64,000 bases of DNA. It comes from a bacterium (lineage in GTDB: Bacteria > Patescibacteriota > Minisyncoccia > Phycocordibacterales > UBA9973). Below, one piece after another: positions 1 through 64,000 of this stretch. Both the position numbers and the translations under genes were made by a program. Positions within the stretch are counted from its first letter, which is position 1. The number at the start of each line of letters is the position of its first letter. The stretch covers positions 1,491 to 65,490 of the forward strand of contig JAKAKW010000012.1 in the NCBI GenBank assembly GCA_021824345.1. Direction: 5' to 3'. The notes under the pieces are model-generated. The model saw only the letters and a list, made by a program, of their open reading frames with translations. It searched no databases and had not been told where the DNA came from.

Positions 1-3000
1 GTCAATGACCGGAGCGGCTCCGCTGAAGGTGAGGTTTCCGCCGAAGGTCGGCGACGTGTCAAACACCAGGTTCCCCGTGCCGGTGGTGCCCGTCACTGAA
101 GATTGAAGATCTGCTGCCGCTATGGCGGACACCAGATTTTTGCTTGTGTCCGTGGCCACCAAGCGGGAAGCGGTGAGGCCGGAGAGGTTCACCGTGCCGG
201 TGAGAGTGATCGCTCCGGAAGAGGAGAGCCCAGTCAATCCCGAAAGCGCCCCGGCGGAAGAGAGAACCGCGGTCGGGGTGTTGATGAAATTAGTGAATCC
301 GGTCGCCGACGCGAAGTTTATCCCGTTAATCACATTGGAATTAGTGTTCGTGGCGGCATTGAAGTTCACTCCGTTCACCGTGTTCGTGTTGTTGGCGTTC
401 GCACCGTTTGAGAGAGTGAGGCTCTCGCCGTTCACCGTCACCGCTCCCGCTCCGGCGTTGTTGTTGGTCACGGACAAAGTCTGGGCGGAGCCGGCTACGG
501 TATTGGCGTAAGTCTGAGAGAAGACCCCGGTGCCGGAAGCGATGGAAAGATTGGAATTGTTCTGCACGGTCACCGCTCCGTTCGAAGTTAGGCCCGAAGT
601 GGCGGTGATCAATCCAGAAATTGTCGGAGTGGCCGTCCAAGCGGTGCCCGATACGGTGAGGTTTCCGCCCAAGGAAGTGAGGTTCGCGCCCGATACGGTG
701 AAGGTGTTGTCCAAAGTAGCGGCTCCGTGGAGAGTGAGCGCTCCGGGAGTGGTGGCGCTTCCAATGGTGTTTGCGCTGGAGGCGCCGCTTCCAAAGGTGT
801 TCACGGTGCTTGCTCCGGTGGCCAGGGTGGCGTTACCGCTCGAGGAGAGGGTGGTGAAGGCTCCGGTGCCGGCCGAGGTCGCGCCGATCGAGGTGAAGTT
901 TCCCGCCGCCGGAGTAGTCACTCCGATGGTCGTGCCGTTGATCGTTCCGCCGGCAACGGCCACGGAAGAAGAACCGAAATTATTGGCGGTTACTAATCCT
1001 GTTCCGAATGTCACCGGCCTATTCGTCGTCGTGTTTATCCCCAAGGCGGCGCTCGCGCCCGAAGCGTCAATGACCGGAGCGGCTCCGCTGAAGGTGAGGT
1101 TTCCGCCGAAGGTCGGCGACGTGTCAAACACCAGGTTCCCCGTGCCGGTGGTGCCCGTCACTGAAGATTGAAGATCTGCTGCCGCTATGGCGGACACCAG
1201 ATTTTTGCTTGTGTCCGTGGCCACCAAGCGGGAAGCGGTGAGGCCGGAGAGGTTGAAACTGGCGCCGGAGATAGATCCTCCTGTAATAGTACCCGTGCCG
1301 GCGTTGATGGAATTGTTATTGGTGACAATACCGCTGGTCCAAGTACCGGCGATTTCAATGGCAGTAGCGCCAGTGCCGGTGTTGTTTACATAAATGCCAT
1401 TCTCGGTCGTGCCAGTGCCGGTGTTAGTGAGGGATAGCAATTTTTGCGTGCCGGAAGCGGTGTTGTTGGTAAGAATGCCGGAGTATAGACTAACATCCGT
1501 ACTAATGGAGCTATTGTCCACAGTGTATGTGGAATTGAAGGGATAGTTCACGGAAAGGTAGCGCAGATCGCCTGTTCCGGAGTTCCAGGAAAGAACCGCA
1601 TTGCCCGAGCCGGAGTTGCGCTGAAAGATGACGGACTTTGCGGTATCGCCGGTCTCAGTGCTGCCAATGGTCCAGCTATTGGCCGAAGTGCTTCCGGTGA
1701 CTACCGTTCCAGCAATATTGTTGGCGGTCAAGGTATTGAAATATCCGTTCTGCCAATAGTATCCCGGACTGCCGATGGAATTCGTATTGGTAGCAGACGA
1801 AGAAGTGGGTCGGAAGGCGCCGTTTGAATCAAAAATTACCCGCTGGTTGGTTCCCGGATTCAAGTCCAGCACATATTTGGATCCGGTGCCGGTGCCCGCG
1901 CCGGAAATGTTGATAGCCAGACCGGTATATCCGCCGCCGCCGGTGGTGTTGTCCGTCACTGTGATTACCTGCCCGTTGCTTGTCTGCCCGTTGCCGGCGT
2001 TGGCGGTGAAAGTGTCGCCGATAAGGGTGCCATTGGTAATGGCATTGTCTGTCACCGAAAAGAGAGTGCCGGTCTGCACAGTGGAGGAGATGGAAGAGGT
2101 GCCGCTGTTCTGCTCGTAGTTGGTGACGTATAGGTTCGGAATGGTAACGTTGCCCCAGCCGAAAGTAACCGGCCGGCCGGTTATTGTGTTTATAGAAAGA
2201 GTGGAACTTATATCCGTCGTGTCAATCGAGGGATTTGTCGCGGTAAAGTTAGTGGCGGCGTTATTGAAAGTGACATTGCCCGTACCGGTGGAGAAAGTGT
2301 TCGCGCCGGTGACGGCGGTATTGCCGTTCAAAGAAACATTGCCAGTACCAGTAGAGAATGCGCCGGTGCCGGTTTGAGAGAAGCTGGCATTGTTCTGCAC
2401 CGTCACCGCGCCGTTCGCGGTGAGGCCGCTGGTGGCGGTGATCAGGCCCGAAATGGTGGGAGTGGCGGTCCAAGCGGCGCCGGAGACGGTGAGGTTGCCT
2501 CCCAAAGTTGTCAGATTGTTTCCGGAGACGGTGAAAGTGTTGTCCAACGTCGTCGCTCCATGCAGAGTCAAAGCTCCCGGAGTGGTGGCGGAACCGATGG
2601 CGTTCACCGAAGATGCGCCACTGCCGAAAGTGTTGGTAGCGCCCAGGCCGGTGGCCAAAGTGGCATTACCGGAAGAAGTTAAGGTGGTGAAAGCGCCGGC
2701 GCCCGGGGTGGTGGCGCCGATCGAGGTAAAGTTTCCGGCCGCGGGAGCAGTCACTCCGATGGCGGAGTTGTCTATCGTCATTCCCGTAATAGTTCCGCCG
2801 GTGATGGCCGAAGATGACGAAGCGAAGTTGTTGGCGGTGACTAATCCGGTTCCGAATGTCACCGGTCGGTTGGTCGTCGTGTTGATGGCCAGAGTGGAGG
2901 AAGCGTTGGCGGTATCAATCACCGGATTCACCGCCGAAAAGGTAGTGTAAACATTGTTGAAAGTGACATTGCCCGTACCGGTGGAGAAAGTGTTGGAACC

Positions 3001-3948
3001 GGTGACGGCAGTGTTTCCGTTGAGCGATACGTTTCCCGTTCCGGTGGAGAAAGTGCCGGCGCCGGACTGAGAAAAATTGTTGTACAGGGTCGTCTCTCCG
3101 TACATATCAAGCGAACCGGGAGTGGCCAGCGATCCGATGATTAATTTTTTTGTTGCGTCATTCCAGGAAAGATTCGCGTTGTCCTGGGAGACCGCGCCTC
3201 CGCTGCCGATATAGAGAACCGAACTCTGCGTGAAGCCGGGCAGGGTGACCGCTCCGGAAATGTCGCTCGCGATGAGTTTGGCTGTGTACACGTTCGCGAA
3301 TCTAGAGAGCGCTGAACCGAGGTCGTAAGTGTTATCGGCGGACGGTCCGATGTTTCCTCCTGATTCCAGCTGGAAAGTATTGCTGTCGGTCGCGCCGAGC
3401 ACCAGCCGTCCGTTGATCCAGGCATTTGCGTTTTGTCCGCCGGAGATTTGGTTTTGGACATAGCTTGGAGAACCGGAGGCGACAGAGGAATTGTCATGAT
3501 ACGGACTCGGTGTGTACAGAGCCGGACGATTTTGCAGGCTGTAATAGTTGCGGACAGCCAGATCTGCGAGCGAAGAAACTCTCTTGTCTATCTGCGCCCA
3601 GGTGATGGCCTGAGGATTCGGGTTGGTGACATAGATGACGGTCGGACTGGGCGCGCGATTGGCCGGAACACTGCCGAAAGAGGGCGGATTGTTCGTGCTG
3701 GAAGAGATGGAAGGCGAAGGATTTTGTCCGAAGGTGGAAAAAAATCCGGAAGTGACTTTGATGTAACATGTGGGGTCGGAAGGTCCGCATCCTCCGCCGG
3801 AAGTGGAGACGGCTCCGGGGTCCAAAACTCCGCTGGAGAGCTCCGGAACGTAGTTTGGAACGGCCGCAAAAGCGGCGCTCGCGATGAAAAAGATGAAGGC
3901 AAAAACCCCCCAGAATATAGCCTTATTTATCAAGCATTTTTCAGGCAT
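1..3948 (-). CDS. Very large repetitive secreted surface/adhesin-like protein (5' end at 3948; the gene runs off the window start, partial)
   Basis: Manual translation of the minus strand from the ATG at 3946-3948 is open to position 1. The N-terminus MPEKCLINKAIFWGVFAFIFFIASAAFA looks like a signal peptide. The body is T/S/G/N/A-rich with repeated blocks such as NTFSTGTGNV(S/T)(L/F)NGNTAVTG, ATTPGALTLHGATTLDNTFTVSGNNLT and TISGLITATSGLT. The plus-strand ORFs in the track here are antisense shadows. Confidence 0.6.
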   Translation of the reverse strand, partial: MPEKCLINKAIFWGVFAFIFFIASAAFAAVPNYVPELSSGVLDPGAVSTSGGGCGPSDPTCYIKVTSGFFSTFGQNPSPSISSSTNNPPSFGSVPANRAPSPTVIYVTNPNPQAITWAQIDKRVSSLADLAVRNYYSLQNRPALYTPSPYHDNSSVASGSPSYVQNQISGGQNANAWINGRLVLGATDSNTFQLESGGNIGPSADNTYDLGSALSRFANVYTAKLIASDISGAVTLPGFTQSSVLYIGSGGAVSQDNANLSWNDATKKLIIGSLATPGSLDMYGETTLYNNFSQSGAGTFSTGTGNVSLNGNTAVTGSNTFSTGTGNVTFNNVYTTFSAVNPVIDTANASSTLAINTTTNRPVTFGTGLVTANNFASSSSAITGGTITGMTIDNSAIGVTAPAAGNFTSIGATTPGAGAFTTLTSSGNATLATGLGATNTFGSGASSVNAIGSATTPGALTLHGATTLDNTFTVSGNNLTTLGGNLTVSGAAWTATPTISGLITATSGLTANGAVTVQNNASFSQTGTGAFSTGTGNVSLNGNTAVTGANTFSTGTGNVTFNNAATNFTATNPSIDTTDISSTLSINTITGRPVTFGWGNVTIPNLYVTNYEQNSGTSSISSTVQTGTLFSVTDNAITNGTLIGDTFTANAGNGQTSNGQVITVTDNTTGGGGYTGLAINISGAGTGTGSKYVLDLNPGTNQRVIFDSNGAFRPTSSSATNTNSIGSPGYYWQNGYFNTLTANNIAGTVVTGSTSANSWTIGSTETGDTAKSVIFQRNSGSGNAVLSWNSGTGDLRYLSVNYPFNSTYTVDNSSISTDVSLYSGILTNNTASGTQKLLSLTNTGTGTTENGIYVNNTGTGATAIEIAGTWTSGIVTNNNSINAGTGTITGGSISGASFNLSGLTASRLVATDTSKNLVSAIAAADLQSSVTGTTGTGNLVFDTSPTFGGNLTFSGAAPVIDASGASAALGINTTTNRPVTFGTGLVTANNFGSSSVAVAGGTINGTTIGVTTPAAGNFTSIGATSAGTGAFTTLSSSGNATLATGASTVNTFGSGASSANTIGSATTPGALTLHGAATLDNTFTVSGANLTSLGGNLTVSGTAWTATPTISGLITATSGLTSNGAVTVQNNSNLSIASGTGVFSQTYANTVAGSAQTLSVTNNNAGAGAVTVNGESLTLSNGANANNTNTVNGVNFNAATNTNSNVINGINFASATGFTNFINTPTAVLSSAGALSGLTGLSSSGAITLTGTVNLSGLTASRLVATDTSKNLVSAIAAADLQSSVTGTTGTGNLVFDTSPTFGGNLTFSGAAPVID

Positions 3949-4228
3949 ATAATTCTTTTTCTGTAAGTATAATTATATCAATTTTTAGGCATAAAAAAAA
4001 GGCAAAAATGCCTGTGGATAAAGGTTTTTCGGTTATTTGACCGATCATTGTATTTTTGTTCCGGTAATTTGATTTTTGAAGTTATTTCTTGCCGTTTTTA
4101 AATGGACATTTTCTTGAATTTTTTGAAAAATATTTTTTATTTTTTAAATTTTTCCAAGATATTGAAAAATACAGGAAAATGTAGTAACATTGGCCGATGC
4201 CGGAAGCGAAGCCGGCATTGGTTTAGAA

Positions 4229-4531
4229 GCCGTTGTAGCTCAGTTGGTAGAGCACGCCCATGGTTATCGCAAATAGCCCACTGTTTTGAAAACGAAACGG
4301 TGAATCCCGAATAACGGTTAAAGCCCTGAAAAGGGTAAGACCGTGGCGAATATTTTTTAATCGCCCGAACGACTGACAAGGGGCGCTAAGTTGGAAACGA
4401 TATGCGCAAGATACAGTCTAGTCCTCTTATAAGTTCAGGCATGTTTGCAAGTGATAGTGCGCAAGCTTGCTAGGACGAAAGAGAGGTGTAAGCGAAGGGC
4501 GAGGTCATCGGTTCGATCCCGATCAACGGCT
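4229..4531 (+). tRNA. tRNA-Thr(GGU) interrupted by a ~230-nt intron in the anticodon loop (exons 4229-4264 and 4495-4531)
   Basis: 5' half GCCGTTG-TA-GCTC-AGTTGGTA-GAGC-A-CGCCC-ATGGT. 3' half AA-GGGCG-AGGTC-ATCGG-TTCGATC-CCGAT-CAACGGC-T. The acceptor, D, anticodon and T stems all pair. The architecture is close to E. coli tRNA-Thr(GGU). The 5' exon ends in U and the intron ends in G. Confidence 0.6.
4265..4494 (+). ncRNA. Putative group I intron within tRNA-Thr
   Basis: 230 nt between the tRNA halves. 5' exon ends U, intron ends G. Contains AAGACCGU (4336-4343, P4-like) and AGUCCU (4420-4425, P7-like) strings recalled from cyanobacterial tRNA-Leu group I introns, plus a GCCCU-GAAA-AGGGU tetraloop hairpin. 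Subgroup not determined. Confidence 0.5.
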
Positions 4532-4567
4532 CCAGAAGAGAAATTTTTGCAAGAAAAATAAAAACAA

Positions 4568-4638
4568 GCCGATATAGTTCAGTGGCAGAACACTGCTTTC
4601 GTAAAGCAGGAACGTGGGTTCGATTCCCGCTCTCGGCT
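4568..4638 (+). tRNA. tRNA-Thr(CGU)
   Basis: Cloverleaf: acceptor GCCGATA/TCTCGGC (one mismatch), D-arm GTTC-AGTGGCA-GAAC, anticodon arm CTGCT-TTCGTAA-AGCAG (anticodon CGT), T-arm GTGGG-TTCGATT-CCCGC. Confidence 0.7.
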
Positions 4639-4655
4639 CAGAAGTTTGCGATATA

Positions 4656-4692
4656 GAAAAAGGGGGGGGGCAAATTTGCCCCCCCCCTTTCA
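4656..4692. terminator. Perfect palindrome AAAAAGGGGGGGGGCAAA|TTTGCCCCCCCCCCTTT downstream of the tRNAs (terminator-like hairpin)
   Basis: G9 and C10 runs flanking the self-complementary CAAATTTG core. Directly 3' of tRNA-Thr(CGU) and 5' of the DinD-like gene. Confidence 0.5.
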
Positions 4693-4763
4693 AATATGCT
4701 ACAATATCAGGGTCGAAGAAGACCTCCGCGAGTCTCATTATAAATTTAATGAGAATCAATGTC

Positions 4764-5612
4764 ATGAATGATCTGACGAAAATAGTGTTGTTTCAGAGCA
4801 AGCAGGTGCGAAAAACATTTCATAACGGAGAATGGTGGTTTTCTATCCTTGATGTGATAGAAGTGCTTACTGATTCCGTCCAGCCCGAAGGGTATTTGAA
4901 GGATTTAAGGAAAAGGAACGAGGCTCTCTCGGAAGAATGGGATCGCATTGCTGTTCCTCTAAAAATGCAAACTCCTGGCGGAATGCAGATAATCAATTGC
5001 GCAAACGTGGAAGGCGTTTTTCGCATTGTCCAATCCATTCCTTCTCCGAAAGCTGAGCCATTTAAGCGCTGGCTTGCCAAAGTGGGGTATGAGCGGGTGC
5101 GGGAAATAGAGGATCCGGAGCTTGCCACCAAGCGCACTCGGATGCTTTATAAGCTGAAAGGTTATCCGGATAATTGGATAGAAAAGCGCATGCGCGGAAT
5201 TGCCATCCGAGAAGAGCTCACTGATGAATGGAAAAATCGGGGAGCGAAAGGCAAGGACGATTATGAGATACTTACCGCGGAAATTTCAAAAGCGACGTTC
5301 GGGGTTACTCCTGACCAATACAAAAAAGTGAAAGGGCTGAAACGCCAGAATCTGCGGGACCACATGGACGATTTGGAGCTGATTTTTACCATGCTCGGAG
5401 AGCGGGCCACGACGGAGATCCATCGGGATGAAGACTCGCGCGGTTTGCCCAAACTGAAAGATGACGCCAAAAGCGGGGGAGATATCGCCGGCACGGCGCG
5501 GAAAAAATTGGAGAAGCGGCTGGGCCGGTCGGTGGTTTCCAAAAAGAATTTTCTGCCTGGAAACGCAGAAATCGCGAAGAAACTGACAAATAATGGTAAA
5601 AAAGGAAAATAA
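4764..5612 (+). CDS. dinD: DNA-damage-inducible protein D (DinD)-like protein with N-terminal Bro-N domain
   Basis: Bro-N-like N-terminus (FHNGEWWFSILDVIEVLT...GGMQIINCANVEGVFRIVQS...FKRWLAKVGYERVR). The C-terminal half resembles E. coli DinD. The track ORF starts at 4614 and overlaps the tRNA; the start was trimmed to the ATG at 4764 (alternative 4749). Confidence 0.7.
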   Translation: MNDLTKIVLFQSKQVRKTFHNGEWWFSILDVIEVLTDSVQPEGYLKDLRKRNEALSEEWDRIAVPLKMQTPGGMQIINCANVEGVFRIVQSIPSPKAEPFKRWLAKVGYERVREIEDPELATKRTRMLYKLKGYPDNWIEKRMRGIAIREELTDEWKNRGAKGKDDYEILTAEISKATFGVTPDQYKKVKGLKRQNLRDHMDDLELIFTMLGERATTEIHRDEDSRGLPKLKDDAKSGGDIAGTARKKLEKRLGRSVVSKKNFLPGNAEIAKKLTNNGKKGK

Positions 5613-5629
5613 AATTTGATAATGAGCGT

Positions 5630-6634
5630 TCAAATATAAAACTGCGCCAGTTCTTTTGCAATTCGCTCATGCAACAGCTCTTTTTCGATCATCCAATTGT
5701 CATTGAACGCGTGTGATAGGTAGCTTTCCCCGCTATCTCCGATTATTAGTATGATTTTTTTGATATTTTTAGAGATTTTTTTTTCTTTGACAAATTTCAT
5801 TGCGTAGTAAAGTACCATTCCGCTAGAGTCTCCCGCCAATATTCCTTTGTTCTGTGCGAAAAAGCGCATAGTGTTGAAAGCTTCCTTGTCCGAAACATAA
5901 TCATGGCTGTCAAAAATGGAAGTGTCTATGTTTTTTGGAAGGATCGCTCCGGCCGGGTACCCCGGCCCGGAAATGAAATAACCGTGGCCATGTGGAGAAA
6001 AATGGCTCGATCCCTTCGGCTCCAGAGCGATTATTTTTATTCCCGGATTGCGCTCTTTCAGATAACGGCCGGAACCGCACAGGGAACTGCCGGTCCCGAT
6101 CGTTCCGATCAAGCAGTCCGCGTCCGGAACTTCTTCGAGGATTTCTTTTCCCAAGGTATTGTAAAACCCTTTTGGATTTTCCGGGTTGTCATACTGATCC
6201 AGATTCACTCCGCCCGCATCTTCCGCCAGTTTCTTTGCGGTTGCCCGGCGAATATCCACCAGGTGTCCGCGCTTTTTGTCTTCTTCATCCGTGCAGAAAT
6301 GTAATTTCCCTCCATAGGCCAGGATGGAGTTGAGCTTATCCGCCGGAGCATGCTTGTCTACGACCGCGGTGAACTTGTATCCGCGGGCGGCCGAGAGCAT
6401 TGCCAGGGCTTTGGCGGTATTGCCGGATGAAGATTCAAAAATTTCCATGCCTTTTCGGAGTTTGCCGGATTTTTCCGCTGTATTTATCAAGGCGAGGGCG
6501 GTTCTGTCCTTGAAGCTTCCGGCCGGGTTAAAGAACTCAAGTTTTAAAAATATTTTGTAGTCGGGTCTGGCTGTCGCCATTTCCATCATCGGGGTCTTGC
6601 CGATAAGGTTGTCGATGCTTTTCTTTATGTTCAT
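5630..6634 (-). CDS. cysK: Cysteine synthase / O-acetylserine sulfhydrylase (PLP-dependent)
   Basis: FFNPAGSFKDR PLP-lysine motif and GTGGT-like glycine loop (GTIGTGSS). 334 aa. Confidence 0.85.
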   Translation of the reverse strand: MNIKKSIDNLIGKTPMMEMATARPDYKIFLKLEFFNPAGSFKDRTALALINTAEKSGKLRKGMEIFESSSGNTAKALAMLSAARGYKFTAVVDKHAPADKLNSILAYGGKLHFCTDEEDKKRGHLVDIRRATAKKLAEDAGGVNLDQYDNPENPKGFYNTLGKEILEEVPDADCLIGTIGTGSSLCGSGRYLKERNPGIKIIALEPKGSSHFSPHGHGYFISGPGYPAGAILPKNIDTSIFDSHDYVSDKEAFNTMRFFAQNKGILAGDSSGMVLYYAMKFVKEKKISKNIKKIILIIGDSGESYLSHAFNDNWMIEKELLHERIAKELAQFYI

Positions 6635-6713
6635 GGTTGTAATTATGATAACGTTTTAATTTTTTCCGGAAAAAAATTAAAACCCCTCGGCGATGTTGCT
6701 AAGGGGTAAAAAG

Positions 6714-6911
6714 CTATTCGTGTCGTTGTGAATGCGACGCTCTTTCCTTCCGCTCCATTTGCAGCAAATGCTGCAGTTTTTCGGAGGCGCGGAGAGTTTT
6801 TTCCACCGCCGTCGATTCCGCGGTGGAGTTTTCAAAAAGATCCTTTATTTCTTTGATCTTTTTGAAAACATAGTCCTGTTCCTCAGGACTAAAATTTAAT
6901 TTTCCGTCCAT
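6714..6911 (-). CDS. Small hypothetical protein (65 aa)
   Basis: ORF only; charged, helical-looking. No recognisable motif. Confidence 0.3.
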   Translation of the reverse strand: MDGKLNFSPEEQDYVFKKIKEIKDLFENSTAESTAVEKTLRASEKLQHLLQMERKERASHSQRHE

Positions 6912-7061
6912 TTTTCCTCCAATTTAAATTTTAAAAATTTATTAAATCTACTTTTTCTAATTGTAGGGAAGGGATGGGCACAAGTTAAATTTTTAAACAT
7001 TCAGCCAATGTTTTGCACTTTTTGTTAAATTTGTTAAAATAGTACTAATAGCTAAAAAAGC

Positions 7062-7733
7062 TTGCAAAATATGATTAAAATCCAGCCAATCGTGCGCGAA
7101 ATAGTGCTTTCAGAGCTTGAGGCATACTCGGCCCTTTCCGAAGGCTATATGAACATGTCGAGCTACGCCTATCGTATTAGGCCGAAAGTGGAAGCCCGGG
7201 CGAAGAAGAAAGTTACCGTAACCAGCTTGGTGGTCTCGCTTTCCCGCTTGAGAAAAGAGTTCAGAAAAACAAAACCGCTTTTGCACGACGTCCCGATAAA
7301 AAATATCACCACCAAACTACCCATCACCGAGATGGTGTACAAGAACAGCGAAAAGGCGGCGGAAAAACTGGAATCTCTGCACAAAAATATTTCCGTATCG
7401 CCTGAGGATTTTTTCACCGTAACCATGGGGCCGGGGGAGATCGACATCATCTGCTCTTCCAGCTTGGAAGCGAAAATCTTGAAGCATTTCAAAGAAAAGC
7501 CGAAGATCATAAACCGGCACTTGGCGGCCATCGGCATTTCCTACGGACCGGAAGTGTTTGATACTCCGAATGTTTTTTTCTCTCTCCTCTCCGTCACTGC
7601 CCGGGCGCAGGTAAATATTGAAGAGCTTGTTTCCACACCCACGGAGCTCACTTTCATCGTGGCGGAAAAAGATTTCGGCCGGACAGTTGCGCTGTTTTCA
7701 GAAATGCGAAAGGAAGATTTATCAGAAAAGTGA
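7062..7733 (+). CDS. Hypothetical protein
   Basis: 223-aa ORF upstream of prfB. No motif recognised. Possible promoter TTGCAC-16-TAAAAT at about 7013-7045. Confidence 0.5.
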   Translation: MQNMIKIQPIVREIVLSELEAYSALSEGYMNMSSYAYRIRPKVEARAKKKVTVTSLVVSLSRLRKEFRKTKPLLHDVPIKNITTKLPITEMVYKNSEKAAEKLESLHKNISVSPEDFFTVTMGPGEIDIICSSSLEAKILKHFKEKPKIINRHLAAIGISYGPEVFDTPNVFFSLLSVTARAQVNIEELVSTPTELTFIVAEKDFGRTVALFSEMRKEDLSEK

Positions 7734-7875
7734 CGGATCGCGCATGCCGAAGAATATTTCCTGAAAAAAGCCTTGGCAGGCGCGACGGCGCCGGACAGAG
7801 AAAATTTTCAGCGGAAAATTATGCGTGCTTTTCGAGAAGACCGACTTGTCCTCCGGCATGCTATACTCTCAGCAT

Positions 7876-8760
7876 ATGGACGACAAAAACGCCATTGAAC
7901 AAAAAATCAAGGACCTGGAAGCGCGGATGAACGCGCCCGATTTTTGGAGCGACAAGCAGAGGGCGCAGGAGGCGATCAGGGAGCTCTCCGAGCTCAAGGC
8001 CAAGAAAGAAGGCGCGGGCAAATACGACAAAGGAAGCGCCATCGTTACCATAATCTCCGGCGCGGGAGGCGACGACGCGGAAGATTTTTCCCGCATGCTT
8101 CTTGAAATGTACATGAAATACGCGGACAAGCGCGGATGGGGAATTTCTTTCATTCATCAGAACGAAAACGACTACGGCGGATATCGGAACGTGTCTTTTG
8201 AAATATCCGGCAAGGGCGCTTACGGCGACTTGAAGCATGAAAACGGAGTGCACCGGCTGGTGCGCATTTCTCCCTTCAACGCAAAAAAGCTCCGGCACAC
8301 CTCTTTTTCCCTGGTGGAAGTACTGCCTAAGTTTTCCAAGCTGGAAGAGCGCGATATTGTCATTCCCGAAAGCGACCTGAAAATTGAATATTCCCGCGCG
8401 GGAGGGCCGGGAGGGCAAAATGTGAACAAGCGGGAAACGGCGGTGCGCATAGTGCATATTCCCACCAATATTTCAGTGCACTCGGCGGAGGAGAGGAGCC
8501 AGGAGGCCAATCGGGAAAAGGCCATGAACATTCTGCGGGCCAAAATATTCAAAAAAGCGGAAGAGGAGAAAAAAAGCGTGGAAGAATCCATGCGTACGGC
8601 CAGAAACGCCGATATAGAATGGGGAAACCAGATCCGCTCGTATGTTTTACATCCTTATAAAATGGTCAAAGACCATCGCACCGGAGCGGAAACGGCGGAA
8701 GCGGAAGGGGTGCTTGCGGGGAATCTGGATCTCTTCATTGAAGCGGAAAAAAGTCTTTAG
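7876..8760 (+). CDS. prfB: Peptide chain release factor 2
   Basis: GGQ motif (AGGPGGQNVNK). SPF tripeptide (RISPFN) specific to RF2. N-terminus MDDKNAIEQKIKDLEARMNAPDFW. Single continuous frame with no programmed +1 frameshift site. The track's GTG start at 7825 is a possible alternative. Confidence 0.85.
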   Translation: MDDKNAIEQKIKDLEARMNAPDFWSDKQRAQEAIRELSELKAKKEGAGKYDKGSAIVTIISGAGGDDAEDFSRMLLEMYMKYADKRGWGISFIHQNENDYGGYRNVSFEISGKGAYGDLKHENGVHRLVRISPFNAKKLRHTSFSLVEVLPKFSKLEERDIVIPESDLKIEYSRAGGPGGQNVNKRETAVRIVHIPTNISVHSAEERSQEANREKAMNILRAKIFKKAEEEKKSVEESMRTARNADIEWGNQIRSYVLHPYKMVKDHRTGAETAEAEGVLAGNLDLFIEAEKSL

Positions 8761-8806
8761 GCCGCCGGTGGCAGGAGCGGGAAAAGCAGAAAAAGCGGGC
8801 GGGCAA

Positions 8807-8827
8807 GTGGGTGGCAAGGCCTCCCGC
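8807..8827. repeat. Family-B palindromic element (variant GTGGGTGGCAAGGCCTCCCGC) + T-run; terminator of prfB
   Basis: Near-palindrome followed by TTTTTCTGCTG. Related to the copies at 12284-12304 and 60331-60376. Confidence 0.5.
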
Positions 8828-8885
8828 TTTTTCTGCTGACATTGTTGCGAAAAACCAACTGTGATAAAATGGGAGGGTGATTTAC

Positions 8886-9560
8886 TTGAACAACGTTTCC
8901 AAAGTATATGACAGCGATTCGGTGGCTCTGGACAACATCAGCCTCTCCGTTACCGCCGGCGAATTCGTGTCCATCGTGGGGCATTCCGGAGCGGGCAAAA
9001 CCACTTTGGTAAAGATGATTCTGGCGGAAGAAGCCCCCACCTCCGGGGAAGTTTTTTTTGAATCAGTGAACGTGCACAAGCTCCGCGGAGGGGAATTGTC
9101 CCGTCTCCGGCGCAGAATTGGCACGGTTTTTCAGGATTTCAAGCTTTTGCCGAACAAGACCGCGTATGAAAACATCGCTTTCGCCATGGAGGCGGCCGGC
9201 AAATCCAACGAAGAAATTGCGAGCGATGTTCCGCACGTACTGGAGCTGGTGGGCCTTTCTCAAAAAGCTTCCCGCTTTCCCAGGCAGTTGTCCGGAGGAG
9301 AACAGCAGCGCCTGGCCATCGCCCGGGCCATCATCAATCAGCCCGAGCTTATCATCGCCGACGAACCCACCGGCAATCTTGACCCCGTGAATACATATGA
9401 GGTGGTTGAAATATTAAAGAAGATAAACGATCTCGGCACCACTGTCATATTGGCCACTCACAACAAGGGAGTGGTGGACGCGATAGGCAAGAGGATTATT
9501 ACTTTGGACAAAGGCAAATTGGCGCGCGACGAAAGCAAGGAGGGAAAACGTATGCTTTGA
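8886..9560 (+). CDS. ftsE: Cell division ATP-binding protein FtsE
   Basis: Walker A GHSGAGKTT, ABC signature LSGGEQQRL, Walker B ELIIADEPTG. RBS GGGAGGG at 8871-8877. Likely TTG start at 8886 (the track uses GTG at 8877). Confidence 0.85.
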   Translation: MNNVSKVYDSDSVALDNISLSVTAGEFVSIVGHSGAGKTTLVKMILAEEAPTSGEVFFESVNVHKLRGGELSRLRRRIGTVFQDFKLLPNKTAYENIAFAMEAAGKSNEEIASDVPHVLELVGLSQKASRFPRQLSGGEQQRLAIARAIINQPELIIADEPTGNLDPVNTYEVVEILKKINDLGTTVILATHNKGVVDAIGKRIITLDKGKLARDESKEGKRML

Positions 9561-9568
9561 ATAGTCAA

Positions 9569-9591
9569 GGGCGGAGGGTTACCCTCCGCCC
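9569..9591. repeat. Family-A palindromic element GGGCGGAGGGTTACCCTCCGCCC
   Basis: Hairpin-forming palindrome directly after the ftsE stop. The same core recurs at 17748, 22270, 28302, 32766 and 36309. Confidence 0.6.
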
Positions 9592-9646
9592 TTGGCGGTG
9601 AAAAAGTTTAATTTGCTATAATGGGAGGTATTGATTTGGAAAAAAG

Positions 9647-10564
9647 ATGATCAAATTCATAAGAATCACAAAGGCGGGATTTTTGAACTTCAAGCGGAGC
9701 GGCACTCTTTCCACGGCCGGGGTGCTGATGATGATAATCACTCTTTCCGTGATCGCCTCCATAATACTTCTTCAAGCTGCCCTGAACTTTTCCTTGAATC
9801 AGATCAAGGACAAAGTGGACGTGACCATATACTTTAACGCGGGCTCTCCGGAAGACAAGATTCTTTCCATCAAGGATTCTCTCCTGGCTCTTCCGGAAGT
9901 GCAGTCGGTGGCATACACCAGTGCCGACGAGGCTCTGGCTGAATTCCGGGCCAGGCACGTGGGAGACTACGCCACCATCGCCGCCTTGAACGAAGTTAAT
10001 TTGAATCCTTTGGGCGCTTACCTGGACGTAAAAGCCAAAGACCTTCCGCAATATGAAAGCATTGCCAAGCTTCTTTCCTCTGGCAATTTTCTTTCTTCGG
10101 ATTCCAGTTCTATCATTGATAAGATAAACTACAACGACAATAAATCCATTATTGACAAGCTGAATTCCATCATCGGCGGCGCGGAGCGCCTGGGCCTGCT
10201 TATCACCCTGATTCTCATAATCATTTCCATAATCATAACTTTCAATACTATCCGGCTTGCCATTTTCACCTCTCGCGAAGAGATAGGAGTGATGCGCCTA
10301 GTGGGAGCGAACAACCTTACCATTCGCGGACCCTTTATGGTGGAAGGGATCATCTACGGGCTTCTTTCCACCATTCTTACTCTTGCCATTTTCTTTCCGA
10401 TCACCGGCTGGCTGGGCGCAAACATGACCGGCTTCCTCGGGCTGAATCTGAACGACTATTACACCGCAAACTTCTTCCAGATCCTGGTTATCCTGCTTCT
10501 TTCCGGCGCGGCCCTGGGAATCATTTCCAGTTTTTTGGCGACCAGAAAATATTTGAAAAAGTGA
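9647..10564 (+). CDS. ftsX: Cell division permease FtsX
   Basis: 305 aa. N-terminal TM segment, periplasmic domain, then C-terminal TM bundle with the FtsX-type motif (GVMRLVGANNLTIRGPF). Adjacent to ftsE. Confidence 0.8.
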   Translation: MIKFIRITKAGFLNFKRSGTLSTAGVLMMIITLSVIASIILLQAALNFSLNQIKDKVDVTIYFNAGSPEDKILSIKDSLLALPEVQSVAYTSADEALAEFRARHVGDYATIAALNEVNLNPLGAYLDVKAKDLPQYESIAKLLSSGNFLSSDSSSIIDKINYNDNKSIIDKLNSIIGGAERLGLLITLILIIISIIITFNTIRLAIFTSREEIGVMRLVGANNLTIRGPFMVEGIIYGLLSTILTLAIFFPITGWLGANMTGFLGLNLNDYYTANFFQILVILLLSGAALGIISSFLATRKYLKK

Positions 10565-10614
10565 TCTTTGGTTTTAATTATCAGCCGGGCGCAAGTAGTT
10601 TTAAAAAATAAATC

Positions 10615-12267
10615 ATGTCCAAGAAAGCAACAAAATACATATTTGTGGTGGGGGGAGTCATGTCGGGGGTCGGAAAAGGAGTGGCTGCGGCTTCCATCGG
10701 GAAGATATTGCAGTCGAGAGGAATGAAAGTAACGGCTTTGAAGATCGATCCTTATGTGAACGTGGATGCCGGCACCATGAATCCCACCGAACACGGAGAA
10801 GTGTTCGTCCTGGACGACGGCACCGAATGCGATCAGGACATGGGCAACTACGAGCGCTTTCTTGACCGAGACTTGTCCCGTACCAATTACATGACTACGG
10901 GCAGCATTTATCTTTCACTCATTCAAAAAGAACGTAATCTGGAATTCAAAGGAAGGTGCGTAGAAGTGGTTCCGGATGTCCCGCTGGAGGTTTTACATCG
11001 GGTAGACAAAGCGGTGGAAAAAAGCAACGCGGATATAGCCATTATAGAGATAGGAGGCACGGCAGGAGAATATCAGAACATTCTTTTCTTGGAGGCGGCG
11101 CGGATTTTAAAGGTTAAAAATCCTAAAGATGTGCTTCTGGTACTGGTAAGTCATATTCTCACTTTGGGGGCTGGAGGAAATGAACTTAAAACGAAACCCA
11201 CTCAGTATGCCGCTCATACTTTAAACTCTGCCGGTCTGCAAGCGGACATGATCCTTTCTCGCGCTTCGGTTCCCATTGATGAAAAAAGGAAGGAAAAACT
11301 GGCTTTTGTCTGTGGCTTGGCCTCCAAAGAAGATGTTATATCGGCTCCAAATGTGAAAAATATATACCAAGTGCCTGTAAATTTTGAAAATGACGGAATA
11401 GCGGATCGAATTTTTAAAAAATTGGAAATTACTCCAAGGAAGCGCGACATGAAAGAATGGCGGGCAATGGTAAATAAGATGAACAACGCTGTGAAGCCTG
11501 TGCGGATAGGAGTAGTTGGAAAGTATTTTAATACTGGAGAATTCGTGCTTGAGGACTCATATATATCCGTGCTTGAATCCATCAAGCACGCCGCCGGATA
11601 CTTAAACCTCTCGCCTAAGATTGAGTGGTTAGATTCCAGTGTCTATGAAAAAAATCCTGCTTCCTTGAAAGAGCTCAAAAAATACGACGGCATTATTGTT
11701 CCCGGAGGCTTCGGCAGCCGGGGGATAGAGGGAAAGATAAAAACGGCGGAGTACTGCCGGAAGAACAAGATTCCGTACTTCGGGCTTTGCTACGGCATGC
11801 AGATTGCGGTCATTGAATATGCCCGGAACGTTCTCGGATTGAAGGACGCCCATACGGCGGAAATAGACGGAAAAACAAAACACCCCGTGATAGACATCAT
11901 GCCGGAACAGAAAAAGAATTTGAAAGAAAAAAACTACGGCGCCACCATGCGGCTCGGCGCGTATCCCGCGAATCTTAAAGCGGGAAGCATCGCCGGAAAA
12001 GCATACGGGGTTTCAAGCATTTCCGAAAGGCACCGCCATCGCTATGAAGTGAACCCGGAATACGTTGAACGGATAGAGAAAGGAGGATTGAATTTTTCCG
12101 GAAGGTCCCCGAACGGCAGACTGATGGAAATCGCCGAATTGCCGAAGAGCGCGCATCCTTTCTATCTGGGCACCCAGTTTCATCCCGAGTTGAAATCTCG
12201 CCCGCTTCATCCTCATCCGCTTTTCAAAGAGTTTTTGAAGGCGGCCTCGGCAAGGAAGCATAAATAA
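10615..12267 (+). CDS. pyrG: CTP synthase
   Basis: N-terminal synthetase domain (YIFVVGGVMSGVGKGV). C-terminal class I glutamine amidotransferase (GLCYGMQ, HPE). 550 aa. Confidence 0.9.
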   Translation: MSKKATKYIFVVGGVMSGVGKGVAAASIGKILQSRGMKVTALKIDPYVNVDAGTMNPTEHGEVFVLDDGTECDQDMGNYERFLDRDLSRTNYMTTGSIYLSLIQKERNLEFKGRCVEVVPDVPLEVLHRVDKAVEKSNADIAIIEIGGTAGEYQNILFLEAARILKVKNPKDVLLVLVSHILTLGAGGNELKTKPTQYAAHTLNSAGLQADMILSRASVPIDEKRKEKLAFVCGLASKEDVISAPNVKNIYQVPVNFENDGIADRIFKKLEITPRKRDMKEWRAMVNKMNNAVKPVRIGVVGKYFNTGEFVLEDSYISVLESIKHAAGYLNLSPKIEWLDSSVYEKNPASLKELKKYDGIIVPGGFGSRGIEGKIKTAEYCRKNKIPYFGLCYGMQIAVIEYARNVLGLKDAHTAEIDGKTKHPVIDIMPEQKKNLKEKNYGATMRLGAYPANLKAGSIAGKAYGVSSISERHRHRYEVNPEYVERIEKGGLNFSGRSPNGRLMEIAELPKSAHPFYLGTQFHPELKSRPLHPHPLFKEFLKAASARKHK

Positions 12268-12283
12268 GAAGAAAGTGGGAGAA

Positions 12284-12304
12284 GTGGGAGGCAAGGCCTC
12301 CCAC
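12284..12304. repeat. Family-B palindromic element GTGGGAGGCAAGGCCTCCCAC (terminator-like) after pyrG
   Basis: Perfect 9-bp stem with a 3-nt loop. Preceded by the partial copy AGTGGGAG. Confidence 0.55.
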
Positions 12305-12420
12305 TTTGCCCCTCCGGCTGGTTGCGCGGATTTTTGTTTGCTGATATTATGGGCGCAAGATCCTCCTGAAGGACAAAAGGTCGAAGCCAGTTTTGCGGAA
12401 ACATTTCCGCTTAAATTCCA

Positions 12421-12537
12421 TGAATAAACTGATGGAGGAGATTCTCAAGAATAAAAACATCCGCAACAGGGAGAAGCTGGAGCTTCTCGCCGGAAGCGAG
12501 ATGAGCGCCGGCTCTCCTTGGGCCGGGGAAGAGTAGG
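12421..12537 (+). CDS. Possible small protein (38 aa)
   Basis: ATG-initiated ORF (MNKLMEEILKNKNIRNREKLELLAGSEMSAGSPWAGEE) directly followed by a strong terminator. Below the track's length cutoff. Confidence 0.2.
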
Positions 12538-12541
12538 GAGG

Positions 12542-12580
12542 GCGGGCCGTCCCGGCGTCAATCGGGACGGCCCGCTTTTT
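12542..12580 (+). terminator. Rho-independent terminator (12-bp GC stem + T5)
   Basis: GCGGGCCGTCCC-ggcgtcaatc-GGGACGGCCCGC followed by TTTTT. Confidence 0.6.
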
Positions 12581-12600
12581 CGGTTTTGCCTGCAAAAAAG

Positions 12601-14025
12601 ATGAAACTGCTGGTCTCGCTAAAAAATGCCGTAAAAAAATTCATTGCGCCGGTCTCAGACGACGAGGACAAGCGCAGGGGAGAGTTCATATTGCACGTAT
12701 TGCTCCTTTCTTCCATGGCCTTGTTTGTGGCGGCGATCGCCATAAGCATTTTCGCCGCCGTTTCCCGCCCGATTGCTTCCAGGGAAAATTCCATTTCCGT
12801 TTTCATCCTGATCGGAGCTCTCGGCTTGCTTTGCCTCTTGTATTTCTTGTCCCGCCGGGGGCATTTTCTTCTTTCCGCGCGCATTTTCATCTCCATTTTC
12901 TTTTTGCTTTCATTGTATATGAGCGTGAAATGGGGCGTGGACGTGAACGCTTCCATCCTGCTTTACGCTCTTTCCGTGGTTATGGCGGGGGTGCTTCTGG
13001 GGGAGCGATCCGCCTTTGTCCTTACCGGCCTTATCGCTCTTTCCATGGTCGGAGTGGGGTATCTGGAAAAAGCCGGGAGCATCGCCGTAAACTCATATTG
13101 GCGCACTGAACCGTGGCAAGACAGCGATACAATAATGACCGCTATAGTATTTTTTACAGTGGCGGGAGTGTCCTGGCTTTTTGGCAGGGAAATAGAAAAA
13201 TCCTTGGCTCGGGCGCGCCAATCGGAAAAATTGCTCAAGGAAGAGAGAGACGCGCTGGAAATCACGGTAGAGAAGCGCACCAAAGAACTGCGCGAAACAC
13301 AGGCGGAGAAAGTATCCCAGCTTTACCGGTTTGCGGAATTCGGCCGGCTGTCTTCCGGGTTTTTCCATGATCTGATGAATCCCCTTCAGGCGGTGTCTTT
13401 ATACGTGGAGAAAGCCAAAGGAGAAAATGGGGAAAAAGAAAATATGCGTAAAACCAGACAAAATCTTGAACAGGCGTTTCAGGCGGCCAAGAAAATGGAA
13501 AATTTCATAAAAGCGGTGCGCAAGCAGATGGCCGACAAAGCGGAGGAAAAAGTTTTTTCTCTCCGGGATGAAACGAAGCAAGCGATCGATTTTCTGTCAT
13601 ACAAAGCGAGAGCGGCGGGAACGGAAATTGAATTCTTTTCCGCCGGCGGTTTCCCGGTCTTCGGCGAAGAGATGAAATGGAGCCAAGTGGCTCTGAACCT
13701 GATTTCAAACGCTATTGAATCCGGCGAAGAAGCGGCCAAGGCCGGACGTTCTCCGGGCAAAATACGCGTCGCCATAAAACAGAAAGGGGAAGATATTGTA
13801 TTTTCGGTGGAAGATCAGGGAATCGGCATTCCTCCCGAAAATATAAAAAAGATTTTTGATCCTTTTTGGAGCACAAAGACAGATCGGGAGATGAAAGGAA
13901 TCGGCCTGGGCTTGTCTTTGACCAAAAACATAGTGGAGAAAAATTTTAAGGGAGAAATTTCGGTCGTTTCGGGCGGAGGGAAAACGGTTTTTTCCGTCAG
14001 CCTGCGCGCCGGCAAGAATCAATAA
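12601..14025 (+). CDS. Two-component sensor histidine kinase (membrane-bound)
   Basis: N-terminal TM helices. H-box FHDLMNPLQAV. HATPase_c motifs (DQGIGI, GIGLGLSL). The track's TTG start at 12586 is possible; the ATG at 12601 is preferred. Confidence 0.8.
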   Translation: MKLLVSLKNAVKKFIAPVSDDEDKRRGEFILHVLLLSSMALFVAAIAISIFAAVSRPIASRENSISVFILIGALGLLCLLYFLSRRGHFLLSARIFISIFFLLSLYMSVKWGVDVNASILLYALSVVMAGVLLGERSAFVLTGLIALSMVGVGYLEKAGSIAVNSYWRTEPWQDSDTIMTAIVFFTVAGVSWLFGREIEKSLARARQSEKLLKEERDALEITVEKRTKELRETQAEKVSQLYRFAEFGRLSSGFFHDLMNPLQAVSLYVEKAKGENGEKENMRKTRQNLEQAFQAAKKMENFIKAVRKQMADKAEEKVFSLRDETKQAIDFLSYKARAAGTEIEFFSAGGFPVFGEEMKWSQVALNLISNAIESGEEAAKAGRSPGKIRVAIKQKGEDIVFSVEDQGIGIPPENIKKIFDPFWSTKTDREMKGIGLGLSLTKNIVEKNFKGEISVVSGGGKTVFSVSLRAGKNQ

Positions 14026-14081
14026 AAATATTTTTCGGGCGCGAGGCTGGATTTTCCGCCTGAAGCGTCCGCTCTATTATT

Positions 14082-15497
14082 ATGAAAAAAGAAATAAAGG
14101 AATTATTGAATAAGCATGACGCCGAGTGGCGTTTTCCGGGAAGCGTGCTGGAAAATTTTCGCGCGCTTTCCGCTATAGCGAAATACGACAAGAGCCTGCT
14201 TTCCGGCGGGGCTCTCGGAAAAATAATCGCCGGATTAGTCGAAATAGAAAAGGAACCCGGAGGCCCGTACTATTCCCAATTTTCCCAAATAGGCTTGAAA
14301 ACAAAGGGTAGAATTGATGCAGAGACCAACAGGGCAATCGCTGAGTTTCTCGCCTTGTATGATGTTTTTTTGCCGAACTTGGCCGAGTACGTGAAGGAAA
14401 AAAAATTCAGCTCGCTGCCTTCGGAAATAAATACGGCAAAGAAAGGCCGGCCGCCCCGGTCCGGCGCCGGAATCCGGACGGGGCGGCCGGAAATCTCCGC
14501 GGAAGAAAAGAAAACAATGTCCGGCATCCGCTTCCTTCTTGAAAAGAGGCTTTCTTCCGTTCCGGCTTCATTGCGCGCTCCCGCCAGGCGCGCCTTTTGG
14601 AAAACCGTTCGCGGAAATCCGGACAAGCAGATGCCGCTCATAGGATATTTTATGAAAGAATCGCTTGGAAAGAGCGGAAAGAAAGCGCCGGCAAGGCTGG
14701 CGGAAGAAATCGGCCTCCTGAATTCTTTTTTCTGGAGCGCCTTCATAATATACGACGATTTTTGGGACAAGGACGAAGCGGCGGATCCGGTGCTTCTGCC
14801 GGTAGCGAATATGTTTTCCCGCGCACATGCGGAATTTTTTCGCCATCCGCCGTGTCTTTCGGGCGCTAAGGAAAAATCGGAATATGGAAAATTCTTTTCA
14901 AGGGTAATGAACGAATTGGACGCCGCGAACTGCTGGGAGCTAGAGCGGTGCAGGGCGCGAGTTTCCGCCGGCGTATTCCATATTCCCGAGCATCTTCCGC
15001 CGTATGGAGACTATTCCAAAAAATACGAGCCCGCTTCCGGGCATATTCTCGGACCGATTCTTCTGTTGGCCCTTTCGGGCCGAAAAGTTTTCGGCGAGGA
15101 GGCGCGCAATCTTGAACTGTGCTTCAAGCATTTGCTCATTGCCATGCAATTGTTGGACGATATGCACGACCTGGAAGAGGATATGAAAAGGGGGCACATA
15201 AGCACGGCCGCCGCCGCGCTTCTTCAAGAACTTCCGCCCGAGAAAAAAGAAATCAATCTTAAAAAAGAGATGCCGGAACTGAAAAGAATTTTTTGGTTCT
15301 CGGTTGTGCCAAAACTTTCCAAGGAGGCCGTTGCCCGCTGCCGGAGGGCTCGCCGAGCCCTTATGGCAATCCGGGCGATAGAAAACCCGGTTTTCCTGGA
15401 AAAGCTAATATTTGCAAGGGAAAAAGCGGCCCGGGAGGCTCTTGTCCTCTGCGCGGATTCTGCCGCATTTATAAAATCCTGCCGAAGCCAGTCCTGA
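14082..15497 (+). CDS. Squalene/phytoene synthase-like (class I isoprenoid synthase fold) protein with ~200-aa N-terminal extension
   Basis: First Asp-rich motif IIYDDFWDKDE (DDxxD). Second motif AMQLLDDMHDLEEDMKRGHIS resembles the SQS/PSY box Q..N.LRD..ED...GR.Y. The ~140-residue spacing between them is typical of isoprenoid synthases. Confidence 0.5.
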   Translation: MKKEIKELLNKHDAEWRFPGSVLENFRALSAIAKYDKSLLSGGALGKIIAGLVEIEKEPGGPYYSQFSQIGLKTKGRIDAETNRAIAEFLALYDVFLPNLAEYVKEKKFSSLPSEINTAKKGRPPRSGAGIRTGRPEISAEEKKTMSGIRFLLEKRLSSVPASLRAPARRAFWKTVRGNPDKQMPLIGYFMKESLGKSGKKAPARLAEEIGLLNSFFWSAFIIYDDFWDKDEAADPVLLPVANMFSRAHAEFFRHPPCLSGAKEKSEYGKFFSRVMNELDAANCWELERCRARVSAGVFHIPEHLPPYGDYSKKYEPASGHILGPILLLALSGRKVFGEEARNLELCFKHLLIAMQLLDDMHDLEEDMKRGHISTAAAALLQELPPEKKEINLKKEMPELKRIFWFSVVPKLSKEAVARCRRARRALMAIRAIENPVFLEKLIFAREKAAREALVLCADSAAFIKSCRSQS

Positions 15498-15559
15498 TTT
15501 TATATTTTCTTTATCCAGTCTTTATAAAAATTTTATGTCGGAAGAATATAGTAGCCGGC

Positions 15560-15730
15560 ATGAACAGGGAATTGAAAGAGTATCGCTGTGCCTGTGGAAA
15601 GCTCTTGTTCAAGGGCGCCTTGTTCTCGGGCACGGTTGAAATAAAGTGCCGGCATTGCCGGGAAATCGCTTCCTTTTTGGGCAAATTCGAGCATTCGGGC
15701 AACAAAATCCTGCCCGCCATGGCAAACTAG
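15560..15730 (+). CDS. Small zinc-ribbon protein, phage Mu Com-like
   Basis: 56 aa. YRCACGKLLFKG...GTVEIKCRHCREI matches the Com-family pattern RC..C.KLL.K...G..EIKC.RC. Confidence 0.45.
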   Translation: MNRELKEYRCACGKLLFKGALFSGTVEIKCRHCREIASFLGKFEHSGNKILPAMAN

Positions 15731-15778
15731 CCGTACGCAACCCTTCGCGCTTTCTAAGACGCATTTATGCCTGCGCGG

Positions 15779-16444
15779 TCAGGAAATTTTATATCCGGCG
15801 CGAGCCACCGTGGATATAATGTTTCCCGCTCCGCGCGATTTCAGCTTTTTGCGCAAATTTGATACGTGCATTTCCACCGTGTTGGTGAAAGGATCTGCGT
15901 TCATGTCCCAGACATGTTCCAATATTTCCATTCTGGAAACCGTCTTCCCGCGATTTTCCAAGAGGTATCTTAGCAATTCAAATTCTTTGGGCGAACATGA
16001 AATTTCTTTCTTTCGAAAAAATACCGTTCGGTTTCTGGCATTTAAGGAAAGCCCTTCCGTTTCCATGATTTCTTCCCGGAGCGGTTCCGGCCGGCGCAGA
16101 AGAGCGCGCAGGCGGGCCAGGAATTCCGCGAAAGAAAAAGGCTTTTCCATATAGTCATCCGCTCCGGCTTCCATTCCGCGAATTTTTGTGTCCGCGTCTC
16201 CGTTGACCGAGAGCAGCATTATCCGGAACTTTTTTCCGCGCTTTCTCGTTTCGGCGCATATTTCCAAACCGGTTTTCCCGGGCATGACGTTGTCCAAAAC
16301 CAGGGCGTCATAAGTTCCCGCCAAAGCCTTTTTCATTCCTTCCGTTCCGTCGGAGGCGATATCAACCGAAAAACCCTCCTCCTTCAAAGCATCTTCGAGG
16401 AAAAAGCGGGTTTCTTCATTGTCTTCAACTAGCAGTATTTTCAT
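15779..16444 (-). CDS. OmpR/PhoB-family response regulator
   Basis: Receiver domain (MKILLVEDNEE..., DALVLDNVMPG). C-terminal winged-helix trans_reg_C (LSPKEFELLRYLLENRGKTVSR). Confidence 0.85.
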   Translation of the reverse strand: MKILLVEDNEETRFFLEDALKEEGFSVDIASDGTEGMKKALAGTYDALVLDNVMPGKTGLEICAETRKRGKKFRIMLLSVNGDADTKIRGMEAGADDYMEKPFSFAEFLARLRALLRRPEPLREEIMETEGLSLNARNRTVFFRKKEISCSPKEFELLRYLLENRGKTVSRMEILEHVWDMNADPFTNTVEMHVSNLRKKLKSRGAGNIISTVARAGYKIS

Positions 16445-17702
16445 CCGATTTTCCGCCGCTTGAAAGCAGGTCTTCTATTTCCAAAAGCCGGTTGTATTTG
16501 GCTACCCTTTCCGCTCGGGCAAGGGAGCCGGATTTCAAGTATTCCGCGGAAACTCCCACCGCCAGATCCGCAATGAAAGAATCCGGAGTGTCTCCCGACC
16601 TGTGCGACACTATCACCGTCCAGCCCGCGTCCTTGGCTGTGCGTACGGCCTCTAGCGCCTCGGAAAGGGTTCCGATCTGGTTCGGCTTGATAATTACGGC
16701 GTTGATTGTCTCTTTTTTCTCAGCTTCCATAATTCTGGACGGGTTGGTAACGGTAAGATCGTCCCCGACCACTTTTATTCTGCTTCCCAGGCGCCTGGTC
16801 ATTTCCGCAAAACCGTCCCAATCGTCTTCATCCATTCCGTCTTCTATGGACAGCAGGGGATGCTCTCCGCACAATTTTTCATACCAGCTTATCAGTCCGG
16901 CGCTGTCCGTCTCCGTTTCCCGGCCGGAAATTTTCAGCCGGTACTTTCCATCTTTGTAGAAGGTGGAAGCGGCAGCGTCCAGACTGATTTTGATTTTCTC
17001 TTTGTAGCCCGATTCCGCGATGGATTTTTCCAAAAGATCGATCGCTTCCTCGTTGCCCGGCAATTTCGGCGCGAAGCCGCCTTCGTCTCCGAGCGATACC
17101 GCATACCCCGATTGCTCCAAGAAGCCCTTCAGTATTTTTATGGTTTCTTCTCCCGCCCGGATTTTTTCACGCACAGAGCTGAAATTTTCCGGTACCAGCA
17201 TAAATTCTTGTATATCCAATCCGCTGTCCGCGTGTTTCCCTCCGTTAATTACATTGAGCATGGGGGTGGGCAGGGAGAAGCGGTCGTTGCCGTATAGTTT
17301 TCCGATGTATCGGAAAAGCTCCGTTCCCGCCGCCAAAGCGGAAGCGCGGGCGAAGGAAAGAGAAACGCCCAGCAAGGCATTGGCTCCCAGGCGGGATTTG
17401 TTTTTCGTGCCGTCCAGCTCGTTGAGCGCTCGGTCCAGCGCGTTCTGTTCGAATTCTTTTCCCGCCAGGAGATTGCGAATTTCTTCGTTTACGTTTGCCG
17501 CCGCCTCCAGCACTCCTTTCCCGCCGTATCTTTTCGGATCTTTGTCGCGCAGTTCCAAAGCCTCATATTTGCCGGTGCTGGCTCCGGACGGAACCTCCGC
17601 CGCGGCGGAAGTTCCGTCATATAGCTCGCAATACACCCGCAAGGTGGGATTTCCCCGCGAGTCCAGTATTTCCATCGCTCTTAAATCCTTCACTTTCGGC
17701 AT
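16425..17702 (-). CDS. eno: Enolase (phosphopyruvate hydratase)
   Basis: Full-length match to the enolase architecture (ILDSRGNPT, SGASTG, catalytic region IKPNQIGTLSE, SHRSGDT). 425 aa. Confidence 0.9.
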   Translation of the reverse strand: MPKVKDLRAMEILDSRGNPTLRVYCELYDGTSAAAEVPSGASTGKYEALELRDKDPKRYGGKGVLEAAANVNEEIRNLLAGKEFEQNALDRALNELDGTKNKSRLGANALLGVSLSFARASALAAGTELFRYIGKLYGNDRFSLPTPMLNVINGGKHADSGLDIQEFMLVPENFSSVREKIRAGEETIKILKGFLEQSGYAVSLGDEGGFAPKLPGNEEAIDLLEKSIAESGYKEKIKISLDAAASTFYKDGKYRLKISGRETETDSAGLISWYEKLCGEHPLLSIEDGMDEDDWDGFAEMTRRLGSRIKVVGDDLTVTNPSRIMEAEKKETINAVIIKPNQIGTLSEALEAVRTAKDAGWTVIVSHRSGDTPDSFIADLAVGVSAEYLKSGSLARAERVAKYNRLLEIEDLLSSGGKSDENTAS

Positions 17703-17747
17703 AACGGGATATTATATCATGAAAACATAAGGCATGGCGGAGGGGGA

Positions 17748-17770
17748 GGACGGAGGGTAACCCTCCGTCC
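17748..17770. repeat. Family-A palindromic element (variant GGACGGAGGGTAACCCTCCGTCC)
   Basis: Perfect palindrome between eno and gpmA. Preceded by the partial copy GGCGGAGGGGGA. Confidence 0.55.
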
Positions 17771-17786
17771 CGGATCACGAGCATCC

Positions 17787-18419
17787 TCAAGCCGGAACGC
17801 TTGATTCCACTTTCATTGTTTCTTTCTTGATCATGCGCCCGGCATCGTCCAAGTCGTAGATGACGATCGCTCCGAAAGGAAATTCCACGTTTGCGATGTT
17901 TTCATCCGAAATGTTTTCAATATATTTCAGCAAGACGCGCAGTGAATTGCCGTGAGCCACCAAAAGAACGCTTTCTCCCTCGGCCACGCGGGGGAGTATC
18001 GTATCAAGAAAATACGGAACGGATCGTTCGTATACCTGCTTCAAGGTTTCTCCTCCGGGTATGGGGCAATTCCAGCCTCGGCGCACTTCCTTGAATTTTT
18101 TTTCACCGAGCAATTCTTCCATTTCCCATTTGTTTTTGCCGGTGTATTCTCCGTAATCCCGCTCGTTCAAGGCAAGGGCTTGCGCGACAGGCACATTGCG
18201 CGATTCTCGTACGGAGAGCATGGCGGACAAACTTTCTATCGCCCGCTTCTGGCCGGAAGAAAAAGCGCGGTCGATTTTTGCGCCGTCCAAAAGTTTGCCC
18301 ATCTCTTTTGATTTTTGCAGTCCGTATTCGGTGAGTGAAACGTCGCGGATTCCGGTCCAGCGGCCAAGCTGGTTCCATTGAGATTCGTGATGTCTGGCCA
18401 ATATTAACTTTCCGTCCAT
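17787..18419 (-). CDS. gpmA: 2,3-bisphosphoglycerate-dependent phosphoglycerate mutase (histidine phosphatase family)
   Basis: RHHESQWN phosphohistidine motif. 210 aa. Second catalytic His region (LLVAHGNSLR). Confidence 0.8.
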   Translation of the reverse strand: MDGKLILARHHESQWNQLGRWTGIRDVSLTEYGLQKSKEMGKLLDGAKIDRAFSSGQKRAIESLSAMLSVRESRNVPVAQALALNERDYGEYTGKNKWEMEELLGEKKFKEVRRGWNCPIPGGETLKQVYERSVPYFLDTILPRVAEGESVLLVAHGNSLRVLLKYIENISDENIANVEFPFGAIVIYDLDDAGRMIKKETMKVESSVPA

Positions 18420-18450
18420 GTTATATTTGCCGGTTGCCCGCTTGGGCGCG

Positions 18451-19425
18451 CTAAGAATTCACGGCGTATTTCGGCGTTCTGCCTTCAAAAAAGTCTATGA
18501 TGTTCTGGGCCGCAATCTCCGCCATCTGGTTGCGTACAAGAGTGTCGGCGGAGGCGATGTGGGGAGTAAGCACGGTGCTCTCCATTTTCTTCAAGGCCGG
18601 GTTGATTTTCGGCTCGAATTCGTACACGTCCAGCCCCGCTCCGGCGATGACTTTCTGCTCCAAGGCCAGGGCCAGGGCCCCTTCGTCTATCACCGGCCCG
18701 CGGGAAGTATTGATTATAAATGCGGTCGGCTTCATGAGGCGCAAGTTTTTTTCATTAATCAGATGCTTGGTGGAGGGAAGGAGGGGAACATGCAGGCTCA
18801 CGAAATCCGCGTTCGGCAGAAGCTCGTCCACCGTTTTGAAATATTCCGCCTCGCATTTTTGCTCCAGTTCTTCGTTTCTTTTCACGTCAGTGTAAATTAC
18901 TTTCATTCCCATGGCATGAGCCATTTCCGCCACTCTCCCCCCGATGCGTCCGGTGCCTACCACGCCGAAGGTCTGGCCCAGAACGTCCGAACCCAAAAAG
19001 AGAAGAGGCACCCAGCCTTTGTATTTTCCCGCCCGAGTGAAACGGTCCCCTTCGGGAATTCTCTTGGCCAGGGCGAACATCAGTCCGATGGCATGCTCGG
19101 CCACGGATTCAGGAGTCTTCGGAGCGGGAGAATTGGCAATGGCGATTCCGCGGGCTTTCGCTTCAGCCAGATCTATGTTGTCAAAGCCGGTGGCGTAATT
19201 TGAAAAAATTTTTACGCTCGGAGCCGCTTCGTAAACTTCCTTGTCTATCTTGTTGGTGAGCAGAGACAGCACGGCGTCGTATTGTTTCTTTTTTAATATG
19301 GAAATCAGCTTGCCTTTGGACAAGTCCTTCGGCTTCGGATTCACATCCACTTCATAGCCTTTTTCCCGGAGCATTTTTTCCGCCACCTCCGGTATTTTTC
19401 TTGTGATATAAACGTTTTTTTGCAT
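18451..19425 (-). CDS. D-isomer-specific 2-hydroxyacid dehydrogenase (glycerate/hydroxypyruvate reductase-like)
   Basis: NAD Rossmann motif GVVGTGRIGGRVA. Catalytic region conserved. 324 aa. Confidence 0.8.
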   Translation of the reverse strand: MQKNVYITRKIPEVAEKMLREKGYEVDVNPKPKDLSKGKLISILKKKQYDAVLSLLTNKIDKEVYEAAPSVKIFSNYATGFDNIDLAEAKARGIAIANSPAPKTPESVAEHAIGLMFALAKRIPEGDRFTRAGKYKGWVPLLFLGSDVLGQTFGVVGTGRIGGRVAEMAHAMGMKVIYTDVKRNEELEQKCEAEYFKTVDELLPNADFVSLHVPLLPSTKHLINEKNLRLMKPTAFIINTSRGPVIDEGALALALEQKVIAGAGLDVYEFEPKINPALKKMESTVLTPHIASADTLVRNQMAEIAAQNIIDFFEGRTPKYAVNS

Positions 19426-19440
19426 CAGTATGTAAACATG

Positions 19441-20565
19441 TTAATTGCTAATACTATTATCAACTCCGACAGCTTCGCTTATATTCTTGAAACCGTCTTT
19501 TTTCAGGAGTTCGGCAAGCTCCTGATTTATTTCACTGATCAATTGCGGGCCCTCGAAAATCATCCCGGTAATCATTTCCACCAGGGAAGCGCCCAGGCGG
19601 ATTTTTTTATAAGCGTCCTGCGCGTTCCAAATTCCCCCCGAACCGATGAGGATGAATCTTTTTCCCGCCTTGCGGTAAACATACGAAAGCATTTGATTGG
19701 AGAGGCCTTCTACGGCTTTTCCGGATAAGCCGCCGCGCATGCCTCTATGGCCGGCAGAGATTGGCATTCTGCGCTTTGTGAGGTTTGTGCATATTATGCC
19801 GTCCACTTTGTGCGCTTCCGCGCACGCCAGAATGCCGTCCGTTTGTTCTTCGGAAATATCCGGAGAAAGCTTTAAGAATACCGGGCAGTGCCGCTTTTCT
19901 TTGTCCAAAGCCGAAAGCAAAACGTCCAAAAACTTAGGGTCGGAAAAAGGCTGTCCTCCTTCGGCGTTGGGGCAGGAAATATTTACGGCCAGGTAGCTTG
20001 CAAAAGGTTCCAGAGCGCGGAAAGCCAAGACGTAATCTTTTATCGCCTTTTCCGCGTCCAGATTTTCCGGACAGTTGGTCATGGCGATGCTCGCCCCTAT
20101 GGGAATTTCAAAATGTTTTCCCGCCAAGCGTTTTGCCACTTTTTCACAACCTTCGTTTTTCAGCCCGTAATGCACCACCAAGCTGCGCTCCTCCGGCAGC
20201 CTCCAAAGCCTGGGCTTGGGATTGCCCGCGCACTCCCGTCCGGTGACCGATCCGATTTCGGCAAAGCCGAAGCCTATTGCCGGAAGAATTCCGGTCAGTT
20301 TTCCGTCCTTGTCAAAGCCGGCGGAAAGCCCGACGGGATTCTTGAAATGAATTCCATGAAGATTTTGTTCCAAGGAAGGGTTTTGATAGTCAAAAAGCCC
20401 TTTCGCGATTTTTATTCCCAGCTTGTGGTTTCCAAGAAATATTCCCGTTTCCGTCATGCGGTCGTGCATACTCTCCGGATCCGCCCGAAAAAAAGCGGGT
20501 TTCAGAATTCCTTGATATATTCCGCGGGATATTTTGTTTCTGCTTCGCACAAGGCTATCCTTCAT
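19441..20565 (-). CDS. pyrD: Dihydroorotate dehydrogenase (quinone), class 2
   Basis: N-terminal membrane-association extension. Motifs LSAGFDKDGK, GFGFAEIGSVT, NISCPN. 374 aa. Confidence 0.8.
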   Translation of the reverse strand: MKDSLVRSRNKISRGIYQGILKPAFFRADPESMHDRMTETGIFLGNHKLGIKIAKGLFDYQNPSLEQNLHGIHFKNPVGLSAGFDKDGKLTGILPAIGFGFAEIGSVTGRECAGNPKPRLWRLPEERSLVVHYGLKNEGCEKVAKRLAGKHFEIPIGASIAMTNCPENLDAEKAIKDYVLAFRALEPFASYLAVNISCPNAEGGQPFSDPKFLDVLLSALDKEKRHCPVFLKLSPDISEEQTDGILACAEAHKVDGIICTNLTKRRMPISAGHRGMRGGLSGKAVEGLSNQMLSYVYRKAGKRFILIGSGGIWNAQDAYKKIRLGASLVEMITGMIFEGPQLISEINQELAELLKKDGFKNISEAVGVDNSISN

Positions 20566-20938
20566 AATGTTCGTCGTCCGCTTCCGCCTCCGCTTTCGTC
20601 CGGTGGATTACGCCTTTGCGGTGATTGGGCGGAGCGTAAACGGTGTAAAGCTTCATCTTTTCCGTTTCGGAGGCATTGATGATGTTGTGCTCGGTGCCGG
20701 CCGGCACGATTACCACCGATCCGTCGCCGATCGCGCTTTCTTCTCCGTCCAGGACGGATTTTCCTTCCCCCTTTTCTATGCGGATAAACTGATCCAGGTG
20801 ATGCACTTCCATGCCGATGTCTTCCTTGGGCAAAAGGCTCATTACCACCAGCTGCAGATTCGGGCCGGTATACAGCACTTGCCTGAAATTTTCATTGGCC
20901 AGAGTTTTTTCTTCAATGTTTTCTACGTATCCTTTCAT
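20555..20938 (-). CDS. Cupin-domain protein
   Basis: 127 aa. Two-His cupin motifs (GMEVHHLDQ...; VPAGTEHNI). Confidence 0.6.
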   Translation of the reverse strand: MKGYVENIEEKTLANENFRQVLYTGPNLQLVVMSLLPKEDIGMEVHHLDQFIRIEKGEGKSVLDGEESAIGDGSVVIVPAGTEHNIINASETEKMKLYTVYAPPNHRKGVIHRTKAEAEADDEHYEG

Positions 20939-21030
20939 AAGATTATATGTGTTATTTATTGCCCATATTATATCATATTTCCCGCATCAAAACCGCCCGG
21001 GAACTTCCCGGCGGGGGCGATCCCGTACGG

Positions 21031-21807
21031 CTAGAAAAAAGCTTCCGTGTATATGTTTTCTTCCGGCGCGCCGGCGTTTTGAAGGGAACGCCACAGGTCC
21101 CGGGTAAATTCTATGGAACCGCAGATCAAAAATTCTGCGTTATTTAAATTTTTTCCGTTCCCGCCCTTTTCGGCGCTTTCGCCTTTTTCTTCAAAGGAGA
21201 GCATGGACAATATTTTTTTTCCGTCCATTCGCCCGCGCTCGGCCAGCGGGTGGCCGGGATTTTCCCGGGTAATAAAATACCGCAGGCGGAAATTCGGGTG
21301 CTTTTTCGCCAAGGTCTCAAATTCTTTTCCAAAGACCGCGCCGGAGAGAGTGCAGCTTCCGTAAAAAAGGCGCATCGGCCTGCCGGGATTTTTTTTGAGC
21401 TGGTCGAGAATCATGCTCCGGAAAGGGGAGACGCCTATGCCGGAAGCTATCATTACAAGAGGAGAATCGTCCGAATCGCTGAAAAAGTATCCGTACGGCT
21501 CGGTGCCGGTCACTTTGTCGCCCGGCGAAAGGGAAGAAAGGCGTTTGGAAAAATCTCCTATGGTTCTGACGCACAAGGAAAAATTTTTCTCTCCGGGAGG
21601 AGAGGAAATGCTGTATGATTTTCCTTCCGGCTTTCCGGTTTCCGGAAAGTATACGTTTATGTACTGGCCGGCGGAAAAAGAGAGGGGATCTCCGCTGGGC
21701 GTCTTCAATACGACGGTAAAAATGTTTTCCGTCTCGTTCCTGGTTTCCAGAACCTCATATTTTATTTTCCTTTCCTCGTTCATGGATTTTTTCGCGATTC
21801 TTTTCAT
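21031..21807 (-). CDS. FAD/NAD(P)-binding oxidoreductase (ferredoxin-NADP reductase-like)
   Basis: FAD-binding region (GQYINVYF...KSYSISS) followed by an NAD-binding GxGxxP-like motif (MIASGIGVSPF). The track ORF extends to 21891 and overlaps iscU; the start was trimmed to an internal Met. Confidence 0.6.
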   Translation of the reverse strand: MKRIAKKSMNEERKIKYEVLETRNETENIFTVVLKTPSGDPLSFSAGQYINVYFPETGKPEGKSYSISSPPGEKNFSLCVRTIGDFSKRLSSLSPGDKVTGTEPYGYFFSDSDDSPLVMIASGIGVSPFRSMILDQLKKNPGRPMRLFYGSCTLSGAVFGKEFETLAKKHPNFRLRYFITRENPGHPLAERGRMDGKKILSMLSFEEKGESAEKGGNGKNLNNAEFLICGSIEFTRDLWRSLQNAGAPEENIYTEAFF

Positions 21808-22249
21808 AGTCCAACACCGCTTCCCGCAGGGCTTCGTGGCCGAGCACCGAGCAATGGTATTTGCGCTCGGGAAGACCTCCCAGGCGGTCAATAATGGCTT
21901 CCGGAGTCATGCGCTTTGCGCGCCGGAGATCCATTCCTCCGTTTTCGGTGGCCATCACCGACATCATGGAAGTGGAGGCGATGGCCGAAGCGCAGCCGAA
22001 AGTGCGCCACTTGCATTCGCTTACGCGATTGGTTTTAGGGTCGATCTTCACCCACACCGCCATCACGTCTCCGCAGGCCGGACTGCCCACAACGCCTATG
22101 CCGTCGGCTTCATATCCCGCTTCGTCAATAAGCAGATTACGCGGATGGAAGAAGTGGTCTTTGACCGTATCGCTGTAAAGCCAGTCTTCCACGTCTCCGC
22201 AGGTCAGCTTGCCGGAATCTTTTTTTGCTTTTGCCGCTTTTTTTGCCAT
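21755..22249 (-). CDS. iscU: Fe-S cluster assembly scaffold IscU/NifU-like
   Basis: Scaffold cysteines in GSPACGDVM, WRTFGCASAIASTS and KYHCSVL. 164 aa. Confidence 0.8.
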   Translation of the reverse strand: MAKKAAKAKKDSGKLTCGDVEDWLYSDTVKDHFFHPRNLLIDEAGYEADGIGVVGSPACGDVMAVWVKIDPKTNRVSECKWRTFGCASAIASTSMMSVMATENGGMDLRRAKRMTPEAIIDRLGGLPERKYHCSVLGHEALREAVLDYEKNREKIHERGKENKI

Positions 22250-22269
22250 GTCTTTTTATTATAGTCCAA

Positions 22270-22290
22270 GGCGGAGGGTAACCCTCCGCC
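22270..22290. repeat. Family-A palindromic element GGCGGAGGGTAACCCTCCGCC
   Basis: Perfect 21-bp palindrome between iscS and iscU. Confidence 0.6.
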
Positions 22291-22297
22291 CTCTCCG

Positions 22298-23512
22298 CTA
22301 TTTTTGTTTTTGGCTTTTTAGAGTAAGGGCCGAGGTGCTCTCCAGCCTGCGCACGATCTCGGGGAATATAAGGATAACATAATCCAGGTCATCTTTGGAG
22401 GTATACTTGCCCAAAGTGAAGCGGATACTGCCGTGGGCCAATTCCGGACTTTGTCCTATGGCCAGAAGAACATGCGAAGGGGAAAGGCTCTTGGCGGAGC
22501 AGGCGCTGCCGGTGCTCGCTTCTATGCCGTAGTTGTCTAAAAGAAGAAGCATGGATTCTCCTTCAATATTCGGAATGGACACGTGCAGATTGTTGGGCAG
22601 GCGGCTTTTCGGGTCGCCGTTTATCAAAATATTCGGAATTTCTTCCTTCAATCTTTTTTCAAAATAATCGCGCAAAGTTGAAATTCTTTTTGATTCTTCT
22701 TCCCGCGATTCCTGCGCTTTCCGGAGCGCTTCGGCAAAGCCGACGATCAAGGGAACCGATTCGGTTCCGGCCCGCAATCCGGACTCCTGTTCTCCGCCCA
22801 AAATGATCGGCGCAAGCTTCGTTCTCTTTTTTACATACAGCGCGCCTATTCCTTTCGGCCCGTAGATTTTGGAACCGTTCAATGTCATGAGGTCCGCGCC
22901 GAGCTTCTTTACGTCAAGCGGAAGATATCCGGCGGCCTGGCACGCGTCAGTGTGAAAAATAGGAAACGCTCCGCCGGACTTTCTTTTTTTATTGATCGCC
23001 TCGGCGATTTCCTTTATCGGCTCCACTGTGCCGATCTCATTGTTCGCGTACATTACCGACACCAATATCGTTTCGGGCCGGATGGCCCGGGCAAGTTCTT
23101 TTGGATCCGCCCGGCCGGATTTGTCTACCGGCAGATAGGCGACCTTGAATCCTTCCTGCTCCAGTTCTTTGGCCGATTCCAGCACCGCTTTGTGTTCAAT
23201 GGCGGATACGATCACATGATTTCCCGCGGAACGGTTCGCCCGCGCCGCGCCCAAGATCGCCAGATTGTCAGACTCGGTTCCGCTGCCGGTAAAAATTATT
23301 TCTCCCGGAGAAGCGTTTATAATTTTCGCGGCATCTTCCCGGCAGAGTTCTATGATCCGGTTGGCGCGCCTTCCGCTTTGGTAAAGGGAAGAAGGGTTCC
23401 CGTATTGAGGGGAAAAATACGGCCGCATCTTTTCCAGCACTTCCGGGTCCGTAGGGGAGGTGGCCGCATAATCCAGATATATGGTTTTACCGTATGCCGC
23501 AGAATTTGACAT
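22298..23512 (-). CDS. iscS: Cysteine desulfurase (class V aminotransferase, IscS/NifS)
   Basis: YLDYAATSP N-terminus. PLP-lysine region (SGSKIYGPKG) and active-site Cys region (SACSAKS). The track start at 23539 is possible; the Met at 23512 is preferred. Confidence 0.85.
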   Translation of the reverse strand: MSNSAAYGKTIYLDYAATSPTDPEVLEKMRPYFSPQYGNPSSLYQSGRRANRIIELCREDAAKIINASPGEIIFTGSGTESDNLAILGAARANRSAGNHVIVSAIEHKAVLESAKELEQEGFKVAYLPVDKSGRADPKELARAIRPETILVSVMYANNEIGTVEPIKEIAEAINKKRKSGGAFPIFHTDACQAAGYLPLDVKKLGADLMTLNGSKIYGPKGIGALYVKKRTKLAPIILGGEQESGLRAGTESVPLIVGFAEALRKAQESREEESKRISTLRDYFEKRLKEEIPNILINGDPKSRLPNNLHVSIPNIEGESMLLLLDNYGIEASTGSACSAKSLSPSHVLLAIGQSPELAHGSIRFTLGKYTSKDDLDYVILIFPEIVRRLESTSALTLKSQKQK

Positions 23513-24176
23513 ATTTTGACATTTTAGCCTGCAAATCATCCAATTCCTCGTCCGTATAAGTGGTTTTCCGGCGGAATTGGGGGTTCAGAATCTTGGTGGA
23601 AACGAATTTCTGCAGATAGTACGCTTCCGCCCCTTTTATTTGTTTTCCTATTTCCAATATGTCCTCCGGAGGAGTGAGCGTCTTTACCAGAGTGGTTCTG
23701 AATTCGTACGGAACGCCGGAGGACATGAGGAGGGAAATGCTTTTCTTTATCGCTTCCGTATCCACTGGCATGGCCACTGTCTTGGAATAGTTGCGGAAAG
23801 GAGCCTTGATGTCCATGGCGATGTAATCCACAACTTTCCGCTTGATCGCTTTTTCCAGAATGTCCGGATTAGTGCCGTTTGAATCCAGTTTTACCAGAAG
23901 CCCGATGCCTTTCGCTTTTTTCATGAAAGAGAGCAGGTCTTCGCCATGAATGGTCGGCTCTCCGCCGGTGATTACCAAGGCGTCCACCATTCCTTTTCTG
24001 CCCTTCAGGAAGGCCAGCACATCTTCCTCCGGTATTCTGGTTTCCACCGTTTCGTCCACCAACTCCGGATTATGGCAGAAAGGGCAACGGAAGTTGCAGC
24101 CGATGGTATACACCATACTGGCTATCTTTCCCGGATAGTCTATTAAGGTAGTTTTTTCCAATCCTCCGAAAATCAT
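23487..24176 (-). CDS. nrdG: Anaerobic ribonucleoside-triphosphate reductase activating protein (radical SAM)
   Basis: CNFRCPFCHNPEL radical-SAM CxxxCxxC motif. Immediately downstream of nrdD. Confidence 0.8.
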   Translation of the reverse strand: MIFGGLEKTTLIDYPGKIASMVYTIGCNFRCPFCHNPELVDETVETRIPEEDVLAFLKGRKGMVDALVITGGEPTIHGEDLLSFMKKAKGIGLLVKLDSNGTNPDILEKAIKRKVVDYIAMDIKAPFRNYSKTVAMPVDTEAIKKSISLLMSSGVPYEFRTTLVKTLTPPEDILEIGKQIKGAEAYYLQKFVSTKILNPQFRRKTTYTDEELDDLQAKMSKYVKFCGIR

Positions 24177-26350
24177 TTGCCCGAAGGGATGTTCATTTCC
24201 ACCGCTTCGTGGATGCCGGCCTTTTCCAAAGCGGGGATGTAAGTTTCTCGCAACTTATATTCAGCTTGCTTCCCGGAGTTCCACTGGCTCACCGGGCGCA
24301 GATATCCCACAATGCGGGAATACACTTCGCATTCGTGATGGCAAGTGGGGCAGGCATGATGTTCTCCTGCCAAGTACCCGTGAGAAGAACAGACGCTGAA
24401 AGTAGGAGTAAGGGTAAAGTACGGAAGCTTGTAGTTCTGGCAGATTTTTTTCACCAATTCCGGCACCGAGCTCGGGTCCGCGATTCTTTCGCCCAAGAAA
24501 AGATGCACCACCGTGCCTCCGGTATATTTGGTTTGAAGAGGATCTTGAATATCCAAGGCCTCCACGATATCGTCGGTATAATGCACCGGCAAATGGGAAG
24601 AGTTGGTATAGAAAGGATCCGCTCCGTCTCGAAACTCCGCTTCATTGGCCACAATAATTTCCGGATAGCGCTTCTTGTCTTTCAGGGCCAGGCGATAAGA
24701 CGTGCCTTCGGCCGGAGTTGCTTCCAAATTGTACAAGTTTCCGGTTTCCTGCTGGTATTGGATCAGGCGCGAACGCATAAAGTCCAAAGTTTCCTTTGCA
24801 AACGCGTGTCCTTTCTCAGAACCGATATCCGTGCCCAAAAGGTTTATGGCGGCTTCATTCATGCCCACCAGTCCGATGGTGGAGAAATGGTTGTGCCAAT
24901 ATTCTCCGAAGGATGATTTTATGGTGCGGAGATAAAACCTGGTGTATGGATAAAGATTTGCGTCGGTCAGCCTCTCCAGCATTTTACGCTTTATTTCCAG
25001 GCTTTCCTTGGCCAAATCCATCTTTTCAGCCAGCATGGCGAAGAATTGCTTCTTTGCTTGCGCGTCCGTTACGCCTTCCTTATGTATATCCTTGGCCACA
25101 AAAGCGAGGCGGGGCAGGTTTATGGTAACCACTCCGATTGAACCGGTCAGGGCGTTGGCCCCGAAGAGGCCTCCTCCCCGGCGATCAAGTTCTTCCAAGT
25201 CCAAGCGCAATCGGCAGCACATGGAGCGGCTGTCTTCCGGCTTCATATCTGAACTGACGAAATTGCTGAAGTACGGCACGCCGTATTTGGCGGTGATTTC
25301 CCACAAACCTTTCAGGTTGGGATTCTCCCAGTCAAAATCTTTGGTAATGTTTACCGTAGGAATAGGGAAGGAGAAAACTCTGCCGGAGGCATCGCCTTCC
25401 TTCATCACTTCAAAGAGAGCGCGATTCAAAGTGTCCATTTCTTCCTGGAACTCTCCGTAAGTTTCTTTCTGTTCAACTCCGCCGATGATCACATTATGGC
25501 TTGTGAAGTTCGAAGAGGGAAGCAGATCCAGGGTGATGTTGGAGAAAGGAGTCTGAAATCCCACTCGAGTCGGCACGTTCATATTGAATATGAATTCCTG
25601 CAAGCACTGCTTCACCTCTTTATATGAAAGTTTGTCGTAGCGGATGAACGGAGCGAGCAGAGTGTCGAAATTTGAAAAGGCAATGGCGCCGGCCGCCTCT
25701 CCCTGCAGAGTGTACATGAAGTTTACTATTTGCCCGAGAACGGTGCGGAGGTGTTTGGCCGGGGAAGACTGGATCTTGTCGGACACTCCGGTGAATCCTT
25801 CGCGCAGGAGATCTTCCAGGTCCCATCCAACGCAATAGACGGACAAAGTTCCGAGGTCGTGGATGTGCATGTCTCCTTTCTCATATGCGTCTCGGATTTC
25901 TTTCGGGTATACTTTGTTCAGCCAATAAGTCTTGCTCACCTCGGAAAAAATGTAGTTGTTCAATCCTTGCAGGGAATATCCCATGTTGCTGTTCTCTTTC
26001 ACCTGCCAGTCCAGCTTGTCCAGATAGTCGTCTATCATGTCTACGGACGCCGCCGTGGCAAAAGCGCGCATCTCTTCGTGCTGTTTGCGGTACAAAATAT
26101 ACCCTTTGGCGGTTTTTCCGTAGCGCGAAGCAAGCAAGGTTTCCTCCACAATGTCCTGGATCTCTTCAACCGAAGGCACTTTGGCCGAAACCTTCTTCTG
26201 GGTGGAAGCGATAGCTTTTTCAGAGAGTTCTTTGGCTTTTTTTTCGTCGAATTCCCCGGTTGCCTTGCCGGCTTTCATGATTGCCTCGGTAATTTTTTTC
26301 TTATCAAACGGCACCAGGCGCCCGTCTCTCTTTTTAATATGCTTCCACAT
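24173..26350 (-). CDS. nrdD: Anaerobic ribonucleoside-triphosphate reductase (class III RNR)
   Basis: N-terminal ATP-cone. C-terminal Zn-ribbon CPTCHHEC plus glycyl-radical motif RIVGYLRPV. 725 aa. Confidence 0.9.
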   Translation of the reverse strand: MWKHIKKRDGRLVPFDKKKITEAIMKAGKATGEFDEKKAKELSEKAIASTQKKVSAKVPSVEEIQDIVEETLLASRYGKTAKGYILYRKQHEEMRAFATAASVDMIDDYLDKLDWQVKENSNMGYSLQGLNNYIFSEVSKTYWLNKVYPKEIRDAYEKGDMHIHDLGTLSVYCVGWDLEDLLREGFTGVSDKIQSSPAKHLRTVLGQIVNFMYTLQGEAAGAIAFSNFDTLLAPFIRYDKLSYKEVKQCLQEFIFNMNVPTRVGFQTPFSNITLDLLPSSNFTSHNVIIGGVEQKETYGEFQEEMDTLNRALFEVMKEGDASGRVFSFPIPTVNITKDFDWENPNLKGLWEITAKYGVPYFSNFVSSDMKPEDSRSMCCRLRLDLEELDRRGGGLFGANALTGSIGVVTINLPRLAFVAKDIHKEGVTDAQAKKQFFAMLAEKMDLAKESLEIKRKMLERLTDANLYPYTRFYLRTIKSSFGEYWHNHFSTIGLVGMNEAAINLLGTDIGSEKGHAFAKETLDFMRSRLIQYQQETGNLYNLEATPAEGTSYRLALKDKKRYPEIIVANEAEFRDGADPFYTNSSHLPVHYTDDIVEALDIQDPLQTKYTGGTVVHLFLGERIADPSSVPELVKKICQNYKLPYFTLTPTFSVCSSHGYLAGEHHACPTCHHECEVYSRIVGYLRPVSQWNSGKQAEYKLRETYIPALEKAGIHEAVEMNIPSGK

Positions 26351-26401
26351 TTTTTGAATTATTGTTAGAGTTAAAATTTTTTAAATTCGACGATTTTTTT
26401 A

Positions 26402-26452
26402 CCGGCCGATTGGCCGGGTGTTCATTATAGTTCCCGCTTCCGGCTGTGGCAA
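26402..26452 (-). promoter_or_regulatory. Sigma-70-like promoter (TTGCCA-16-TATAAT, minus strand) with palindrome CCGGCCGATTGGCCGG at the predicted transcript start of nrdDG
   Basis: On the minus strand, the -35 TTGCCA is at 26447-26452 and the -10 TATAAT at 26425-26430. The perfect 16-bp palindrome at 26402-26417 sits just downstream of the -10, a candidate operator. Confidence 0.4.
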
Positions 26453-26499
26453 TGTTCATAACGAGCCAGGAAACAATCCCCGGCAAAAATCAAGGAATA

Positions 26500-26537
26500 A
26501 CGAAAAATACCCCCGAAATTCGGGGGTATTTTTCGTT
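26500..26537. terminator. Bidirectional terminator-like hairpin AAAAATACCCCCGAA|TTCGGGGGTATTTTT
   Basis: Perfect inverted repeat with flanking A/T runs. Confidence 0.55.
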
Positions 26538-26579
26538 CATTTCCGTAGCTCTTCAGAAATCTTTTTCTTACTAAGCGGC

Positions 26580-26696
26580 AGGATTCTGCTCGGGCTGTAC
26601 AGGAGCGGCAGTGTTTCCCTGAGGAGCGGCAGTGTCTCCCTGAGGAGCGGCAGGATTCTGCTGACCGTCGTTGTTTGTATTCTGATCCATAAAAGT
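26580..26696 (-). CDS. Possible small repeat peptide (38 aa)
   Basis: MDQNTNNDGQQNPAAPQGDTAAPQGNTAAPVQPEQNPAA with a tandem TAAPQG repeat. Ends just before the terminator. Below the track cutoff. Confidence 0.2.
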
Positions 26697-26879
26697 ATGT
26701 ATTTGCATGTTAAGCTGACAAAATGGTTTCTACGGCAAGCCGCGAAAACATATTTCGCTTTCGCTCACACGCAGTGAAAATAAATATTCACGCGCTCTCG
26801 CTTGACGAAATAACGACCTATCAGCGACCACAGCATGATATCCAGCATATGGCAAGCATTTTTTAAAAAAGTTTTTGAA

Positions 26880-27173
26880 CTAGAGAACAAAAAGCAAAAC
26901 CACGAAGATTGCGGTAAAGATCGCAAAAATAGAAACAGTTTTACCGAAATCCCTCAATGCTTCCTGCTTTCTGTCCATCACATACAGTTCCAGCGGTTCA
27001 TAAAGGAAAAGATATCCCATAACCGCCGCCGACAGGACAAAGAGAGCCAGCATAGTCATGGGAACCAGAATGTCCCCCTGAGGAGTGGCCTTTGTCATTA
27101 CGTTTATGACGTAGACTATCAGCGCTATGTATGCCGCCGCGCAAAGCGACCTGAAGAATGGTTTTCTAAGCAT
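26880..27173 (-). CDS. Small integral membrane protein (3 TM)
   Basis: 97 aa, three hydrophobic helices. The overlapping plus ORF 26835-27233 has no features. Confidence 0.4.
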   Translation of the reverse strand: MLRKPFFRSLCAAAYIALIVYVINVMTKATPQGDILVPMTMLALFVLSAAVMGYLFLYEPLELYVMDRKQEALRDFGKTVSIFAIFTAIFVVLLFVL

Positions 27174-27234
27174 GTGTCAAATTATACCATATTTCTTTTT
27201 TTCCCGCTCCAAGTTTTTTGCAGAATGTTATAAT

Positions 27235-28275
27235 ATGCGGATGGGGATAAAAATTTTTACAATTTTTTTTGCGCTGGCGATGGTTGCCGTTCCGGCGGTG
27301 GCCGGGGCGAACTCTTCGCCATATCAGCGGCTGTCCACTTCCTATCAGAAAATTTTTTATTACAAGGAAAATGGCACGTCCCGCGCTTCACTTTTTAAAA
27401 ATTGGAAATACATAGACGTGCTGGCTCCCCAGGCGTACGCCATAAACAGCGAAGGCAAGCTTGAGGGAAGCATTGGCTCCCTGACTCTTAATTTTGCCCG
27501 GACACATGGAATAAAAATGATGCCGCTGGTCACCAATAAAGCTTTCGGCAAGGAGGCCTTCCAGGCGGTGCTCGACGATTCAGTGAAACAATCTTCGGCG
27601 ATTGCCGCCCTGGCGTCCGAAGCGAAGGCGAAGGGGTATTGGGGATGGCAGATTGATTTCGAGGGAATGGATTCTTCCTATCGGGACAAGTTTTCCGCTT
27701 TCGTAAAAAATTTTTCCGATGCCATGAGGGAAAATGGATTAAAATCCAGCGTGGCGACAGTGGCGGAAGTGTCGGAAAACCCGAATGATTATCCGCGCAA
27801 CCTGTGGCAGAGGCTTATAGGAGTCTACGACTATAAATCACTGGGGCAGAGCGCTGATTTTGTGAGCATTATGTCGTATGACGATCCGAACTCAAGCGGG
27901 CCGATCTCGGGATATCCCTGGCTTTCAAAAGTGCTTGATTACAGCCGAAGCGTAATTCCGGCCGAGAAGATTTCCCTCGGTATTCCGCTTTATTATTGGC
28001 GCTGGAATACGGCTTCCGATAAGCTCATGGCCGCAGGCGGGTTCTCCCAGCTGAAGAATTTCATCAAAAAATACAAGGTTTACTTCGGGTACAGTTCTTC
28101 TGAACAGGAATCGTACATAAGCTATTGGAGCGGGGGAACCAAATATATGATTTGGTACGAAGATACGGAAGGAATGGCCGCCAAGATCGCCCTGATCAAG
28201 AAGTTTAAGCTGGCCGGATTCTCCGCGTGGGTTTTGGGGTTGGAAGTGCCGGGAGTTTACAAAGCGATCAAGTAG
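27235..28275 (+). CDS. Secreted glycoside hydrolase family 18-like protein
   Basis: Signal peptide MRMGIKIFTIFFALAMVAVPAVAGA. GH18-type motif GWQIDFEGMD (DxxDxDxE-like). The track start at 27127 was trimmed to the ATG at 27235, which is preceded by TATAAT. Confidence 0.6.
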   Translation: MRMGIKIFTIFFALAMVAVPAVAGANSSPYQRLSTSYQKIFYYKENGTSRASLFKNWKYIDVLAPQAYAINSEGKLEGSIGSLTLNFARTHGIKMMPLVTNKAFGKEAFQAVLDDSVKQSSAIAALASEAKAKGYWGWQIDFEGMDSSYRDKFSAFVKNFSDAMRENGLKSSVATVAEVSENPNDYPRNLWQRLIGVYDYKSLGQSADFVSIMSYDDPNSSGPISGYPWLSKVLDYSRSVIPAEKISLGIPLYYWRWNTASDKLMAAGGFSQLKNFIKKYKVYFGYSSSEQESYISYWSGGTKYMIWYEDTEGMAAKIALIKKFKLAGFSAWVLGLEVPGVYKAIK

Positions 28276-28301
28276 CTCCGGCCGGCGATTTTTATTTTTA
28301 G

Positions 28302-28322
28302 GGCGGAGGGTAACCCTCCGCC
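28302..28322. repeat. Family-A palindromic element GGCGGAGGGTAACCCTCCGCC
   Basis: Perfect palindrome between the convergent GH18 gene and the membrane oxidoreductase. Confidence 0.6.
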
Positions 28323-28333
28323 ATGCTTTTGAG

Positions 28334-29863
28334 TTAGGCGAAGCCGGGGAAGAAATCTTTTTTCACGCGGGAATCGGATACCCCGATGTTTTTTAGCGCG
28401 TTTTCAAAGCCGGATACCATTGAATGGGATCCTGATACATAAAAAGTCCGTTCATCCAGGTCTGGAATTTCTTCCAATACCATTTCCGGATTTATTCTTC
28501 CTCTTCTGCCTTTCCAGCTTGCGGGAATGTTTTGAAGATCGGTCAAAACGTATACCGTGCGTATGCCGAGTTCGTCCCTGGCGCGATCCAGAACGTCCGC
28601 GTAGGCCACATCATCCGCCGTATTGTTGGCGTACATTATTACGATGTCCCGCTTCTCTTTCTTGTCCAGAAGATATTGGATCATGCTGCGGAAGGGAGTG
28701 ACCCCGATGCCGCCGGCCACGAAAACAAGTTTTTTCTTTTTGTTCTTGGGCAGGGTGAAATCTCCCGCGCGCTGGGAAGCGATTATTTCTTCTCCGGGGC
28801 GCAGAGCTATCAATCTTTTTTTGAAGCTGCTGGGTTTCGGATAGAATTTCACTCCTATGATTATGTCTTTCTCGGTAGGAGAAGAGGCGATGGTAAAATA
28901 TCGGCGATTGCCGCGGCTGTCCGCTCCGTCATCCGGCACGGTCCATTCTAAGTATTGCCCGGGGCGGAAATTTATCTTCCTGTTCGAGGCGAATTCAAAA
29001 TTGTACGTGTTGTTCGCCACCTTCCGCACTTTTTTCAGTTTTAAAATCAGTTTTTCTTTCGGGCTTACCAGGTACGAGAAAATGTTTCCAACAACCAAGG
29101 CAAGCTCCGGAGTGGAATATATCGATCCGATGTGCATCATCGGCGAAAACAAAAATCCCGTCAATATTCCGTAAATGATGCGCAGGCTCCTGGTGGGAGG
29201 AGTGGTCAGCGGTTCAGTCAGCATTACGGTGGCGAAGAAGAAAAGGGGAGTGGCCGACATTATGCGCCACACATTGGAGAACACGTCCGAACCGTTCATC
29301 ACGGCCGATCCCGCGATAACCAGGATCATGGTTGCGATGAAGCTAAGCACCAGATCGGAGCGCTGGATTTTTCGAGTAATAAGAAAACCGCCCAGAAGGG
29401 CGAAGGGAAGCATGTAAAGGGTGCCCACCCACCAGCTGGCGGATCCGCCGAAAGCAAAGGCCGTTATCGCCACAGATATGGCGGCCGGATTAAAAATATG
29501 CTTCTTGCCTATGGCAAAAATGTATTTTGAGGCCATGGAGAGCACGGAAGCCCAGAAGGCCAAAGGAAGGAAAACGGCGCTGTTGGCGGATGAAAAAGGA
29601 GTAATAATCAAGGCCAAAATCAGCGCGGTAATGTACGCTGATTCCACATTTGCCGGAACTTTGAACACTTTGGCAAAAACAATGTTTGTGATCAGGCAGA
29701 CGGCGGAAATAAAAAAGACGGAAAAAAGCACCGCCACGGGATTGTAAGGAAGAAGCCCGAAGGAAGAAAAAAGAACGGCCGTGAGCGCCAGTCCGAGCAG
29801 GACATACAGCACCAGGCGGTACATCGTTATTTTATTTAAAAAATTATCTACCAGCTCAAGCAT
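28334..29863 (-). CDS. Polytopic membrane protein with C-terminal ferredoxin-NADP-reductase-like FAD/NAD-binding domain
   Basis: About 260 aa of TM helices, then an FNR-like module (RPGQYLEW...RYFTIASSP; LVFVAGGIGVTPF). Confidence 0.6.
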   Translation of the reverse strand: MLELVDNFLNKITMYRLVLYVLLGLALTAVLFSSFGLLPYNPVAVLFSVFFISAVCLITNIVFAKVFKVPANVESAYITALILALIITPFSSANSAVFLPLAFWASVLSMASKYIFAIGKKHIFNPAAISVAITAFAFGGSASWWVGTLYMLPFALLGGFLITRKIQRSDLVLSFIATMILVIAGSAVMNGSDVFSNVWRIMSATPLFFFATVMLTEPLTTPPTRSLRIIYGILTGFLFSPMMHIGSIYSTPELALVVGNIFSYLVSPKEKLILKLKKVRKVANNTYNFEFASNRKINFRPGQYLEWTVPDDGADSRGNRRYFTIASSPTEKDIIIGVKFYPKPSSFKKRLIALRPGEEIIASQRAGDFTLPKNKKKKLVFVAGGIGVTPFRSMIQYLLDKKEKRDIVIMYANNTADDVAYADVLDRARDELGIRTVYVLTDLQNIPASWKGRRGRINPEMVLEEIPDLDERTFYVSGSHSMVSGFENALKNIGVSDSRVKKDFFPGFA

Positions 29864-29865
29864 GA

Positions 29866-30756
29866 TTAGTTGCGTCGGCGGCCGGTACTCGAGAACTTTC
29901 CTCTCGGGGCCTGCCCCTGGCCCGCTTCGCCCAGCGCCGCCTCTCGCGCCGCCGCGTTGCTAGAGGCGGCGCTGGAAAATGTTTCCGGACTCCGGTCGTT
30001 GTTTGAAAATTTTTCGAAATTGCTGGTGAACGTGGCTATGCCTCGGCGGTCTACCATGTATCCTTCAAACCCTTTCAATTTTTCCAGGAAATAAATTCCG
30101 AAAGGTCCCATGGCAAAAGCGGCGGTGGCAAAGCGATCCGCTTCATAAGCGTCCGGGCCGATTACCGTGACGCTCACTATTTCCGAAAGCGAATCATCTC
30201 TTTTTTGGGGATTATATATGTGCGATCCTCTGGCATAAGTGCCGGAAGTGGCCATTCCGTTTTTTCCGGTGTCTCCGCCCAAAGAGACCACTTTAATGAT
30301 TTCCTTTTCCGGGCTGAACGGATTGCGAATGCCGATTTTCCACGGTTCGCCTTTTTGATTCACTCCGCGGGCCTCAATGTCTCCGCCGGCATTTATGTAA
30401 AAATTATCGTATCCGTCTCCGGAAAGAATATCGGCTGCGGTTTTAATGGCCCATCCTTTGACTATGCCCGAAGGATCCAGCTTTCCATCCGAGGCGCGGA
30501 TGTCGAAATATCCGCTCGTCTCTTTCCTTGTTTTCTCGGCCAGGGAGAGCACCGCCAGCATGTCCGGACTGTATTCGGATTCTTTTATTTCCCCCCGGTT
30601 GATCCGGCTGATCTCGCTTTCCTTTTTGTATGTGCTGAATTTCCCGTCTACGTAAGCGAAATGCCCGAAGACCTTTGCAAGGGCGTCCTTATGCTTCCGC
30701 CGATCGGCGATTTCCACGGAAATGTTCATGCCCATTATTGTTCGCGTCAATTTCAT
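29866..30756 (-). CDS. apbE: FAD:protein FMN transferase (ApbE family)
   Basis: TIMGMNISVEI N-terminal motif. Conserved GGD and SGTYARG regions. Low-complexity C-terminal tail. Confidence 0.8.
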   Translation of the reverse strand: MKLTRTIMGMNISVEIADRRKHKDALAKVFGHFAYVDGKFSTYKKESEISRINRGEIKESEYSPDMLAVLSLAEKTRKETSGYFDIRASDGKLDPSGIVKGWAIKTAADILSGDGYDNFYINAGGDIEARGVNQKGEPWKIGIRNPFSPEKEIIKVVSLGGDTGKNGMATSGTYARGSHIYNPQKRDDSLSEIVSVTVIGPDAYEADRFATAAFAMGPFGIYFLEKLKGFEGYMVDRRGIATFTSNFEKFSNNDRSPETFSSAASSNAAAREAALGEAGQGQAPRGKFSSTGRRRN

Positions 30757-30768
30757 GGATTGTTTATG

Positions 30769-31377
30769 CTATCCGTTCAAGGCCTGAGTCAAAGCGGAAG
30801 AAAGAGACTGCCGGAATGCTCCGCTTGAATCAGTGGCCCCGGAAACGGTGTTTACATTCGCGCTCTGCGCGGCGACGGCTTCGGATTTAAGATACGGCAT
30901 GGCGTAACTGTTGATGAAGCGGGAAGTGCTGCGGTCGTTCGGGTATTGCAGAAATTGCACATCGACTAATTTTCCGCCTTGGATTACCGCTTCAACCTGT
31001 ATATTGCCGTAATAAGCGTCGGCTACCGGGCCTATGAAAGCGCCGTCCTTGTATTTTGACATCATTCCGGACATCCCGGATCGCCCCATGGAATTTCCGC
31101 CGGCCATGCCTTGCCCGACGGACGATGATCTTCCGGAGAACCCGTTGCCCGATCCGCTTCCGGAAGAGACGGAATTGGCGGTTTGCGCTTGAACTTGATA
31201 GGCGGACCTTCCTTTGGAAGACTGGCCTGCGGGAGCCGGAATGAAGGGCTGGGCGCTGGACGCGATCTGAGCCGAGGAGGAAGAAGGATTTCCGATATTC
31301 TGATACAGAATGTAAAATCCGAAAGTTCCGACAACCAGTATGGATAAAATGTATTTCTTTTTCATTATTTTGAACAC
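30769..31377 (-). CDS. Membrane-anchored FMN-binding domain protein (probable flavinylation target)
   Basis: N-terminal TM helix, Ser/Gly-rich linker, then an FMN_bind domain with the flavinylation motif TVSGATDSS (the threonine that ApbE enzymes typically modify). Confidence 0.7.
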   Translation of the reverse strand: MFKIMKKKYILSILVVGTFGFYILYQNIGNPSSSSAQIASSAQPFIPAPAGQSSKGRSAYQVQAQTANSVSSGSGSGNGFSGRSSSVGQGMAGGNSMGRSGMSGMMSKYKDGAFIGPVADAYYGNIQVEAVIQGGKLVDVQFLQYPNDRSTSRFINSYAMPYLKSEAVAAQSANVNTVSGATDSSGAFRQSLSSALTQALNG

Positions 31378-31452
31378 AAGGCGGGAAAAAGAGCTAAATT
31401 TCCCGCCTTGCGCTTATATATACGAGCGTATTCTATTTTTATTTCATCCAGC

Positions 31453-32157
31453 TTAGAATTTTCCTACGCCGTGCGCTTCTATGACGGAAGGATCGGACAT
31501 GGAACCGAAAACATACACCCGTTCACCGACTTCGAAAGCCGGAGATCCCGGAGGCAGAATCACAATGTGCGTGCCTTCGTCCTTGTCGCTGTCCTTATCA
31601 TCGTGTCGAATGGTTATGCGGTCGGGCTGTACCGCGGACACTATTCCGCGGAAGATTCCGGATTCCGAGTGGGAATTGTGAATGCTCTCGTATGTGTCGC
31701 CGATTATGGGCAGTTCGCCTCGGTCCGCCATGCGCAAGAGAGATCCGTGCAGGGGAGTGAAATTTGCCGCGAGGCCCAGCAAACTTGAAGCGATGAAAAT
31801 AGCGAGAAAGACCGAAAGCAGAGAAACGCGATAGCCTATCTTCCAGCCCTGCAGAAGCCATTCTAGAAGAGTCAATATCAGCACATCCAGAGCAAGCAGG
31901 GTCCAAGGGAAGAGAGACAAAAAGGTGAGAATGCCGCGGCTGCCGAAGCCCAGCAGAAATTGCTCTCCGCTTTCATGAATACTGAACAATATGAAGCTGA
32001 CGACAAATACTGAAACGGCCAGAGCGACAAGGGCGACAAGGATGGTGATGGCAAGCCGGAAAACAAAATACGACTGCGACCGCGCCCGCACCGCGCCCGA
32101 GCGCACCTTTTGGAGCACTTCATCCTTTATATTTTTTTCTAATTTTTCTTCATTCAT
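31453..32157 (-). CDS. Putative membrane anti-sigma factor
   Basis: Overlaps the stop of the ECF sigma gene by 8 nt. N-terminal cytoplasmic segment followed by TM helices. Confidence 0.45.
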   Translation of the reverse strand: MNEEKLEKNIKDEVLQKVRSGAVRARSQSYFVFRLAITILVALVALAVSVFVVSFILFSIHESGEQFLLGFGSRGILTFLSLFPWTLLALDVLILTLLEWLLQGWKIGYRVSLLSVFLAIFIASSLLGLAANFTPLHGSLLRMADRGELPIIGDTYESIHNSHSESGIFRGIVSAVQPDRITIRHDDKDSDKDEGTHIVILPPGSPAFEVGERVYVFGSMSDPSVIEAHGVGKF

Positions 32158-32731
32158 AATAATCTTTCGGGATTTTCTTTTTCAGCGCTTCCCTGGCGCG
32201 GGAAAGACGAATTCCCACCGTGCCGACCGGCAGGTGCAGAATGTCCGCAATTTCCTTATAACTGAAATTCTCAAAATAGTACAGGTCGATTATTTCCCGA
32301 TAGGCCGGCGGAAGATTTTTTATTTCCTTATTCAATAATACGCCCATTTCCTCTTTTTCTTTCCTGTCCACCGGTTCTTCCTCTTCGTGCAAAACATGCG
32401 GGATGATCCTGTTCCAGTCAAAAACCGGTATAGGTTCTTTGGTTTTTTTGCGCAGAACGTCCACGAAAGCGTTGTGGGCGATGCGGTATATCCACGGGGA
32501 GAACCTCCGGACCGCGTCGAAATCCCCGATGTTTCGGTACACGGTTATGAAAATGTCTTGCACCGCGTCTCCGATGTTGTCTTCGTAGGGCAGAAGCTTT
32601 TTGCCATACCTGATCATTTTTCCGGTATAGCGATCCATAAGTTCGGCGAAGGCTCCTTCGTCTCCTTTTTGCGCTCGCACTGCAAGCTCTTCATCTGTGG
32701 GGAATTCCGGCATAAAAGATACATTATACAC
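32150..32731 (-). CDS. ECF-subfamily RNA polymerase sigma-70 factor
   Basis: Region 2 (DAVQDIFITVY, RIAHNAFVD) and region 4 helix-turn-helix (SYKEIADILHLPVGTVGIRLSRAR). Confidence 0.8.
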   Translation of the reverse strand: MYNVSFMPEFPTDEELAVRAQKGDEGAFAELMDRYTGKMIRYGKKLLPYEDNIGDAVQDIFITVYRNIGDFDAVRRFSPWIYRIAHNAFVDVLRKKTKEPIPVFDWNRIIPHVLHEEEEPVDRKEKEEMGVLLNKEIKNLPPAYREIIDLYYFENFSYKEIADILHLPVGTVGIRLSRAREALKKKIPKDYYE

Positions 32732-32765
32732 TACATGAGGCCGACAGCATGGTCCGGGCTCTCGA

Positions 32766-32789
32766 GGGGCGGAGGGTTACCCCCGCCCC
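32766..32789. repeat. Family-A palindromic element variant GGGGCGGAGGGTTACCCCCGCCCC
   Basis: Between the ABC permease stop and the sigma factor start. Confidence 0.5.
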
Positions 32790-32816
32790 CTAGACGCCTT
32801 CAGCATATGTGGCGCG

Positions 32817-34049
32817 CTATTCGTAACGCAGGGCGTCTATGGGGTTTTTCTTTCCGGCCTTTCTGGCGGGATAAATACCGAAAGCGATTCCGGCTCCGGC
32901 CGATACGAACAGAGCCAAGCCCACCGCTCCGGGAGGAAAGGCGAAAACCCAGGCAATAGAGAAGAAGCGCGTAAGCGCGAAATATGCGAGTCCGACCACC
33001 GCCGCTCCGATGGCGATGCCGATGATTCCTCCGGTGAAAGTAAGCAAAACCGATTCGATTAAAAATTGCTTCAGAATGTCTCTGTCCGTGGCTCCCACCG
33101 CCTTGCGCAGGCCGATCTCTTTTGTGCGCTCGGTCACCGAAACGAGCATAATGTTCATTATTCCGATTCCTCCCACGATGAGGGATATGGCGGCGATGGC
33201 GGACAGGAAAAGCGTCAGAATGGAAGTGATGTTCCCCAGAGTCTTTAGAGCGTCTTCCATTGATTGCACGGTGAAGTCGTCTTTTGCGGGATCCGTGATG
33301 TGATGGTTTTGGCGAAGCACGGAAATTATGCGTTCTTTCACGAAACCGGTCGTATACGCCGGATCGGATTTCACGTCGACTTCCTGATAGTAATCCACTC
33401 CCAGTATTTGTTTTTGGCCTACGGTGAGGGGAATGACCGCATAATTGTCAAAACTGAAAATGCCCGCTCCCTTCGGATCAAGAACTCCCGTGACGAGGAA
33501 ATTGAAATCTTTCAGCCGGACATACTTTCCGAGAGGGCTTACGTTTCCGAAAAGATCCTTTGCCAGCTGGGAACCCAGAATAATGACTTTGTTGTACGAA
33601 TTCAAATCGGCGTCGGTGAATGGGTGCCCGCTTTGAAACGACAAGTTTATCATTTTAAACATGCTCGGATCGGTGGCGGACCAAAGCACTGATTTGCTTT
33701 TGTTTCCATAAATGATGGTGGCTTGCCCGGTAACGTTAGCCGACACAAGTTTGACTGAAGGCTCTTTTGAAATGCTGTTTACGTCCTGCTTTACCAGAGT
33801 TTTTATCACTACGCCGGCGGCTTGAGCCGGAGCGCCCCCGGCCACAGGCACGCCCGGGTTTATGCTGATCAGATCCGATCCGAATGATTGCACTTGTCCG
33901 ACAATGTAGTATTCGGCGGAAGCGCCCAAGGACATGACGATTATTACCGAAGCTATCCCTATAACGATGCCGAGCATGGTCAAGAGGGAGCGCATTTTGC
34001 CATGAGCCAGGGCGCGAGTTGAAGTTTTAAAGGCGTCTCGGAAAAGCAT
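32817..34049 (-). CDS. ABC transporter permease, MacB/FtsX-like
   Basis: TM1, large periplasmic domain, C-terminal three TM helices. Typical MacB-family layout. 410 aa. Confidence 0.8.
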   Translation of the reverse strand: MLFRDAFKTSTRALAHGKMRSLLTMLGIVIGIASVIIVMSLGASAEYYIVGQVQSFGSDLISINPGVPVAGGAPAQAAGVVIKTLVKQDVNSISKEPSVKLVSANVTGQATIIYGNKSKSVLWSATDPSMFKMINLSFQSGHPFTDADLNSYNKVIILGSQLAKDLFGNVSPLGKYVRLKDFNFLVTGVLDPKGAGIFSFDNYAVIPLTVGQKQILGVDYYQEVDVKSDPAYTTGFVKERIISVLRQNHHITDPAKDDFTVQSMEDALKTLGNITSILTLFLSAIAAISLIVGGIGIMNIMLVSVTERTKEIGLRKAVGATDRDILKQFLIESVLLTFTGGIIGIAIGAAVVGLAYFALTRFFSIAWVFAFPPGAVGLALFVSAGAGIAFGIYPARKAGKKNPIDALRYE

Positions 34050-34050
34050 G

Positions 34051-34758
34051 TTATTTCAAATCTCCGTTAATGCGCCGGCGGGAATCAATGGATTGGTCGC
34101 TTTCCACCGTCCCGTCCTTTATTCTGATAATTCTATCCGCAAACTCGGCAGTCTGCGTCTCGTGGGTCACCAATATTACGGTATGTCCTTTCTGATGCAA
34201 AGAGTCCAGAATTTCCATTACTTGCAATCCTGATTGGGAATCCAGGTTTCCCGTCGGCTCATCGGCAAAAATCACATCCGGTTCGGTTACCAGGGCTCGG
34301 GCAATGGCCACTCTTTGTTTTTGTCCTCCGGAGAGCTTGCCCGCTTCGGTATGGAGCTTTTCTTCCAAACCCACGGACTTTACCGCGCTCTCTACCAATT
34401 CCTTTCGTTTGGCCGGGGGCGTGTCCGAATAAAGAAGGGGAATCTCCACATTGTCATATACGGAAAGGCGGGCCAAAAGATTAAAGGATTGGAAGACAAA
34501 CCCCATTTCTTTGTTGCGGGCATAGGCAAGCTCTTTGTCGTTCATTTCATCGATGCCTTTACCTTGAAATTTGTACGACCCGCCGGTGGGGCGATCAAGG
34601 AAAGAGAGAATATGCAGGAGAGTTGATTTTCCGCTGCCTGACGGGCCCATAATGGATACGAATTCTCCTTTTCCAATGGAAAAAGTCACCCCGCGCAGGG
34701 CTTCAGTGGAGGTCCCGTCCTCAATGTATTCTTTCTTAAGATCGCGAACGTCAATCAT
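34051..34758 (-). CDS. ABC transporter ATP-binding protein (MacB/LolD-like)
   Basis: Walker [10 protein letters not shown], signature LSGGQKQRV, Walker [13 protein letters not shown]. Confidence 0.85.
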
Positions 34759-36212
34759 TATTGCTTCAGGCCTATGTTGATCACTTGCTCTCCTTCGGAC
34801 ACTCCGGAAATGATTTCCGTATTGCCGTCCTTGTCCTGGATGCCCAGAGTTACCGGCACGTCTTTCGTGGTTTTGCCGGACAGAATTTGCACGAAAGTGC
34901 CGTTGTCGTTTTGCAGGATGGCATATTGCGGAAGAATCAGCACTCCATCCAAATGCTTGGTGTGGATGTCCGTGTTGGCGGTCAGTCCGCTCTTCAGGCG
35001 CGGATCAAGATTATCAAAAGATATCTTTACCAGGTAAGTGATCACTCCGTTAGTGTTGGTTTCGGCCGGGGCCACGTAAAAAACTTTGCCGGAGAAAGTT
35101 TCGTTCGGAAAAGCGTCCAGAGTCATGGTGACCGCATCGCCCATTTTTACTTTTCCGATGTCCGTTTCGGTTACGCCGGCGTCCACCTCGTATCCGCCGT
35201 CGGATATTATGGAAATAAGGGGAGTGTTAGTGGAAGCGAATTGTCCAACCTTCACGTCGAACTTTGTTACGGTTCCGCTCAAGGGGGCGATGATTTTTGC
35301 GTTCTGTATATTTGCGATGATCGCATCGACGTTCGCTTGCGCCTGGACCAGTTTTGCCTGATTTACCGCGTCGGTGTTGTTTGTGCCCACGTTCGCCTCT
35401 GCATTGGCGATGGCGGTGGCCCGAGTGGCCAGGGCGGTGTCATAATTTTTTAATGCCGCGGCATATCCGTTCCATCGCTTGTTCGGGATCTCGACTGTCC
35501 AAGTGCTGTATGCGTAGTCCTTGGGGGAAGTTGTGGAAGGGAAAGTGATAAAAAGGCCGTGGGTGCCCAGGGGTACGGCTATATTGGTCGTTGCCACGGA
35601 CATTCCGCTTTCCAGACCCGAATATGCGAAAGCTATTCCAGAGGAGGAATCCGCTGGATATACTTTTATTACATAGGATCCCTCTTCCGTGCCGGTGTAC
35701 GATCCGGAGATGGTCGGAGGCGGATTCGTATCCGAAGAATTGCTTGATACCGGAGCCAAGCCCGCGTACATGGCTTGTTTGGCGGCGGCCACCAGAGCAT
35801 TCTGTTCGGCGGTTACATTGGAGAGATTGTCGGAAGCGGAAGAAGCATTCTGTTCGGCTATGGTAAGGGCTGCTTCCGCGTTCTCCAGCTGAGCCGCCAG
35901 ATCACTCGTATTAAGTTCCGCCAGAACTTGTCCCGCATATACTTTTTTCCCAAGATCGGAATACGTGCGGGCCACGATGCCGCTTGACCCGAAAGCCAAG
36001 GAAACATCTTTTTCCGGAGTCGTATTGCCGGTAACGGAAACAGTTTGATCAAGCGAGCCGCGGTTTACAGTAATGAATTGGTAGGTTTTAGGATGATTAA
36101 AGAACAAAAACTTTGCTCCAACCAAAACGGCAATCAGGACTATGGCGGAAATGGTCCACTTTGACTTAAAAAAACGGCGGATTTTGGACGGCTTTTGCTC
36201 TTCTGGCGACAT
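34758..36212 (-). CDS. Periplasmic adaptor (membrane fusion protein, HlyD/MacA-like) with long insert
   Basis: N-terminal TM anchor. Coiled-coil segments. Beta-barrel/lipoyl-like C-terminal region (GTVTKFDVKVGQ...). Forms an operon with the ABC ATPase and permease. Confidence 0.7.
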   Translation of the reverse strand: MSPEEQKPSKIRRFFKSKWTISAIVLIAVLVGAKFLFFNHPKTYQFITVNRGSLDQTVSVTGNTTPEKDVSLAFGSSGIVARTYSDLGKKVYAGQVLAELNTSDLAAQLENAEAALTIAEQNASSASDNLSNVTAEQNALVAAAKQAMYAGLAPVSSNSSDTNPPPTISGSYTGTEEGSYVIKVYPADSSSGIAFAYSGLESGMSVATTNIAVPLGTHGLFITFPSTTSPKDYAYSTWTVEIPNKRWNGYAAALKNYDTALATRATAIANAEANVGTNNTDAVNQAKLVQAQANVDAIIANIQNAKIIAPLSGTVTKFDVKVGQFASTNTPLISIISDGGYEVDAGVTETDIGKVKMGDAVTMTLDAFPNETFSGKVFYVAPAETNTNGVITYLVKISFDNLDPRLKSGLTANTDIHTKHLDGVLILPQYAILQNDNGTFVQILSGKTTKDVPVTLGIQDKDGNTEIISGVSEGEQVINIGLKQ

Positions 36213-36308
36213 AAGAATTTTCCGTATAATTACGGATTAATGATATGTTTTAATTTTAGCTTTTTAGCGAGGAAAAGTCTAATTAAATTTTGAGCAAAGA
36301 GGGGGGAA

Positions 36309-36363
36309 GGCGGAGGGTAAGGGCGGAGGGTAACCCCTGCCTGCCGGCAGGCAGGCTCCGCCC
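36309..36363. repeat. Composite/nested Family-A palindromic element
   Basis: GGCGGAGGGTAA + GGGCGGAGGGTAACCCCT + inner palindrome GCCTGCCGGCAGGC + CTCCGCCC. Confidence 0.5.
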
Positions 36364-36386
36364 TGGACGCGGAGAAAAATCTGTGT

Positions 36387-36641
36387 TTAATCTATGATTT
36401 CAAAAACTTTATTTTTGGATGTATGGCCGGCAAGCAGGCGCACATTGGAAGAAGGAGCGTGAAAATATTCCGCCAAAACTCGGGCAATGGCGGCATTCGC
36501 CTTACCGCGCTCCGGCGCATCCTTTACAGAAACTTTGTAAGAGGGAAGTTCCGCCGTTTGTCCGTCCAGGCTAAGCTGGCGGTCCAATCTTTCCACTTTT
36601 TCTTCTTTTGCCCGTGTTTTTGCCTTTACCTGGATTTTCAT
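36387..36641 (-). CDS. DUF167 (YggU-like) family protein
   Basis: 84 aa. GKANAAIARVLAEYF...SSNVRLLAGHTSKNK matches the DUF167 signature. Confidence 0.6.
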   Translation of the reverse strand: MKIQVKAKTRAKEEKVERLDRQLSLDGQTAELPSYKVSVKDAPERGKANAAIARVLAEYFHAPSSNVRLLAGHTSKNKVFEIID

Positions 36642-37039
36642 GCGTTTTTCTTTCCCGTCCTCCTTTTTTCTTCATGTCTTCGGATGCCGGCCTCATCAAA
36701 ACCAAGGTGGTGTCCCACTTCATGCCGAACCACGTCAAAAACCATTTCTTTGAGTTTTTGCGGATTCTCTCCGGCAAGCTCTTCTATCGGACGCTGGAAA
36801 ATGGTGATCCTGTCAGGCAGAACGCCGGAGTATCCGGCTCCGCGGTGCGCTTTGGAAACTCCCTCATAAAGGCCCAAGAGAAGTTCTCCGCGCTTGATGC
36901 GCATTTCTTCCGCTTTCGCCGGGCGTACTTCCGGCTCCACGATGAATGCCACATTCTCCATGGCGCGTCTTCCTTCAGGCGGCAGATTATCCACCGCCTC
37001 GGCCACCAGCTTTTCAAAATCTTCTTGAGGAATGCGCAT
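36638..37039 (-). CDS. Zincin-like metallopeptidase family protein (DUF1025-like)
   Basis: HEVGHHLG HExxH motif. N-terminus (FEKLVAEAVDNLPPE...GVLPDRITIFQRPI) resembles actinobacterial DUF1025 proteins. Confidence 0.6.
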   Translation of the reverse strand: MRIPQEDFEKLVAEAVDNLPPEGRRAMENVAFIVEPEVRPAKAEEMRIKRGELLLGLYEGVSKAHRGAGYSGVLPDRITIFQRPIEELAGENPQKLKEMVFDVVRHEVGHHLGFDEAGIRRHEEKRRTGKKNA

Positions 37040-37051
37040 GAAAGTAATTTC

Positions 37052-38860
37052 TCACCCCAAATATCCTCCCGCGTCTTGAAAGCCGCCGGCCTGAATGTTC
37101 CAGAGTTTTTTGTACAGGCCTCCTTCCTTCAGAAGTTCCGCGTGCGTTCCTTGGGCCACCACTTTTCCTCCTTCTATTACCACGATTCGGTCCATTTTCA
37201 TGATAGTGGAAAGCCGATGGGCGATAACAATGACAGTTTTCCCTTGCATAAGTATTTGCAAAGCTTCCTGAATGAGCGCTTCCGATTCGGAGTCCAAACT
37301 GGAAGTGGCTTCATCCAGCACAAGAATGGGCGCATTCTTCAGAATCGCCCGAGCGATGGCCACCCGCTGGCGCTCTCCGCCGGAAAGTTTTACCCCGCGC
37401 TCGCCAACGAAAGTTTCATATTTTTCCGGCAGCAGGGAAATAAACTCATGGCAATGAGCTTTCTTTGCCGCCTCTATCACTTCCGCATCTGTCGCGTCCC
37501 GCCGGCCATATCGGATATTTTCCATTAGAGTGCGATGGAACAAAATCGGCTCTTGGGGAACAAAGGCGATGGCGTCGCGCAGGGAATCCTGGGTTACTTC
37601 CGCGATATTCTGCCCGTCGATTTCAATACTTCCGCCGGTGATGTCGTACAAGCGCAGAAGCAGTTTTGTCACCGTCGTCTTGCCGGCGCCGGACGGGCCG
37701 ACCAAGGCCAGCTTTTCTCCGGCGCTTACTTTTAGATTGAAATTATCCAAGATCTGCTTATTTTCATGAAATTTGAAATCCACATTTTTAAATTCAATTT
37801 CGCAATTTTTCGCTTGCAAAGAAACGGCTCCGGGCATGTCCCGAACTTCATGCGGAGTTTCCAATATTGTTGCCATTTCCACCGCATCCGCGTATGCGTC
37901 ATAAAAGCGCCGCAGCTGCCGGTTTATGCCCATAAGCTGGGTGAAGAGGCCCAAAAGATAGCTTTGAATCAGTACGAAATCCCCCACGCTGATCAGGCCT
38001 TTTTGCCAATATATCACCGCTCCATACAGCAAGCCGATATTGATGGCAACCATCAGTATGCCCTGTATGGACCAAATGTATTCGTCCGCGTTCCATGAGC
38101 GCAGAGTTGCCTTGCGCCATAATTCCACTACGCCGGTAAAAAGCCCCTGCTCATAATTATTGCCGGAGAAAAGGGAGATAGTATTTTGGTTGGTAATAGC
38201 GTCAGCCAAAACGCCGGTGAGCTTGCTGTCCGCCTTGCTTCTCGCCACCCGAATAGGCTGGCGGAGTTTGGCAACATACATTTGGAAAACTATGAAACAG
38301 ATGACCCAAACCCCCAGGGCGATGCCGAGAACATGATTGCGAATAAACAGGATCGCCACCGCGCCGACCACGAATAATGCTGTTGGAAAAAAATTCAACA
38401 GCATTGCGTCCACTATCACCTCTAAAGAAGCGGAAAATTTGCTTACGCGCCTTGTCAGTGTTCCGCTGAACTGTGAAATGAAGAAATGGTAGGAGTGCCG
38501 GATGAGGTAATAGAATGAAGAGGCGTAAAGGTCGGCCATGGAGCGGGATTCAAGATACATGATGCTGTAAACTTGAACTCGGAAAGCCATCCATCCGATT
38601 GCCGATATGCCGGCGATAATCCAGACCAAGGTAAAGAGCTGGTGCATAAGATCCGGCGTCGGATTTCCGGCGGCAATCAGATTAAAAAGCTGTTTTAAAT
38701 AAACAGGGGAGGCAAGTCCCGCCCCTTGTACGAGAACCGCGCCGGCAATTACAAGCCCAAAAAGCCCCGGGTGTTTCCGGATTTCTTTGGCGTAAGCGCG
38801 GATGACATATCCTGTGCGGATTTTTGTTTGTTTTAATGAGTCGTCAGACATAAAAAACAC
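37052..38860 (-). CDS. ABC exporter, fused permease/ATPase (MsbA-like multidrug/lipid exporter)
   Basis: Six-TM N-terminal domain. Walker A GPSGAGKTT, signature LSGGERQRV, Walker B ILVLDEATS. Confidence 0.85.
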   Translation of the reverse strand: MFFMSDDSLKQTKIRTGYVIRAYAKEIRKHPGLFGLVIAGAVLVQGAGLASPVYLKQLFNLIAAGNPTPDLMHQLFTLVWIIAGISAIGWMAFRVQVYSIMYLESRSMADLYASSFYYLIRHSYHFFISQFSGTLTRRVSKFSASLEVIVDAMLLNFFPTALFVVGAVAILFIRNHVLGIALGVWVICFIVFQMYVAKLRQPIRVARSKADSKLTGVLADAITNQNTISLFSGNNYEQGLFTGVVELWRKATLRSWNADEYIWSIQGILMVAINIGLLYGAVIYWQKGLISVGDFVLIQSYLLGLFTQLMGINRQLRRFYDAYADAVEMATILETPHEVRDMPGAVSLQAKNCEIEFKNVDFKFHENKQILDNFNLKVSAGEKLALVGPSGAGKTTVTKLLLRLYDITGGSIEIDGQNIAEVTQDSLRDAIAFVPQEPILFHRTLMENIRYGRRDATDAEVIEAAKKAHCHEFISLLPEKYETFVGERGVKLSGGERQRVAIARAILKNAPILVLDEATSSLDSESEALIQEALQILMQGKTVIVIAHRLSTIMKMDRIVVIEGGKVVAQGTHAELLKEGGLYKKLWNIQAGGFQDAGGYLG

Positions 38861-38927
38861 AGGCCAAACCGCCAGGCTTAGCCGTATTCAATATACTATT
38901 GAGACGTTTCAAAGTCTATTTTCTTTC

Positions 38928-39590
38928 TTATTTTACCCACTTTGCCACCTCTTCCATGGGCCGGCGGATTTTTTCCGGCTGTTCATTTACCCGATATCCG
39001 AAGGCAGCCATGCAGGCAACGCCGAAATGGTCCGGATTCAAGATTTTTTCCTCTGTTAGAATGTCTTCCAATTGATCGCGGTTGAATCCCTCAATGGGAC
39101 AGGAATCTATTCCCAAAAAGGCGGCGGAAGTGAGCATATTGCCAAGCGCGATGTAGCTTTGTTTGCACGCCCAGTCAAAAACGGAACGGTCGGTGTCCAG
39201 ATTGAAATCATTCTTTTGCCACTCGTCCAGACGCGCCATCCTTTTCCCGATCTTTTCGGAATCGTTATGCTGCACCTCGGCCATGAAGTTTCTAAGATAT
39301 TCAGAATTAGGCCGCAAGTCTTTTGCCTTTCGGGCGAGAATTACAACAAAATGGCTGGCAGTGGGGAGCTGTTTCTGCGCGCCCCAGGCGACCTTGCGGA
39401 TTTTTTCCCTGATTTCAGGATTTTGCAGGACTACGAATTTCCACGGTTCAAAACCGAAAGAGCTCGGGGATAAACGTCCCGTCTCCAGAATAACCTTGAA
39501 ATCTTCTTCCGAAATCTTCTTTTCCGGGTCAAATTCCCTGCAAGCGTGCCGGAAATTAAAAGCGCCTAAAATTTGCTTCTTTGTGTCCAT
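38928..39590 (-). CDS. NAD(P)H nitroreductase family protein
   Basis: Nitroreductase fold motifs (RHACREF, PSSFGFEPWKFVV). 220 aa. Confidence 0.75.
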   Translation of the reverse strand: MDTKKQILGAFNFRHACREFDPEKKISEEDFKVILETGRLSPSSFGFEPWKFVVLQNPEIREKIRKVAWGAQKQLPTASHFVVILARKAKDLRPNSEYLRNFMAEVQHNDSEKIGKRMARLDEWQKNDFNLDTDRSVFDWACKQSYIALGNMLTSAAFLGIDSCPIEGFNRDQLEDILTEEKILNPDHFGVACMAAFGYRVNEQPEKIRRPMEEVAKWVK

Positions 39591-39700
39591 GCTTCTATTA
39601 TACTCTCCCTGTCAAGCGGGGGAGTAAGATTATTTGGCTATTGATGAACATATTTTCCGGTCAGATATTTTTTATGTATTTATAACCGATTTACCTAAGT

Positions 39701-40252
39701 TCATAGATTTTTTAACATGTCGTACCGACCTTTTTTCTTTCCATGTATTACTTCCTCATATTTACCTTTGTTCTCAAAGCCAAGCTTTTCATATAACTTT
39801 AGGGCGGGAATTTGTTCTGGATTATCCATAACATTCAAAGATGCTTGCTTGCCGCCACGTTCTTTTATTTTTTCTAAGATTTCTACCATAAGCTTTTCCC
39901 CCGCATGCTGGCCCCTAATTGCAGGAGAAATATAGACATGTCTAATTCTCCAAAGCCCTCTTTGTATTTCTGATTTATCAATTGCCATTGCCAGGCCTTT
40001 TGTGTCTTTATTATCTTTCAGTAAGAGAGTTATTGCATTAGGATCTTTCAAATGCGCTTTCCAGTGTTTATCTCTTCTGTATGTTTCTCTTCTGACATCT
40101 TCAGGATCTGCGTCAATGGAAAACGCTTCTGGATTTTTTTCTACCGCCTCAAGCCAGATTTCCTTATAATCCCGCCAGTCTTCCGGTCCTGCTGTTTTTA
40201 CAGTAATTACATGCTGTTCAAGATTTGGTTCTTTTAAAAATTCCTTTGGCAT
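39701..40252 (-). CDS. GNAT family N-acetyltransferase
   Basis: Acetyl-CoA binding motif (RGQHAGEKLM...LYEKLGFE). Confidence 0.7.
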   Translation of the reverse strand: MPKEFLKEPNLEQHVITVKTAGPEDWRDYKEIWLEAVEKNPEAFSIDADPEDVRRETYRRDKHWKAHLKDPNAITLLLKDNKDTKGLAMAIDKSEIQRGLWRIRHVYISPAIRGQHAGEKLMVEILEKIKERGGKQASLNVMDNPEQIPALKLYEKLGFENKGKYEEVIHGKKKGRYDMLKNL

Positions 40253-40253
40253 A

Positions 40254-40871
40254 CTATAGATTTTTTATCATCCTGATGATTTCTGGAAATCTTGAGATTA
40301 AGAAATGCCCGTTCTTGCTCTTGTAAATTACGATCTTTGCGTTTTTTAGTTTCTTGCGATATTTTTCCGCATGAGATATGGGAACCACAGGGTCATCAGC
40401 GGAAAACATGAGAATTAATTTCTTTGCATTCTTTTCTAAAAGAGAAAGATTTGGTTTTAACTTGAAACGGGCGGTAGCCAGGCTTTCCCCGGGTTCGCCG
40501 GTTACCGTGTCATCAAACGGGGGACAGACCAGAAAAACAGCTGAAATTTTTTTAGGGAATTTTTTTTCCGATAAATACTTTGCCAAAAACATCCCGCCAA
40601 GAGAACTGCCGATTAAAATTATGTTATTTCGCAAGTACGGGAAAAATCTTTCAAAATGGATTTTCCATTCCTCATATTTAGCATTGTCTGACAAGGGCAT
40701 GCGAGGGCGGATTATTTCAAATTTTCTGCCCAGTTTCTTGTCTAAATACGCATCCTGCCACCTATCTTTATGCAGAGATACTGTTCTCGTCTTCAAATAA
40801 CGGAGGTAGTCTTTATAGGTTTTAAACGTATCTCCTCCGTGCACCAGAAATATTTGTGGTTTGGATTTCAT
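40254..40871 (-). CDS. Alpha/beta hydrolase (YdeN/RBBP9-like serine hydrolase)
   Basis: Nucleophile elbow GSSLGG. 205 aa. Confidence 0.6.
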   Translation of the reverse strand: MKSKPQIFLVHGGDTFKTYKDYLRYLKTRTVSLHKDRWQDAYLDKKLGRKFEIIRPRMPLSDNAKYEEWKIHFERFFPYLRNNIILIGSSLGGMFLAKYLSEKKFPKKISAVFLVCPPFDDTVTGEPGESLATARFKLKPNLSLLEKNAKKLILMFSADDPVVPISHAEKYRKKLKNAKIVIYKSKNGHFLISRFPEIIRMIKNL

Positions 40872-40907
40872 AGCTTGTGATAATTATATATTGTAGGCCA
40901 GGAAAGT

Positions 40908-41531
40908 CTATACTTTCTTTCTTGCCCAGATTTCTATCCAGGAAATATTACGGCGCTTATGCATGTCCGGTAATATCTCGGAAGAAAAAACTTTAAATCC
41001 TTGTTTTTTAAGCATGAACTTTATCTCTTTTTGCGAAAAATATGTATAGAATCGTTCGTACTCGCCTGTAAGCTTTTCTTTTTCATACATTTCTCCTCTT
41101 CCTTTCCTTACTCCGATGTGTAATATCCCGCTAGGTTTCAGGACTTCGTAAAATTCCTTTATCGCCCTTGGGACATCTTTTCTCTTTAAATGAAGCAATA
41201 CGGCCTCTGCCCATATTCCGTCAAAAGTTTCTTTCGGGAAATTCATTTTTAGCAGATCCACGCATTTAAAGCTTGCCTTTTTTGCTTCTTTTTTTGCAAG
41301 ATTTATCAATACCGGTGATACGTCAATGCCGGTTGCTTTCAAACCATGTTGAGTAAAAAATTTTGCGTCTCTGCCTCCTCCGCATCCAACGTCCAGAATG
41401 TGATCATTGGCGGAAAATAATTTTACAAAAGGGAGCCGTTTAATCGGAATGGCTGTCTTACTTTTTTCCAGGTATTTTTTGCCCATTTTGTTGTATGTCT
41501 CTAGAGTTTTTCCGTACGCGGATTTTCTCAT
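40908..41531 (-). CDS. Class I SAM-dependent methyltransferase
   Basis: SAM motif I ILDVGCGGGRD. Confidence 0.7.
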   Translation of the reverse strand: MRKSAYGKTLETYNKMGKKYLEKSKTAIPIKRLPFVKLFSANDHILDVGCGGGRDAKFFTQHGLKATGIDVSPVLINLAKKEAKKASFKCVDLLKMNFPKETFDGIWAEAVLLHLKRKDVPRAIKEFYEVLKPSGILHIGVRKGRGEMYEKEKLTGEYERFYTYFSQKEIKFMLKKQGFKVFSSEILPDMHKRRNISWIEIWARKKV

Positions 41532-41539
41532 AATGAAAT

Positions 41540-41941
41540 TTATTTTCCCAAATATTCCAATACCCTCGGCAAAAAGATAATCAGTCCGACGGCGAATGCG
41601 GCGATGGCAGAAAGAAGCACCGCGCCGGCTGCCACGTCCTTGGTGTCTTTGGCGTAAGGATGATATTCAGGCGAAGTAAGGTCCATGTCTATTTCAATGG
41701 CGGTGTTGAATGCTTCGGCGGAAAGGACCAGTCCGAAGGTAAGCACAAGCGCGATCCACTCAAGAGGGGAGATGCCGAAGGCAAAGCCCAAAGCGATGGC
41801 ACAGGCCATGAGGAAGAAGTGTATCCAGGCGTTGTGGGTGCCTTTCAAGAAAATCCAAATCCCCCGGCCGGCATGAGTGAAGCTTTCGGCGCGCTTTACC
41901 AGGGAGAATTCCTTTTTTTCGGATAGTTTTGCTTCGGGCAT
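41540..41941 (-). CDS. dgkA: Diacylglycerol/undecaprenol kinase (DgkA family)
   Basis: 133 aa, three TM. Motifs HAGRG, NTAIE. Confidence 0.7.
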   Translation of the reverse strand: MPEAKLSEKKEFSLVKRAESFTHAGRGIWIFLKGTHNAWIHFFLMACAIALGFAFGISPLEWIALVLTFGLVLSAEAFNTAIEIDMDLTSPEYHPYAKDTKDVAAGAVLLSAIAAFAVGLIIFLPRVLEYLGK

Positions 41942-41942
41942 A

Positions 41943-42053
41943 TTGTTTAGCTGAATAGGGCTGACGCCCCGCGAGCATGACCAAAGTACAGAGTGCTTTT
42001 GTCATGCTTGCCTTCGGCTTGTTTAGCTGAATAGGGCTGACGCCCCACAAGCA
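41943..42053. repeat. Two 35-bp direct repeats (TTGTTTAGCTGAATAGGGCTGACGCCCC[G/A]C[G/A]AGCA) at 41943-41977 and 42019-42053, flanking a hairpin
   Basis: Seen directly: 33/35 identity, 76-bp period. Intervening AGCATGAC-n17-GTCATGCT inverted repeat. Confidence 0.6.
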
Positions 42054-42165
42054 CTCGTAGAGTATAGCAAGCTTAATGGAAAAATCAATATTGCGTGAAG
42101 AATAGTCTATTGATGGGTCGTCAGCTCGGAGATGGTCACGAATGAGAGTTTTTTGACGTCTTTTG

Positions 42166-42345
42166 CTATCCTTTTGCATATGTCCACACAGGAGGTTCAA
42201 AATCAAAACTTAAGCCGGAGGAACTATCATGGAGCCACATACTATTGTCGTATTTTTCTAACTCAACGAAAGCACAATCTCCAATTTCTTTAAGTTCTCC
42301 CCATTTCAATATATCCCTAAATAAAACCCTCATCGGTCCTGGCAC
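42166..42345 (-). pseudogene. Remnant of a histidine-phosphatase gene (C-terminal ~57 codons), paralogous to the intact gene at 52901-53506
   Basis: Minus-strand translation GPMRVLFRDILKWGELKEIGDCAFVELEKYDNSMW aligns with GGPMRVLFRDILKWGELVEIGDCSYVELEKKDN of the full-length protein. No N-terminal part is present. Confidence 0.5.
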
Positions 42346-42349
42346 AATT

Positions 42350-42889
42350 TTAGACAGTAATTTCTAAAGCAGCTTTTGCAAGGACCTCTTTAATAAAATC
42401 GTTCTTTCCGGCCCCGTATGCTCGCCGATCATTCGGGTATTGGCGGGCCAGCCTCTCTTTCAGTTGCGCATATTCTTGTGCAACTTTAGGATGTTTTAGA
42501 TAGTAATTCTTTATTAGGAGGTGGTTTTTCCATTCCGTACTATTTTTTTCTACAAGATGCAGGTTAACTGTTCTATTTTCTGCAGGACCTTTAGCATACA
42601 AGATTCTCTCCTGTATGCCTTCCTCTCCTCTATAATAATAATTAAAAGATGCGAGCCGATCTTTCAATCCTCGAGCAATATCAAGAGAGGGGACAACGGC
42701 AAAGATGTCGAGTATGGGTTTTGCGGGGATGTTCGGTATGGAAGTACTGCCTCCATGAGACACTTCTAAAATCTCACCCGGGAAATTATCCAACAAGAAT
42801 TTTTTCTCTTCCTCAAAGAGTTTACCCCATTTATTATTATGCGGTTTCAATATAACTTTTGTTCTGTCTAGGCCTAAATCTTGAGGCAT
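42350..42889 (-). CDS. GrpB family protein (UPF0157, nucleotidyltransferase-like)
   Basis: GrpB signature (HGGSTSIP...KPILDI; NLHL motif). 179 aa. Confidence 0.7.
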   Translation of the reverse strand: MPQDLGLDRTKVILKPHNNKWGKLFEEEKKFLLDNFPGEILEVSHGGSTSIPNIPAKPILDIFAVVPSLDIARGLKDRLASFNYYYRGEEGIQERILYAKGPAENRTVNLHLVEKNSTEWKNHLLIKNYYLKHPKVAQEYAQLKERLARQYPNDRRAYGAGKNDFIKEVLAKAALEITV

Positions 42890-42950
42890 ACTTTGATTGT
42901 ATCAAAAAAATGGGTCGCGCGAACAGCGGCCCTATCTGCCTTGTTTAATA

Positions 42951-44258
42951 TTAATCAGTGAGAACTTTTCGTTCTATTTCATCAAAACTGTAACCTGTCG
43001 TGAAATGATCTTCAAAATTCTGCATTGCCGGTTCGCCGACATATTCTTTTCGGCGGGACGCATAATGCATGGCTAATGCCATTTCTTCAGGAACGCCTAC
43101 GCAGTCAAGCGGTTTGAATCCTTCAATGCCGAGAATCCGCCGAAAAAGCGGCAAGAGTTTCGTATGGGTGTATAGATCAGCGCCGAATATATCTACCACT
43201 TCCTCTCTTGGAAGAAAGGCCGAAAAACAGGCAAAGAGGAACACGCATTTCGGGCACCGCTTGCACCAATATCCTTTCTTTAAAAGAAGTTGCGTGGGAC
43301 GCGGAAGCCAGAAATATGTATTACAGCTTGTAACATAGCGCAGATATTTTGGATACTTCACAAAACGTCGCACTATTTCCAGCTCGCTGTACTTTCGCAA
43401 GGGCGATATCGTCTTGATGTCGGGCGTTATAAAAGTTTGAATGTAATCGTTCGTCATCTGTTCTGCCTCGGATGATTTACACCACTGATGGTTCACCGGA
43501 AGTCCCAGGTAGGTAAGATTTCCGAAATCGGCGCTGCGCTCATTGGAAAATACGATTGAATCATATCCCAAGAGTTCTGCGAGCAACACCGCGATAAAAG
43601 TAAAAGTGGAGACCGATGGGTATGCGCTGGATATTCCAAAAAGAGACATGGCCATCTCAAGATACGGATCGCGGCGGCGGCTGACCCGGATATTTTTTGC
43701 TCCCACCAATTTGGCGATGCGCTTGTGGGCCGGCGTCGGAGCGAAGGCAAAGTAATCAAATGGCGTGCTTGATGCCTTTAATATTTCGGCGGACAGAATG
43801 GAATCTTTGCCTGCGCCGTTTAAAAGAAGCGATCGCGCGGGTAACTTTAATCGTGCCGGCTCGGGGATCGTAGCAGAGGCATTATACGGAAACTCAATAA
43901 GGTTATGGAAATCCATCTTCATGTCGTAGAAGAACTCTCCAAGCCCGTTCAGGTAGAGCGAATTCCAGAATTGCGCCTGTTCGCGCGAAAGGGTAAATCC
44001 TTCAATGTGAATGTTCTTAGTCGGGAAGACGCACCAATAGTTGATGCCAAGCATTAGTAGAAGCGCTTGAAGTGTTGGTTTTAGCGCTTCTTCCGGCACA
44101 TTTTTCCAGGACTCGCGCGGCACGTCTTCCAGAAATATGCGGTCGGTGAAAGTTTTAGTTATTCCAATCTTAAATTTCACGCGATAGGTAAAAGCGATGC
44201 TTGAATGAGCAGTGTCTATTTTATATGAGCCGAAAGTAAAAGATGAAACGCGCGGCAT
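42951..44258 (-). CDS. QueC-like PP-loop ATPase with ~150-aa N-terminal extension
   Basis: PP-loop-like LLLNGAGKDS. C-terminal zinc cluster TSCNTY...WCKRCPKC resembles the QueC motif T.TCYNG...GCGHCAAC. 435 aa. Confidence 0.5.
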   Translation of the reverse strand: MPRVSSFTFGSYKIDTAHSSIAFTYRVKFKIGITKTFTDRIFLEDVPRESWKNVPEEALKPTLQALLLMLGINYWCVFPTKNIHIEGFTLSREQAQFWNSLYLNGLGEFFYDMKMDFHNLIEFPYNASATIPEPARLKLPARSLLLNGAGKDSILSAEILKASSTPFDYFAFAPTPAHKRIAKLVGAKNIRVSRRRDPYLEMAMSLFGISSAYPSVSTFTFIAVLLAELLGYDSIVFSNERSADFGNLTYLGLPVNHQWCKSSEAEQMTNDYIQTFITPDIKTISPLRKYSELEIVRRFVKYPKYLRYVTSCNTYFWLPRPTQLLLKKGYWCKRCPKCVFLFACFSAFLPREEVVDIFGADLYTHTKLLPLFRRILGIEGFKPLDCVGVPEEMALAMHYASRRKEYVGEPAMQNFEDHFTTGYSFDEIERKVLTD

Positions 44259-44314
44259 TTCTATATGGTATCACAATTACGAACCTTAACGTTCTTCTGA
44301 GTGGCGTTATAAAT

Positions 44315-44902
44315 TTATTGGTTGTTAATACGGCTATGATAACCAAGTTCTAAATCTTTTAGTAGTCGAGAAAAAGATGCTTCATTATCTCCCTCCCATG
44401 CATACCAAGTTATAAAGTTACCTCCATGTGATTTACTTATTATATTTAACACTTTTTGAACAACCGAGAAAATTTTTTCTATTTCTAAAGTATATATTTT
44501 CTCTTGTTGTGGGTTTTTGGGTTCATGCGCTGTAATGTTGTGTCGAAGAGTTTTAATTCTTTTTATCTCTTCTTGGATAGTGCTCAAGTGATAATTTGCC
44601 TCTCTTATATCATTAGAAGGTAGATTTTGTATTAAGGTTTGCAATTTGAGACTATCTTTTGGTTTATCGAAGAATTTATAAAGATCAGTAATGAAAGCAT
44701 TTTCAGTTGCATATAAAACACCACTAAAAATTCCACCATACCGGTTAAGGATACTGGCACGTCTATTTACTTCCTCTTTACCAACTTCCGGTATTGAAAG
44801 TGATTTACGGATATACTTCCAGATTTGAAAGCAACCATATGCACGATTCATTCTATGTACCAGCTTCCCAAAATCAGTTGTGGTGTCTATGTTAATCTCC
44901 AT
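44315..44902 (-). CDS. Hypothetical protein with HEPN-like R-x5-H motif (possible abortive-infection/RNase)
   Basis: LRHNITAHEP. AT-rich gene. 195 aa. Confidence 0.4.
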   Translation of the reverse strand: MEINIDTTTDFGKLVHRMNRAYGCFQIWKYIRKSLSIPEVGKEEVNRRASILNRYGGIFSGVLYATENAFITDLYKFFDKPKDSLKLQTLIQNLPSNDIREANYHLSTIQEEIKRIKTLRHNITAHEPKNPQQEKIYTLEIEKIFSVVQKVLNIISKSHGGNFITWYAWEGDNEASFSRLLKDLELGYHSRINNQ

Positions 44903-44928
44903 GTTTTAATTAATGAGCCCTTGGATAC

Positions 44929-45396
44929 CTACATTTTAAGATGAGCCCATCTAATCCAGTTACCCAGGAACCTACCTGATAAGTCGACAAGAGTTAAATC
45001 TTTTCCATTTACGGGACTCTTTTGTCCATGAAAAAGATTACATCTTATTTGGTATATAAAATCAACTACCTGACTAAAATCGGAAGTATCTTTTAGTTCT
45101 TTATATTCTCCGCGGTGATTAGGGCGCATGTCCTCAATGCGCGGATACTGCATCAGTCCTTGTAAGTCTGATGTGTCGAATTCTTTATCTATAAATAATT
45201 GTTTAAGTGAATTATCTGAATTTTTCAGCCAATCAATTTTTTGAGTATCACTATCTGCTTCAGATTCTGAAACCATATACGCATCTAGGCACATGTAATA
45301 GATGAAAAATCGAACGAACGGATCCAAATTATCTTTGGAAAGTTTCTTTTCTCTTAGAATCCACCAGTCGACTATATTTTTGAGGTTTTCATTCAT
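44929..45396 (-). CDS. HEPN-domain protein (R-x4-HG motif)
   Basis: IRCNLFHGQKS near the C-terminus of a 155-aa, helix-rich protein. Confidence 0.5.
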   Translation of the reverse strand: MNENLKNIVDWWILREKKLSKDNLDPFVRFFIYYMCLDAYMVSESEADSDTQKIDWLKNSDNSLKQLFIDKEFDTSDLQGLMQYPRIEDMRPNHRGEYKELKDTSDFSQVVDFIYQIRCNLFHGQKSPVNGKDLTLVDLSGRFLGNWIRWAHLKM

Positions 45397-45410
45397 AGCT
45401 GATATTGACG

Positions 45411-45478
45411 CTCCTCGGACTCCGAAAGCGTCTCAAACTGGCTGGCATTATGGCACGAAGTTAGAACTCGGAAGCCTT
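45411..45478. repeat. ~70-nt island repeat element, full copy 1
   Basis: TTGACGCTCCTCGGACTCCGAAAGCGTCTCAAACTGGCTGGCATTATGGCACGAAGTTAGAACTCGG. About 82% identical to the copy at 50917-50983. Confidence 0.6.
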
Positions 45479-45480
45479 AA

Positions 45481-46062
45481 TTAATCAAAAGAATTAACCA
45501 CATCGGGCAGTTCAAGACAAGCATCTTCACTATCAAAAGCCCCTGAAAAATGTTTAGCATTATGTTTTATTATTAATTCCGCGCTTAACTTTTCTTTCAG
45601 TATATTCCCATGTTCTAACGGAACGTAAGGGTCGTTATCGGAATGGATTAAAACGAATTTATTTGCCTTATTTCTTATCTTTTCAAATTCAAAGTCTTTG
45701 ACAAAGAAATTTTTCAATTCATCAAAGCCTAAATTATTCACAAACCCGGCGACAAGAACGACGGTTCCCACCTTTTCATTTTCATCAAGAGACTCCAGAT
45801 ACCTAAGTATCGTCACACTGCCGGCGCTGTGTCCAATGAGGTTGATGTCCTCGTTTGGTTCGCCGACCGCTTCTTTTAAAACCGGCAACCACTTTTCTAA
45901 ATTAGGATTTTCTGTATCGGGAAAGCTAAGAACATCTACTTCATATCCCTTTTTCTCCAATTCTCTTTTCGCATAAGGGTACCAGCAATATTCCGGATAA
46001 CCTCCCCAGCAGTGAGCGATGATAGCCTTTTTCATATTTTTATTATACAAAACATGGGTCAA
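45481..46062 (-). CDS. Alpha/beta hydrolase, YdeN/RBBP9-like serine hydrolase
   Basis: Nucleophile elbow IGHSAGS. 193 aa. Confidence 0.6.
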   Translation of the reverse strand: MTHVLYNKNMKKAIIAHCWGGYPEYCWYPYAKRELEKKGYEVDVLSFPDTENPNLEKWLPVLKEAVGEPNEDINLIGHSAGSVTILRYLESLDENEKVGTVVLVAGFVNNLGFDELKNFFVKDFEFEKIRNKANKFVLIHSDNDPYVPLEHGNILKEKLSAELIIKHNAKHFSGAFDSEDACLELPDVVNSFD

Positions 46063-46083
46063 AATTACGAGATGATCTTATGG

Positions 46084-46103
46084 CGCGAAGTTGGAACTTT
46101 TTT
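46084..46103. repeat. Island repeat element, 3'-portion copy (TATGGCGCGAAGTTGGAACT)
   Basis: Matches the 3' third of the full copies. Confidence 0.45.
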
Positions 46104-46357
46104 AGCTAATAATTCTTTAAGTTTTTTTAAATCCATCTCTGTTCGGAAATGAAGAATATTCCCTGAAAATGAGATATATCAGCGATCCATCGTTACAATC
46201 ACAAGTGAATTCATTCCGTCCTCAAAATGTCCGCCCAATTTGCTCTTTTGGTGATGTAGGAATACAATTCAGTTAACAATGATCGCATGTAATGAAAGAA
46301 ACCCTGTATAAGATGGAAAATATAGTCGAGAAAGGAATGCCAACTTAGGTCGAAACT

Positions 46358-49300
46358 ATGCACGAGACATCCGACAGGAAAATAATTCTGGCGACCGAGA
46401 GAAATGACACGTCTCATGAACTGAGAGGACACTTCAATCGGGACACATATCTAAAAACCGTAGAGCGCGCACTTGAGCGTGCCGAGACAAAAGAGAAAAT
46501 CATTGCGGTCATACGCGACGCAATCCGCGGACAGGCGGGACGAAAGGATCTTGAGGAACTCTTCGCATCAATCCGGTTCACATCGGATAAGAGCGACGAG
46601 GAGCGCTTTATCACCACCGACCGCTACATCACGATGGAGCTCGACGAGATTGAAGAATCACTTGCCGATCCAGACACGCGCGCCGAGTTCGACCGGATGT
46701 CCTTTGACGAATTCAAGAATGAGACACGGGAAGAGGTTGGCAGTCTTGTCGCACCAGAACTCAAGGACGCAGGCGCACCAGAACTTACACGGGTACTTAA
46801 GTATGTCGGCGAACGGCTGATCGTGCCCGACTACAATGTATCGGAGCTTATTGGGTTCATAAACGACTACTGCACCATCGCGCCGGGAAGAGAAGTGATT
46901 GTAGATCGGTGCGTATTCGGCGCAGATCCGAAAGAAAAGAATAATTTGTTCAGCGCGCGTAGCGATCTTAAGGAAATCCTCGAAGATCCCGAAACGTGCG
47001 AGAAGATAGACATTATCATATCCAGCAATCTCATCGAGCGATTCACATTCTCCGCCGGTCTGTCGCATTCGACGGATAAATCGGATTCAGATATGCGACT
47101 GTTCTTGAATGCGGTGTTGATTGAGAGCCTTAAACTTGCCGCGCACAACGAATATCTGACGATCACGTCCAAAGATCGGATCTACGCGCACGCTGTCAAT
47201 AGGATCACTGAAAAACGGCTCGCGGATATCCATGCGTTTGACTCCACCCTTACCACGATCGACCTGGACAATCTCCGCGATTTCCAAATACTGGAAGGTC
47301 TGCCTGAAGCAGGCCGTGCGTTCTGCAAGAAGATCTATGAAGCAACCGGGCTCGCGGGCACCGGCGCTTTCAACCGGATCGGTATCAGCTATTTCTCCGA
47401 CGCACTTGCCGACCCGGAAAAGTTTCGCAAGCTCGAACTCGCGTATGACCTTGGTGCGATCAGCGGTTTTACCTCTTCCTACGAAGGTGATCTGACGAAA
47501 AGAATTTTCACCTGGAGCGATGAACAGATTAAGAGCGTCGCCATGGGCTTCAAGACCGGCCTCGTGAAGGGGCCTTCGGATGGACGCGCCATCGCGCGGA
47601 TTCTCACCCTAAATACCGATGACCTCCTCTCTCTCAACGAAGCCGGGGAGACACTCTTGGTCGGCAATGAACTGCTCAATGCGCTCCGCGCATCGAGCCC
47701 CGAAGACCGCGCAGAGTATAAAAGCATCCTCGCTTCGATCGAGGGAAACCAATGGGTTAAGGAGGAGAAAAAAATGGAACTCCTACGGTATGCTGAAGAA
47801 CTCCGCACACTCACCCCGGACGCCCGTGCATTCCTCGATGCATGGCACGCGCACCAAGGACAATTCTACAGTAGCCAGGTTGAAGCGTACACCGAACCAC
47901 TCAAGAAAGCGAGCCTCTATCCCGATGTCCTCGCCCGCATGGCCGATCGGTACCGCGACCTGGACAACCAGAAGCTTATGTTCAATCTGCTCTCGGACGG
48001 ATATATGGACCTCATAGACATCGACCGCGAGCTCTCCGCGTTCGCGCGGGATCCCAACGCCTACCTCCTCAAATTTCCTCGCCCGTCCGATGTCTTCGAT
48101 CATTTTCGCGAGTTCGAAGACATTATGAATCGCCGCAATCAACCCATGCGCGACGATGTTCACAAAACAATTTTTTTCAGCACGTTCGTCGCGCAGGCCA
48201 CGACCCGCATATCGAATAATGTGGATTTCCCTTACACTACCGACGAGCGCCACGTTTCAGAACTCGCGGGGCGCCTCGCTTCTTGGTACGCCAGCGCGTA
48301 TGATGCGCAGGAAATTCTTTCCACGATCGTCCACATGCACGACGATCTTGCAGACGTCACGTCGGTGCTCGAGCGCATCACGGATGACCCGGATTCCTTT
48401 TTTAAACAGCGCCCGCAGGACGTGATGAAGAATTACGACGCAATCGCGGCGGAACTTGCGAGCCGCGGCAAACGTCTCCACCAGACTACGCTCGACGTGG
48501 CATTCGAGAACACCTTGCGCATGAACCCCGCTCTCCTCATGCGGGAAACCGAGTTTCCATTCACGTCGGAACAGCAAACGATCGCGGACCTCTTCCAGCG
48601 TATTCACAAGTCCCCGTCCCACGAGATAAAGAACATGGACGTCGAGATCGCTGAACAGATCGCTCGGAACGGCGATCTCTCCACCTATGAGGACCGCTAC
48701 CGCGTGATCGAAGAGATCTTCGTCAAGAATAATCTTCCATTTGTCGGCAAGCAAGAGAAGGTCTGCGAGGTGCTGCACCCTGAGATCGAGACGCGGGAAA
48801 ATTCCAGCCCGGTTCTCCAATCCCTCCACGGCACAAACGCGCGGAGGCTACTCGTCTTCAAGGATCTGATGCGCGCAAGCGTACAGAGCCTCAATATGAA
48901 CCTAGAGCAGTATCTCCTAGTCCTTAAGAATGGCGCTACAGTCCTTGACCGATTCGAATCCGGAGCAACGCTCGACGACGACGAAACAGAACAGTTGAAA
49001 TATTTCTTCCGAAAGATAAACGCTCTTACCGAGAACACGCGATTGAACGCGAATGCCACGACCTTTGATCCCGATCGGACGAGTCTCGCCGAGAACCTCG
49101 CCGCACTTCGAAAGAATTTCGGTGTACGCAAGGGGGAAACGATTACCGACAAGTTCACTCGGACGTTCCTGCGGCGGATCGACATCAACTCCATTGATGA
49201 CGCGCTTAGGCAGTTCATCAATCTGCGGAGCGTCGCAGACACGCGCAACCGTGAATTCGCATCATCCGGAAAAATTATTCTCAGTCCGACGGATCTCGCG

Positions 49301-50725
49301 AAAGGCGTCGACTCCGCCTTCTTCGACACCTTCCTCGACCGCGGCGTCTATTCCCCAGAGTTCATCGGCGCAGAAACGGAAGTCGCGAAAGCAAAGGCGA
49401 AGCGAACCGACATGACCCCATGGGACACCGACGTGATCACTGTCGGAGACCGCGATGCGCGCGTGATCGTAGAAGACTCAACGGCTAGCGCATACGGCGA
49501 CGTTATCATAATCGTCCGCGATCGCGGCCAATTCGACCATACCAAGGTCGGCCAACCGCTCCCTGCCGACTCGGGCAAAATGGAACTCTTCAGAACGGGC
49601 GGGACGAACAGCGACCACTTTGGAATCCGCACAGGGTTCGGCTCCACGGAGATCAGCGCGCTTCTCGTGAAGGATAAGATTGCAACGGATGATCGTGCAC
49701 TCTCCGAAATAAAATTCTCAATCGCGAAGAAGGGTTTCTACATCCCCGTCTGCGATAAATCGGGGCGCGTGCTCTTTTCGAGTAATGAATTTGAAACATA
49801 CCGCGCTATCTTCCGTGGCATCGACCGCTACCACGGGGACCCGATCGCTGTGGATGAAACATGGCGCGAATCCCTCTTCCGTGAGGACATCGAATCCGTC
49901 GCACAGACAGAAGGGAATTTGGAAAAGCTCCAAGTGCTCCGCGCCGGGCTCTACGCCGATCTGGCGCACGACCTTAAGGGCAACGGGATCACTCTGCACC
50001 AGGAACGCTATGACGACAGCGTCGTCGGCGCACGGATCGTTGACACCGGCTCGACGGGCCGCGGTGCCGCGCTTGACGAGGGATACGACTTCGACTTTGT
50101 CGTGAAGCTCGACGACGTCGACTTCAACAAGGTTCCCGCCATTACCAATACACTCGAATCCAAATATCCCCTCAACACGAGTTACGAACGCAACGGCATG
50201 CACACGTTCCGCTTTAAGAATTTCGAGCGCGACGGCGAGACGATCAGCCTCGATATCAGCTTCATAAAGAAATCCGACAGCGAAGAACTAGACGCAAATG
50301 AGGCTGTCACGCAGAAATATAATTCGATCCGAAACAAGAGCGGCGAAAAGGCGTGGCTCGACACGCTGACGAACGTGCGCTTCGCAAAACGCGAACTGAA
50401 ACGCGCGGAATGTTATAAGAAAGGAATGGCGGGAGTAGGAGAACAGCAAGGGGGGCTTGGCGGTATCGGCGTGGAGAACTGGATACTCAAGTACGGTGGC
50501 AATGCGATAAAAGCGTTCCGCGACTTCCACGACCACGCATACCGCGAGGGCACGCTCGTGCCGTTCGCAGAATTCAAACAGACTTATCACGTGTTCAGTG
50601 CGGGAGAGAATGTCCGGGGTGGCGTGCGGGCCGAGGATTTCGTCGCACATATGGACGAAACAGGATACCGCAAAATGGCGGAGCTTTCCCGAAAGTTCGT
50701 TCTATCGGAAGCTGACTTGCTCTGA
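46358..50725 (+). CDS. Giant (1455 aa) protein with C-terminal Pol-beta-superfamily nucleotidyltransferase motif; visibly GC-rich relative to neighbours
   Basis: An uninterrupted 4.37-kb ORF with an in-frame stop 4 codons upstream of the ATG. Near-C-terminal GSTGRGAALDEGYDFDFVV (hG[GS]-x9-13-DhD nucleotidyltransferase signature, as in GlnE/GlnD, cGAS/DncV-like and MNT enzymes) followed by GGLGGIGVENWIL. The remaining ~1150 aa have no motif I recognise. The flanks are AT-rich. Confidence 0.6.
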   Translation: MHETSDRKIILATERNDTSHELRGHFNRDTYLKTVERALERAETKEKIIAVIRDAIRGQAGRKDLEELFASIRFTSDKSDEERFITTDRYITMELDEIEESLADPDTRAEFDRMSFDEFKNETREEVGSLVAPELKDAGAPELTRVLKYVGERLIVPDYNVSELIGFINDYCTIAPGREVIVDRCVFGADPKEKNNLFSARSDLKEILEDPETCEKIDIIISSNLIERFTFSAGLSHSTDKSDSDMRLFLNAVLIESLKLAAHNEYLTITSKDRIYAHAVNRITEKRLADIHAFDSTLTTIDLDNLRDFQILEGLPEAGRAFCKKIYEATGLAGTGAFNRIGISYFSDALADPEKFRKLELAYDLGAISGFTSSYEGDLTKRIFTWSDEQIKSVAMGFKTGLVKGPSDGRAIARILTLNTDDLLSLNEAGETLLVGNELLNALRASSPEDRAEYKSILASIEGNQWVKEEKKMELLRYAEELRTLTPDARAFLDAWHAHQGQFYSSQVEAYTEPLKKASLYPDVLARMADRYRDLDNQKLMFNLLSDGYMDLIDIDRELSAFARDPNAYLLKFPRPSDVFDHFREFEDIMNRRNQPMRDDVHKTIFFSTFVAQATTRISNNVDFPYTTDERHVSELAGRLASWYASAYDAQEILSTIVHMHDDLADVTSVLERITDDPDSFFKQRPQDVMKNYDAIAAELASRGKRLHQTTLDVAFENTLRMNPALLMRETEFPFTSEQQTIADLFQRIHKSPSHEIKNMDVEIAEQIARNGDLSTYEDRYRVIEEIFVKNNLPFVGKQEKVCEVLHPEIETRENSSPVLQSLHGTNARRLLVFKDLMRASVQSLNMNLEQYLLVLKNGATVLDRFESGATLDDDETEQLKYFFRKINALTENTRLNANATTFDPDRTSLAENLAALRKNFGVRKGETITDKFTRTFLRRIDINSIDDALRQFINLRSVADTRNREFASSGKIILSPTDLAKGVDSAFFDTFLDRGVYSPEFIGAETEVAKAKAKRTDMTPWDTDVITVGDRDARVIVEDSTASAYGDVIIIVRDRGQFDHTKVGQPLPADSGKMELFRTGGTNSDHFGIRTGFGSTEISALLVKDKIATDDRALSEIKFSIAKKGFYIPVCDKSGRVLFSSNEFETYRAIFRGIDRYHGDPIAVDETWRESLFREDIESVAQTEGNLEKLQVLRAGLYADLAHDLKGNGITLHQERYDDSVVGARIVDTGSTGRGAALDEGYDFDFVVKLDDVDFNKVPAITNTLESKYPLNTSYERNGMHTFRFKNFERDGETISLDISFIKKSDSEELDANEAVTQKYNSIRNKSGEKAWLDTLTNVRFAKRELKRAECYKKGMAGVGEQQGGLGGIGVENWILKYGGNAIKAFRDFHDHAYREGTLVPFAEFKQTYHVFSAGENVRGGVRAEDFVAHMDETGYRKMAELSRKFVLSEADLL

Positions 50726-50854
50726 CCCACATCGGCATATGCTAACACTGTATAAGAAGTGATCGTAGGAAGATCCGACAGGCAAACTATGCCAATCATC
50801 AAATTCGAACCAATTTTGCGTTGAAAATTATACTCGTTTTTCTTCCGTCATTTT

Positions 50855-50872
50855 GACGCTCCTCGGAACGAT
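50855..50872. repeat. Island repeat element, internally deleted mini-copy (TTGACGCTCCTCGGAACG...)
   Basis: 5' 15 nt of the element joined to a tail (GGAACGATTTTAGCT) resembling the 46084 copy's tail (GGAACTTTTTTAGCT). Confidence 0.4.
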
Positions 50873-50916
50873 TTTAGCTGTTTCAAATATCCTTGCAGGG
50901 CTTGATGCTCCTCGGA

Positions 50917-50983
50917 GTCCGAACGCGCCTCAAGCTGGCTGGCCGTATGGTATGAAGTTGGAACTGTGGTTGCTTAAAATCTT
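50917..50983. repeat. ~70-nt island repeat element, full copy 2
   Basis: TTGATGCTCCTCGGAGTCCGAACGCGCCTCAAGCTGGCTGGCCGTATGGTATGAAGTTGGAACTGTGG. Confidence 0.6.
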
Positions 50984-50989
50984 AAACGA

Positions 50990-52141
50990 TCAACTGTTTG
51001 TAGAAATTTTATTGATAAACCTCCTTGCTCTTTCATCAGGAGACGTTTTATCTACTTTCGGTTCCCAAGCTTTATATACTTCCAAAATTCCTGTATAAAT
51101 AGCATTGCCTGTTGTTATAAAGCGGTGTTGAAGTAACAACACTGCATTGCTTTCAACTAAAAAAATAAAACCAGGTTTTACACAATTTAACGATAAATGG
51201 TCAATAGTTCCTGAGTTTATAATTCTACGAGAGAATTCTTCAAGAGTGTCCAATAAGGGAATGAGGTTTTCTGAATGTGCTCTAGAAAAAGAATAAAGTC
51301 TGTGTTGTCCGTCAATGATCCAACAAGCGCTGTAGCTATTTTTAATAGTCAAAGTGCCGACTTCTGAGTGATTTTTCGACTCTAATCCTGAAATTTTCAC
51401 GAAATTCTTATCTCCTTCCTTTAGCGAAATAATCACATTTGTCGGAAAAATCCCTCCATTATCAAGGAATTGTTGGATTTTTCTTATACGATTTTTATCC
51501 AACATTCTTTGGTAAAAATCTTCTTTTTGTGATCTTCTTCGTGCAACATAAGAAAATTTTAGTAATTCTTTTGGATTTGCGTAAAAACTATATGTTACGT
51601 ATTTTCCTATCTTTGTTTTTAAAGCGGCAACATTTAATTGTTCGTTTTCTGGCGGCCGAATTCCATAATCAGCAAGGAAATTAAAAACTGCGTATTCTCC
51701 TATTTTTTCGTAAAGCTCACTGTAATATTCTAGAAGATTTTCATCAGCATACCAGAAATGAGTTTCTTTGAATAATTCTTTTTCTGATTCAGGAATCTCA
51801 ATTTTTTTTGTTATGAAAATAAATTTGACAAATTTACATTGGGAATATTCTGGAATAGTTTTGTATCCTTCTAGAACCATTCTGGCTCTTTCTTTGGTAG
51901 CTAATATATCTTGGCGAAGATTTTTTTTGACTTTTCTGCCTGCTGCTTTACATTCAAAAACGAATAATATATCCTTGTATCTTCCACAAGCGTCAATCTG
52001 ATTCTTTTCTCCATTAGGCGCTATATGAAAATCTTGTCCCCCTTTTACATCAGAAAACTTTAGTTTTTCTTCTAAAAAAATTTTTACCTCGTTTTCAAAA
52101 TCTTTTCCGTAATCTTTTTTTTCTAATTCAATTTCTTCCAT
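50990..52141 (-). CDS. DGQHR-domain protein (DndB/DpdB-like, ParB/Srx-fold)
   Basis: Exact DGQHR motif in ACWIIDGQHRLYSF. 383 aa, AT-rich. Confidence 0.7.
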   Translation of the reverse strand: MEEIELEKKDYGKDFENEVKIFLEEKLKFSDVKGGQDFHIAPNGEKNQIDACGRYKDILFVFECKAAGRKVKKNLRQDILATKERARMVLEGYKTIPEYSQCKFVKFIFITKKIEIPESEKELFKETHFWYADENLLEYYSELYEKIGEYAVFNFLADYGIRPPENEQLNVAALKTKIGKYVTYSFYANPKELLKFSYVARRRSQKEDFYQRMLDKNRIRKIQQFLDNGGIFPTNVIISLKEGDKNFVKISGLESKNHSEVGTLTIKNSYSACWIIDGQHRLYSFSRAHSENLIPLLDTLEEFSRRIINSGTIDHLSLNCVKPGFIFLVESNAVLLLQHRFITTGNAIYTGILEVYKAWEPKVDKTSPDERARRFINKISTNS

Positions 52142-52425
52142 AAAATAGTTTTTATAAATGATAAAGAATATTTTTCTTTAATCCTTAAGCCTAAATATTC
52201 TACAACATTGTCGTTTTTTATTCAACCTTGATTTTTTTGAAAAAGTGCTATACTTATTCCCTGTATAGGCATGATCTTTGACTGATAAACACTGTATTTC
52301 TACTGTGATCAGTTCGGGATACGTGCCCACTTTGCCTCCTCTAGAAATAAAGAACAAACAAGCCTTTTATTAAATGGCTATTGCTTGTTGTTTATTTCAA
52401 AGTGCATACCTGTACCGAAAGGTAT

Positions 52426-52896
52426 ATGGAGACAAATGGATTCTCACAAAAATTAATAAGGGAAACGATTAAATGCTTCAAAGAAGAAGACGGTATTTCG
52501 CTATCTGAAAATGAAGCAATAGCGATATTGGAATCCTTTGCCGGTTTGTTCCTAGCCTTTGCGGGTCAAAAGCCTCGCGAGCCCATGTTGGGCCGCGAGG
52601 CTTTTCCCTCTGGTCGTAAGGCTCCTGACTTGATATCGGAACTCATTGAACTCTTGGACAAAGTGGACTTGGATGAGCTTGGAATCAAGTCGCGGATTGA
52701 AGACGAGATCAGCAGATTCAATAAATTCAGAACAGGAGTATTGGGTCACAAGCAGGAAAAAGTATCGCTGGATGTGGACGTGCGAAACTACGCAAAATAC
52801 CTTCTCAAAAACGGAACGCTAATGGAGAAAAGAGAACTGCTGTCATGTTTAAAAAGCGAACTAGTTCTCAAAGAAAAAAAGATATTACTGGAATAG
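52426..52896 (+). CDS. Hypothetical protein
   Basis: The track ORF starts at 52381; the internal ATG METNGFSQK at 52426 is more plausible. No motifs. Confidence 0.4.
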   Translation: METNGFSQKLIRETIKCFKEEDGISLSENEAIAILESFAGLFLAFAGQKPREPMLGREAFPSGRKAPDLISELIELLDKVDLDELGIKSRIEDEISRFNKFRTGVLGHKQEKVSLDVDVRNYAKYLLKNGTLMEKRELLSCLKSELVLKEKKILLE

Positions 52897-52900
52897 TGTA

Positions 52901-53506
52901 TTAAGAATCAAAGGGCATTTCAAAGTCCGGTTTTAATCTTTCGTAGTGTATGGGTATAAAGATATTATCTTTTTTCTCCAATTCAACATAAGAGCAATCG
53001 CCGATTTCCACCAGCTCACCCCATTTCAGTATATCTCTGAAAAGAACTCTCATAGGTCCACCGTGGGTTACAATGGCAACAGTTTTATATTCAGGATTGT
53101 TCTTAATTTTCTCAAACGTGCCCGTGATTCTTTTGCTAAAATCCGTATAAGCTTCTGCTCCTTCAACTGTGTTAAATCTATTCTTCAGCAATTCGACTTG
53201 CTCGGGAAATTTATTTTTCGCCTCATCTTTATTTATTCCCGTTAATATTCCGTACTGGTTCCTTTCTCTCAAATCATTCTCAACTATAACCTTACAACCT
53301 GCCATGGAAGCAAGAATTTCCGAGACTTCCTTTGCACGCGATAAGGGGCTGGAGAATATTATTTCAATGTCCTTATCCTTCAGTAATTGAGCAAGATCTC
53401 TTGCTTGTTCTCTGCCTTTTTCTGAAAGATGATCATCATAATCCCCCCCATAAAGGTTTTCTATATCGCCGGTGGACTCACCATGTCTAATGAAGAAAAT
53501 TTTCAT
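52901..53506 (-). CDS. Histidine phosphatase family protein (phosphoglycerate mutase-like)
   Basis: RHGES catalytic motif at the N-terminus. 201 aa. Paralogous fragment at 42166-42345. Confidence 0.7.
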   Translation of the reverse strand: MKIFFIRHGESTGDIENLYGGDYDDHLSEKGREQARDLAQLLKDKDIEIIFSSPLSRAKEVSEILASMAGCKVIVENDLRERNQYGILTGINKDEAKNKFPEQVELLKNRFNTVEGAEAYTDFSKRITGTFEKIKNNPEYKTVAIVTHGGPMRVLFRDILKWGELVEIGDCSYVELEKKDNIFIPIHYERLKPDFEMPFDS

Positions 53507-53524
53507 AGTTCTTTATATGTCATG

Positions 53525-54451
53525 CTACTTTTCTAATTCTTCTTTCAATAAGGGAACTATCTGCTTTCTCATTATCAAATTTTCTCTTTCAGCCGCGGAA
53601 CCATTGAATTTAACACCAAGGACTTTCTCAAGTAGATTTTTGATTTCTTCGTCGTTTGCTACGAAGAAATTTTTGTTTTGCTCAAGATCAATAGTATTTT
53701 GGAATATGAGGTTAAACTTCATTTCTTTTTTTATTTCTTCCAATATATCAATGATTTTCCCCAGCCTTTCTTTTATGAGTTTTTCCGCTCCAATCATTTC
53801 TATTTGGGCAATACCTATTATTTTTCCTCCCATATTAAACCAGGAAAGGTCTCCTTCAATTCTTTCTTTCAACTTGTTTCCGGATAAATCCGACTTTGCT
53901 TCAAAAAGCTCTCTCCAGAAATCAGCAGGGAGTTGGGCAGTTTTATTCAAAAATTGAAAAGCCGACCTGTCTCTTTCGGTTGTGACATTACCCTTAAAAT
54001 TCAGCGTATTAGATATTATTGCTCCACATAATAAGATTGCCGATTTCTTAGATATATCTATCTTGTTTTGAATTAACTTTTCGGCTACCAGAGTGGAAGC
54101 GGAACCGACAAGCTCTATTTGAACTTTTGCATTAGGAAACTTGTCCGCTTCGTGGACTTTCCTGTGGTCAATTATTTCAATGACTTTTTCCGGAGAAATT
54201 TTGCCCTCAATTCCCGTAAGATCGCTAGAATCTACAAGAATTACTTCATTAAAATCATTTGCATTTGGTATTTTTTCCGGATATTCAATTTTGAATCTAT
54301 CCAAGACGTATTTGGCTTCATCATGCAGTTCTCCCAGAATTCCAGGCATAGTTTCCTTACCGCTCTTATTTAAGAATTCAGAATAAGCAATCATGCCAGC
54401 GACCGCATCAAGATCTGGGTTCACATATCCGGTAATCAGTATCTTATTCAT
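53525..54451 (-). CDS. ppaC: DHH/DHHA2 phosphoesterase, probable manganese-dependent inorganic pyrophosphatase (family II)
   Basis: N-terminal NPDLDAV and DHR(K)VH DHH motifs. Length (308 aa) and C-terminal DHHA2-like region fit family II PPase. Confidence 0.6.
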   Translation of the reverse strand: MNKILITGYVNPDLDAVAGMIAYSEFLNKSGKETMPGILGELHDEAKYVLDRFKIEYPEKIPNANDFNEVILVDSSDLTGIEGKISPEKVIEIIDHRKVHEADKFPNAKVQIELVGSASTLVAEKLIQNKIDISKKSAILLCGAIISNTLNFKGNVTTERDRSAFQFLNKTAQLPADFWRELFEAKSDLSGNKLKERIEGDLSWFNMGGKIIGIAQIEMIGAEKLIKERLGKIIDILEEIKKEMKFNLIFQNTIDLEQNKNFFVANDEEIKNLLEKVLGVKFNGSAAERENLIMRKQIVPLLKEELEK

Positions 54452-54498
54452 ATAATAAAATATAAAGCCTCTCGGTCACCTGACTTGTCATAAGACTG

Positions 54499-54569
54499 CT
54501 GCCGGACTTGGATTCGAACCAAGATTGCGTGATTCAGAGTCACGATGCCTACCATTAGCAGATCCGGCA
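54499..54569 (-). tRNA. tRNA-Gln(CUG)
   Basis: Minus-strand cloverleaf: U1-A72 first pair (a Gln hallmark), anticodon arm CGTGA-CTCTGAA-TCACG (anticodon CTG), T-arm CTTGG-TTCGAAT-CCAAG. Confidence 0.7.
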
Positions 54570-54654
54570 ATATAATGCGATACCCTTATGTTGCAAGCAT
54601 ACAATAATACAAAAATGGATTTTTTTCAACGTTTGATTCTGCTACAATACCAGA

Positions 54655-54720
54655 ATGCTTAAAGCTGCAATTTTTGACATGGACGGGACGATGCTTGAGA
54701 CGGAAAATATACTAGAGTAG
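54655..54720 (+). pseudogene. N-terminal remnant of a HAD-superfamily hydrolase (21 codons)
   Basis: MLKAAIFDMDGTMLETENILE* carries HAD motif I (DxDGT) and then stops. Confidence 0.4.
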
Positions 54721-54753
54721 TAAAAAAACTAGTGATATAATTTAAATAATAAA

Positions 54754-55236
54754 ATGTTTGCGCAGGGGAAAACAAACAAAAAGATTTCGCGCGAAGAAGC
54801 GGCAAAAAATCTGCGTGATTTGATTTTTGTTTATTTTCTGGTTTTTGTAAGTATTGTGCCATATGTGGCGGCAAGTTTTTCACTATCCGCTATCAATCCC
54901 AGACTGGGATTTGAGGTTTCGGGGTTTTTAATAAGTTTCCTGGTATTTCCTGTTGGTACGATGTTTTTTTTCTTTTGGCGCAGAAAAATTCAACGGCCTG
55001 ATCCGTTAAAGAAATTCATATCGGAACACGCTCAGAAAATTTTTTTTATCGGAGTGGCCATTTTTATAATCATAGTTGTGGTATCTATAATCTGGAATTC
55101 AAACAATTTATTCTTGAGTGCTTTTTCTGTCGTTCCGTCCATGATCTTCATCTTGTTTGATTTTTTGATTATGCAAGTAGCATTGAAGGCGGTTAGGCGC
55201 ATAAAGCAAGATGAGAAGGCGCTTTCATCCGAATAG
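54754..55236 (+). CDS. Hypothetical membrane protein (4 TM)
   Basis: Hydrophobic helices; no motif. Confidence 0.4.
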   Translation: MFAQGKTNKKISREEAAKNLRDLIFVYFLVFVSIVPYVAASFSLSAINPRLGFEVSGFLISFLVFPVGTMFFFFWRRKIQRPDPLKKFISEHAQKIFFIGVAIFIIIVVVSIIWNSNNLFLSAFSVVPSMIFILFDFLIMQVALKAVRRIKQDEKALSSE

Positions 55237-55431
55237 CCGGAGACAAGATATCCTCGAGAAATCCGGATCAGGAAATTTTCCTTGACACAAGCGTTCGCCA
55301 TTCCGCACCAGCATTCCTCATATCATGATTTTTCCAAAGCGACGGAAGTGTTTTCTTCCATGAAGGATATTAATGAAGATGTGCTGAAGGCCATATAAAA
55401 AAATTAGCGACTCTCGTGGAGTCGCGTAATT

Positions 55432-55671
55432 TCAGAAAACCTTGTATTTCTTAGGAGGGTTTACGTTTAATAAATCCTTCATAAGTTCGCTTATTATTTT
55501 ATCTAAGCTTATTTCCTTGGCAAAAATTATTACTATCGCCAAGAATATACAGTTAACACAAAACAGGGCCGAGGAATTTGTTCTTGGTATTATCCCAAAT
55601 ATATATAATAAAAATGGGAATACCATGATGAATATCACTATTTTGATCCAAGCGGGTATTTTGTCACCCAT
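55432..55671 (-). CDS. Small membrane protein (79 aa)
   Basis: Two hydrophobic helices. Hairpin GCGACTC-tcgtg-GAGTCGC at 55408-55428 downstream. Confidence 0.3.
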   Translation of the reverse strand: MGDKIPAWIKIVIFIMVFPFLLYIFGIIPRTNSSALFCVNCIFLAIVIIFAKEISLDKIISELMKDLLNVNPPKKYKVF

Positions 55672-55742
55672 AAAAGCCTCCCAGAAAATTAATGAACAAA
55701 ATTAGTTAACTTAACTTTATATTTAACACCCTAAAATGGCGT

Positions 55743-57083
55743 TTGTCAACCGGCGTGCCGGGAGTACAATATATATGTATGCCGAACTTTCAGCCCAAAA
55801 GCAGTCGGAAGGGTAATAACAGCAGGAAAGAGGCAGGCGCCTCTCCTGTCCATACCTCGACTGCCGGCGGAAGAAGCGAGAAAAGTTTGTTTCTGCACGC
55901 CGACGGAGACTCTTTCTTTGTGGCCTGCGAGCTCACAAAAAAACCGGAATTGAAAGGCAAACCGGTGATTGTGGGCGAGGATCGGGGGATCGCGGTGGCT
56001 ATGAGTCCGGAAGCGAAAAAGCTCGGCGTTACCCGGGGCATGCCTACCTTCCGCATCAAGCGGCTTTTCCCGGAGGTGGTGATACTTCCTCACCATTTTG
56101 ATTTGTACAATGAGATCTCCGAAAAGATGCGGCAGATACTTTCTTCGTACGCATGGGAGGTGGAAGGATACAGCATAGACGAGTGCTTCGCGCGGGTGAA
56201 GCCGTCGGAGATAAAATATTTCGGAGGGGAGAAAAAGTTTTTGTCCGAATTGAAAAATGAAATAGAGAAAACGCTAGGGGTTACATATTCCTTGGGTTTG
56301 GCTCGCACCAAGGCGCTCGCCAAACAGGCGTCCAAATTGGAAAAGCCGGGCGGAGCAGTGGTTCTTTTGACAAAAAAAGAGGAGACGGACGCGCTCAAAA
56401 GAACTCCCATTGAGGAAGTGTGGGGGATAGGACGGAGGACTGTTCCGAAGCTCGCTTCCTTGGGCATTGCCACCGCGTATGATCTGGTAAATTTTTCCGA
56501 ATCGGAAATATCCAGGCGGTTTTCCCGGCCCATGCTTGAACTGAAGAAAGAGCTTTCCGGGGAAAATATTTTTGAAGTGGAAAGCGACGTGGATCCGCGA
56601 GGGCAGAAATCGATCCAGGCCACGGCCACTTTCCGGCCGGCTTCGGCCGATCCGAAAGTCATCTGGCGGGAACTCTGCAAGAATGCCGAAGACGCCTGCG
56701 AGCATGCGCGAGAAATCCGGCTGGTCAGCAACAAGATTTCTTTCTTCGTAAAATCCAGCGAATTCAAATACCGCGAGGGCGGTGTGAAGCTCCCGCTTTT
56801 TTCTTCCGATCCCGGAATTGTTTTGAACGCCATTGAGCCGGAATTTCCGAAATTGCTCAAGAAAAAGGAGCGGATACGCTCCACCGGAGTGATTTTGGAA
56901 AATCTGACCCGGGAGGAAAAAGTCCCCCTGGATCTTTTCGGCCGGCAGAAAGAGGCGCTTAAGCGTTCCTCGGTGGAAGAAACGGCGGACAAAATCCGCC
57001 AGAAGTTCGGCAAGGATTCCATCAAGCGGGCGTCCTCGCTCGGGAAAAAGAGCGCCATAGCTATTCGAAAACATTTATTGTAA
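55743..57083 (+). CDS. dinB: Y-family DNA polymerase (DinB/UmuC-like)
   Basis: LHADGDSFFVACE catalytic Asp motif. SIDECF. Little-finger domain. The true start may be an internal Met (for example 55779). Confidence 0.8.
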   Translation: MSTGVPGVQYICMPNFQPKSSRKGNNSRKEAGASPVHTSTAGGRSEKSLFLHADGDSFFVACELTKKPELKGKPVIVGEDRGIAVAMSPEAKKLGVTRGMPTFRIKRLFPEVVILPHHFDLYNEISEKMRQILSSYAWEVEGYSIDECFARVKPSEIKYFGGEKKFLSELKNEIEKTLGVTYSLGLARTKALAKQASKLEKPGGAVVLLTKKEETDALKRTPIEEVWGIGRRTVPKLASLGIATAYDLVNFSESEISRRFSRPMLELKKELSGENIFEVESDVDPRGQKSIQATATFRPASADPKVIWRELCKNAEDACEHAREIRLVSNKISFFVKSSEFKYREGGVKLPLFSSDPGIVLNAIEPEFPKLLKKKERIRSTGVILENLTREEKVPLDLFGRQKEALKRSSVEETADKIRQKFGKDSIKRASSLGKKSAIAIRKHLL

Positions 57084-57094
57084 TATTTTAGAAT

Positions 57095-58243
57095 ATGATC
57101 ACTAAAGAGCTGGAAGATTTTATTAAGAAAGAAAAAAGTTTAGGTAAAGGCAGTGAACAAATACAAAATGAATTGCTTTCGCAGGGATGGACTGCCAGTG
57201 ACTTGAAAGAAGCTTTTGAGCATTTGAATTTAAATAACCAAGGTCAAATCCAGGTTTCACCTGTCGTTAAGTCAAAAAAGCCTCTTCATCCTGTTTTTAT
57301 GATTATATTGTTGTTAGTAATTACCGGCGGGGTTTCCGCTCATTATTTTCAGGATGAACTGGCCAAGTTGCCAATTCTTGATAAATTTTTTCAAGTGCAA
57401 AGAACAAGTCCGCAAGCGACAATAGAGGCAAATCTCCCGGAAACCCAGACGCAGCCGGAAGAACAGACAAATAACAGCGTCGCTTCTTCTGTTCTAGAGA
57501 AAAAGAACGATACCCTGCCTCTGCCCAAGCTGGACGATTATGCCGTAAAAATTATTTCTCCTTCTCCGGACACAAAGGTATCCTTTGGACAAAGCATAAC
57601 GGTAAAAATTGCGGCCGGAAGCAAAGTAAATTATCTTGAGTCAGTGTCCTTAGGACTTGATATGCCGGCAAGCCTTTCTGATTTGCAAAAATTCAGCGAA
57701 TACAAGAAGTCTTCTGATGGAGTATTTACTGTCGATTATAAAATATCGGATCCTCAGGAAGAAATGTTCGGAGGAACTCAATACCTTTATGTAAAAACTT
57801 CTCCCTTCAAGCTTGGTTCTTCCGTCAGACCAAGCGATGTTTCCGCAGATATTCAAAACTGGAAACTTGGATCGGACTCTGTTCCTTTGATTCTAGACTA
57901 CCCAGCTAAGCCTGTTTCCTTGGACGTAAATCCCGACCCGCTTAAGGTAAAAGTAGGTGGAAAAAATATAAACGGTATGTATATGCCTACTGCTCCCGTA
58001 GTGGATGTGAACTATGAGGACAAAAAACAAATGATTATTTTTGGCCTTTCTCTTCTTACGTATAAAGTGGAAAATCCGGACATCATAAGTGTTGTGGAGA
58101 CCAGTGACATTAAGCTATATTCCGACCAAAACAGGGTTCCTTTGACATCAGTGTTGGATATAAAGGCATTAAAGGTGGGTACAACTAAAATATCCTTTTT
58201 CTATAAAGGACTAACGAAGACAATCAATGTTATAACGGAATAA
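57095..58243 (+). CDS. Membrane-anchored hypothetical protein with extracytoplasmic Ig-like domains
   Basis: Single TM (VFMIILLLVITGGV). Beta-rich, Big-like C-terminal region. Confidence 0.5.
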   Translation: MITKELEDFIKKEKSLGKGSEQIQNELLSQGWTASDLKEAFEHLNLNNQGQIQVSPVVKSKKPLHPVFMIILLLVITGGVSAHYFQDELAKLPILDKFFQVQRTSPQATIEANLPETQTQPEEQTNNSVASSVLEKKNDTLPLPKLDDYAVKIISPSPDTKVSFGQSITVKIAAGSKVNYLESVSLGLDMPASLSDLQKFSEYKKSSDGVFTVDYKISDPQEEMFGGTQYLYVKTSPFKLGSSVRPSDVSADIQNWKLGSDSVPLILDYPAKPVSLDVNPDPLKVKVGGKNINGMYMPTAPVVDVNYEDKKQMIIFGLSLLTYKVENPDIISVVETSDIKLYSDQNRVPLTSVLDIKALKVGTTKISFFYKGLTKTINVITE

Positions 58244-58297
58244 GAAACCTGTTCTTCTCATTTTCCTCGGTATTTTAAAAGTGATACAATATCCAGC

Positions 58298-59581
58298 GTG
58301 AAGATCAAAAACTATCAAGAGCTAGCGATGAGCGAGGAGAGGAAAAAAGCGCTCAAGATCGCGGAGGCGGGGTATCAAGCCATAGACAGCGAAAATGTGA
58401 TAAACGGAGCCGTTTCCGTTTCTGACGACGCGCTCAAAGTACAGGGAAAAGAATTTCCGCTGGGCAAGGGAAAAATTTTAGTGATAGGGATAGGAAAGTG
58501 CTCTCTCTCCGCGGCCGGAGCCCTGGAAAAAATTCTGGGCGATCGCATCTCGGGCGGGGCGGTTCTGGATGTGAAAGAAGGAAAACTTGAGCGCTTGGAA
58601 ACATACAAGGGCACCCATCCGCTTCCGAGTCCCCAGAACAAAAAAGCGACCGAAAGAATCGTGAGCCTTTTGTCCGGCCTTTCCGAAGACGATCTTGTTA
58701 TTTTCATAATTTCCGGAGGCGGTTCTACTCTTCTGTATCTTCCGGAAGAGGGCAGAGAAAGCGAAGAGCTTCCGGTAATCCATGCTCTAATGGACGCGGG
58801 CGCTTCCATTCAGGAAATGAATACCGTGCGAAAGCATATGTCCAAGGCAAGGGGAGGATATTTGGCCAAATACATTTACCCCGCCAGGGGCATTGCCATG
58901 ATTTTTTCGGATGTGCCTGCAAACGATATCGGGTTCATATCTTCCGGCCCTACTGTGAAAGACGTCACCACAATAGAAGAAGCGGAGAAGGTGCTTTCCA
59001 AATACGGCATTCTGGAAAAATGCGGATTGAAAAACTGCGGGCTGATCCAGACTCCTAAAGAAGACAAATATTTTGAAAAAATGACGAATCTTCTGGTAGT
59101 TTCAAACCAGACCGCTCTTGATGCGATGAAAAATGAAGCGGAGAAGCTCGGACTTAAGGTGAAAATGTGCAGCAGTTGCCTGGCGGGAGAGGCGCGAGAA
59201 GTGGGAAAGGGGCTGGTGGACGAATTGAATAAAGATGCGGAGCCCGGCACGGTGATGCTCTACGGCGGAGAAACCACAGTGACAGTGAAGCATGACAATC
59301 CCGGCGGGCGGAATCAGGAGCTGGCGCTTTCGGCTCTGCGATACATCGGCGAGGGGCAGATAGTTATGCCTCTTGCTTCAGACGGCATAGACAATACCGA
59401 TCATGCCGGCGCCATATGTGATACAATATCAGCCAAGAAGGCCAAGGATCTTAATTTGGATCTTGAAGATTACCTCTCCAGGAACGACTCGTATGATTTT
59501 TGGCAAAAAGTCGGGGATTTTATCCTGACCGGCGACACCGGTTCGAACGTGTCTGATTTAATAGTAACCATAAAGTTTTAA
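58298..59581 (+). CDS. Glycerate kinase (MOFRL family)
   Basis: MOFRL N- and C-terminal domain signatures (ILVIGIGKCS; IISGGGSTLL; LYGGETTVTV; DGIDNTDHAG). Confidence 0.8.
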   Translation: MKIKNYQELAMSEERKKALKIAEAGYQAIDSENVINGAVSVSDDALKVQGKEFPLGKGKILVIGIGKCSLSAAGALEKILGDRISGGAVLDVKEGKLERLETYKGTHPLPSPQNKKATERIVSLLSGLSEDDLVIFIISGGGSTLLYLPEEGRESEELPVIHALMDAGASIQEMNTVRKHMSKARGGYLAKYIYPARGIAMIFSDVPANDIGFISSGPTVKDVTTIEEAEKVLSKYGILEKCGLKNCGLIQTPKEDKYFEKMTNLLVVSNQTALDAMKNEAEKLGLKVKMCSSCLAGEAREVGKGLVDELNKDAEPGTVMLYGGETTVTVKHDNPGGRNQELALSALRYIGEGQIVMPLASDGIDNTDHAGAICDTISAKKAKDLNLDLEDYLSRNDSYDFWQKVGDFILTGDTGSNVSDLIVTIKF

Positions 59582-62064
59582 TGAATAAGAAAAAAAGCCT
59601 GACCCTTCTGTTTAAAGAAGTCGGAATTGAGGACGTCGGTTTGGTGGGCGGAAAGAACGCGTCGCTCGGGGAAATGATCCGCAATTTGAAATCCAAAGGG
59701 GTGCCGGTTCCGGACGGATTCGTGGTTACGGCCGAAGCCTACAGATATTTTTTGAAAAAGACCGGATTGAAAAAGGTGATCAGAGACATTTTGACCGGAC
59801 TTGATACCAAGAACCTGCCGGATTTGGCCAAACGCTGCCGGCAAGTGCGGGAGGCAATCAAAGCTACGGAATTTCCGGAAGACCTGAAAAAAGAAATCAT
59901 AGAGAACTATCGGAAGATGGAAAAAACTTACGGCAAGAATGCGGACGTGGCGGTACGTTCTTCAGCCACAGCCGAAGATCTTCCGGGCGCGTCATTTGCG
60001 GGCGAGCATGATACATATCTCAATATTCGCGGAGCGGAAGCGGTGGTGCGGGCGGCCCGGAGCGCCATGGCCTCGCTTTTCACTGAGCGCGCCACGTCCT
60101 ATCGGGTAGACAAGGGTTTTGACCACTTCAAGGTGGCGCTTTCGGTCGGCGTGCAGAAAATGGTGCGATCCGACCTGGCCTGCTCGGGAGTGATGTTCTC
60201 CGTAGATACCGAGTCTGGTTTCAAAGACGTGGTTTTGATAAACGGTTCTTGGGGCTTGGGAGAAATGATCGTTCAGGGCGAGGTTACTCCGGACGAATTT
60301 CTGGTGTGGAAGCCCGGGCTGGCGGGAGCGGTGGGAGGCCTTGCCTCCCACCGCAGTGGGAGGCAAGGCCTCCCACGCGTTCCGATCATTGACAAAAAGC
60401 TCGGCACCAAGAATCGCAAGATGATATATTCCTCCTCCGGCAGGACTTCCACCAAGGAGACAAAAGTAGTGAACACCTCTCTCGTTGAAAAAAACAGCTG
60501 GGTGCTTAGCGAACCAGAGATTCTCCAATTGGCGAAGTGGGGAGCGGAAATTGAAGCGCATTACACCAAAAAACACAAAGGGAAATGGACCCCGATGGAT
60601 ATGGAATGGGCCAAGGACGGCCGAACGGGGAAGCTTTTCATCGTGCAAGCCCGGCCGGAGACCGTGCAGGCGGGCCGTGATTTTTCCAAAATTACCGAGT
60701 ATGAATTGAAAGGAAAGGGAAGAGTAGTGACCAAAGGCACTTCCGTGGGCAGTAAGATTGCCAGCGGAAAGGCCCGGGTGATACTGAATCCGAAGAACAT
60801 TAAAGATTTTAAGAAAGGAGAAGTGCTGGTGACCGGCATGACTGATCCGGATTGGGAGCCAATCATGAAAATAGCCGCGGCCATTGTTACGGACAAGGGC
60901 GGAAGAACTTCCCATGCCGCCATCGTTTCCCGGGAGCTCGGCATTCCGTGCGTTGTCGGCACCGAGAATGCCACAAAGAAAATTAAAACCGGACAGATCG
61001 TTACGGTAGACACGGCCGGCACGGAGGGGGTGGTATACGCGGGGGCCGTTCCGTTTAAAACCGTCAGCCACGATATCAAGAACTTGAAAAATCCGAAGAC
61101 GAAAATCATGATGAATATTGCCACGCCGGATACCGCTTTTGAAAAATCTTTCCTGCCCAACAACGGAGTCGGCCTTGCCCGGGAAGAGTTCATCATCGCT
61201 TCAAACATCGGCATCCATCCCAACGCGCTTTTGAACTACGGAAAGATTTCTTCCGCCAAGAATGATCCGGCAAAAAGAAAACTGGCGAGGGAGATAGAAA
61301 AAAGAACTGCCGGATACGGCAGCAAGACGAAGTTTTACGTGGACAAGCTCGCCTACGGCATTGCCAAAATCGGCGCCGCTTTTTATCCGAACCCGGTTAT
61401 CGTGCGCTTTTCCGATTTCAAGACCAATGAATATCGCACGCTCTTGGGCGGAGAAATGTACGAACCGGAAGAGGAAAATCCGATGATCGGCTGGCGGGGA
61501 GCTTCGCGGTATTACGATCCGGACTTCGCGTCCGCGTTTGCCCTGGAAGTGAAAGCGATCAAAAAAGTGCGCGAGGAAATCGGACTCGCAAATGTGCAAG
61601 TCATGGTTCCTTTTTGCCGTACGGCGGAAGAAGGGAAGAAAGTAGTCGGCCTTATCGAAAAGAACGGCTTGAAACGAAAATCGGGATTGAAAATTTATGT
61701 GATGTGCGAGATTCCGGCAAACGTGATTCTTGCCGACAAATTTCTGGACGTGTTTGACGGAATGAGCATAGGAAGCAACGACCTCACCCAGCTCACGGTG
61801 GGAATTGACCGCGACGGAAATGAAAAAGTGAAAAAAATCACGAACGAAAACGACCAGTCGGTGAAAACGCTGGTCAGCCAGGTTATCAAGACATGCAAGC
61901 GCCGGCGCAAATATATAGGCATCTGCGGGCAGGCGCCTTCGGACTATCCTGAATTCGCCGAGTTCCTGGTGCGAGAGGGGATTGAAAGCATGTCTCTAAA
62001 TCCGGATACGGTAATCAAGACTATAGTAAATACTCTTGCCGTAGAAAAGAAAGTGCGCAGGTAA
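59581..62064 (+). CDS. ppsA: Phosphoenolpyruvate synthase (pyruvate, water dikinase)
   Basis: N-terminal ATP-grasp region, central phosphohistidine domain (GGRTSHAAIVSRELGIPCVVG), C-terminal PEP-utilising TIM barrel. 827 aa. Confidence 0.9.
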   Translation: MNKKKSLTLLFKEVGIEDVGLVGGKNASLGEMIRNLKSKGVPVPDGFVVTAEAYRYFLKKTGLKKVIRDILTGLDTKNLPDLAKRCRQVREAIKATEFPEDLKKEIIENYRKMEKTYGKNADVAVRSSATAEDLPGASFAGEHDTYLNIRGAEAVVRAARSAMASLFTERATSYRVDKGFDHFKVALSVGVQKMVRSDLACSGVMFSVDTESGFKDVVLINGSWGLGEMIVQGEVTPDEFLVWKPGLAGAVGGLASHRSGRQGLPRVPIIDKKLGTKNRKMIYSSSGRTSTKETKVVNTSLVEKNSWVLSEPEILQLAKWGAEIEAHYTKKHKGKWTPMDMEWAKDGRTGKLFIVQARPETVQAGRDFSKITEYELKGKGRVVTKGTSVGSKIASGKARVILNPKNIKDFKKGEVLVTGMTDPDWEPIMKIAAAIVTDKGGRTSHAAIVSRELGIPCVVGTENATKKIKTGQIVTVDTAGTEGVVYAGAVPFKTVSHDIKNLKNPKTKIMMNIATPDTAFEKSFLPNNGVGLAREEFIIASNIGIHPNALLNYGKISSAKNDPAKRKLAREIEKRTAGYGSKTKFYVDKLAYGIAKIGAAFYPNPVIVRFSDFKTNEYRTLLGGEMYEPEEENPMIGWRGASRYYDPDFASAFALEVKAIKKVREEIGLANVQVMVPFCRTAEEGKKVVGLIEKNGLKRKSGLKIYVMCEIPANVILADKFLDVFDGMSIGSNDLTQLTVGIDRDGNEKVKKITNENDQSVKTLVSQVIKTCKRRRKYIGICGQAPSDYPEFAEFLVREGIESMSLNPDTVIKTIVNTLAVEKKVRR
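60331..60376. repeat. Two inverted copies of the Family-B palindromic element inside the ppsA reading frame
   Basis: GTGGGAGGCCTTGCCTCCCAC-cgca-GTGGGAGGCAAGGCCTCCCAC. Encodes ...AVGGLASHRSGRQGLPR... in frame. Confidence 0.6.
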
Positions 62065-62130
62065 AATCAGCCGAAGCGCGAATACTGTTTTTCGGCTTTT
62101 CTTTGCGCGATTTAGTGGTAAAATATTGGC

Positions 62131-63252
62131 ATGACAAAAATAACCAAAAGAAACTTGGTGATCCTGGTGGTGCTGGTAATTGCGGCAGTGGTAGTTACTG
62201 TTTTTACCGGAAACAAAAAACCGCTTCTGCCGCCGGAGGCGATGAACGCCGGCGCCAAGGCCGCGTCGCAGGTTTCCATAATCAAGCAAGACATTAAAGA
62301 AAGTAATTTTTCCGGTTCCGTGTCCGTGATTTCCGGCTCGTCTGCCGCGGCGGCTGAAGCTGAAAAATTTATGGAAAAGGAAGTGGCGGATTTTCGCGAC
62401 AGGGCGAACAAGGAAGTTCCGGCCATGCGGGCCGAGTTCGGAGCGGACGCTCCTCCCGCCAAATATTCCATAAATCTTGACGCCAAGTACGTGACAAGTC
62501 CGGCCACAGAATCTGTAATAGTCAGCGAATACGTATACACCGGCGGCGCCAACGGCATGAGCACCTACAAAGTTTTTACCGGCTCTCTTTCCACCGGAAA
62601 GATCCTGTCTCTGGGTGAAATGGTCAAGCCTTCCGAGCAAAGCGCTTTTTCCATGCTCGTAAAGCAAAAACTCCTTGCCTGGGTTCCCGAGGGTCTGGAT
62701 CAGCAGTTGGTTTTTCCGGAAGAAGTGAACAAACTGTCATTTGCGGATTTTTCGGATTGGTCCATGGACAACGAGGGCCTTACCATATACTTTGACAAAT
62801 ACGCCATTGGCCCGGGAGTAATGGGAGCTTTGGCTTTTACTCTGCCGTATTTTGAACTGCAAAACTACCTTTCCGTTCCGGTTTCTATTTCTTCGGATTC
62901 CATATTCGGGTGCTATGTGAATCGCATCGGTAAAGATGTGTATTCGCTTCGCTTGGACAGCGAGGAAAACGGGCAGCTTGCCGGATCGCTTTCCTACCAA
63001 AATTACCAGAAAGACAGCTCTTCGGGCACTTTTGCCGGAGAGTACGACAACGGCATTCTCCTGGGCGATTACGTGTTTAGCTCCGAAGGCATGCAGTCGA
63101 TTCGACAGGTGGTATTTAAAAAAGAAGGCAGTTCTTTCGTGGAAGGATTCGGCCCGACTGAAACAAAGGACGGAAAAGAGATGCTCAAAGATCCGAAAAG
63201 CGCAACTTTTGATTCAAAATCCGCGTTTGTCAAAGAAGCCTGCGGAAACTAG
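62131..63252 (+). CDS. Membrane-anchored DUF3298/DUF4163-like (RsiV-like) protein
   Basis: N-terminal TM, then a domain with YVYTGGANGMSTYKVF and YFDKYAIGPG motifs typical of DUF3298 proteins. Confidence 0.5.
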   Translation: MTKITKRNLVILVVLVIAAVVVTVFTGNKKPLLPPEAMNAGAKAASQVSIIKQDIKESNFSGSVSVISGSSAAAAEAEKFMEKEVADFRDRANKEVPAMRAEFGADAPPAKYSINLDAKYVTSPATESVIVSEYVYTGGANGMSTYKVFTGSLSTGKILSLGEMVKPSEQSAFSMLVKQKLLAWVPEGLDQQLVFPEEVNKLSFADFSDWSMDNEGLTIYFDKYAIGPGVMGALAFTLPYFELQNYLSVPVSISSDSIFGCYVNRIGKDVYSLRLDSEENGQLAGSLSYQNYQKDSSSGTFAGEYDNGILLGDYVFSSEGMQSIRQVVFKKEGSSFVEGFGPTETKDGKEMLKDPKSATFDSKSAFVKEACGN

Positions 63253-63287
63253 GAAAGGAAAAGCAGTTTTGGTATACTTCTTCCATA

Positions 63288-64000
63288 ATGCCTGAAGAAG
63301 AGAATCCGGTTCCGGAAAATGAACGCCCGTTTTTGGGCGCCCGTTTTTGGTTTTGGATGTTTTTTTTGTTTTTGGCTTTCGCTTTTGCTTTCTGGTTTCC
63401 CAAGTATCTGAATGTGGAGGAACAGCGGTATATATCGGGAGGGATGCCAAAAAGCATGGCGGAAAAATCTTCCGCCGAAGCGTTTCCGGCTTTTCCTCCG
63501 CTTGATAAAACGGCTTATGATCTCAAAATGGAAGAGCTGGCGAACAATCTGCCGATCGAAGTAAAATATAAAGTCATTAAAAGAGAAGAAACGGGTCCCA
63601 ACGGACAGCCTGTTTTAAAGGACGGCAAGCCGGTATTTGCCGAAGAGAAAGCGGCTCAGGAACCGATTCCGGCCGTTACCCGCCTTTGGCCTCCGATTGC
63701 CGCATATCCTGAAGGCGGAGCTATTCTTCCTTTCAATAGAATAGTGGCCTTTTACGGAAATTTGTATTCAAGGGACATGGGAGTGCTCGGAGAATACCCG
63801 GAAGATCAGATGCTTTCAATGCTGGAGGAAAAAGTAAAGGAGTGGCAGACGGCCGATCCGAATACTCCGGTGATACCCGCCTTGCATTACATCGCCGTGA
63901 CGGCGCAAGGAGCGCCCGGGGCGGACGGCAAGTATATTGCCCGCATGCCGGAGAGCCAGATAAAAAAAGTGCTGGCCATGGCGGATAAAATCCACGGGTT
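63288..64000 (+). CDS. Hypothetical membrane protein (partial, runs off the window end)
   Basis: Manual translation from the ATG at 63288 (MPEEENPVPENERPFLGARFWFWMFFLFLAFAFAFWF...) is open to the window end. Not in the track because it lacks a stop. Confidence 0.5.
   Translation, partial: MPEEENPVPENERPFLGARFWFWMFFLFLAFAFAFWFPKYLNVEEQRYISGGMPKSMAEKSSAEAFPAFPPLDKTAYDLKMEELANNLPIEVKYKVIKREETGPNGQPVLKDGKPVFAEEKAAQEPIPAVTRLWPPIAAYPEGGAILPFNRIVAFYGNLYSRDMGVLGEYPEDQMLSMLEEKVKEWQTADPNTPVIPALHYIAVTAQGAPGADGKYIARMPESQIKKVLAMADKIHG

Follow-up and report, generated by a model that had tools for sequence, protein, structure and literature searches.

A predicted group I intron in the anticodon loop of tRNA-Thr(GGU), with homologues at the same site mostly in Patescibacteria-labelled genomes

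The locus considered here raises the question of how a tRNA-Thr(GGU) gene can be useful to a bacterium when its anticodon loop is interrupted by well over two hundred nucleotides of sequence without an open reading frame. It may be that the insert is a group I intron that removes itself from the transcript, but it may also be that the gene is dead, that proteins excise the insert, or that the insert is not an intron at all. The gene lies in a 64-kb stretch of bacterial DNA, the whole of which is called the window below. An initial annotation of this DNA had proposed a tRNA-Thr(GGU) split by a group I intron of about 230 nt, and the proposal is now backed by covariation over 108 homologous copies. 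Positions 4229-4534 are accordingly best read as an intact tRNA-Thr(GGU) gene with a functional group I intron, a reading that is given a probability of roughly 0.93, its splicing being predicted by comparison of sequences.

The split tRNA-Thr(GGU) gene

In-silico removal of positions 4265-4494 leaves 76 nt that form a perfect cloverleaf and are identified by ARAGORN as tRNA-Thr(ggt); the earlier statement that the two tRNA halves form a canonical cloverleaf only without this insert is thereby borne out. The insertion site lies between the anticodon base U36 and A37. The 5' exon closes with ...CCCAUGGU, and the 3' exon opens with AAGGGCG and runs to the discriminator base, U4531, which is followed by an encoded CCA (4532-4534). 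The expected exon junction would be ...CCCAUGGU/AAGGGCG..., or, in a longer form, ...GCACGCCCAUGGU/AAGGGCGAGGUC... (the slash marks the junction). The U that ends the 5' exon and the G that ends the insert, both pointed out previously, are read directly in the sequence as U4264 and G4494.

By its predicted sequence, the spliced product has the marks of a threonine tRNA. It forms a cloverleaf with a GGU anticodon, and its acceptor pairs 1-72, 2-71 and 3-70 are G-C, C-G and C-G, all three invariant in 108 aligned sequences; G1-C72 and C2-G71 are threonine identity elements. The 303-nt pre-tRNA has a computed fold of -109.1 kcal/mol, compared with -83.8 ± 4.3 kcal/mol for shuffled sequences (z = -5.96).

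Standard searches pass over this gene. Neither default ARAGORN nor the Rfam tRNA model reports it. When introns are allowed, ARAGORN detects the split gene with a boundary that is off by 2 nt and calls it Arg(gcg), and the same misplacement in relatives produces calls of His, Pro, Leu and others. The boundary was settled by the rules that apply to group I introns (a U before the intron, a G at its end), together with the anticodon GGU, which is invariant across the family.

Architecture of the intron

The predicted helices of the insert (Table 1) follow one another in the canonical group I order, from P1 and P2 to P9, with the P3/P7 pseudoknot included. The 5' splice site falls inside P1 at a wobble pair, U4264·G4276, which is U·G in 108/108 aligned sequences, and the intron ends in a guanosine accompanied by a P9.0 pairing. 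The core strings AACGACUG (R) and AAGAUACAGUC (S) match the classical R and S elements; where the RF00028 consensus has AGACUA / GAUAUAGUC, the window has CGAACGACUG / AAGAUACAGUC, which is a match at the level of sequence. Within P7, the pair G4371-C4418 corresponds to what we take, from the group I consensus, to be the guanosine-binding pair.

The architecture as a whole is compact and IC3-like, with P2 present and with no P2.1, P5abc or P7.1/7.2. The S string (J8/7-P7, AAGAUACAGUC), however, looks like that of group I introns in general and agrees with the classical consensus; IC3 tRNA introns probably differ at this stretch. P3 is unusually short, and P9 carries a 52-nt extension, for which a long hairpin fold was computed and which occurs, among the fetched loci, only in those of the same species (L001-L003).

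Two of the motifs singled out by the initial annotation find their place in this structure. The P4-like string AAGACCGU (4337-4344) consists of J5/4 and the P4 3' strand, and P5 is the helix with the GAAA cap. The string AGUCCU (4420-4425), which had been taken for P7-like, belongs elsewhere, namely to J7/9, P9.0 and the start of P9; the real 3' strand of P7 lies 6 nt upstream.

Table 1. Predicted elements of the split tRNA-Thr(GGU) gene and features of its immediate surroundings (positions in the window)
Feature	Position	Strand	Remarks
Promoter-like site	4162-4190	+	TTGAAA-17-TAACAT; consensus match only; 39 nt upstream of the tRNA 5' end
5' exon, tRNA-Thr(GGU)	4229-4264	+	acceptor 5' strand, D arm, anticodon stem 5' strand, A32 U33, G34 G35 U36
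P1 hairpin	4262-4278	+	GGU/UAU (4262-4267; slash, splice site), loop CGCAA, internal guide AUAGCC (4273-4278)
Group I intron	4265-4494	+	230 nt, no ORF
P2	4279-4288 with 4293-4302	+	10 bp; L2 = AAAA (4289-4292)
P3	4306-4308 with 4380-4382	+	5' strand CCC with GGG; 3 bp; pseudoknot with P7
P4-P5 domain	4314-4344	+	P4, J4/5, P5, J5/4
P4	4314-4319 with 4339-4344	+	ACGGUU/GACCGU
J4/5; J5/4	4320-4322; 4337-4338	+	AAA; AA
P5	4323-4336	+	GCCCU/AGGGU, GAAA loop
P6 hairpin	4345-4365	+	GGCGA/UCGCC, 4345-4349 with 4361-4365
R element	4366-4382	+	J6/7 CGAAC, P7 5' strand GACUG (4371-4375), J7/3 ACAA, P3 3' strand
P8 hairpin	4383-4407	+	GCGC...GCGC, CUAAG...UAUG internal loop (11-nt-receptor-like), GAAA-capped tip
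S element	4408-4418	+	J8/7 AAGAUA (4408-4413) and P7 3' strand CAGUC (4414-4418)
P9.0	4421-4422 with 4492-4493	+	2 bp, encloses P9
P9	4423-4428 with 4481-4486	+	carries the 52-nt extension 4429-4480
Terminal guanosine (omega G)	4494	+	3' splice site
3' exon, tRNA-Thr(GGU)	4495-4534	+	A37 A38, anticodon stem 3' strand, variable loop, T arm, acceptor 3' strand
tRNA-Thr(CGU), intron-less	4568-4639	+	ARAGORN; Rfam tRNA 62.4 bits
Hairpin	4662-4687		G9-CAAAUUUG-C9; after the tRNA pair; terminator-like on both strands

A family of introns at the same site

The window copy is a member of a large homologous family, which is fixed at this insertion site in tRNA-Thr(GGU) and is found, for the most part, in genomes of the ultra-small Patescibacteria/CPR bacteria. 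A scan of one reference genome per species with the motif GACTRACAAGG-N15-45-AAGATAYAGTC gave at least 120 loci, and besides the window at least 119 loci (119 of the 120 matches listed) have a tRNA-Thr(GGU) in which this intron occupies the identical site. An automatic search for tRNAs split after U33-GGU36 recovered 114 of these listed loci, or 115 with the window, and 5 more are the same split gene truncated by the end of the locus. The match in L059 (Ca. Limimorpha) was rejected as a chance occurrence of the motif, which there has no tRNA and no family-like flanks and apparently lies inside a coding region.

The intron ends in G, followed by A37 A38, in 110 of the 115 split tRNAs, and ARAGORN calls every one of the 110 cleanly delimited members Thr(ggt) after in-silico splicing. 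Intron lengths range from 158 to 266 nt, with a median of 193.5 nt, and in BLAST searches most listed loci align with the window from the first base of the tRNA to about base 170 of the intron.

Taxon labels, which are given as deposited and may be unreliable, place about 94 of the matches listed in Patescibacteria/CPR, 31 of them in Saccharibacteria; the remaining labels among these matches are unclassified (14), Gammaproteobacteria (8), and Pedobacter, Niastella populi and Bdellovibrionales (1 each). The family pattern is spread over loci labelled with many CPR classes among the matches listed, and the closest intron copies among them, L016 and L120, have Saccharibacteria labels. In two relatives with labels other than CPR, the split gene adjoins integrase or recombinase genes; in Niastella (L053) and in L038 it has a putative integrative element beside it. 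Closed CPR genomes with the intron include CP174359.1, CP011209.1, OY970216.1 and OZ246407.1.

Covariation

An alignment of 108 pre-tRNAs, made with MAFFT, was the basis of all counts of covariation. Without guidance, RNAalifold recovers from these 108 sequences the four tRNA stems as well as P1, P2, P4, P5, P6, P7, P8 and P9, with compensatory changes in 41 of the 63 pairs. Once the P3 pseudoknot is added, 97.3% of 7229 cells are paired, as against 34.6-42.7% when the partners are slid by 1-3 columns. None of 500 shuffles matched the observed value on any of five measures; since the shuffles take no account of phylogeny, sliding the partners is the fairer of the two controls.

Compensatory changes are found in 2 pairs of the P1 extension, in all scored pairs of P2 (9/9) and P5 (4/4), and in 4/5 pairs of P6, 4/4 of P8 and 5/5 of P9; those in P6 include a switch from GG..CC to CC..GG. 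The anticodon stem, which spans the intron, has compensatory changes in every one of its five pairs. P9.0 covaries at both positions, with GC in 64 sequences, AU in 37 and GU in 4 for one pair, and CG in 58, UA in 42 and UG in 6 for the other. P3 is 100% paired, and one of its pairs changes from C-G to U-A in 4 sequences. P4 is essentially invariant: five of its six pairs never vary, and the sixth is either U·G or C-G. P7 and the R and S strings are likewise invariant in the family sample, in part by construction, because they are part of the search pattern; since P4, P7, R and S do not vary, covariation is uninformative about them. That helices have been kept by compensatory change across 108 species points to selection on the fold.

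A further association links the loop of P2 to P8. L2 is a GNRA tetraloop in 104 of the 108 sequences; AAAA is found in the window alone. Where L2 is GAAA, P8 is receptor-like in 42 of 44 sequences, and where L2 is another GNRA loop, P8 is plain in 61 of 63 (Fisher p about 8e-25, with phylogeny ignored). This pattern, which emerged with a loose definition of a receptor-like P8, fits a putative tetraloop-receptor tertiary contact between L2 and P8; a strict search for the canonical 11-nt receptor in P8 had found only 5 sequences and was set aside. The P8 of the window has the canonical receptor strings CUAAG...UAUG, despite its AAAA loop, and L2 is the only one of 121 columns at which the window deviates from the family consensus of at least 90%. 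The AAAA loop could weaken the tertiary contact. It is a matter of speculation that a one-base slip in register (U-GAAA-A) could still present a GAAA loop.

Sensitivity of the Rfam group I model

The Rfam group I model RF00028 (Intron_gpI) has no match in the window at its gathering threshold, none even at E<=10 in the 551 nt of 4150-4700, which enclose the gene, and none, again at the gathering threshold, in 18 relatives with homologous introns. The initial annotation had counted the lack of a group I covariance-model hit, together with a lack of spliced reads, against an intron. Controls on phage T4 take the force from this argument: the proven td intron reaches 40.3 bits, where the gathering score is 50, and the nrdB intron is not recovered by RF00028 at E<=1. 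The silence of RF00028 on the tRNA-Thr(GGU) intron is a false negative of a model that is low in sensitivity, and since that model underscores td and misses nrdB, a missing match is no valid refutation.

Comparison with known group I introns

Group I introns in bacterial tRNA genes are known from Leu(UAA), fMet, Ile2(CAU) and Arg(CCU) hosts (PMC8450103, PMC4033280). Most of them are located just 3' of the anticodon (PMC4033280), and the position of the Thr(GGU) intron is therefore a usual one. The earlier view that a Thr(GGU) host with an insertion 3' of the anticodon would be unusual thus holds for the host, which is new, but not for the position (PMC4033280). Like Thr(GGU), the known sites 3' of the anticodon all supply a U for the U·G pair.

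The Azoarcus intron is similar in several respects. It uses an L2-P8 tetraloop-receptor contact, and the Thr(GGU) family has a GNRA L2 together with a receptor-like P8; both lack P5abc, P2.1 and P7.1/7.2 domains. The CAU triplet with which the Azoarcus guide pairs is the anticodon of a tRNA-Ile. Both are small, ORF-less group I introns in the anticodon loop of a bacterial tRNA (PMC13168695), and in both the insertion directly follows an anticodon whose last base is U, with CAU paired to the internal guide sequence in Azoarcus (PMC2241849) and GGU predicted to pair with GCC here. Because the anticodon ends in U and the insertion follows it directly, the anticodon itself would form P1 with the guide. 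Self-splicing has been proven for the Azoarcus intron (PMC13168695), whereas that of the Thr(GGU) intron is putative. The two also differ in their host and in the length of P3, which has only 3 bp in the Thr(GGU) intron, and their likeness is one of architecture, not of established sequence relationship.

The tRNA-Leu intron is ORF-less and sits inside the anticodon, after U34, and the anticodon stem holds its exons, a role to which the title of a 1993 report by Zaug et al., cited in PMC3984707, points. The Thr(GGU) intron instead follows U36, and its host lineage and core sequence differ too. The tRNA-Leu intron of cyanobacteria and plastids is ancient and fixed at a single site in its tRNA gene throughout a bacterial lineage (PMC4033280); the Thr(GGU) intron has a like pattern in loci labelled with many CPR classes among the matches listed.

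In the sequence of its core, the intron resembles that of the T4 td gene, which is annotated as 'group 1A' (AF158101). The td strings AACGACUA / GAUAUAGUCU are nearly identical to AACGACUG / AAGAUACAGUCU here, and the difference between them, A-U as opposed to G-C, is compensatory within P7. Unlike the Thr(GGU) intron, td lies in a protein-coding gene, contains an ORF for the I-TevI endonuclease and is longer by about 31 bases between the strands of P7 and P3.

Self-splicing introns in the 16S, 23S and tRNA genes of CPR bacteria have been mentioned in a review (PMC10221324), and some CPR tRNAs have been described as hard to detect owing to group I introns (PMC8172020). Many of the CPR 16S introns are large and contain LAGLIDADG endonuclease genes (PMC8172020); the Thr(GGU) family shares their host radiation but has no ORF. 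The CPR reports give no host tRNA, structure or distribution (PMC10221324, PMC8172020). A literature search brought up no account of a group I intron in tRNA-Thr(GGU), and CPR tRNA introns appeared in it only in passing remarks.

Proposed splicing pathway

The pathway that we infer for the tRNA-Thr(GGU) intron, with its guanosine chemistry, is taken from the standard group I pathway (PMC3984707). The split gene would be transcribed together with the downstream tRNA-Thr(CGU). In the transcript, the anticodon GGU and the first three bases of the intron would pair with the guide AUAGCC to form P1, in which U36 takes part in the U·G wobble, and the core from P3 to P9 would fold with its P3/P7 pseudoknot, an A-rich J4/5 and AAGAUA as J8/7. 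A free guanosine nucleotide, bound in P7, would then attack the bond after U36. Afterwards the terminal G4494, positioned by the two base pairs of P9.0, would replace that guanosine, and the 3'-OH of U36 would attack the bond between G4494 and A4495, ligating the exons and restoring the loop A-U-G-G-U-A-A. The anticodon stem, which pairs across the intron, may hold the exons together and so do the work of a strong P10. The tRNA would be completed by RNase P and by trimming of the 3' end.

Alternative explanations

It is conceivable that the gene is a dead tRNA pseudogene whose group I intron is old and has lost the ability to splice, and that ACU and ACC codons are read by another tRNA. The departure of L2 from GNRA in the window and the silence of standard tRNA finders on the split gene would both agree with decay, but the rest of the gene looks well kept: L2 is the one deviating column, all tRNA and intron helices are intact, and three independent assemblies of the species agree on every base of the split gene. 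The compensatory changes across 108 species require selection on the fold, and ARAGORN finds no further Thr(GGU) gene within the 64-kb window that could take over. A pseudogene is therefore considered very improbable. It is hardly credible, in turn, that the insert is removed by protein enzymes, be it an archaeal-type bulge-helix-bulge endonuclease with a ligase or another RNase, or that the two halves act as a split tRNA. Such a route might be suggested by the short P3 and by the failure of Rfam to recognise the RNA. The 5' junction, however, does not lie in a 3-nt bulge but inside a continuous P1 with a covarying extension and an invariant U·G, and the 3' junction follows a conserved G that is positioned by a covarying P9.0. 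For a bulge-helix-bulge substrate the splice sites would be in 3-nt bulges and the insert between 37 and 38; here both splice sites are outside such bulges, and the insert is between 36 and 37. The core moreover has the R and S strings of group I introns, and these, like the P1 and P9.0 features, are specific to group I catalysis and would have no role in protein-dependent tRNA splicing.

An insert that is highly structured and ORF-less could also be a structured repeat or a miniature mobile element that landed in the tRNA gene and is no intron, and the integrase and recombinase genes beside the split gene in the two relatives labelled non-CPR would suit such an origin. The distribution of the insert makes it scarcely conceivable. 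There is one copy per locus, always at the same phosphodiester bond of the same tRNA among the matches listed, and the exact core motif has no second copy in the fetched loci or in the 1.7 kb of the window that surround the gene (121 regions in all, from as many sources). The sole relative found outside a tRNA is itself an intron-like insert, in a viral protein-coding gene; BLAST searches of phage records returned nothing beyond short matches to the tRNA exons.

Genomic context

The intron-less tRNA-Thr(CGU) that had been noticed downstream is indeed present, and begins 36 nt after the discriminator base of the split gene, or 33 nt after its CCA. It is probably co-transcribed with the split gene, and the promoter-like site upstream is a candidate promoter for the two-tRNA transcript. 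In ARAGORN calls, the same order, Thr(GGU) with its intron followed by Thr(CGU), occurs in L009, L031, L061, L085, L096, L105, L111 and L120. The G9/C9 hairpin behind the tRNA pair scores as the terminator part of several Rfam models; a simple terminator scan did not call it, because its T tail is short.

Farther downstream are a gene with a BRO-N domain and genes for a PLP-dependent enzyme, RF2, FtsE, FtsX and CTP synthase; the name FtsE was given for the ABC_tran domain that the L001 counterpart of the gene has. The order tRNA-Thr(GGU), RF2, FtsE, FtsX, PyrG is also found in CPR loci, for example L096, L061, L009, L093, L084 and L016, and the proteins in this shared order are about 47-72% identical in amino-acid sequence to those of the CPR loci. 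From this common gene order, the window appears to come from a Patescibacteria/CPR genome. Assemblies from samples that contain this organism are GCA_027349755.1, GCA_027428375.1 and ERZ27237587, with the sequencing run SRR13300764. Upstream, on the minus strand, is the start of a very long repetitive gene that is called in the same-species loci L001 and L002. The possibility that positions 1-3966 are a strain-variable integrated element was dismissed, as the region is identical in other assemblies and the differences in gene calls are differences in annotation.

Significance

What deserves attention here is the new host tRNA, Thr(GGU), the wide spread of the family among CPR bacteria and the fact that standard tools do not see it; the mechanism is an ordinary one. 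Thr(GGU) joins Leu(UAA), fMet, Ile2(CAU) and Arg(CCU) as a fifth host tRNA. According to its authors, tRNAscan-SE is not designed to detect group I introns (PMC8450103), and given this design and the silence of default ARAGORN and Rfam, genomes that carry the intron will seem to have no tRNA-Thr(GGU). Such an apparent absence skews tRNA counts, completeness checks and conclusions on how codons are read in CPR bacteria. With its more than 100 natural variants, which covary richly, the family is useful for structural work on a compact ribozyme, and the set could be used to build the covariance model that Rfam lacks.

It is possible, though doubtful enough to be offered only tentatively, that the intron is ancient and vertically inherited, an ORF-less element that is fixed, throughout much of Patescibacteria, in a tRNA-Thr(GGU) gene which may be the sole gene for this tRNA, and hence a counterpart of the cyanobacterial/plastid tRNA-Leu intron, while the occasional copies with Bacteroidota or Gammaproteobacteria labels arrived with integrative elements that target this tRNA gene. 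Were that so, the decoding of ACC and ACU in these reduced, nucleotide-scavenging cells would depend on a ribozyme with a guanosine cofactor, and the supply of tRNA-Thr could be tied to the guanosine nucleotide pool. One carrier bears a strain designation, Niastella populi CCTCC AB 208238, and not the label of a metagenome bin; it is therefore probably cultured, and splicing should be directly testable there.

Structural variation and detection of the intron

Although a GNRA tetraloop closes P2 in 104 of the 108 members of the family, the corresponding loop L2 in the window intron reads AAAA (4289-4292). Its P8 helix nevertheless carries the canonical receptor strings CUAAG...UAUG. The G located just 5' of the AAAA would allow a slipped U-GAAA-A loop. 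Elsewhere in the intron, the base at position 224, either G or A, tends to change in step with the P9.0 pair 157-229 in the MAFFT alignment of the pre-tRNA sequences (A1), in which positions 157/224/229 are G/G/C in 52 sequences and A/A/U in 30. It may be that this joint variation represents a base triple, or it might reflect shared ancestry alone.

The Rfam 15 group I intron model (RF00028), which does not match the window intron, was also applied to phage T4. The classical td intron scored 40.3 bits, below the gathering threshold of 50, and the nrdB intron was not found at E<=1.

Relatives near recombinase genes and on a viral contig

In two carriers with non-CPR labels (L053 and L038), recombinase genes adjoin the 3' end of the intron-bearing tRNA-Thr(GGU). 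The intron might have moved between phyla on integrative elements targeting this tRNA. Only one viral contig, L126 (IMGVR_UViG_3300015613_000310), has the same core motif, in an intron-like insert at 5930-6200 that reads CCGAAUAUCGG ... UCGAACGACUGACAAGG ... AAGAUACAGUCUAG. There is no tRNA near this insert; by eye, it appears to sit inside a protein-coding gene, and it has the look of a related group I intron within a phage gene.

Genes and repeats surrounding the split tRNA

Upstream of the split tRNA is the beginning of a very long repetitive gene, which continues past the window edge. In loci from the same species, its called product exceeds 1800-2200 aa and contains bacterial Ig-like surface domains as well as Peptidase_S74. 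The gene has internal repeats: the sequence of window 1-189 occurs again unchanged at about 1066-1254, while 2264-2382 and 2957-3075 share about 81.5% identity. Open reading frames (ORFs) listed on the plus strand across this region are probably spurious.

The hairpin on the other side of the tRNA pair was not called by a simple terminator scan because its T tail is short. The domain encoded by the neighboring BRO-N gene is common in phages and viruses. Further downstream, the PCRF match of the RF2 ORF begins at profile position 95. The ORF may lack its N-terminal part, which would be expected if prfB here relies on the programmed +1 frameshift usual for this gene; alternatively, this lineage may have a short version of the protein.

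Coordinates of features in the window and in related or control loci
Feature	Locus	Position	Strand
Very long repetitive gene (beginning)	window	1-3948	minus
Perfect G9-CAAAUUUG-C9 hairpin between tRNA pair and BRO-N gene, terminator-like	window	4662-4687	both
BRO-N domain protein gene, immediately 3' of tRNA pair and hairpin	window	4614-5612	+
RF2 ORF, only 311 aa	window	7825-8760	+
Tyrosine integrase at tRNA-Thr(GGU) 3' end; resolvase and TrwB-like ATPase close by	L053 (Niastella populi NZ_LWBP01000002.1)	4264-5450	
Large serine recombinase at tRNA-Thr(GGU) 3' end	L038	5890-7641	
nrdB and td	L125 (phage T4)	32956-34720 and 38236-40113

Follow-up and report, generated by a model that had tools for sequence, protein, structure and literature searches.

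The closest described system to the locus studied here is the NQR/RNF-like flavinylation system of Meheust et al. (2021, eLife, PMC8238504), who defined it by PF03116 and PF00175 joined in one protein and co-localised with PF04205 and/or PF02424 (their supplementary file 2). Huang et al. (2024, mSystems, PMC11334425) modelled this system, taking as a criterion an RnfD/NqrB fold that lacks the conserved flavinylated Thr, and their multimer model docks the FMN_bind subunit on the outer face. Both papers predict that the system uses NAD(P)H to reduce an extracytosolic FMN. The trio of genes described below is therefore a kind of system that had already been defined.

Layout and identity of the locus

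We analysed a 64-kb stretch of DNA, referred to here as the window. Positions 28334-31377 on its minus strand hold three tightly packed genes in the order F (FMN_bind), A (ApbE) and R (fusion), separated by gaps of 12 nt and 2 nt (Table 1). The original prediction was accurate in placing three genes here, in assigning them to ApbE, FMN-binding and FNR-like domains (PF02424, PF04205 and PF00175, all above the Pfam cutoffs) and in locating the flavinylation motif TVSGATDSS in the membrane-anchored protein. R joins PF03116 and PF00175 in one chain with an RnfD/NqrB fold that lacks the conserved flavinylated Thr, and the F and A genes directly precede it on its own strand; fusion, fold and co-localisation agree with the published definitions. 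We consider it likely that the locus is a complete NQR/RNF-like flavinylation system, made of a two-subunit transmembrane electron conduit (F and R) and a maturation enzyme (A). The compact module of the original prediction, in which NAD(P)H would supply electrons to an extracytoplasmic flavin, agrees with the function that the two papers predict for such systems.

The 198-aa form of F is the NCBI gene call in a near-identical contig. Stop-codon recoding and an in-frame polyprotein were ruled out, since the trio ends in ordinary stop codons (TAG/TAA/TAA) and the ApbE and R genes are out of frame. A CTTTGAC programmed frameshift site was searched for near a short release-factor ORF and was not found. 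The window also encodes enolase, a 2-hydroxyacid dehydrogenase, NrdD/NrdG and PPDK, which indicates that the host is an anaerobic fermenter.

Table 1. Features of the F-A-R locus and its surroundings (window coordinates).
Feature	Position	Strand	Remarks
ECF sigma factor gene upstream of the trio	32150..32731	-	Sigma70_r2 and r4_2 domains
Multi-pass membrane protein, putative anti-sigma partner (fam7)	31453..32157	-	8-nt overlap with the sigma gene
ECF (sigma-W-like) promoter-like element TGAAAT-N16-CGTATA	31419..31446	-	sole strict match in the 64-kb window, 0.42 expected
Strong stem-loop just before the F start codon	31373..31414	-	16 bp; RNA fold
F, FMN_bind subunit	30769-31377	-	202 aa from GTG
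F, shorter form	30769..31365	-	198 aa from ATG at 31365
N-terminal signal-anchor of F (predicted)	31303..31353	-	MKKK then YILSILVVGTFGFYILY; hydropathy, Lys/Arg distribution
Flavinylation motif TVSGATDSS in F	30823..30849	-	residues 173-181 of the 198-aa form; read from sequence
A, ApbE	29866-30756	-	296 aa
R, membrane and FNR fusion	28334-29863	-	509 aa
NqrB/RnfD-like domain of R (aa 1-268)	29060..29863	-	10 TM helices; both termini cytoplasmic (predicted)
Outer loop SASWW of R, TM5-TM6 (aa 141-145)	29429..29443	-	alignments A1 and A2; alignments to RnfD and NqrB
FNR-type FAD/NAD(P)H domain of R (aa 272-509)	28337..29050	-	cytoplasmic (predicted); RRYFTIAS flavin and GGIGVTP nucleotide motifs
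GC-rich hairpin between the R end and the convergent GH18 gene	28302..28322	.	terminator-like on +; no U-tract on -

The three proteins

As judged from profile matches and structure models, the membrane component of R is an NqrB/RnfD homologue. It matched PF03116 (NQR2_RnfD_RnfE) over aa 146-266 with 37.1 bits (cutoff 27.7), and a profile search of the PDB with this domain returned RnfD (8ahx_D, E=6e-4). The AF2 model of the membrane domain reached a pLDDT of 80, and that of full-length R a pLDDT of 88 and a pTM of 0.84. Using the membrane half as a Foldseek query against the PDB, the top 15 matches were all RnfD/NqrB (probability 1.00, TMq 0.53-0.74), followed by urea/Amt channels, which have a related fold. 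In a positive-inside tally, the Lys and Arg residues of R clustered on loops 67-72, 116-125, 164-168 and 267-285. Conservation of the domain is high: alignment A2 of the R family shows 42 invariant positions. The loop that bears Thr236 in NqrB and the flavinylated Thr in RnfD has shrunk in R to about eight residues (GGSASWW), of which A142, W144 and W145 are invariant across the family in alignments A1 and A2, and no [ST]GA[ST] motif is present in R. The segment MSATPL (aa 200-205) was considered as an RnfD-type flavinylation site and rejected, since it aligns to a non-flavinylated segment of RnfD.

The reductase half of R matched PF00175 (NAD_binding_1) over aa 381-485 with 63.8 bits (cutoff 22), and FAD_binding_6 fell slightly below its threshold (19.8 vs 21.1). 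PF08022, the ferric-reductase-type family named in the original prediction, was absent from the Pfam search of R, as was PF01794, while PF08030 scored 17.9 bits, under its cutoff of 22.2. In NCBIfam the domain matched the reductase domains of flavohaemoprotein, Fre and NqrF; Foldseek matched it to GcoB, NqrF, Fre, b5R and flavohaemoglobin reductase domains. Residues R320, R321, G384-G387, T389 and P390 were invariant in the family alignment. The motifs resemble those of NADH-cytochrome b5 reductase, suggesting that the donor is probably NADH. R carries R-Y-F-T where R-x-Y-S is usual, a resemblance to Fre, for which flavin is a substrate and not a bound cofactor; the identity of the first flavin in R is thus uncertain.

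F matched PF04205 (FMN_bind) with 28.2 bits (Pfam cutoff 22) and is predicted to be an NqrC/RnfG-like substrate of ApbE, with a single FMN_bind domain and a TM anchor rather than the layout of a two-domain lipoprotein. The outward orientation of the FMN domain that had been suggested for this protein is borne out by topology prediction, as MKKK followed by a hydrophobic anchor would leave the N-terminus inside and the FMN domain outside. An N-terminus of MKK plus a hydrophobic segment is common to 45 orthologues of F, and nearly all of 45 plus 41 orthologues carry MKK or MKKK. On hydropathy and charge, this N-terminus could be read either way, as signal peptide or TM anchor. Thr178 (198-aa numbering) is the predicted FMN-phosphoryl acceptor. 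The orthologues share a V[DN]xVSGA[TS]xTS motif, present as SGAT in 29, SGAS in 14 and TGAT in one of the genome set (28, 4 and 3, respectively, in a replicate set), and in F the SGAT lies about 20 residues from the C-terminus.

A matched PF02424 with 149.8 bits (E=1e-43). It is a compact form of the enzyme; aligned to E. coli ApbE (4xgw), it keeps TSGTY, SHIYNP with the catalytic His, and EAD, and it has a deletion of about 50 aa. Its sequence therefore predicts an ApbE-fold FAD:protein FMN transferase in which the catalytic His and the Mg2+/FAD-binding motifs are retained. The C-terminus is a non-conserved, low-complexity tail of 45 aa. We found no signal peptide, lipobox or TM segment in A, whose maximum 15-aa Kyte-Doolittle hydropathy is 1.43 and whose ORF has no possible upstream extension. 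The same was true of its relatives, since none of about 90 orthologues (49 plus 45) had an export signal and, in all those examined, the ORF opens straight into the catalytic core (MK.TR.IMGMP..VEI), with just 10-30 nt separating it from the F gene. Characterised ApbE enzymes typically carry an N-terminal secretion or lipoprotein signal, though this is not strictly defining. A leaderless ApbE whose sole canonical substrate motif is on a domain predicted to face outward complicates a simple picture of extracytoplasmic flavinylation, and raises a concrete and testable question about where and when F is flavinylated. This consistent lack of an export signal in CPR members is not stated in the available portions of Meheust et al. 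(2021) and Huang et al. (2024). Neither the missing export signal of ApbE nor the NqrB/RnfD homology (PF03116) of the membrane half of R had been noticed in the original prediction.

Conservation and genomic neighbourhood

The gene order of the trio is conserved well beyond chance. Among 54 genome loci that were informative, 40 had F, A and R contiguous. Two independent sets of related loci had F immediately upstream of R in 49/56 and 50/61 cases, and in 37 of each set ApbE lay between the two, so that the three-gene unit is maintained in relatives. In a divergent sub-family all three genes are retained and the motif is VSGSS (hhalign probability 96%). The scans gave 387 clusters at 50% identity (E<1e-30) and more than 574 metagenome loci, both collections having returned close relatives only (41-61% identity). 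The trio is thus among the commonest membrane redox modules in CPR/Patescibacteria, and the suggestion that it is a noteworthy capacity for a reduced genome does not stand. The published survey counted the NQR/RNF-like system in 127 genomes (PMC8238504), which is probably low for CPR. The published pipeline asked that each cluster contain a PF03116 match and one or more predicted signal peptides; many members of the family miss the PF03116 match, the predicted signal peptide, or both.

Flanking genes were highly variable among related loci, and no conserved acceptor gene was found beside the trio. MsrA, MsrB and DoxX genes occurred near it in 9, 9 and 6 of 60 genome loci and in 1, 1 and 2 of 80 metagenome loci, respectively, and cupredoxin genes adjoined it in a few loci only. 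The neighbouring MsrA and MsrB had no export signals. The Msr genes beside some of these trios recall Fre-MsrQ. Canonical Rnf and Na+-NQR complexes are encoded by six-subunit operons, but domains of RnfA/E (NqrD/E) and RnfB/C (NqrA/F) were found neither in window ORFs of at least 100 aa nor beside the trio in 140 related loci.

The stem-loop in the leader of F has a dG of -26.9 kcal/mol (z = -6.5), and 0 of 200 shuffles were as stable. With no U-tract behind it, it does not qualify as a canonical terminator. Rfam gave just two tRNAs in the whole window, and thus no riboswitch or other known RNA in the leader. In the genome set, motifs related to the ECF promoter-like element were over-represented upstream of F (7/53 vs 7/641, p=2e-5); in the independent metagenome set, the strict motif was found at 0 of 41 and the loose one was weakly enriched (p=0.02). 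Only 1 of 12 loci with the sigma gene and the fam7 protein had the motif. Control of F-A-R by an ECF promoter is therefore a weak, lineage-restricted lead, which did not replicate. The best NCBIfam match of the sigma factor was SigW-type (NF007223, E=7e-38), below cutoff, and its family was present in 15/60 and 7/80 related loci. The membrane protein encoded next to it had a weak Pfam match to DUF5818, and its orthologues follow the sigma gene in nine related loci. This recurrent pair just upstream of the trio is not stated in the accessible text of Meheust et al. (2021) and Huang et al. (2024). Together with MsrA, MsrB and DoxX in some lineages, the sigma factor and its membrane partner may point to a connection with stress, either oxidative or of the envelope.

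Proposed electron route, alternative readings and known systems

Beyond the domain identities, fold, predicted topology, motif and gene-order conservation documented above, we infer the cofactor content, the direction of electron flow, the acceptor and the physiological role. F would hold an NqrC/RnfG-like FMN domain on the outer face through an anchor at its N-terminus and some 95 aa of flexible linker, and A would use FAD to attach FMN to Thr178. NAD(P)H, probably NADH, would reduce a flavin on the FNR domain of R, from which electrons would move on to a second flavin site, within the RnfD-like domain. The corresponding flavin in Rnf and Nqr is a riboflavin near the cytoplasmic face. Electrons would then reach an outer flavin pocket; because R has lost its own flavinylated Thr loop, we propose that this pocket is filled by the covalent FMN of F, which would hand them to some extracytoplasmic acceptor. 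The cofactor path in Rnf and Nqr is FMN(G/C) to FMN(D/B) to riboflavin to RnfC/NAD+ (PMC12174285). The whole would resemble the RnfC-RnfD-RnfG branch of Rnf run outward from NADH, with the FNR domain in the place of RnfC.

In a fermentative anaerobic CPR cell, the role of such a route is likely the disposal of reducing equivalents (NAD+ regeneration), the reduction of external or envelope oxidants, or both. The prevailing view of CPR/Patescibacteria is that they live by obligate fermentation and have next to no redox machinery in their membranes. The flavinylation survey called CPR strikingly poor in extracytosolic flavinylation (PMC8238504). This locus and its hundreds of relatives point to a compact predicted flavin conduit from NAD(P)H to the outside that is widespread in CPR, a good candidate for the disposal of reducing equivalents or for redox contact with hosts, minerals or oxidants. 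Since it has three genes only, it also lends itself well as a minimal model of the RnfD/NqrB part of the Rnf and Nqr pumps.

Two alternatives start from the predicted location of ApbE. The leaderless enzyme might modify the C-terminal SGAT of F in the cytoplasm before or during Sec threading, electrons still being exported; a covalently flavinylated chain would then cross the membrane and FAD export would be unnecessary. The relatives' ApbE, starting at the catalytic core without a hydrophobic N-terminus, are in line with this, as are the ability of ApbE to use tags down to 7 residues, its preference for terminal tags and its activity when expressed in the cytoplasm (PMC12052999); moreover, no flavin exporter gene was found in the 64-kb window. 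Nevertheless, we hold such a timing to be unlikely, given that Sec export of an FMN-modified chain has no precedent, that cytosolic ApbE failed to replace the periplasmic enzyme in Salmonella (PMC12052999) and that the search covered 64 kb of the genome, the rest of which may encode a secreted second ApbE or an exporter of FAD. The FMN_bind domain of F could even stay inside, be flavinylated there and serve R or another partner, as ApbE is predicted to be cytoplasmic and cytosolic ApbE/FMN_bind pairs exist, for instance in the Klebsiella fumarate reductase (PMC12052999). We find this arrangement quite improbable: the signal-anchor is strongly N-in in nearly all of the 45 plus 41 F orthologues, NqrC and RnfG, which are built alike, are periplasmic, F is docked on the outer face in the published multimer model (PMC11334425), and a 10-helix RnfD-like domain would be left with no obvious purpose.

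Other readings concern what the electron flow does. If flow through the RnfD/NqrB-like domain were coupled to Na+ or H+ translocation, a minimal NADH:acceptor oxidoreductase would energise a CPR membrane without a respiratory chain. Reduction of the NqrB FMN has been proposed to trigger Na+ binding and translocation in Nqr (PMC12174285), and both the kinship of the fold with Amt/urea channels and the 42 invariant positions in A2 would suit a pump. The window, however, lacks the subunits to which coupling in Rnf and Nqr is ascribed (RnfA/E or NqrD/E with their intramembrane 2Fe-2S cluster), and R does not have the loop on which the D/B subunit carries its covalent FMN, which makes a redox-driven pump very improbable in our view. 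The PplA/FmnB type of module of Listeria FLEET, to which the original prediction had likened the locus, also pairs ApbE with an outward FMN_bind protein, and the FNR fold is common to the dehydrogenase domains of NOX/FRE-type haem ferric reductases. Yet the window has no NDH-2 (Pyr_redox-type), EetA/EetB, two-domain PplA lipoprotein or quinone biosynthesis gene, F is single-domain and TM-anchored, ApbE is not secreted, and the Pfam results given above for PF01794, PF08022 and PF08030, together with an RnfD/NqrB-like membrane domain, argue against a haem reductase. We give a FLEET or NOX/FRE assignment almost no credence.

The NQR/RNF-like reading can also be placed among the known systems. The trio shares with Listeria FLEET (Ndh2, EetA/B, PplA, FmnB) a predicted ApbE-dependent flavinylation of an outward FMN_bind protein, from which external acceptors would receive electrons, but the transmembrane route is wholly different, with no NDH-2, quinone or EetAB, and ApbE is leaderless. 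In Fre-MsrQ and bacterial NOX-type systems, as in the trio, an FNR/Fre-type NAD(P)H reductase feeds a membrane protein that exports electrons; the conduit is a di-haem ferric-reductase domain there and a flavin-based RnfD fold here. Na+-NQR (NqrB/NqrC/NqrF; PDB 7xk3, 8a1t) has in common with it the NqrB-like fold, an NqrC-like subunit and an NqrF-like FAD/NADH domain. The trio differs in having no NqrA, NqrD or NqrE, no 2Fe-2S domain in its reductase, no equivalent of Thr236 and, in R, no counterpart of the amphipathic N-terminal helices from which the quinone site of NqrB is built. With Rnf (RnfC-RnfD-RnfG branch; PDB 8ahx, 7zc6, 9eri) it shares an RnfD-fold subunit, an ApbE-flavinylated RnfG-like outer FMN subunit and, facing the cytoplasm, a site for nicotinamide nucleotide. 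It departs from Rnf in that RnfA, RnfE, RnfB and RnfC are absent, an FNR domain replacing the NuoF-like, Fe-S-containing RnfC, and in that the covalent FMN loop of RnfD is deleted; flow is presumably one-way outward and not semicircular. Compared with the NQR/RNF-like system as depicted by Meheust et al. (2021; Fig. 4E) and Huang et al. (2024; Fig. 4C-G), we found no difference in architecture, and the taxonomic distribution agrees too, CPR being named explicitly there.

The three-gene unit and its conservation

The original prediction placed a flavin transferase between an FMN-binding protein and a membrane oxidoreductase, and this observation was confirmed by the ORFs, the Pfam domains and the TVSGATDSS motif. 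The FMN_bind subunit, F (28.2 bits, cutoff 22), carries the motif close to its C-terminus and is followed by the ApbE flavin transferase, A (E=1e-43), and by R, a membrane protein whose C-terminal third matched NAD_binding_1 (63.8 bits), with FAD_binding_6 near threshold. The genes are 12 nt (F/A) and 2 nt (A/R) apart, and since their stops are TAG, TAA and TAA, there was no sign of recoding or of a split fusion. An ATG at 31365 gives a 198-aa F, the same gene call as in a near-identical NCBI contig. Just ahead of the F start codon, the leader contains a highly stable hairpin of 16 bp (-26.9 kcal/mol, z = -6.5) with no U-tract after it.

Coordinates of the features discussed in the window
Feature	Position	Strand	Remarks
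F	30769-31377	minus	202 aa from GTG start
A	29866-30756	minus	296 aa
R	28334-29863	minus	509 aa
Multi-pass membrane protein	31453-32157	minus (as F-A-R)	directly upstream; 8-nt overlap with sigma gene
ECF sigma factor	32150-32731	minus (as F-A-R)	directly upstream; best NCBIfam match SigW-type
Dihydroorotate dehydrogenase	19441-20565	minus	class 2, quinone-dependent
tRNA	4568-4638		
Bro-N domain protein	4614-5612	plus	overlaps/abuts preceding tRNA
Release-factor ORF	7825-8760	plus	PCRF + RF-1 domains, 311 aa
AbiU2-type HEPN protein	44315-44902		in low-GC stretch
1455-aa ORF	46358-50725		in low-GC stretch; no Pfam match
DndB-like protein	50990-52141		in low-GC stretch
tRNA	54499-54569		in low-GC stretch

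A genome scan recovered 60 related loci, every one of them in a Patescibacteria MAG (Nomura-, Staskawicz-, Doudna-, Magasanik-, Taylor- and Zambryskibacteria, Paceibacterota and Minisyncoccia). In an independent scan of metagenomes, at least 574 loci were confirmed (574 of the 600 pattern matches checked), of which 80 were kept for analysis. Conservation of the three-gene unit in relatives was borne out, with F-A-R contiguous and on the same strand in 40 of 54 informative genome loci. By overlap-free ORF analysis, F is the upstream neighbour of R in 49/56 genome and 50/61 metagenome loci; in 37 loci of each set ApbE separates the two. A divergent sub-family (L039, L048-L055) retains the triad, with an ApbE of only 24-33% identity and an FMN_bind-like protein that carries the motif VSGSSLT, escapes Pfam and was recognized by profile-profile alignment (hhalign probability 96%, E=1.6e-9).

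An ApbE without an export signal

The N-terminus of F consists of MKKK and a hydrophobic segment of 17 residues, from which an N-in orientation with the FMN_bind domain outside is predicted, as the outward-facing placement in the original prediction had it. A Ser/Gly/Met-rich low-complexity linker of ~95 aa (31060-31290, minus strand) precedes the FMN_bind domain. This anchor-linker design is common to 45 genome-set orthologues and the replicate metagenome set, and total F length among orthologues spreads widely, from 134 to 293 aa.

A keeps the catalytic His and the Mg2+/FAD motifs in alignment, lacks ~50 residues relative to the E. coli enzyme and contains no hydrophobic segment (maximum 15-residue Kyte-Doolittle hydropathy, 1.43). 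The longest possible ORF begins at the catalytic core (MKLTRTIMGMNISVEI), 12 nt past the F stop codon. Among 49 genome-set and 45 metagenome-set orthologues (median length ~249 aa), starts read 'MK.TR.IMGMP..VEI' and none has an N-terminal hydrophobic segment. A also ends in a 45-aa Ala/Ser/Gly/Arg-rich tail (residues 252-296; 29866-30000, minus strand), which is missing from relatives outside its own 90% cluster.

Characterized ApbEs with outward-facing substrates are secreted lipoproteins, and in Salmonella a cytosolic version failed to complement (PMC12052999). The searched text of two flavinylation papers from the Light laboratory contains no remark on a leaderless ApbE. Among three possible explanations, none of which we hold with high confidence, we rank highest that A flavinylates the C-terminal motif of F before or during export, in line with the acceptance of 7-residue terminal tags by ApbE (PMC12052999). 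The next possibility is a further, secreted ApbE encoded in another part of the genome, followed by F facing inward after all, which would go against the orientation predicted from its N-terminus.

Sigma factor, promoter lead and other neighbours

Orthologues of the sigma factor were found in 15/60 genome and 7/80 metagenome loci, and the arrangement sigma-partner-(small secreted protein)-F-A-R is shared by L043, L048, L050, L051, L055, L066, L078, L087 and L094. In the divergent sub-family the block goes on with leaderless MsrA, MsrB and then DoxX; MsrA/MsrB were present in 9/60 genome loci vs 1/80 metagenome loci. These neighbours hint at a lineage-restricted connection of F-A-R to envelope or oxidative stress. 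The same-strand blocks of L043, L048-L051 and L055 (in L048, sigma-fam7-fam13-F'-A-R-MsrA-MsrB-DoxX, where fam7 is a putative anti-sigma membrane partner, fam13 a small secreted protein and F' the divergent FMN_bind-like protein), some with a Clp-like AAA+ protein too, look like an oxidative-damage regulon.

The gap ahead of F holds TGAAAT-N16-CGTATA, the sole match in the window (0.42 expected), which we take to resemble the sigma-W consensus. Upstream of F, the genome set was enriched in related motifs (7/53 vs 7/641, p=2e-5). In the replicate set the strict motif was absent upstream of F (0/41) and the loose one weakly enriched (3/41 vs 6/528, p=0.02), and only 1 of 12 sigma-partner loci had a motif of this type; as an F promoter it is therefore a weak lead. 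In most relatives, a simpler model is that F-A-R and the sigma operon are transcribed together. Upstream of the sigma gene, after MacB/FtsX-type ABC transporter genes, lie a GC-rich hairpin (GGGGGCGGGGG-TAA-CCCTCCGCCCC; 32732-32816, minus strand) and, ~15 nt ahead of the start codon, the extended -10-like TGTATAAT. No ECF-type motif was found in this interval, and thus there was no sign of autoregulation.

Elsewhere in the window, GC content falls to 0.36-0.42 at ~44000-55000, vs ~0.50 outside, and this stretch is possibly a defence or mobile island. Bro-N domains are typical of phage or mobile elements; the 4 kb preceding the Bro-N gene have a GC content of 0.55-0.58 and ORFs without Pfam hits, and the region around this gene and its tRNA may be an integrated element. 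The PCRF match of the release-factor ORF begins at profile position 95, and the N-terminal portion may be encoded in a different frame, but the vicinity contains no CTTTGAC, the classical frameshift site of RF2.

Membrane reductase, proposed electron path and relation to known systems

The membrane half of R, originally read only as polytopic, is neither anonymous nor a ferric-reductase haem domain: it matched PF03116 (NQR2_RnfD_RnfE) at 37.1 bits (threshold 27.7). A PDB sequence search with a 20-member family profile had matches only to RnfD (8ahx_D, E=6e-4) and to NqrB, the weaker of the two. AlphaFold2 modelled full-length R with pLDDT 88 and pTM 0.84, and residues 1-272 separately with pLDDT 80. 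The best 15 Foldseek matches of the latter in the PDB were all RnfD/NqrB chains (probability 1.00, TMq 0.53-0.74), and urea and ammonium channels, structural relatives of this fold (PMC12174285), ranked after them. The FNR half of the R model resembled NqrF, Fre, cytochrome b5 reductase and flavohaemoglobin reductase domains. Its nucleotide-binding motifs are like those of NADH-cytochrome b5 reductase (best PDB sequence match, 2eix). Because the flavin motif is a Fre-like R-Y-F-T, not R-x-Y-S, the first flavin may be either bound FAD or an exchangeable flavin.

Based on the helices of the model and the Lys/Arg distribution, R is predicted to have 10 transmembrane helices, with its N-terminus and FNR domain in the cytoplasm. 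Loops 67-72, 116-125 and 164-168 and the junction 267-285, with 7 Lys/Arg, are placed on the cytoplasmic side, and the short 'GGSASWW' loop (139-151) is on the outer side. In alignments, ~8 residues of R stand for RnfD ~137-205 and for ~55 NqrB residues including Thr236. Within this shortened loop A142, W144 and W145 are invariant and are candidates for stacking flavin in an outer pocket; H122, N125, P126, E217, P218, T220 and P222 are invariant as well. 'MSATPL', first suspected to be a flavinylation site of R, aligns elsewhere.

In Rnf, electrons pass from FMN(RnfG) to FMN(RnfD), riboflavin(RnfD), ~8 Å away near the cytoplasmic face, RnfC and NAD+ (PMC12174285). The window system keeps D-like and G-like parts, and a fused FNR domain replaces RnfC. 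By analogy, the most economical reading would be the RnfC-RnfD-RnfG branch run outward: NAD(P)H would reduce the FNR flavin of R, and electrons would pass to the inner flavin site and to the outer pocket, filled in trans by covalent FMN on Thr178 of F (198-aa form), before reaching an external acceptor.

No conserved acceptor gene was found beside F-A-R among the related loci. N-terminally anchored type-1 copper cupredoxins (YYCSxGSHRxMGM; L011:7562-8029, L027:4140-4670) adjoin F-A-R on the same strand, inside a sigma-fam15-fam16 block, and could be the extracytoplasmic electron acceptors of these lineages. GC-rich relatives (L114, L121, L126, L140; GC 62-65%) encode the RnfD-FNR fusion (~509 aa from the true start) with neither FMN_bind nor ApbE close by and a small secreted cupredoxin (CuA-like C-x3-C-x3-H-x2-M) 50 nt to ~2.4 kb off; they may be a flavinylation-independent variant. 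Enolase, phosphoglycerate mutase, D-2-hydroxyacid dehydrogenase, NrdD/NrdG and PPDK genes in the window point to an anaerobic fermenter, which makes NAD+ regeneration a plausible benefit of electron export. This apparent CPR genome is expected to have neither a respiratory chain nor a pathway to quinones. Its class-2 dihydroorotate dehydrogenase (NF003652, 348 bits, cutoff 267; TIGR01036, 289, cutoff 200) implies that the membrane holds a pool of some quinone or other acceptor.

The domain-level description in the original prediction stands, and its PplA/FmnB (Listeria FLEET) label does not: a Pfam search of essentially all window ORFs of at least 100 aa found no NDH-2, no Eet proteins and no other Rnf/Nqr subunits, the last a difference from canonical Rnf/Nqr within these 64 kb. 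Flavinylation gene clusters with a PF03116 + PF00175 fusion were defined as 'NQR/RNF-like' by Meheust et al. (2021; PMC8238504), who counted 127 genomes and whose pipeline accepted a cluster only with a predicted signal peptide in it. The membrane domain of R alone retrieved 387 clusters at 50% identity with E<1e-30 (802 with E<1e-10) from 1.84 billion representatives, the best matches being mostly ~500-aa fusions. About one third of close homologues lack a precomputed PF03116 hit, which, together with the signal-peptide requirement, suggests that 127 is too low for CPR. As modelled by Huang et al. (2024; PMC11334425), the Ktedonobacter complex has a membrane subunit without the flavinylated Thr of NqrB/RnfD, and the flavinylation site of its outer subunit docks beside the flavin pocket of the membrane subunit. 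The window locus shares the fusion and the absent Thr loop with the class in these two sources, and agrees with it in every architectural feature compared. It is thus an ordinary CPR member of an already published class, still of interest for the lack of experimental characterization, the leaderless ApbE and the seemingly wide occurrence of the module in CPR, and F-A-R is a potential minimal model of the RnfD/NqrB half-reaction.

What the first reader, a model, noticed from the sequence alone, without database searches (positions are those of the whole stretch)
42951..44258. N-terminally extended QueC-like PP-loop protein in the island
The PP-loop-like NGAGKDS plus the C-terminal C...CxxCxxC cluster (TSCNTY...WCKRCPKC) parallel QueC (SGGxDS; T.TCYNG...GCGHCAAC). 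However, the protein is about 200 aa longer, with an unrelated N-terminal domain. The spacing between the first and second Cys (19 residues) differs from QueC (8). QueC-like accessory proteins are known from type IV CBASS and Qat defence systems.
Basis: partly seen in the sequence, partly recalled or inferred. Interest (0 to 1): 0.55.

Follow-up and report, generated by a model that had tools for sequence, protein, structure and literature searches.

The report
MurL-type cell-wall epimerase, QueC-like fold
The gene encodes a Patescibacteria member of the MurL family, an ATP-using enzyme that turns L-glutamate into D-glutamate on a cell-wall precursor.

Summary
The ORF is real: 42951-44258, minus strand, 435 aa. 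Both motifs are real and conserved: NGAGKDS at aa 147-153 and C312-x19-C332-xx-C335-xx-C338.

[quoted passage not shown] It carries Pfam MurL_N plus MurL_epimerase_C and matches NCBIfam NF041275 at E=2e-68 over its full length.

- The catalytic domain is a PP-loop ATPase closest to QueC, QatC and Cap9.
- A profile-profile alignment to QueC (E=3.8e-5) pairs the P-loop and all four cysteines with QueC's zinc ligands.

The defence reading does not hold:
- No PADLOC hit and no Qat or CBASS partner genes.
- No conserved neighbourhood across 76 loci.
- The gene is conserved at 63-77% identity in at least 73 Patescibacteria species genomes.
- 17 distant relatives are natural fusions to MurD2-type ligases.

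One point is unexpected. This clade has no MurD2-type ligase: 121/121 MurDs carry the canonical D182/K348 pair, although they lack K319. A murI-murD gene pair is conserved, and one contig carries MurL, MurI and MurD together. The clade also replaces several residues that are near-invariant elsewhere in the family. The exact role in these organisms is therefore less certain than the family assignment.

The parts
42951..44258 (-). Complete ORF, 435 aa plus stop: MurL-family protein
   Evidence: ORF listing. NF041275 MurL E=2e-68, aa 5-419 vs model 8-412/447. Precomputed Pfam PF26299 MurL_N + PF26298 MurL_epimerase_C. AF2 model pLDDT 86, pTM 0.86.
43884..44258 (-). MurL_N domain (aa 1-125): three long beta-strands followed by helices. 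It has no detected structural relative and probably packs on the catalytic domain.
   Evidence: Secondary structure and pLDDT 85-96 in the full model. pLDDT is only 67 when modelled alone. Foldseek finds nothing significant and QatC is not hit.
43224..43838 (-). PP-loop ATPase (QueC-like) catalytic core, aa 141-345
   Evidence: Foldseek hits to MJ0690, QatC, QueC and Cap9. hhalign to the QueC family over MurL 141-341. hmmsearch hits to TtuA, MJ0690 and MnmA.
43800..43820 (-). PP-loop (ATP pyrophosphatase loop) NGAGKDS, aa 147-153. The family consensus is xGGGKDS; G149A is specific to this clade.
43476..43493 (-). NHQWCK motif, aa 256-261. N256, H257, Q258 and K261 are family-invariant. The motif aligns where QueC has its YPDC substrate motif, so it is a candidate substrate or catalytic pocket. 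C260 is clade-specific.
43245..43331 (-). Four-cysteine cluster T-S-C312-N ... W-C332-K-R-C335-P-K-C338, a predicted structural zinc site equivalent to that of QueC and QatC
   Evidence: Invariant across the family. Aligned residue-for-residue to QueC C188/C197/C200/C203. The QatC Zn site C334/C354/C357/C360 is described in PMC13279940.
42954..43223 (-). C-terminal helical region (aa 346-435), absent from QueC. It contains the invariant K382-P383-x-x-C386-V387-G388...E392 motif (nt 43083-43115). C386 is a candidate acid/base residue.
   Evidence: The role of C386 is inference.

Best explanation
The gene encodes a Patescibacteria (Paceibacteria-type) member of the MurL family, a cytoplasmic peptidoglycan-precursor enzyme.

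Proposed mechanism:
1. The QueC-like PP-loop domain binds ATP-Mg through NGAGKDS.
2. [quoted passage not shown]
3. The activated ester makes the C-alpha proton acidic, so the residue is inverted. This could occur through enzyme acid/base residues or an oxazolone intermediate.
4. [quoted passage not shown]

The four cysteines hold a structural zinc as in QueC. MurL_N and the C-terminal helical region probably form the pocket for the UDP-MurNAc-peptide.

Shown here: family membership, the PP-loop fold, zinc-site equivalence, conservation, and fusion of relatives to MurD2-type ligases.
Taken from the literature: ATP/Mg dependence, AMP release and one-way L-to-D conversion for Xanthomonas, Micromonospora and Salinispora MurL.
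Inferred: that this clade does the same reaction, which residues act as bases, and that the metal is zinc.

In this clade the enzyme probably works beside a conventional MurI-MurD route. One possibility is that it rescues L-Glu-containing product made by a MurD that has lost the stereo-gating Lys319.
For: Family:
- NF041275 E=2e-68 over the full length.
- MurL_N + MurL_epimerase_C.
- 2201 family clusters in the representative library.
- 57 of 68 family-conserved positions are retained; mean identity to other members is 33%, against 36.5% among those members.

Functional anchor:
- 17 of the top 150 representatives are MurL fused to a MurD-like ligase.
- These ligases carry the MurD2 signature: R at K348, P at A414, Y/F at L416, no Lys at K319.

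Chemistry:
- PP-loop homology fits the published ATP-to-AMP stoichiometry and the adenylation hypothesis (PMC5808125, PMC8788868).
- QueC, Cap9 and QatC also activate a carboxylate with ATP (PMC13329287).

Housekeeping status:
- 63-77% identity in at least 73 species genomes.
- Native GC.
- Variable housekeeping neighbours.

Compatibility with L-Glu use: clade MurDs lack K319 in 120/121 cases and share TTPExT with MurD2-type ligases. K319T makes E. coli MurD accept L-Glu (PMC8788868).
Against: - The score against the curated MurL equivalog model is 231 bits against a cutoff of 700. That cutoff is clade-specific, though: a MurD-fused relative scores only 401.
- No MurD2-type ligase was found in the clade. 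121/121 MurDs have D182 and K348, and R358K/E197D switches MurD2 to D-Glu.
- A murI-murD pair is conserved in 4 of 4 loci examined.
- L074 carries MurL, MurI and MurD on one contig. This contradicts the published rule that MurL hosts lack D-Glu-forming genes.
- The clade replaces residues that are 96-99% conserved elsewhere: K->C76, H->A212, N->M113, G->A149.
- There is no gene linkage to any mur gene in 76 loci.
- The murD and murI content of the window's own genome could not be examined.
Confidence: 0.6

Rival explanations
1. Same family and same first step (PP-loop adenylation of a carboxylate), but this Patescibacteria subfamily has shifted to another substrate or outcome. Examples would be epimerising or amidating a different muropeptide or peptide C-terminus. 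The reason is that these organisms already make D-Glu with MurI and load it with a canonical-type MurD.
For: - A conserved murI-murD pair, and MurL, MurI and MurD on one contig.
- 121/121 MurDs have D182/K348.
- Clade-specific replacement of K76, H212, N113 and G149, and gain of C76 and C260.
- The lowest score to the curated MurL model among the members tested.
- No linkage to murD, unlike Xanthomonas or the fusions.
- PP-loop relatives such as QueC perform amidation from the same adenylate.
Against: - 57 of 68 conserved positions are kept, including every motif around the presumed pocket: NHQ-K, SCN, KP-C-G-E.
- Divergence from other members is ordinary for the family.
- Clade MurDs lack the K319 gate, so L-Glu product is plausible.
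- No alternative substrate is suggested by any neighbour.
- Coexistence is shown directly in one genome only.
Confidence: 0.28
2. One reading: a QueC-family accessory enzyme of an anti-phage system (QatC-like or Cap9-like) that attaches a 7-deazaguanine derivative to a partner protein within a defence island.
For: - Fold similarity to QatC, QueC and Cap9.
- The same C-x19-CxxCxxC spacing and a similar length to QatC.
- Some defence-like genes lie nearby: HEPN/AbiU2, a weak DzbB-like hit, and an orphan DpdB/DndB-like gene.
- The flanks are low in GC.
Against: - No PADLOC hit for the protein.
- No qatA, qatB or qatD, no CD-NTase and no TGT nearby.
- QatC and QueC signature motifs are absent.
- The N-domain does not match QatC's extension.
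- The x19 spacing is coincidental: it ranges from 12 to 31 with a mode of 14 across the family.
- The gene is present at 63-77% identity in at least 73 species genomes, in unrelated housekeeping contexts.
- Relatives are fused to Mur ligases.
Confidence: 0.02
3. A tRNA- or sulfur-transfer PP-loop enzyme (TtuA, MnmA or ThiI-like), with the cysteines binding an Fe-S cluster.
For: The best sequence-level PDB hits are TtuA and MnmA at the P-loop. Weak Pfam hits to tRNA_Me_trans occur in 4 of 36 members. TtuA-type structures appear among the Foldseek hits.
Against: - Those matches cover only the P-loop region, about 40 residues.
- The Cys cluster aligns collinearly with the QueC zinc site.
- There are no RNA-binding domains.
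- Relatives are fused to MurD-type ligases.
- Characterised MurL needs only ATP and Mg.
Confidence: 0.03

Closest known systems
[quoted passage not shown]
   Same: Full-length collinear homology with the same two Pfam domains. The family-invariant P-loop, NHQ-K, SCN...CxxCxKC and KP-C-G-E motifs are all present. The size is about 435-450 aa.
   Different: - About 33% identity, and 231 bits against the 700-bit equivalog cutoff.
- Not next to or fused with a MurD2-type ligase.
- The clade's MurD has the D182/K348 signature, and a murI-murD pair is present in related genomes.
- Clade-specific changes at K76, N113, G149, H212 and S260.
QueC, 7-cyano-7-deazaguanine synthase (PF06508; PDB 3BL5)
   Same: PP-loop Rossmann-like core, and a C-terminal four-Cys zinc site that aligns Cys for Cys (hhalign E=3.8e-5; Foldseek TM 0.57 on QueC). 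Both perform ATP-dependent activation of a carboxylate.
   Different: No Pfam QueC hit. The QueC substrate motifs YxQxHxxE, VPxRN and YPDC are absent. MurL has an extra ~140-aa N-terminal domain and a ~90-aa C-terminal helical region. The P-loop is GGGKDS/NGAGKDS rather than SGGxDS.
QatC of the QatABCD anti-phage system (PDB 9Y01 chain B)
   Same: A QueC-like core with N- and C-terminal extensions, similar length (428 vs 435 aa), C-x19-CxxCxxC spacing in this particular protein, a remodelled active site, and a Foldseek hit at E=1e-4.
   Different: No PADLOC QatC hit, no QatC motifs and no qatA/B/D neighbours. The N-terminal domains are not shown to be related: published QatC has a 4-stranded parallel sheet, while MurL_N has three long consecutive strands plus helices. 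The spacing match is coincidental within the MurL family.
MJ0690 (PDB 3K32) and TtuA/MnmA-type PP-loop ATPases
   Same: They give the best Foldseek E-value (MJ0690) and the best sequence-profile hits at the P-loop.
   Different: Similarity is limited to the nucleotide-binding half. Their C-terminal elements and substrates (tRNA) are different.

Membership tests
[quoted passage not shown] | Two-domain architecture MurL_N (PF26299) + MurL_epimerase_C (PF26298) | tested here: met
   Precomputed Pfam for the identical protein P0001 and all 120 close homologs. The local Pfam copy lacks these models.
[quoted passage not shown] | Score at or above the curated equivalog cutoff of NF041275 (700 bits) | tested here: not met
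   231 bits, E=2e-68, full length. The model is Xanthomonadales-specific: a MurD-fused relative scores 401 and the best representative 571.
[quoted passage not shown] | Family-invariant residues (P-loop GKD, NHQ-K, SCN, CxxCxKC, KP-C-V-G, E392) | tested here: met
   57 of 68 conserved positions are kept and 11 show clade-specific changes.
[quoted passage not shown] | Partner MurD2 (L-Glu-adding ligase), adjacent, fused or present in the genome | tested here: not met
   No Mur ligase in the window. Only 1 of 81 loci has a MurD within 10 kb. 121/121 clade MurDs have D182/K348, against R in 17/17 fusion ligases. The clade MurDs do lack K319. The window's whole genome could not be examined.
[quoted passage not shown] | Host lacks glutamate racemase or D-amino-acid aminotransferase (published rationale) | tested here: not met
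   Tested on clade relatives, not on the window's own genome, which could not be examined. L074 has MurL, a MurI-like gene (TIGR00067 E=3.5e-33, both catalytic Cys motifs) and MurD. A murI-murD pair is also present in L096, L097 and L098.
[quoted passage not shown] | [quoted passage not shown] | not testable with these tools
   Known for the Xanthomonas, Micromonospora and Salinispora enzymes (PMC5808125, PMC8788868).
QueC family (PF06508) | PP-loop SGGxDS | tested here: met
   Present as the variant NGAGKDS (family GGGKDS). It aligns to SGGxDS and to TtuA, MJ0690 and MnmA P-loops.
QueC family (PF06508) | C-terminal C-x(n)-CxxCxxC zinc site | tested here: met
   C312/C332/C335/C338 align to QueC C188/C197/C200/C203. 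The metal itself was not tested.
QueC family (PF06508) | Pfam PF06508 match above the gathering threshold | tested here: not met
   No hit for this protein at E<=10. Only 4 of 36 family members hit, at E>=0.024.
QueC family (PF06508) | Catalytic and substrate motifs YxQxHxxE, VPxRN, YPDC | tested here: not met
   Absent by pattern search and replaced at the aligned positions. The motifs are defined in PMC13329287.
QatC / QatABCD | QatC profile match and QatC-specific motifs | tested here: not met
   PADLOC returns 0 families. The motifs from PMC13329287 are absent.
QatC / QatABCD | Operon with qatA (ATPase), qatB and qatD (TatD nuclease) | tested here: not met
   The neighbours are GrpB, HEPN/AbiU2, Ser_hydrolase and others. 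There are no such genes in the other contexts either.
Cap9 / type IV CBASS | Adjacent CD-NTase and Cap10 (TGT-like), with a minimal ~185-aa QueC core | tested here: not met
   The protein is 435 aa. No CD-NTase or TGT is recognised nearby by Pfam or PADLOC. The 1455-aa neighbour has a generic GS..DxD motif only.

The most novel reading that the evidence does not exclude
In Paceibacteria-type Patescibacteria the MurL-like enzyme is not the sole source of D-Glu. It is a strongly conserved, remodelled subfamily (K76C, H212A, N113M, G149A, S260C) that coexists with a conserved murI-murD operon and a MurD that has lost the stereo-gating Lys319. It would then have one of two roles. Either it proofreads or rescues L-Glu mis-loaded onto UDP-MurNAc-L-Ala, or it uses the same PP-loop adenylation chemistry on a different muropeptide carboxylate. 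Independently of that, recognising MurL as a QueC-like PP-loop/zinc enzyme gives a structural basis for an epimerase that published reviews describe as lacking known domains.
Probability: 0.3. Interest if true: 0.6.

Novelty: new member of a known kind. Interest (0 to 1): 0.4.

Why it matters
First, a look-alike is removed from the defence-gene candidates. QueC-like folds with extensions are not all QatC or Cap9.

Second, the published distribution of MurL covers some Gamma- and Alphaproteobacteria and rare actinomycetes. Here the family has about 2200 clusters at 50% identity and includes a tightly conserved clade in Patescibacteria.

Third, assigning MurL's catalytic domain to the QueC-like PP-loop group explains its ATP-to-AMP requirement. 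It also names testable residues: the P-loop, NHQ-K, C386 and the zinc cysteines. MurL has been proposed as a narrow-spectrum antibiotic target.

Fourth, coexistence with murI-murD in this clade questions the rule that MurL marks organisms without a D-Glu route.

Tried and rejected
- The local Pfam, PADLOC and PDB-sequence searches with the single protein gave nothing useful. The local Pfam copy lacks the MurL models.
- hhalign against a single QueC sequence aligned only the P-loop. A QueC family profile was needed.
- The N-domain modelled alone was of low confidence and matched nothing. I considered a specific MurL-QatC relationship (same length, extensions, x19 spacing) and rejected it as unsupported.
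- Guilt by association across 76 loci found no recurrent neighbour beyond def/fmt-type housekeeping genes.
- Literature searches for MurL with PP-loop or QueC, for MurL in Patescibacteria, and for glutamate racemase in Parcubacteria found nothing relevant.
- Matching contig lengths across the MurL, MurD and MurI hit lists gave no further co-occurrence beyond L074.
Full report
OBSERVATION. The window has a 435-aa ORF at 42951-44258 on the minus strand. NGAGKDS lies at aa 147-153. The cysteine pattern T-S-C312-N...W-C332-K-R-C335-P-K-C338 lies at aa 310-338, with 19 residues between the first two cysteines. E. coli QueC, fetched from the annotated K-12 genome, is 231 aa and has C188-x8-C197-xx-C200-xx-C203. 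One correction applies: the additional length is about 140 aa before the core and about 97 aa after the Cys cluster, so it is not only N-terminal.

WHAT IT IS. NCBIfam gives a single strong hit to NF041275, the MurL equivalog model (UDP-N-acetyl-alpha-D-muramoyl-L-alanyl-L-glutamate epimerase). The hit has E=2e-68 and 231 bits, covering aa 5-419 on model positions 8-412 of 447, and is below the 700-bit cutoff. The identical protein and its 120 best homologs carry the precomputed Pfam domains PF26299 (MurL_N) and PF26298 (MurL_epimerase_C), and JGI names some of them MurL. The local Pfam copy lacks these two models, which is why one search was empty. PADLOC and the PDB sequence search were also empty.

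The 700-bit cutoff is specific to Xanthomonadales. Other family members score 243-571 bits, and a natural MurL-MurD fusion scores 401.

MurL is a characterised enzyme, XOO_1319 of Xanthomonas oryzae. [quoted passage not shown] Reviews state that it 'lacks known conserved domains' and that its mechanism is unclear, with adenylation of the alpha-carboxylate as the hypothesis (PMC5808125, PMC8788868).

DISTRIBUTION AND CONTEXT. The window comes from a Patescibacteria MAG (GCA_027428375.1). The 120 closest homologs are 70-77% identical and come from Paceibacteria, Kaiserbacteria or Parcubacteria-type organisms. A scan of species-representative genomes found the gene at 63-76% identity in 73 genomes, almost all labelled Patescibacteria. 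An exhaustive HMMER search of 1.84 billion cluster representatives found 2201 family members at E<=1e-3 and 816 at E<=1e-30.

The neighbours in the window are GrpB, a HEPN/AbiU2-like protein, two Ser_hydrolases, DAG kinase, a methyltransferase, a GNAT, a nitroreductase and an unannotatable 1455-aa protein. PADLOC recognises only a weak DzbB-like ORF and an orphan DpdB/DndB-like gene.

In other genomes the gene sits in unrelated housekeeping contexts: NusA, T2SS ATPase and TIM in one; haem biosynthesis in another; about 6 kb from MraY/FtsW in a third. Clustering all ORFs within 4 kb of MurL in 76 loci shows no recurrent neighbour except def/fmt-type genes in about 13 loci. The gene's GC is 46.6%, the window average is 48.2%, and the flanking accessory genes are at 32-40%. 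I read this as a native core gene flanked by variable DNA, not a component of an island system.

An AlphaFold2 model built on 30 homologs is confident (mean pLDDT 86, pTM 0.86). Foldseek against the PDB gave these best hits:
- MJ0690 (3K32), E=6e-5.
- QatC in the QatB-QatC complex (9Y01_B), E=1e-4, 452 columns, TM 0.44.
- QueC (3BL5), E=4e-4, TM 0.57 on QueC.
- Cap9 (9NTO_B).
- After these, TtuA, MnmA and ThiI.

Independently of the model, a profile of 36 diverse family members hits PP-loop ATPases in the PDB at the sequence level. TtuA scores E=1.3e-5, MJ0690 2.3e-4 and MnmA 9e-3, with 'valgGGKDSiVsaelLk' aligned on 'VAVSGGKDSAVTAYVLK'. Scanning the same 36 members against Pfam gives only sub-threshold, tied hits: QueC in 4 members (best 0.024), tRNA_Me_trans in 4 members (best 0.021), and singletons to other PP-loop families.

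To test zinc-site equivalence I built a QueC profile from E. coli QueC and ten diverse phage QueCs and compared it with the MurL profile. hhalign gave E=3.8e-5, probability 71% and 178 collinear columns, MurL 141-341 against QueC 2-206. GGGKDS pairs with SGGxDS, and C312/C332/C335/C338 pair with QueC C188/C197/C200/C203.

QueC's substrate motifs (YxQxHxxE, VPxRN, YPDC; PMC13329287) are not retained. MurL's invariant N256-H257-Q258-x-x-K261 sits where YPDC would be.

RELATION TO QatC. Published QatC has a QueC core at residues 145-377, a zinc site C334/C354/C357/C360 (the same x19 spacing), and N- and C-terminal extensions (PMC13279940). The resemblance is superficial for four reasons:
- The first Cys spacing in the MurL family ranges from 12 to 31 with a mode of 14.
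- QatC-specific motifs are absent.
- The MurL N-domain modelled alone (pLDDT 67) matches nothing significant, and 9Y01 is not among its hits.
- Its three long consecutive strands plus helices differ from the published four-stranded parallel sheet of QatC.

FAMILY-WIDE CONSERVATION. In 36 sequences down to 28% identity the invariant positions are F7, G150, K151, D152, P214, N256, H257, Q258, K261, S311, C312, N313, W331, C332, C335, K337, C338, K382, P383, C386, V387 and E392. Across 150 representatives, xGGGKDS occurs in 138 and SCN...CxxCxKC in 136.

FUNCTIONAL ANCHOR. Seventeen of the 150 best representatives are 795-893 aa proteins with the MurL part at the N-terminus and a MurD-like ligase at the C-terminus (Pfam Mur_ligase_M/C and MurD-like_N; TIGR01087). 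I anchored residue numbering on E. coli MurD; the literature numbering omits Met1. On that basis these ligases carry the MurD2 signature described in PMC8788868:
- R at K348 in 17/17.
- P at A414 in 14/17.
- Y or F at L416.
- D or E at D182.
- No Lys at K319.
This ties the family to the MurD2 step independently of the Xanthomonas work.

THE UNEXPECTED PART. In the Patescibacteria clade the partner looks different. Only one of 81 loci (L074) has a MurD within 10 kb of MurL. That MurD and 120 homologs from Parcubacteria-type organisms all have D at D182 and K at K348, which is the canonical D-Glu pair. In MurD2 the E197D/R358K double mutation switches the enzyme to D-Glu. On the other hand, 120 of the 121 have Asn instead of K319 and share a 'TTPExT' motif with the MurD2-type fusion ligases. 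K319T is the mutation that lets E. coli MurD accept L-Glu.

L074 also encodes a glutamate-racemase homolog directly upstream of MurD. It matches TIGR00067 at E=3.5e-33 (115 bits, cutoff 147) and carries the motifs FDSGSGGLTV, SACNSAS and LGCTHYP, so both catalytic cysteines are present. It lies in a glmS-CDF-murI-PBP-like-murD cluster about 6 kb from a clade-typical MurL with NGAGKDS, NHQWCK and KPLDCVG. Homologs of this MurI are abundant in Parcubacteria-type organisms, and murI sits immediately upstream of murD in three further loci.

The clade therefore appears to have a conventional MurI-MurD route, and MurL exists beside it. This is contrary to the published rationale that MurL hosts lack D-Glu-forming genes.

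The clade also differs from the rest of the family at 11 of the 68 positions that are at least 85% conserved elsewhere. The changes include K->C76 (Lys in 98% elsewhere), H->A212 (99%), N->M113 (96%), G->A149 in the P-loop (99%) and S->C260 (94%). Its overall divergence is ordinary: 33% identity to other members, against 36.5% among those members. I could not examine the rest of the window's own genome. The 64-kb window contains no murD or murI.

MECHANISM. The best-supported account is as follows. [quoted passage not shown] The activated residue is inverted at C-alpha, and hydrolysis releases the D-Glu product and AMP.
- Shown here: the PP-loop fold, the QueC-type four-Cys site, conservation, and linkage of the family to MurD2-type ligases.
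- From the literature: ATP/Mg dependence, AMP release and directionality.
- Inferred: zinc as the metal, by analogy with QueC and QatC; the pocket role of NHQ-K; C386 or H257 as acid/base residues; an oxazolone route, from general peptide chemistry; and that this clade catalyses the same reaction.

I give 0.6 to the classical reaction, possibly as a rescue of L-Glu product made by a K319-less MurD. I give about 0.28 to a shifted substrate or outcome within the same chemistry, and a few percent to defence or tRNA-modification readings.

NOVELTY. The gene is a new member of a known family. Standard annotation resources already recognise it (Pfam, NCBIfam, JGI names).

I could not find the following in the searchable literature:
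- An assignment of MurL to the QueC-like PP-loop/zinc group.
- A report of the large, tightly conserved Patescibacteria clade.
- A report of its coexistence with murI-murD.
No MurL structure is in the 2026 PDB copy. These points make the finding moderately interesting for peptidoglycan and CPR specialists, but the original defence hypothesis should be dropped.

Noticed in passing
window 46358-50725 (+): A 1455-aa ORF at 54% GC, higher than its surroundings. It has no Pfam, PADLOC or PDB-sequence match. One Pol-beta-type nucleotidyltransferase-like motif (GSTGRGAALDEGYDFD) lies at aa 1231. The ORF is conserved in the same position in three assemblies of this organism.
   Followed up: partly
window 50990-52141 (-): An orphan DGQHR-domain protein (DpdB E=2.8e-14, DndB weaker; Pfam DndB over aa 173-288 only). 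There is no DpdA/TGT or other dnd/dpd genes nearby, its GC is very low (32%), and the C-terminal half does not match the family.
   Followed up: partly
window 44315-45396 (-): Two small low-GC genes lie directly upstream of the MurL gene: a HEPN_AbiU2-like protein (Pfam E=3.5e-9) and a 155-aa protein with a weak match to the C-terminal part of DzbB (PADLOC E=1.2e-5). They could be a toxin or abortive-infection-like pair, and are unrelated to MurL.
   Followed up: partly
window 39000-46000 and 51000-55500: Patches of low GC (32-40%) interrupt a ~50% GC chromosome and hold mostly accessory-type genes: two paralogous Ser_hydrolases at 40254-40871 and 45481-46062, a GNAT, a methyltransferase and GrpB. 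The MurL gene and the DAG kinase gene within them have native GC.
   Followed up: partly
L074 8131-14243; L096 2089-5489; L097 10001-15513; L098 10001-15659: Parcubacteria-type genomes keep murI immediately upstream of murD, often followed by another Mur ligase and a TP_methylase gene. Their MurDs uniformly replace the conserved Lys319 of 'NDSK' with Asn ('NDNNATTPEAT'), a position where K-to-T relaxes D-Glu specificity in E. coli MurD.
   Followed up: yes
representative proteins P0142, P0144, P0150, P0155, P0176, P0181, P0241 and 10 more: Natural single-chain MurL-MurD2 fusions of 795-893 aa exist in uncultured organisms. I did not find them mentioned in the MurL literature I read. They would be convenient for studying substrate channelling between the two steps.
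   Followed up: partly
window 4614-5612 (+): A BRO-N domain protein (Pfam E=5e-11), a domain typical of phage and mobile-element genes. It sits in a lower-GC stretch near the start of the window.
   Followed up: no
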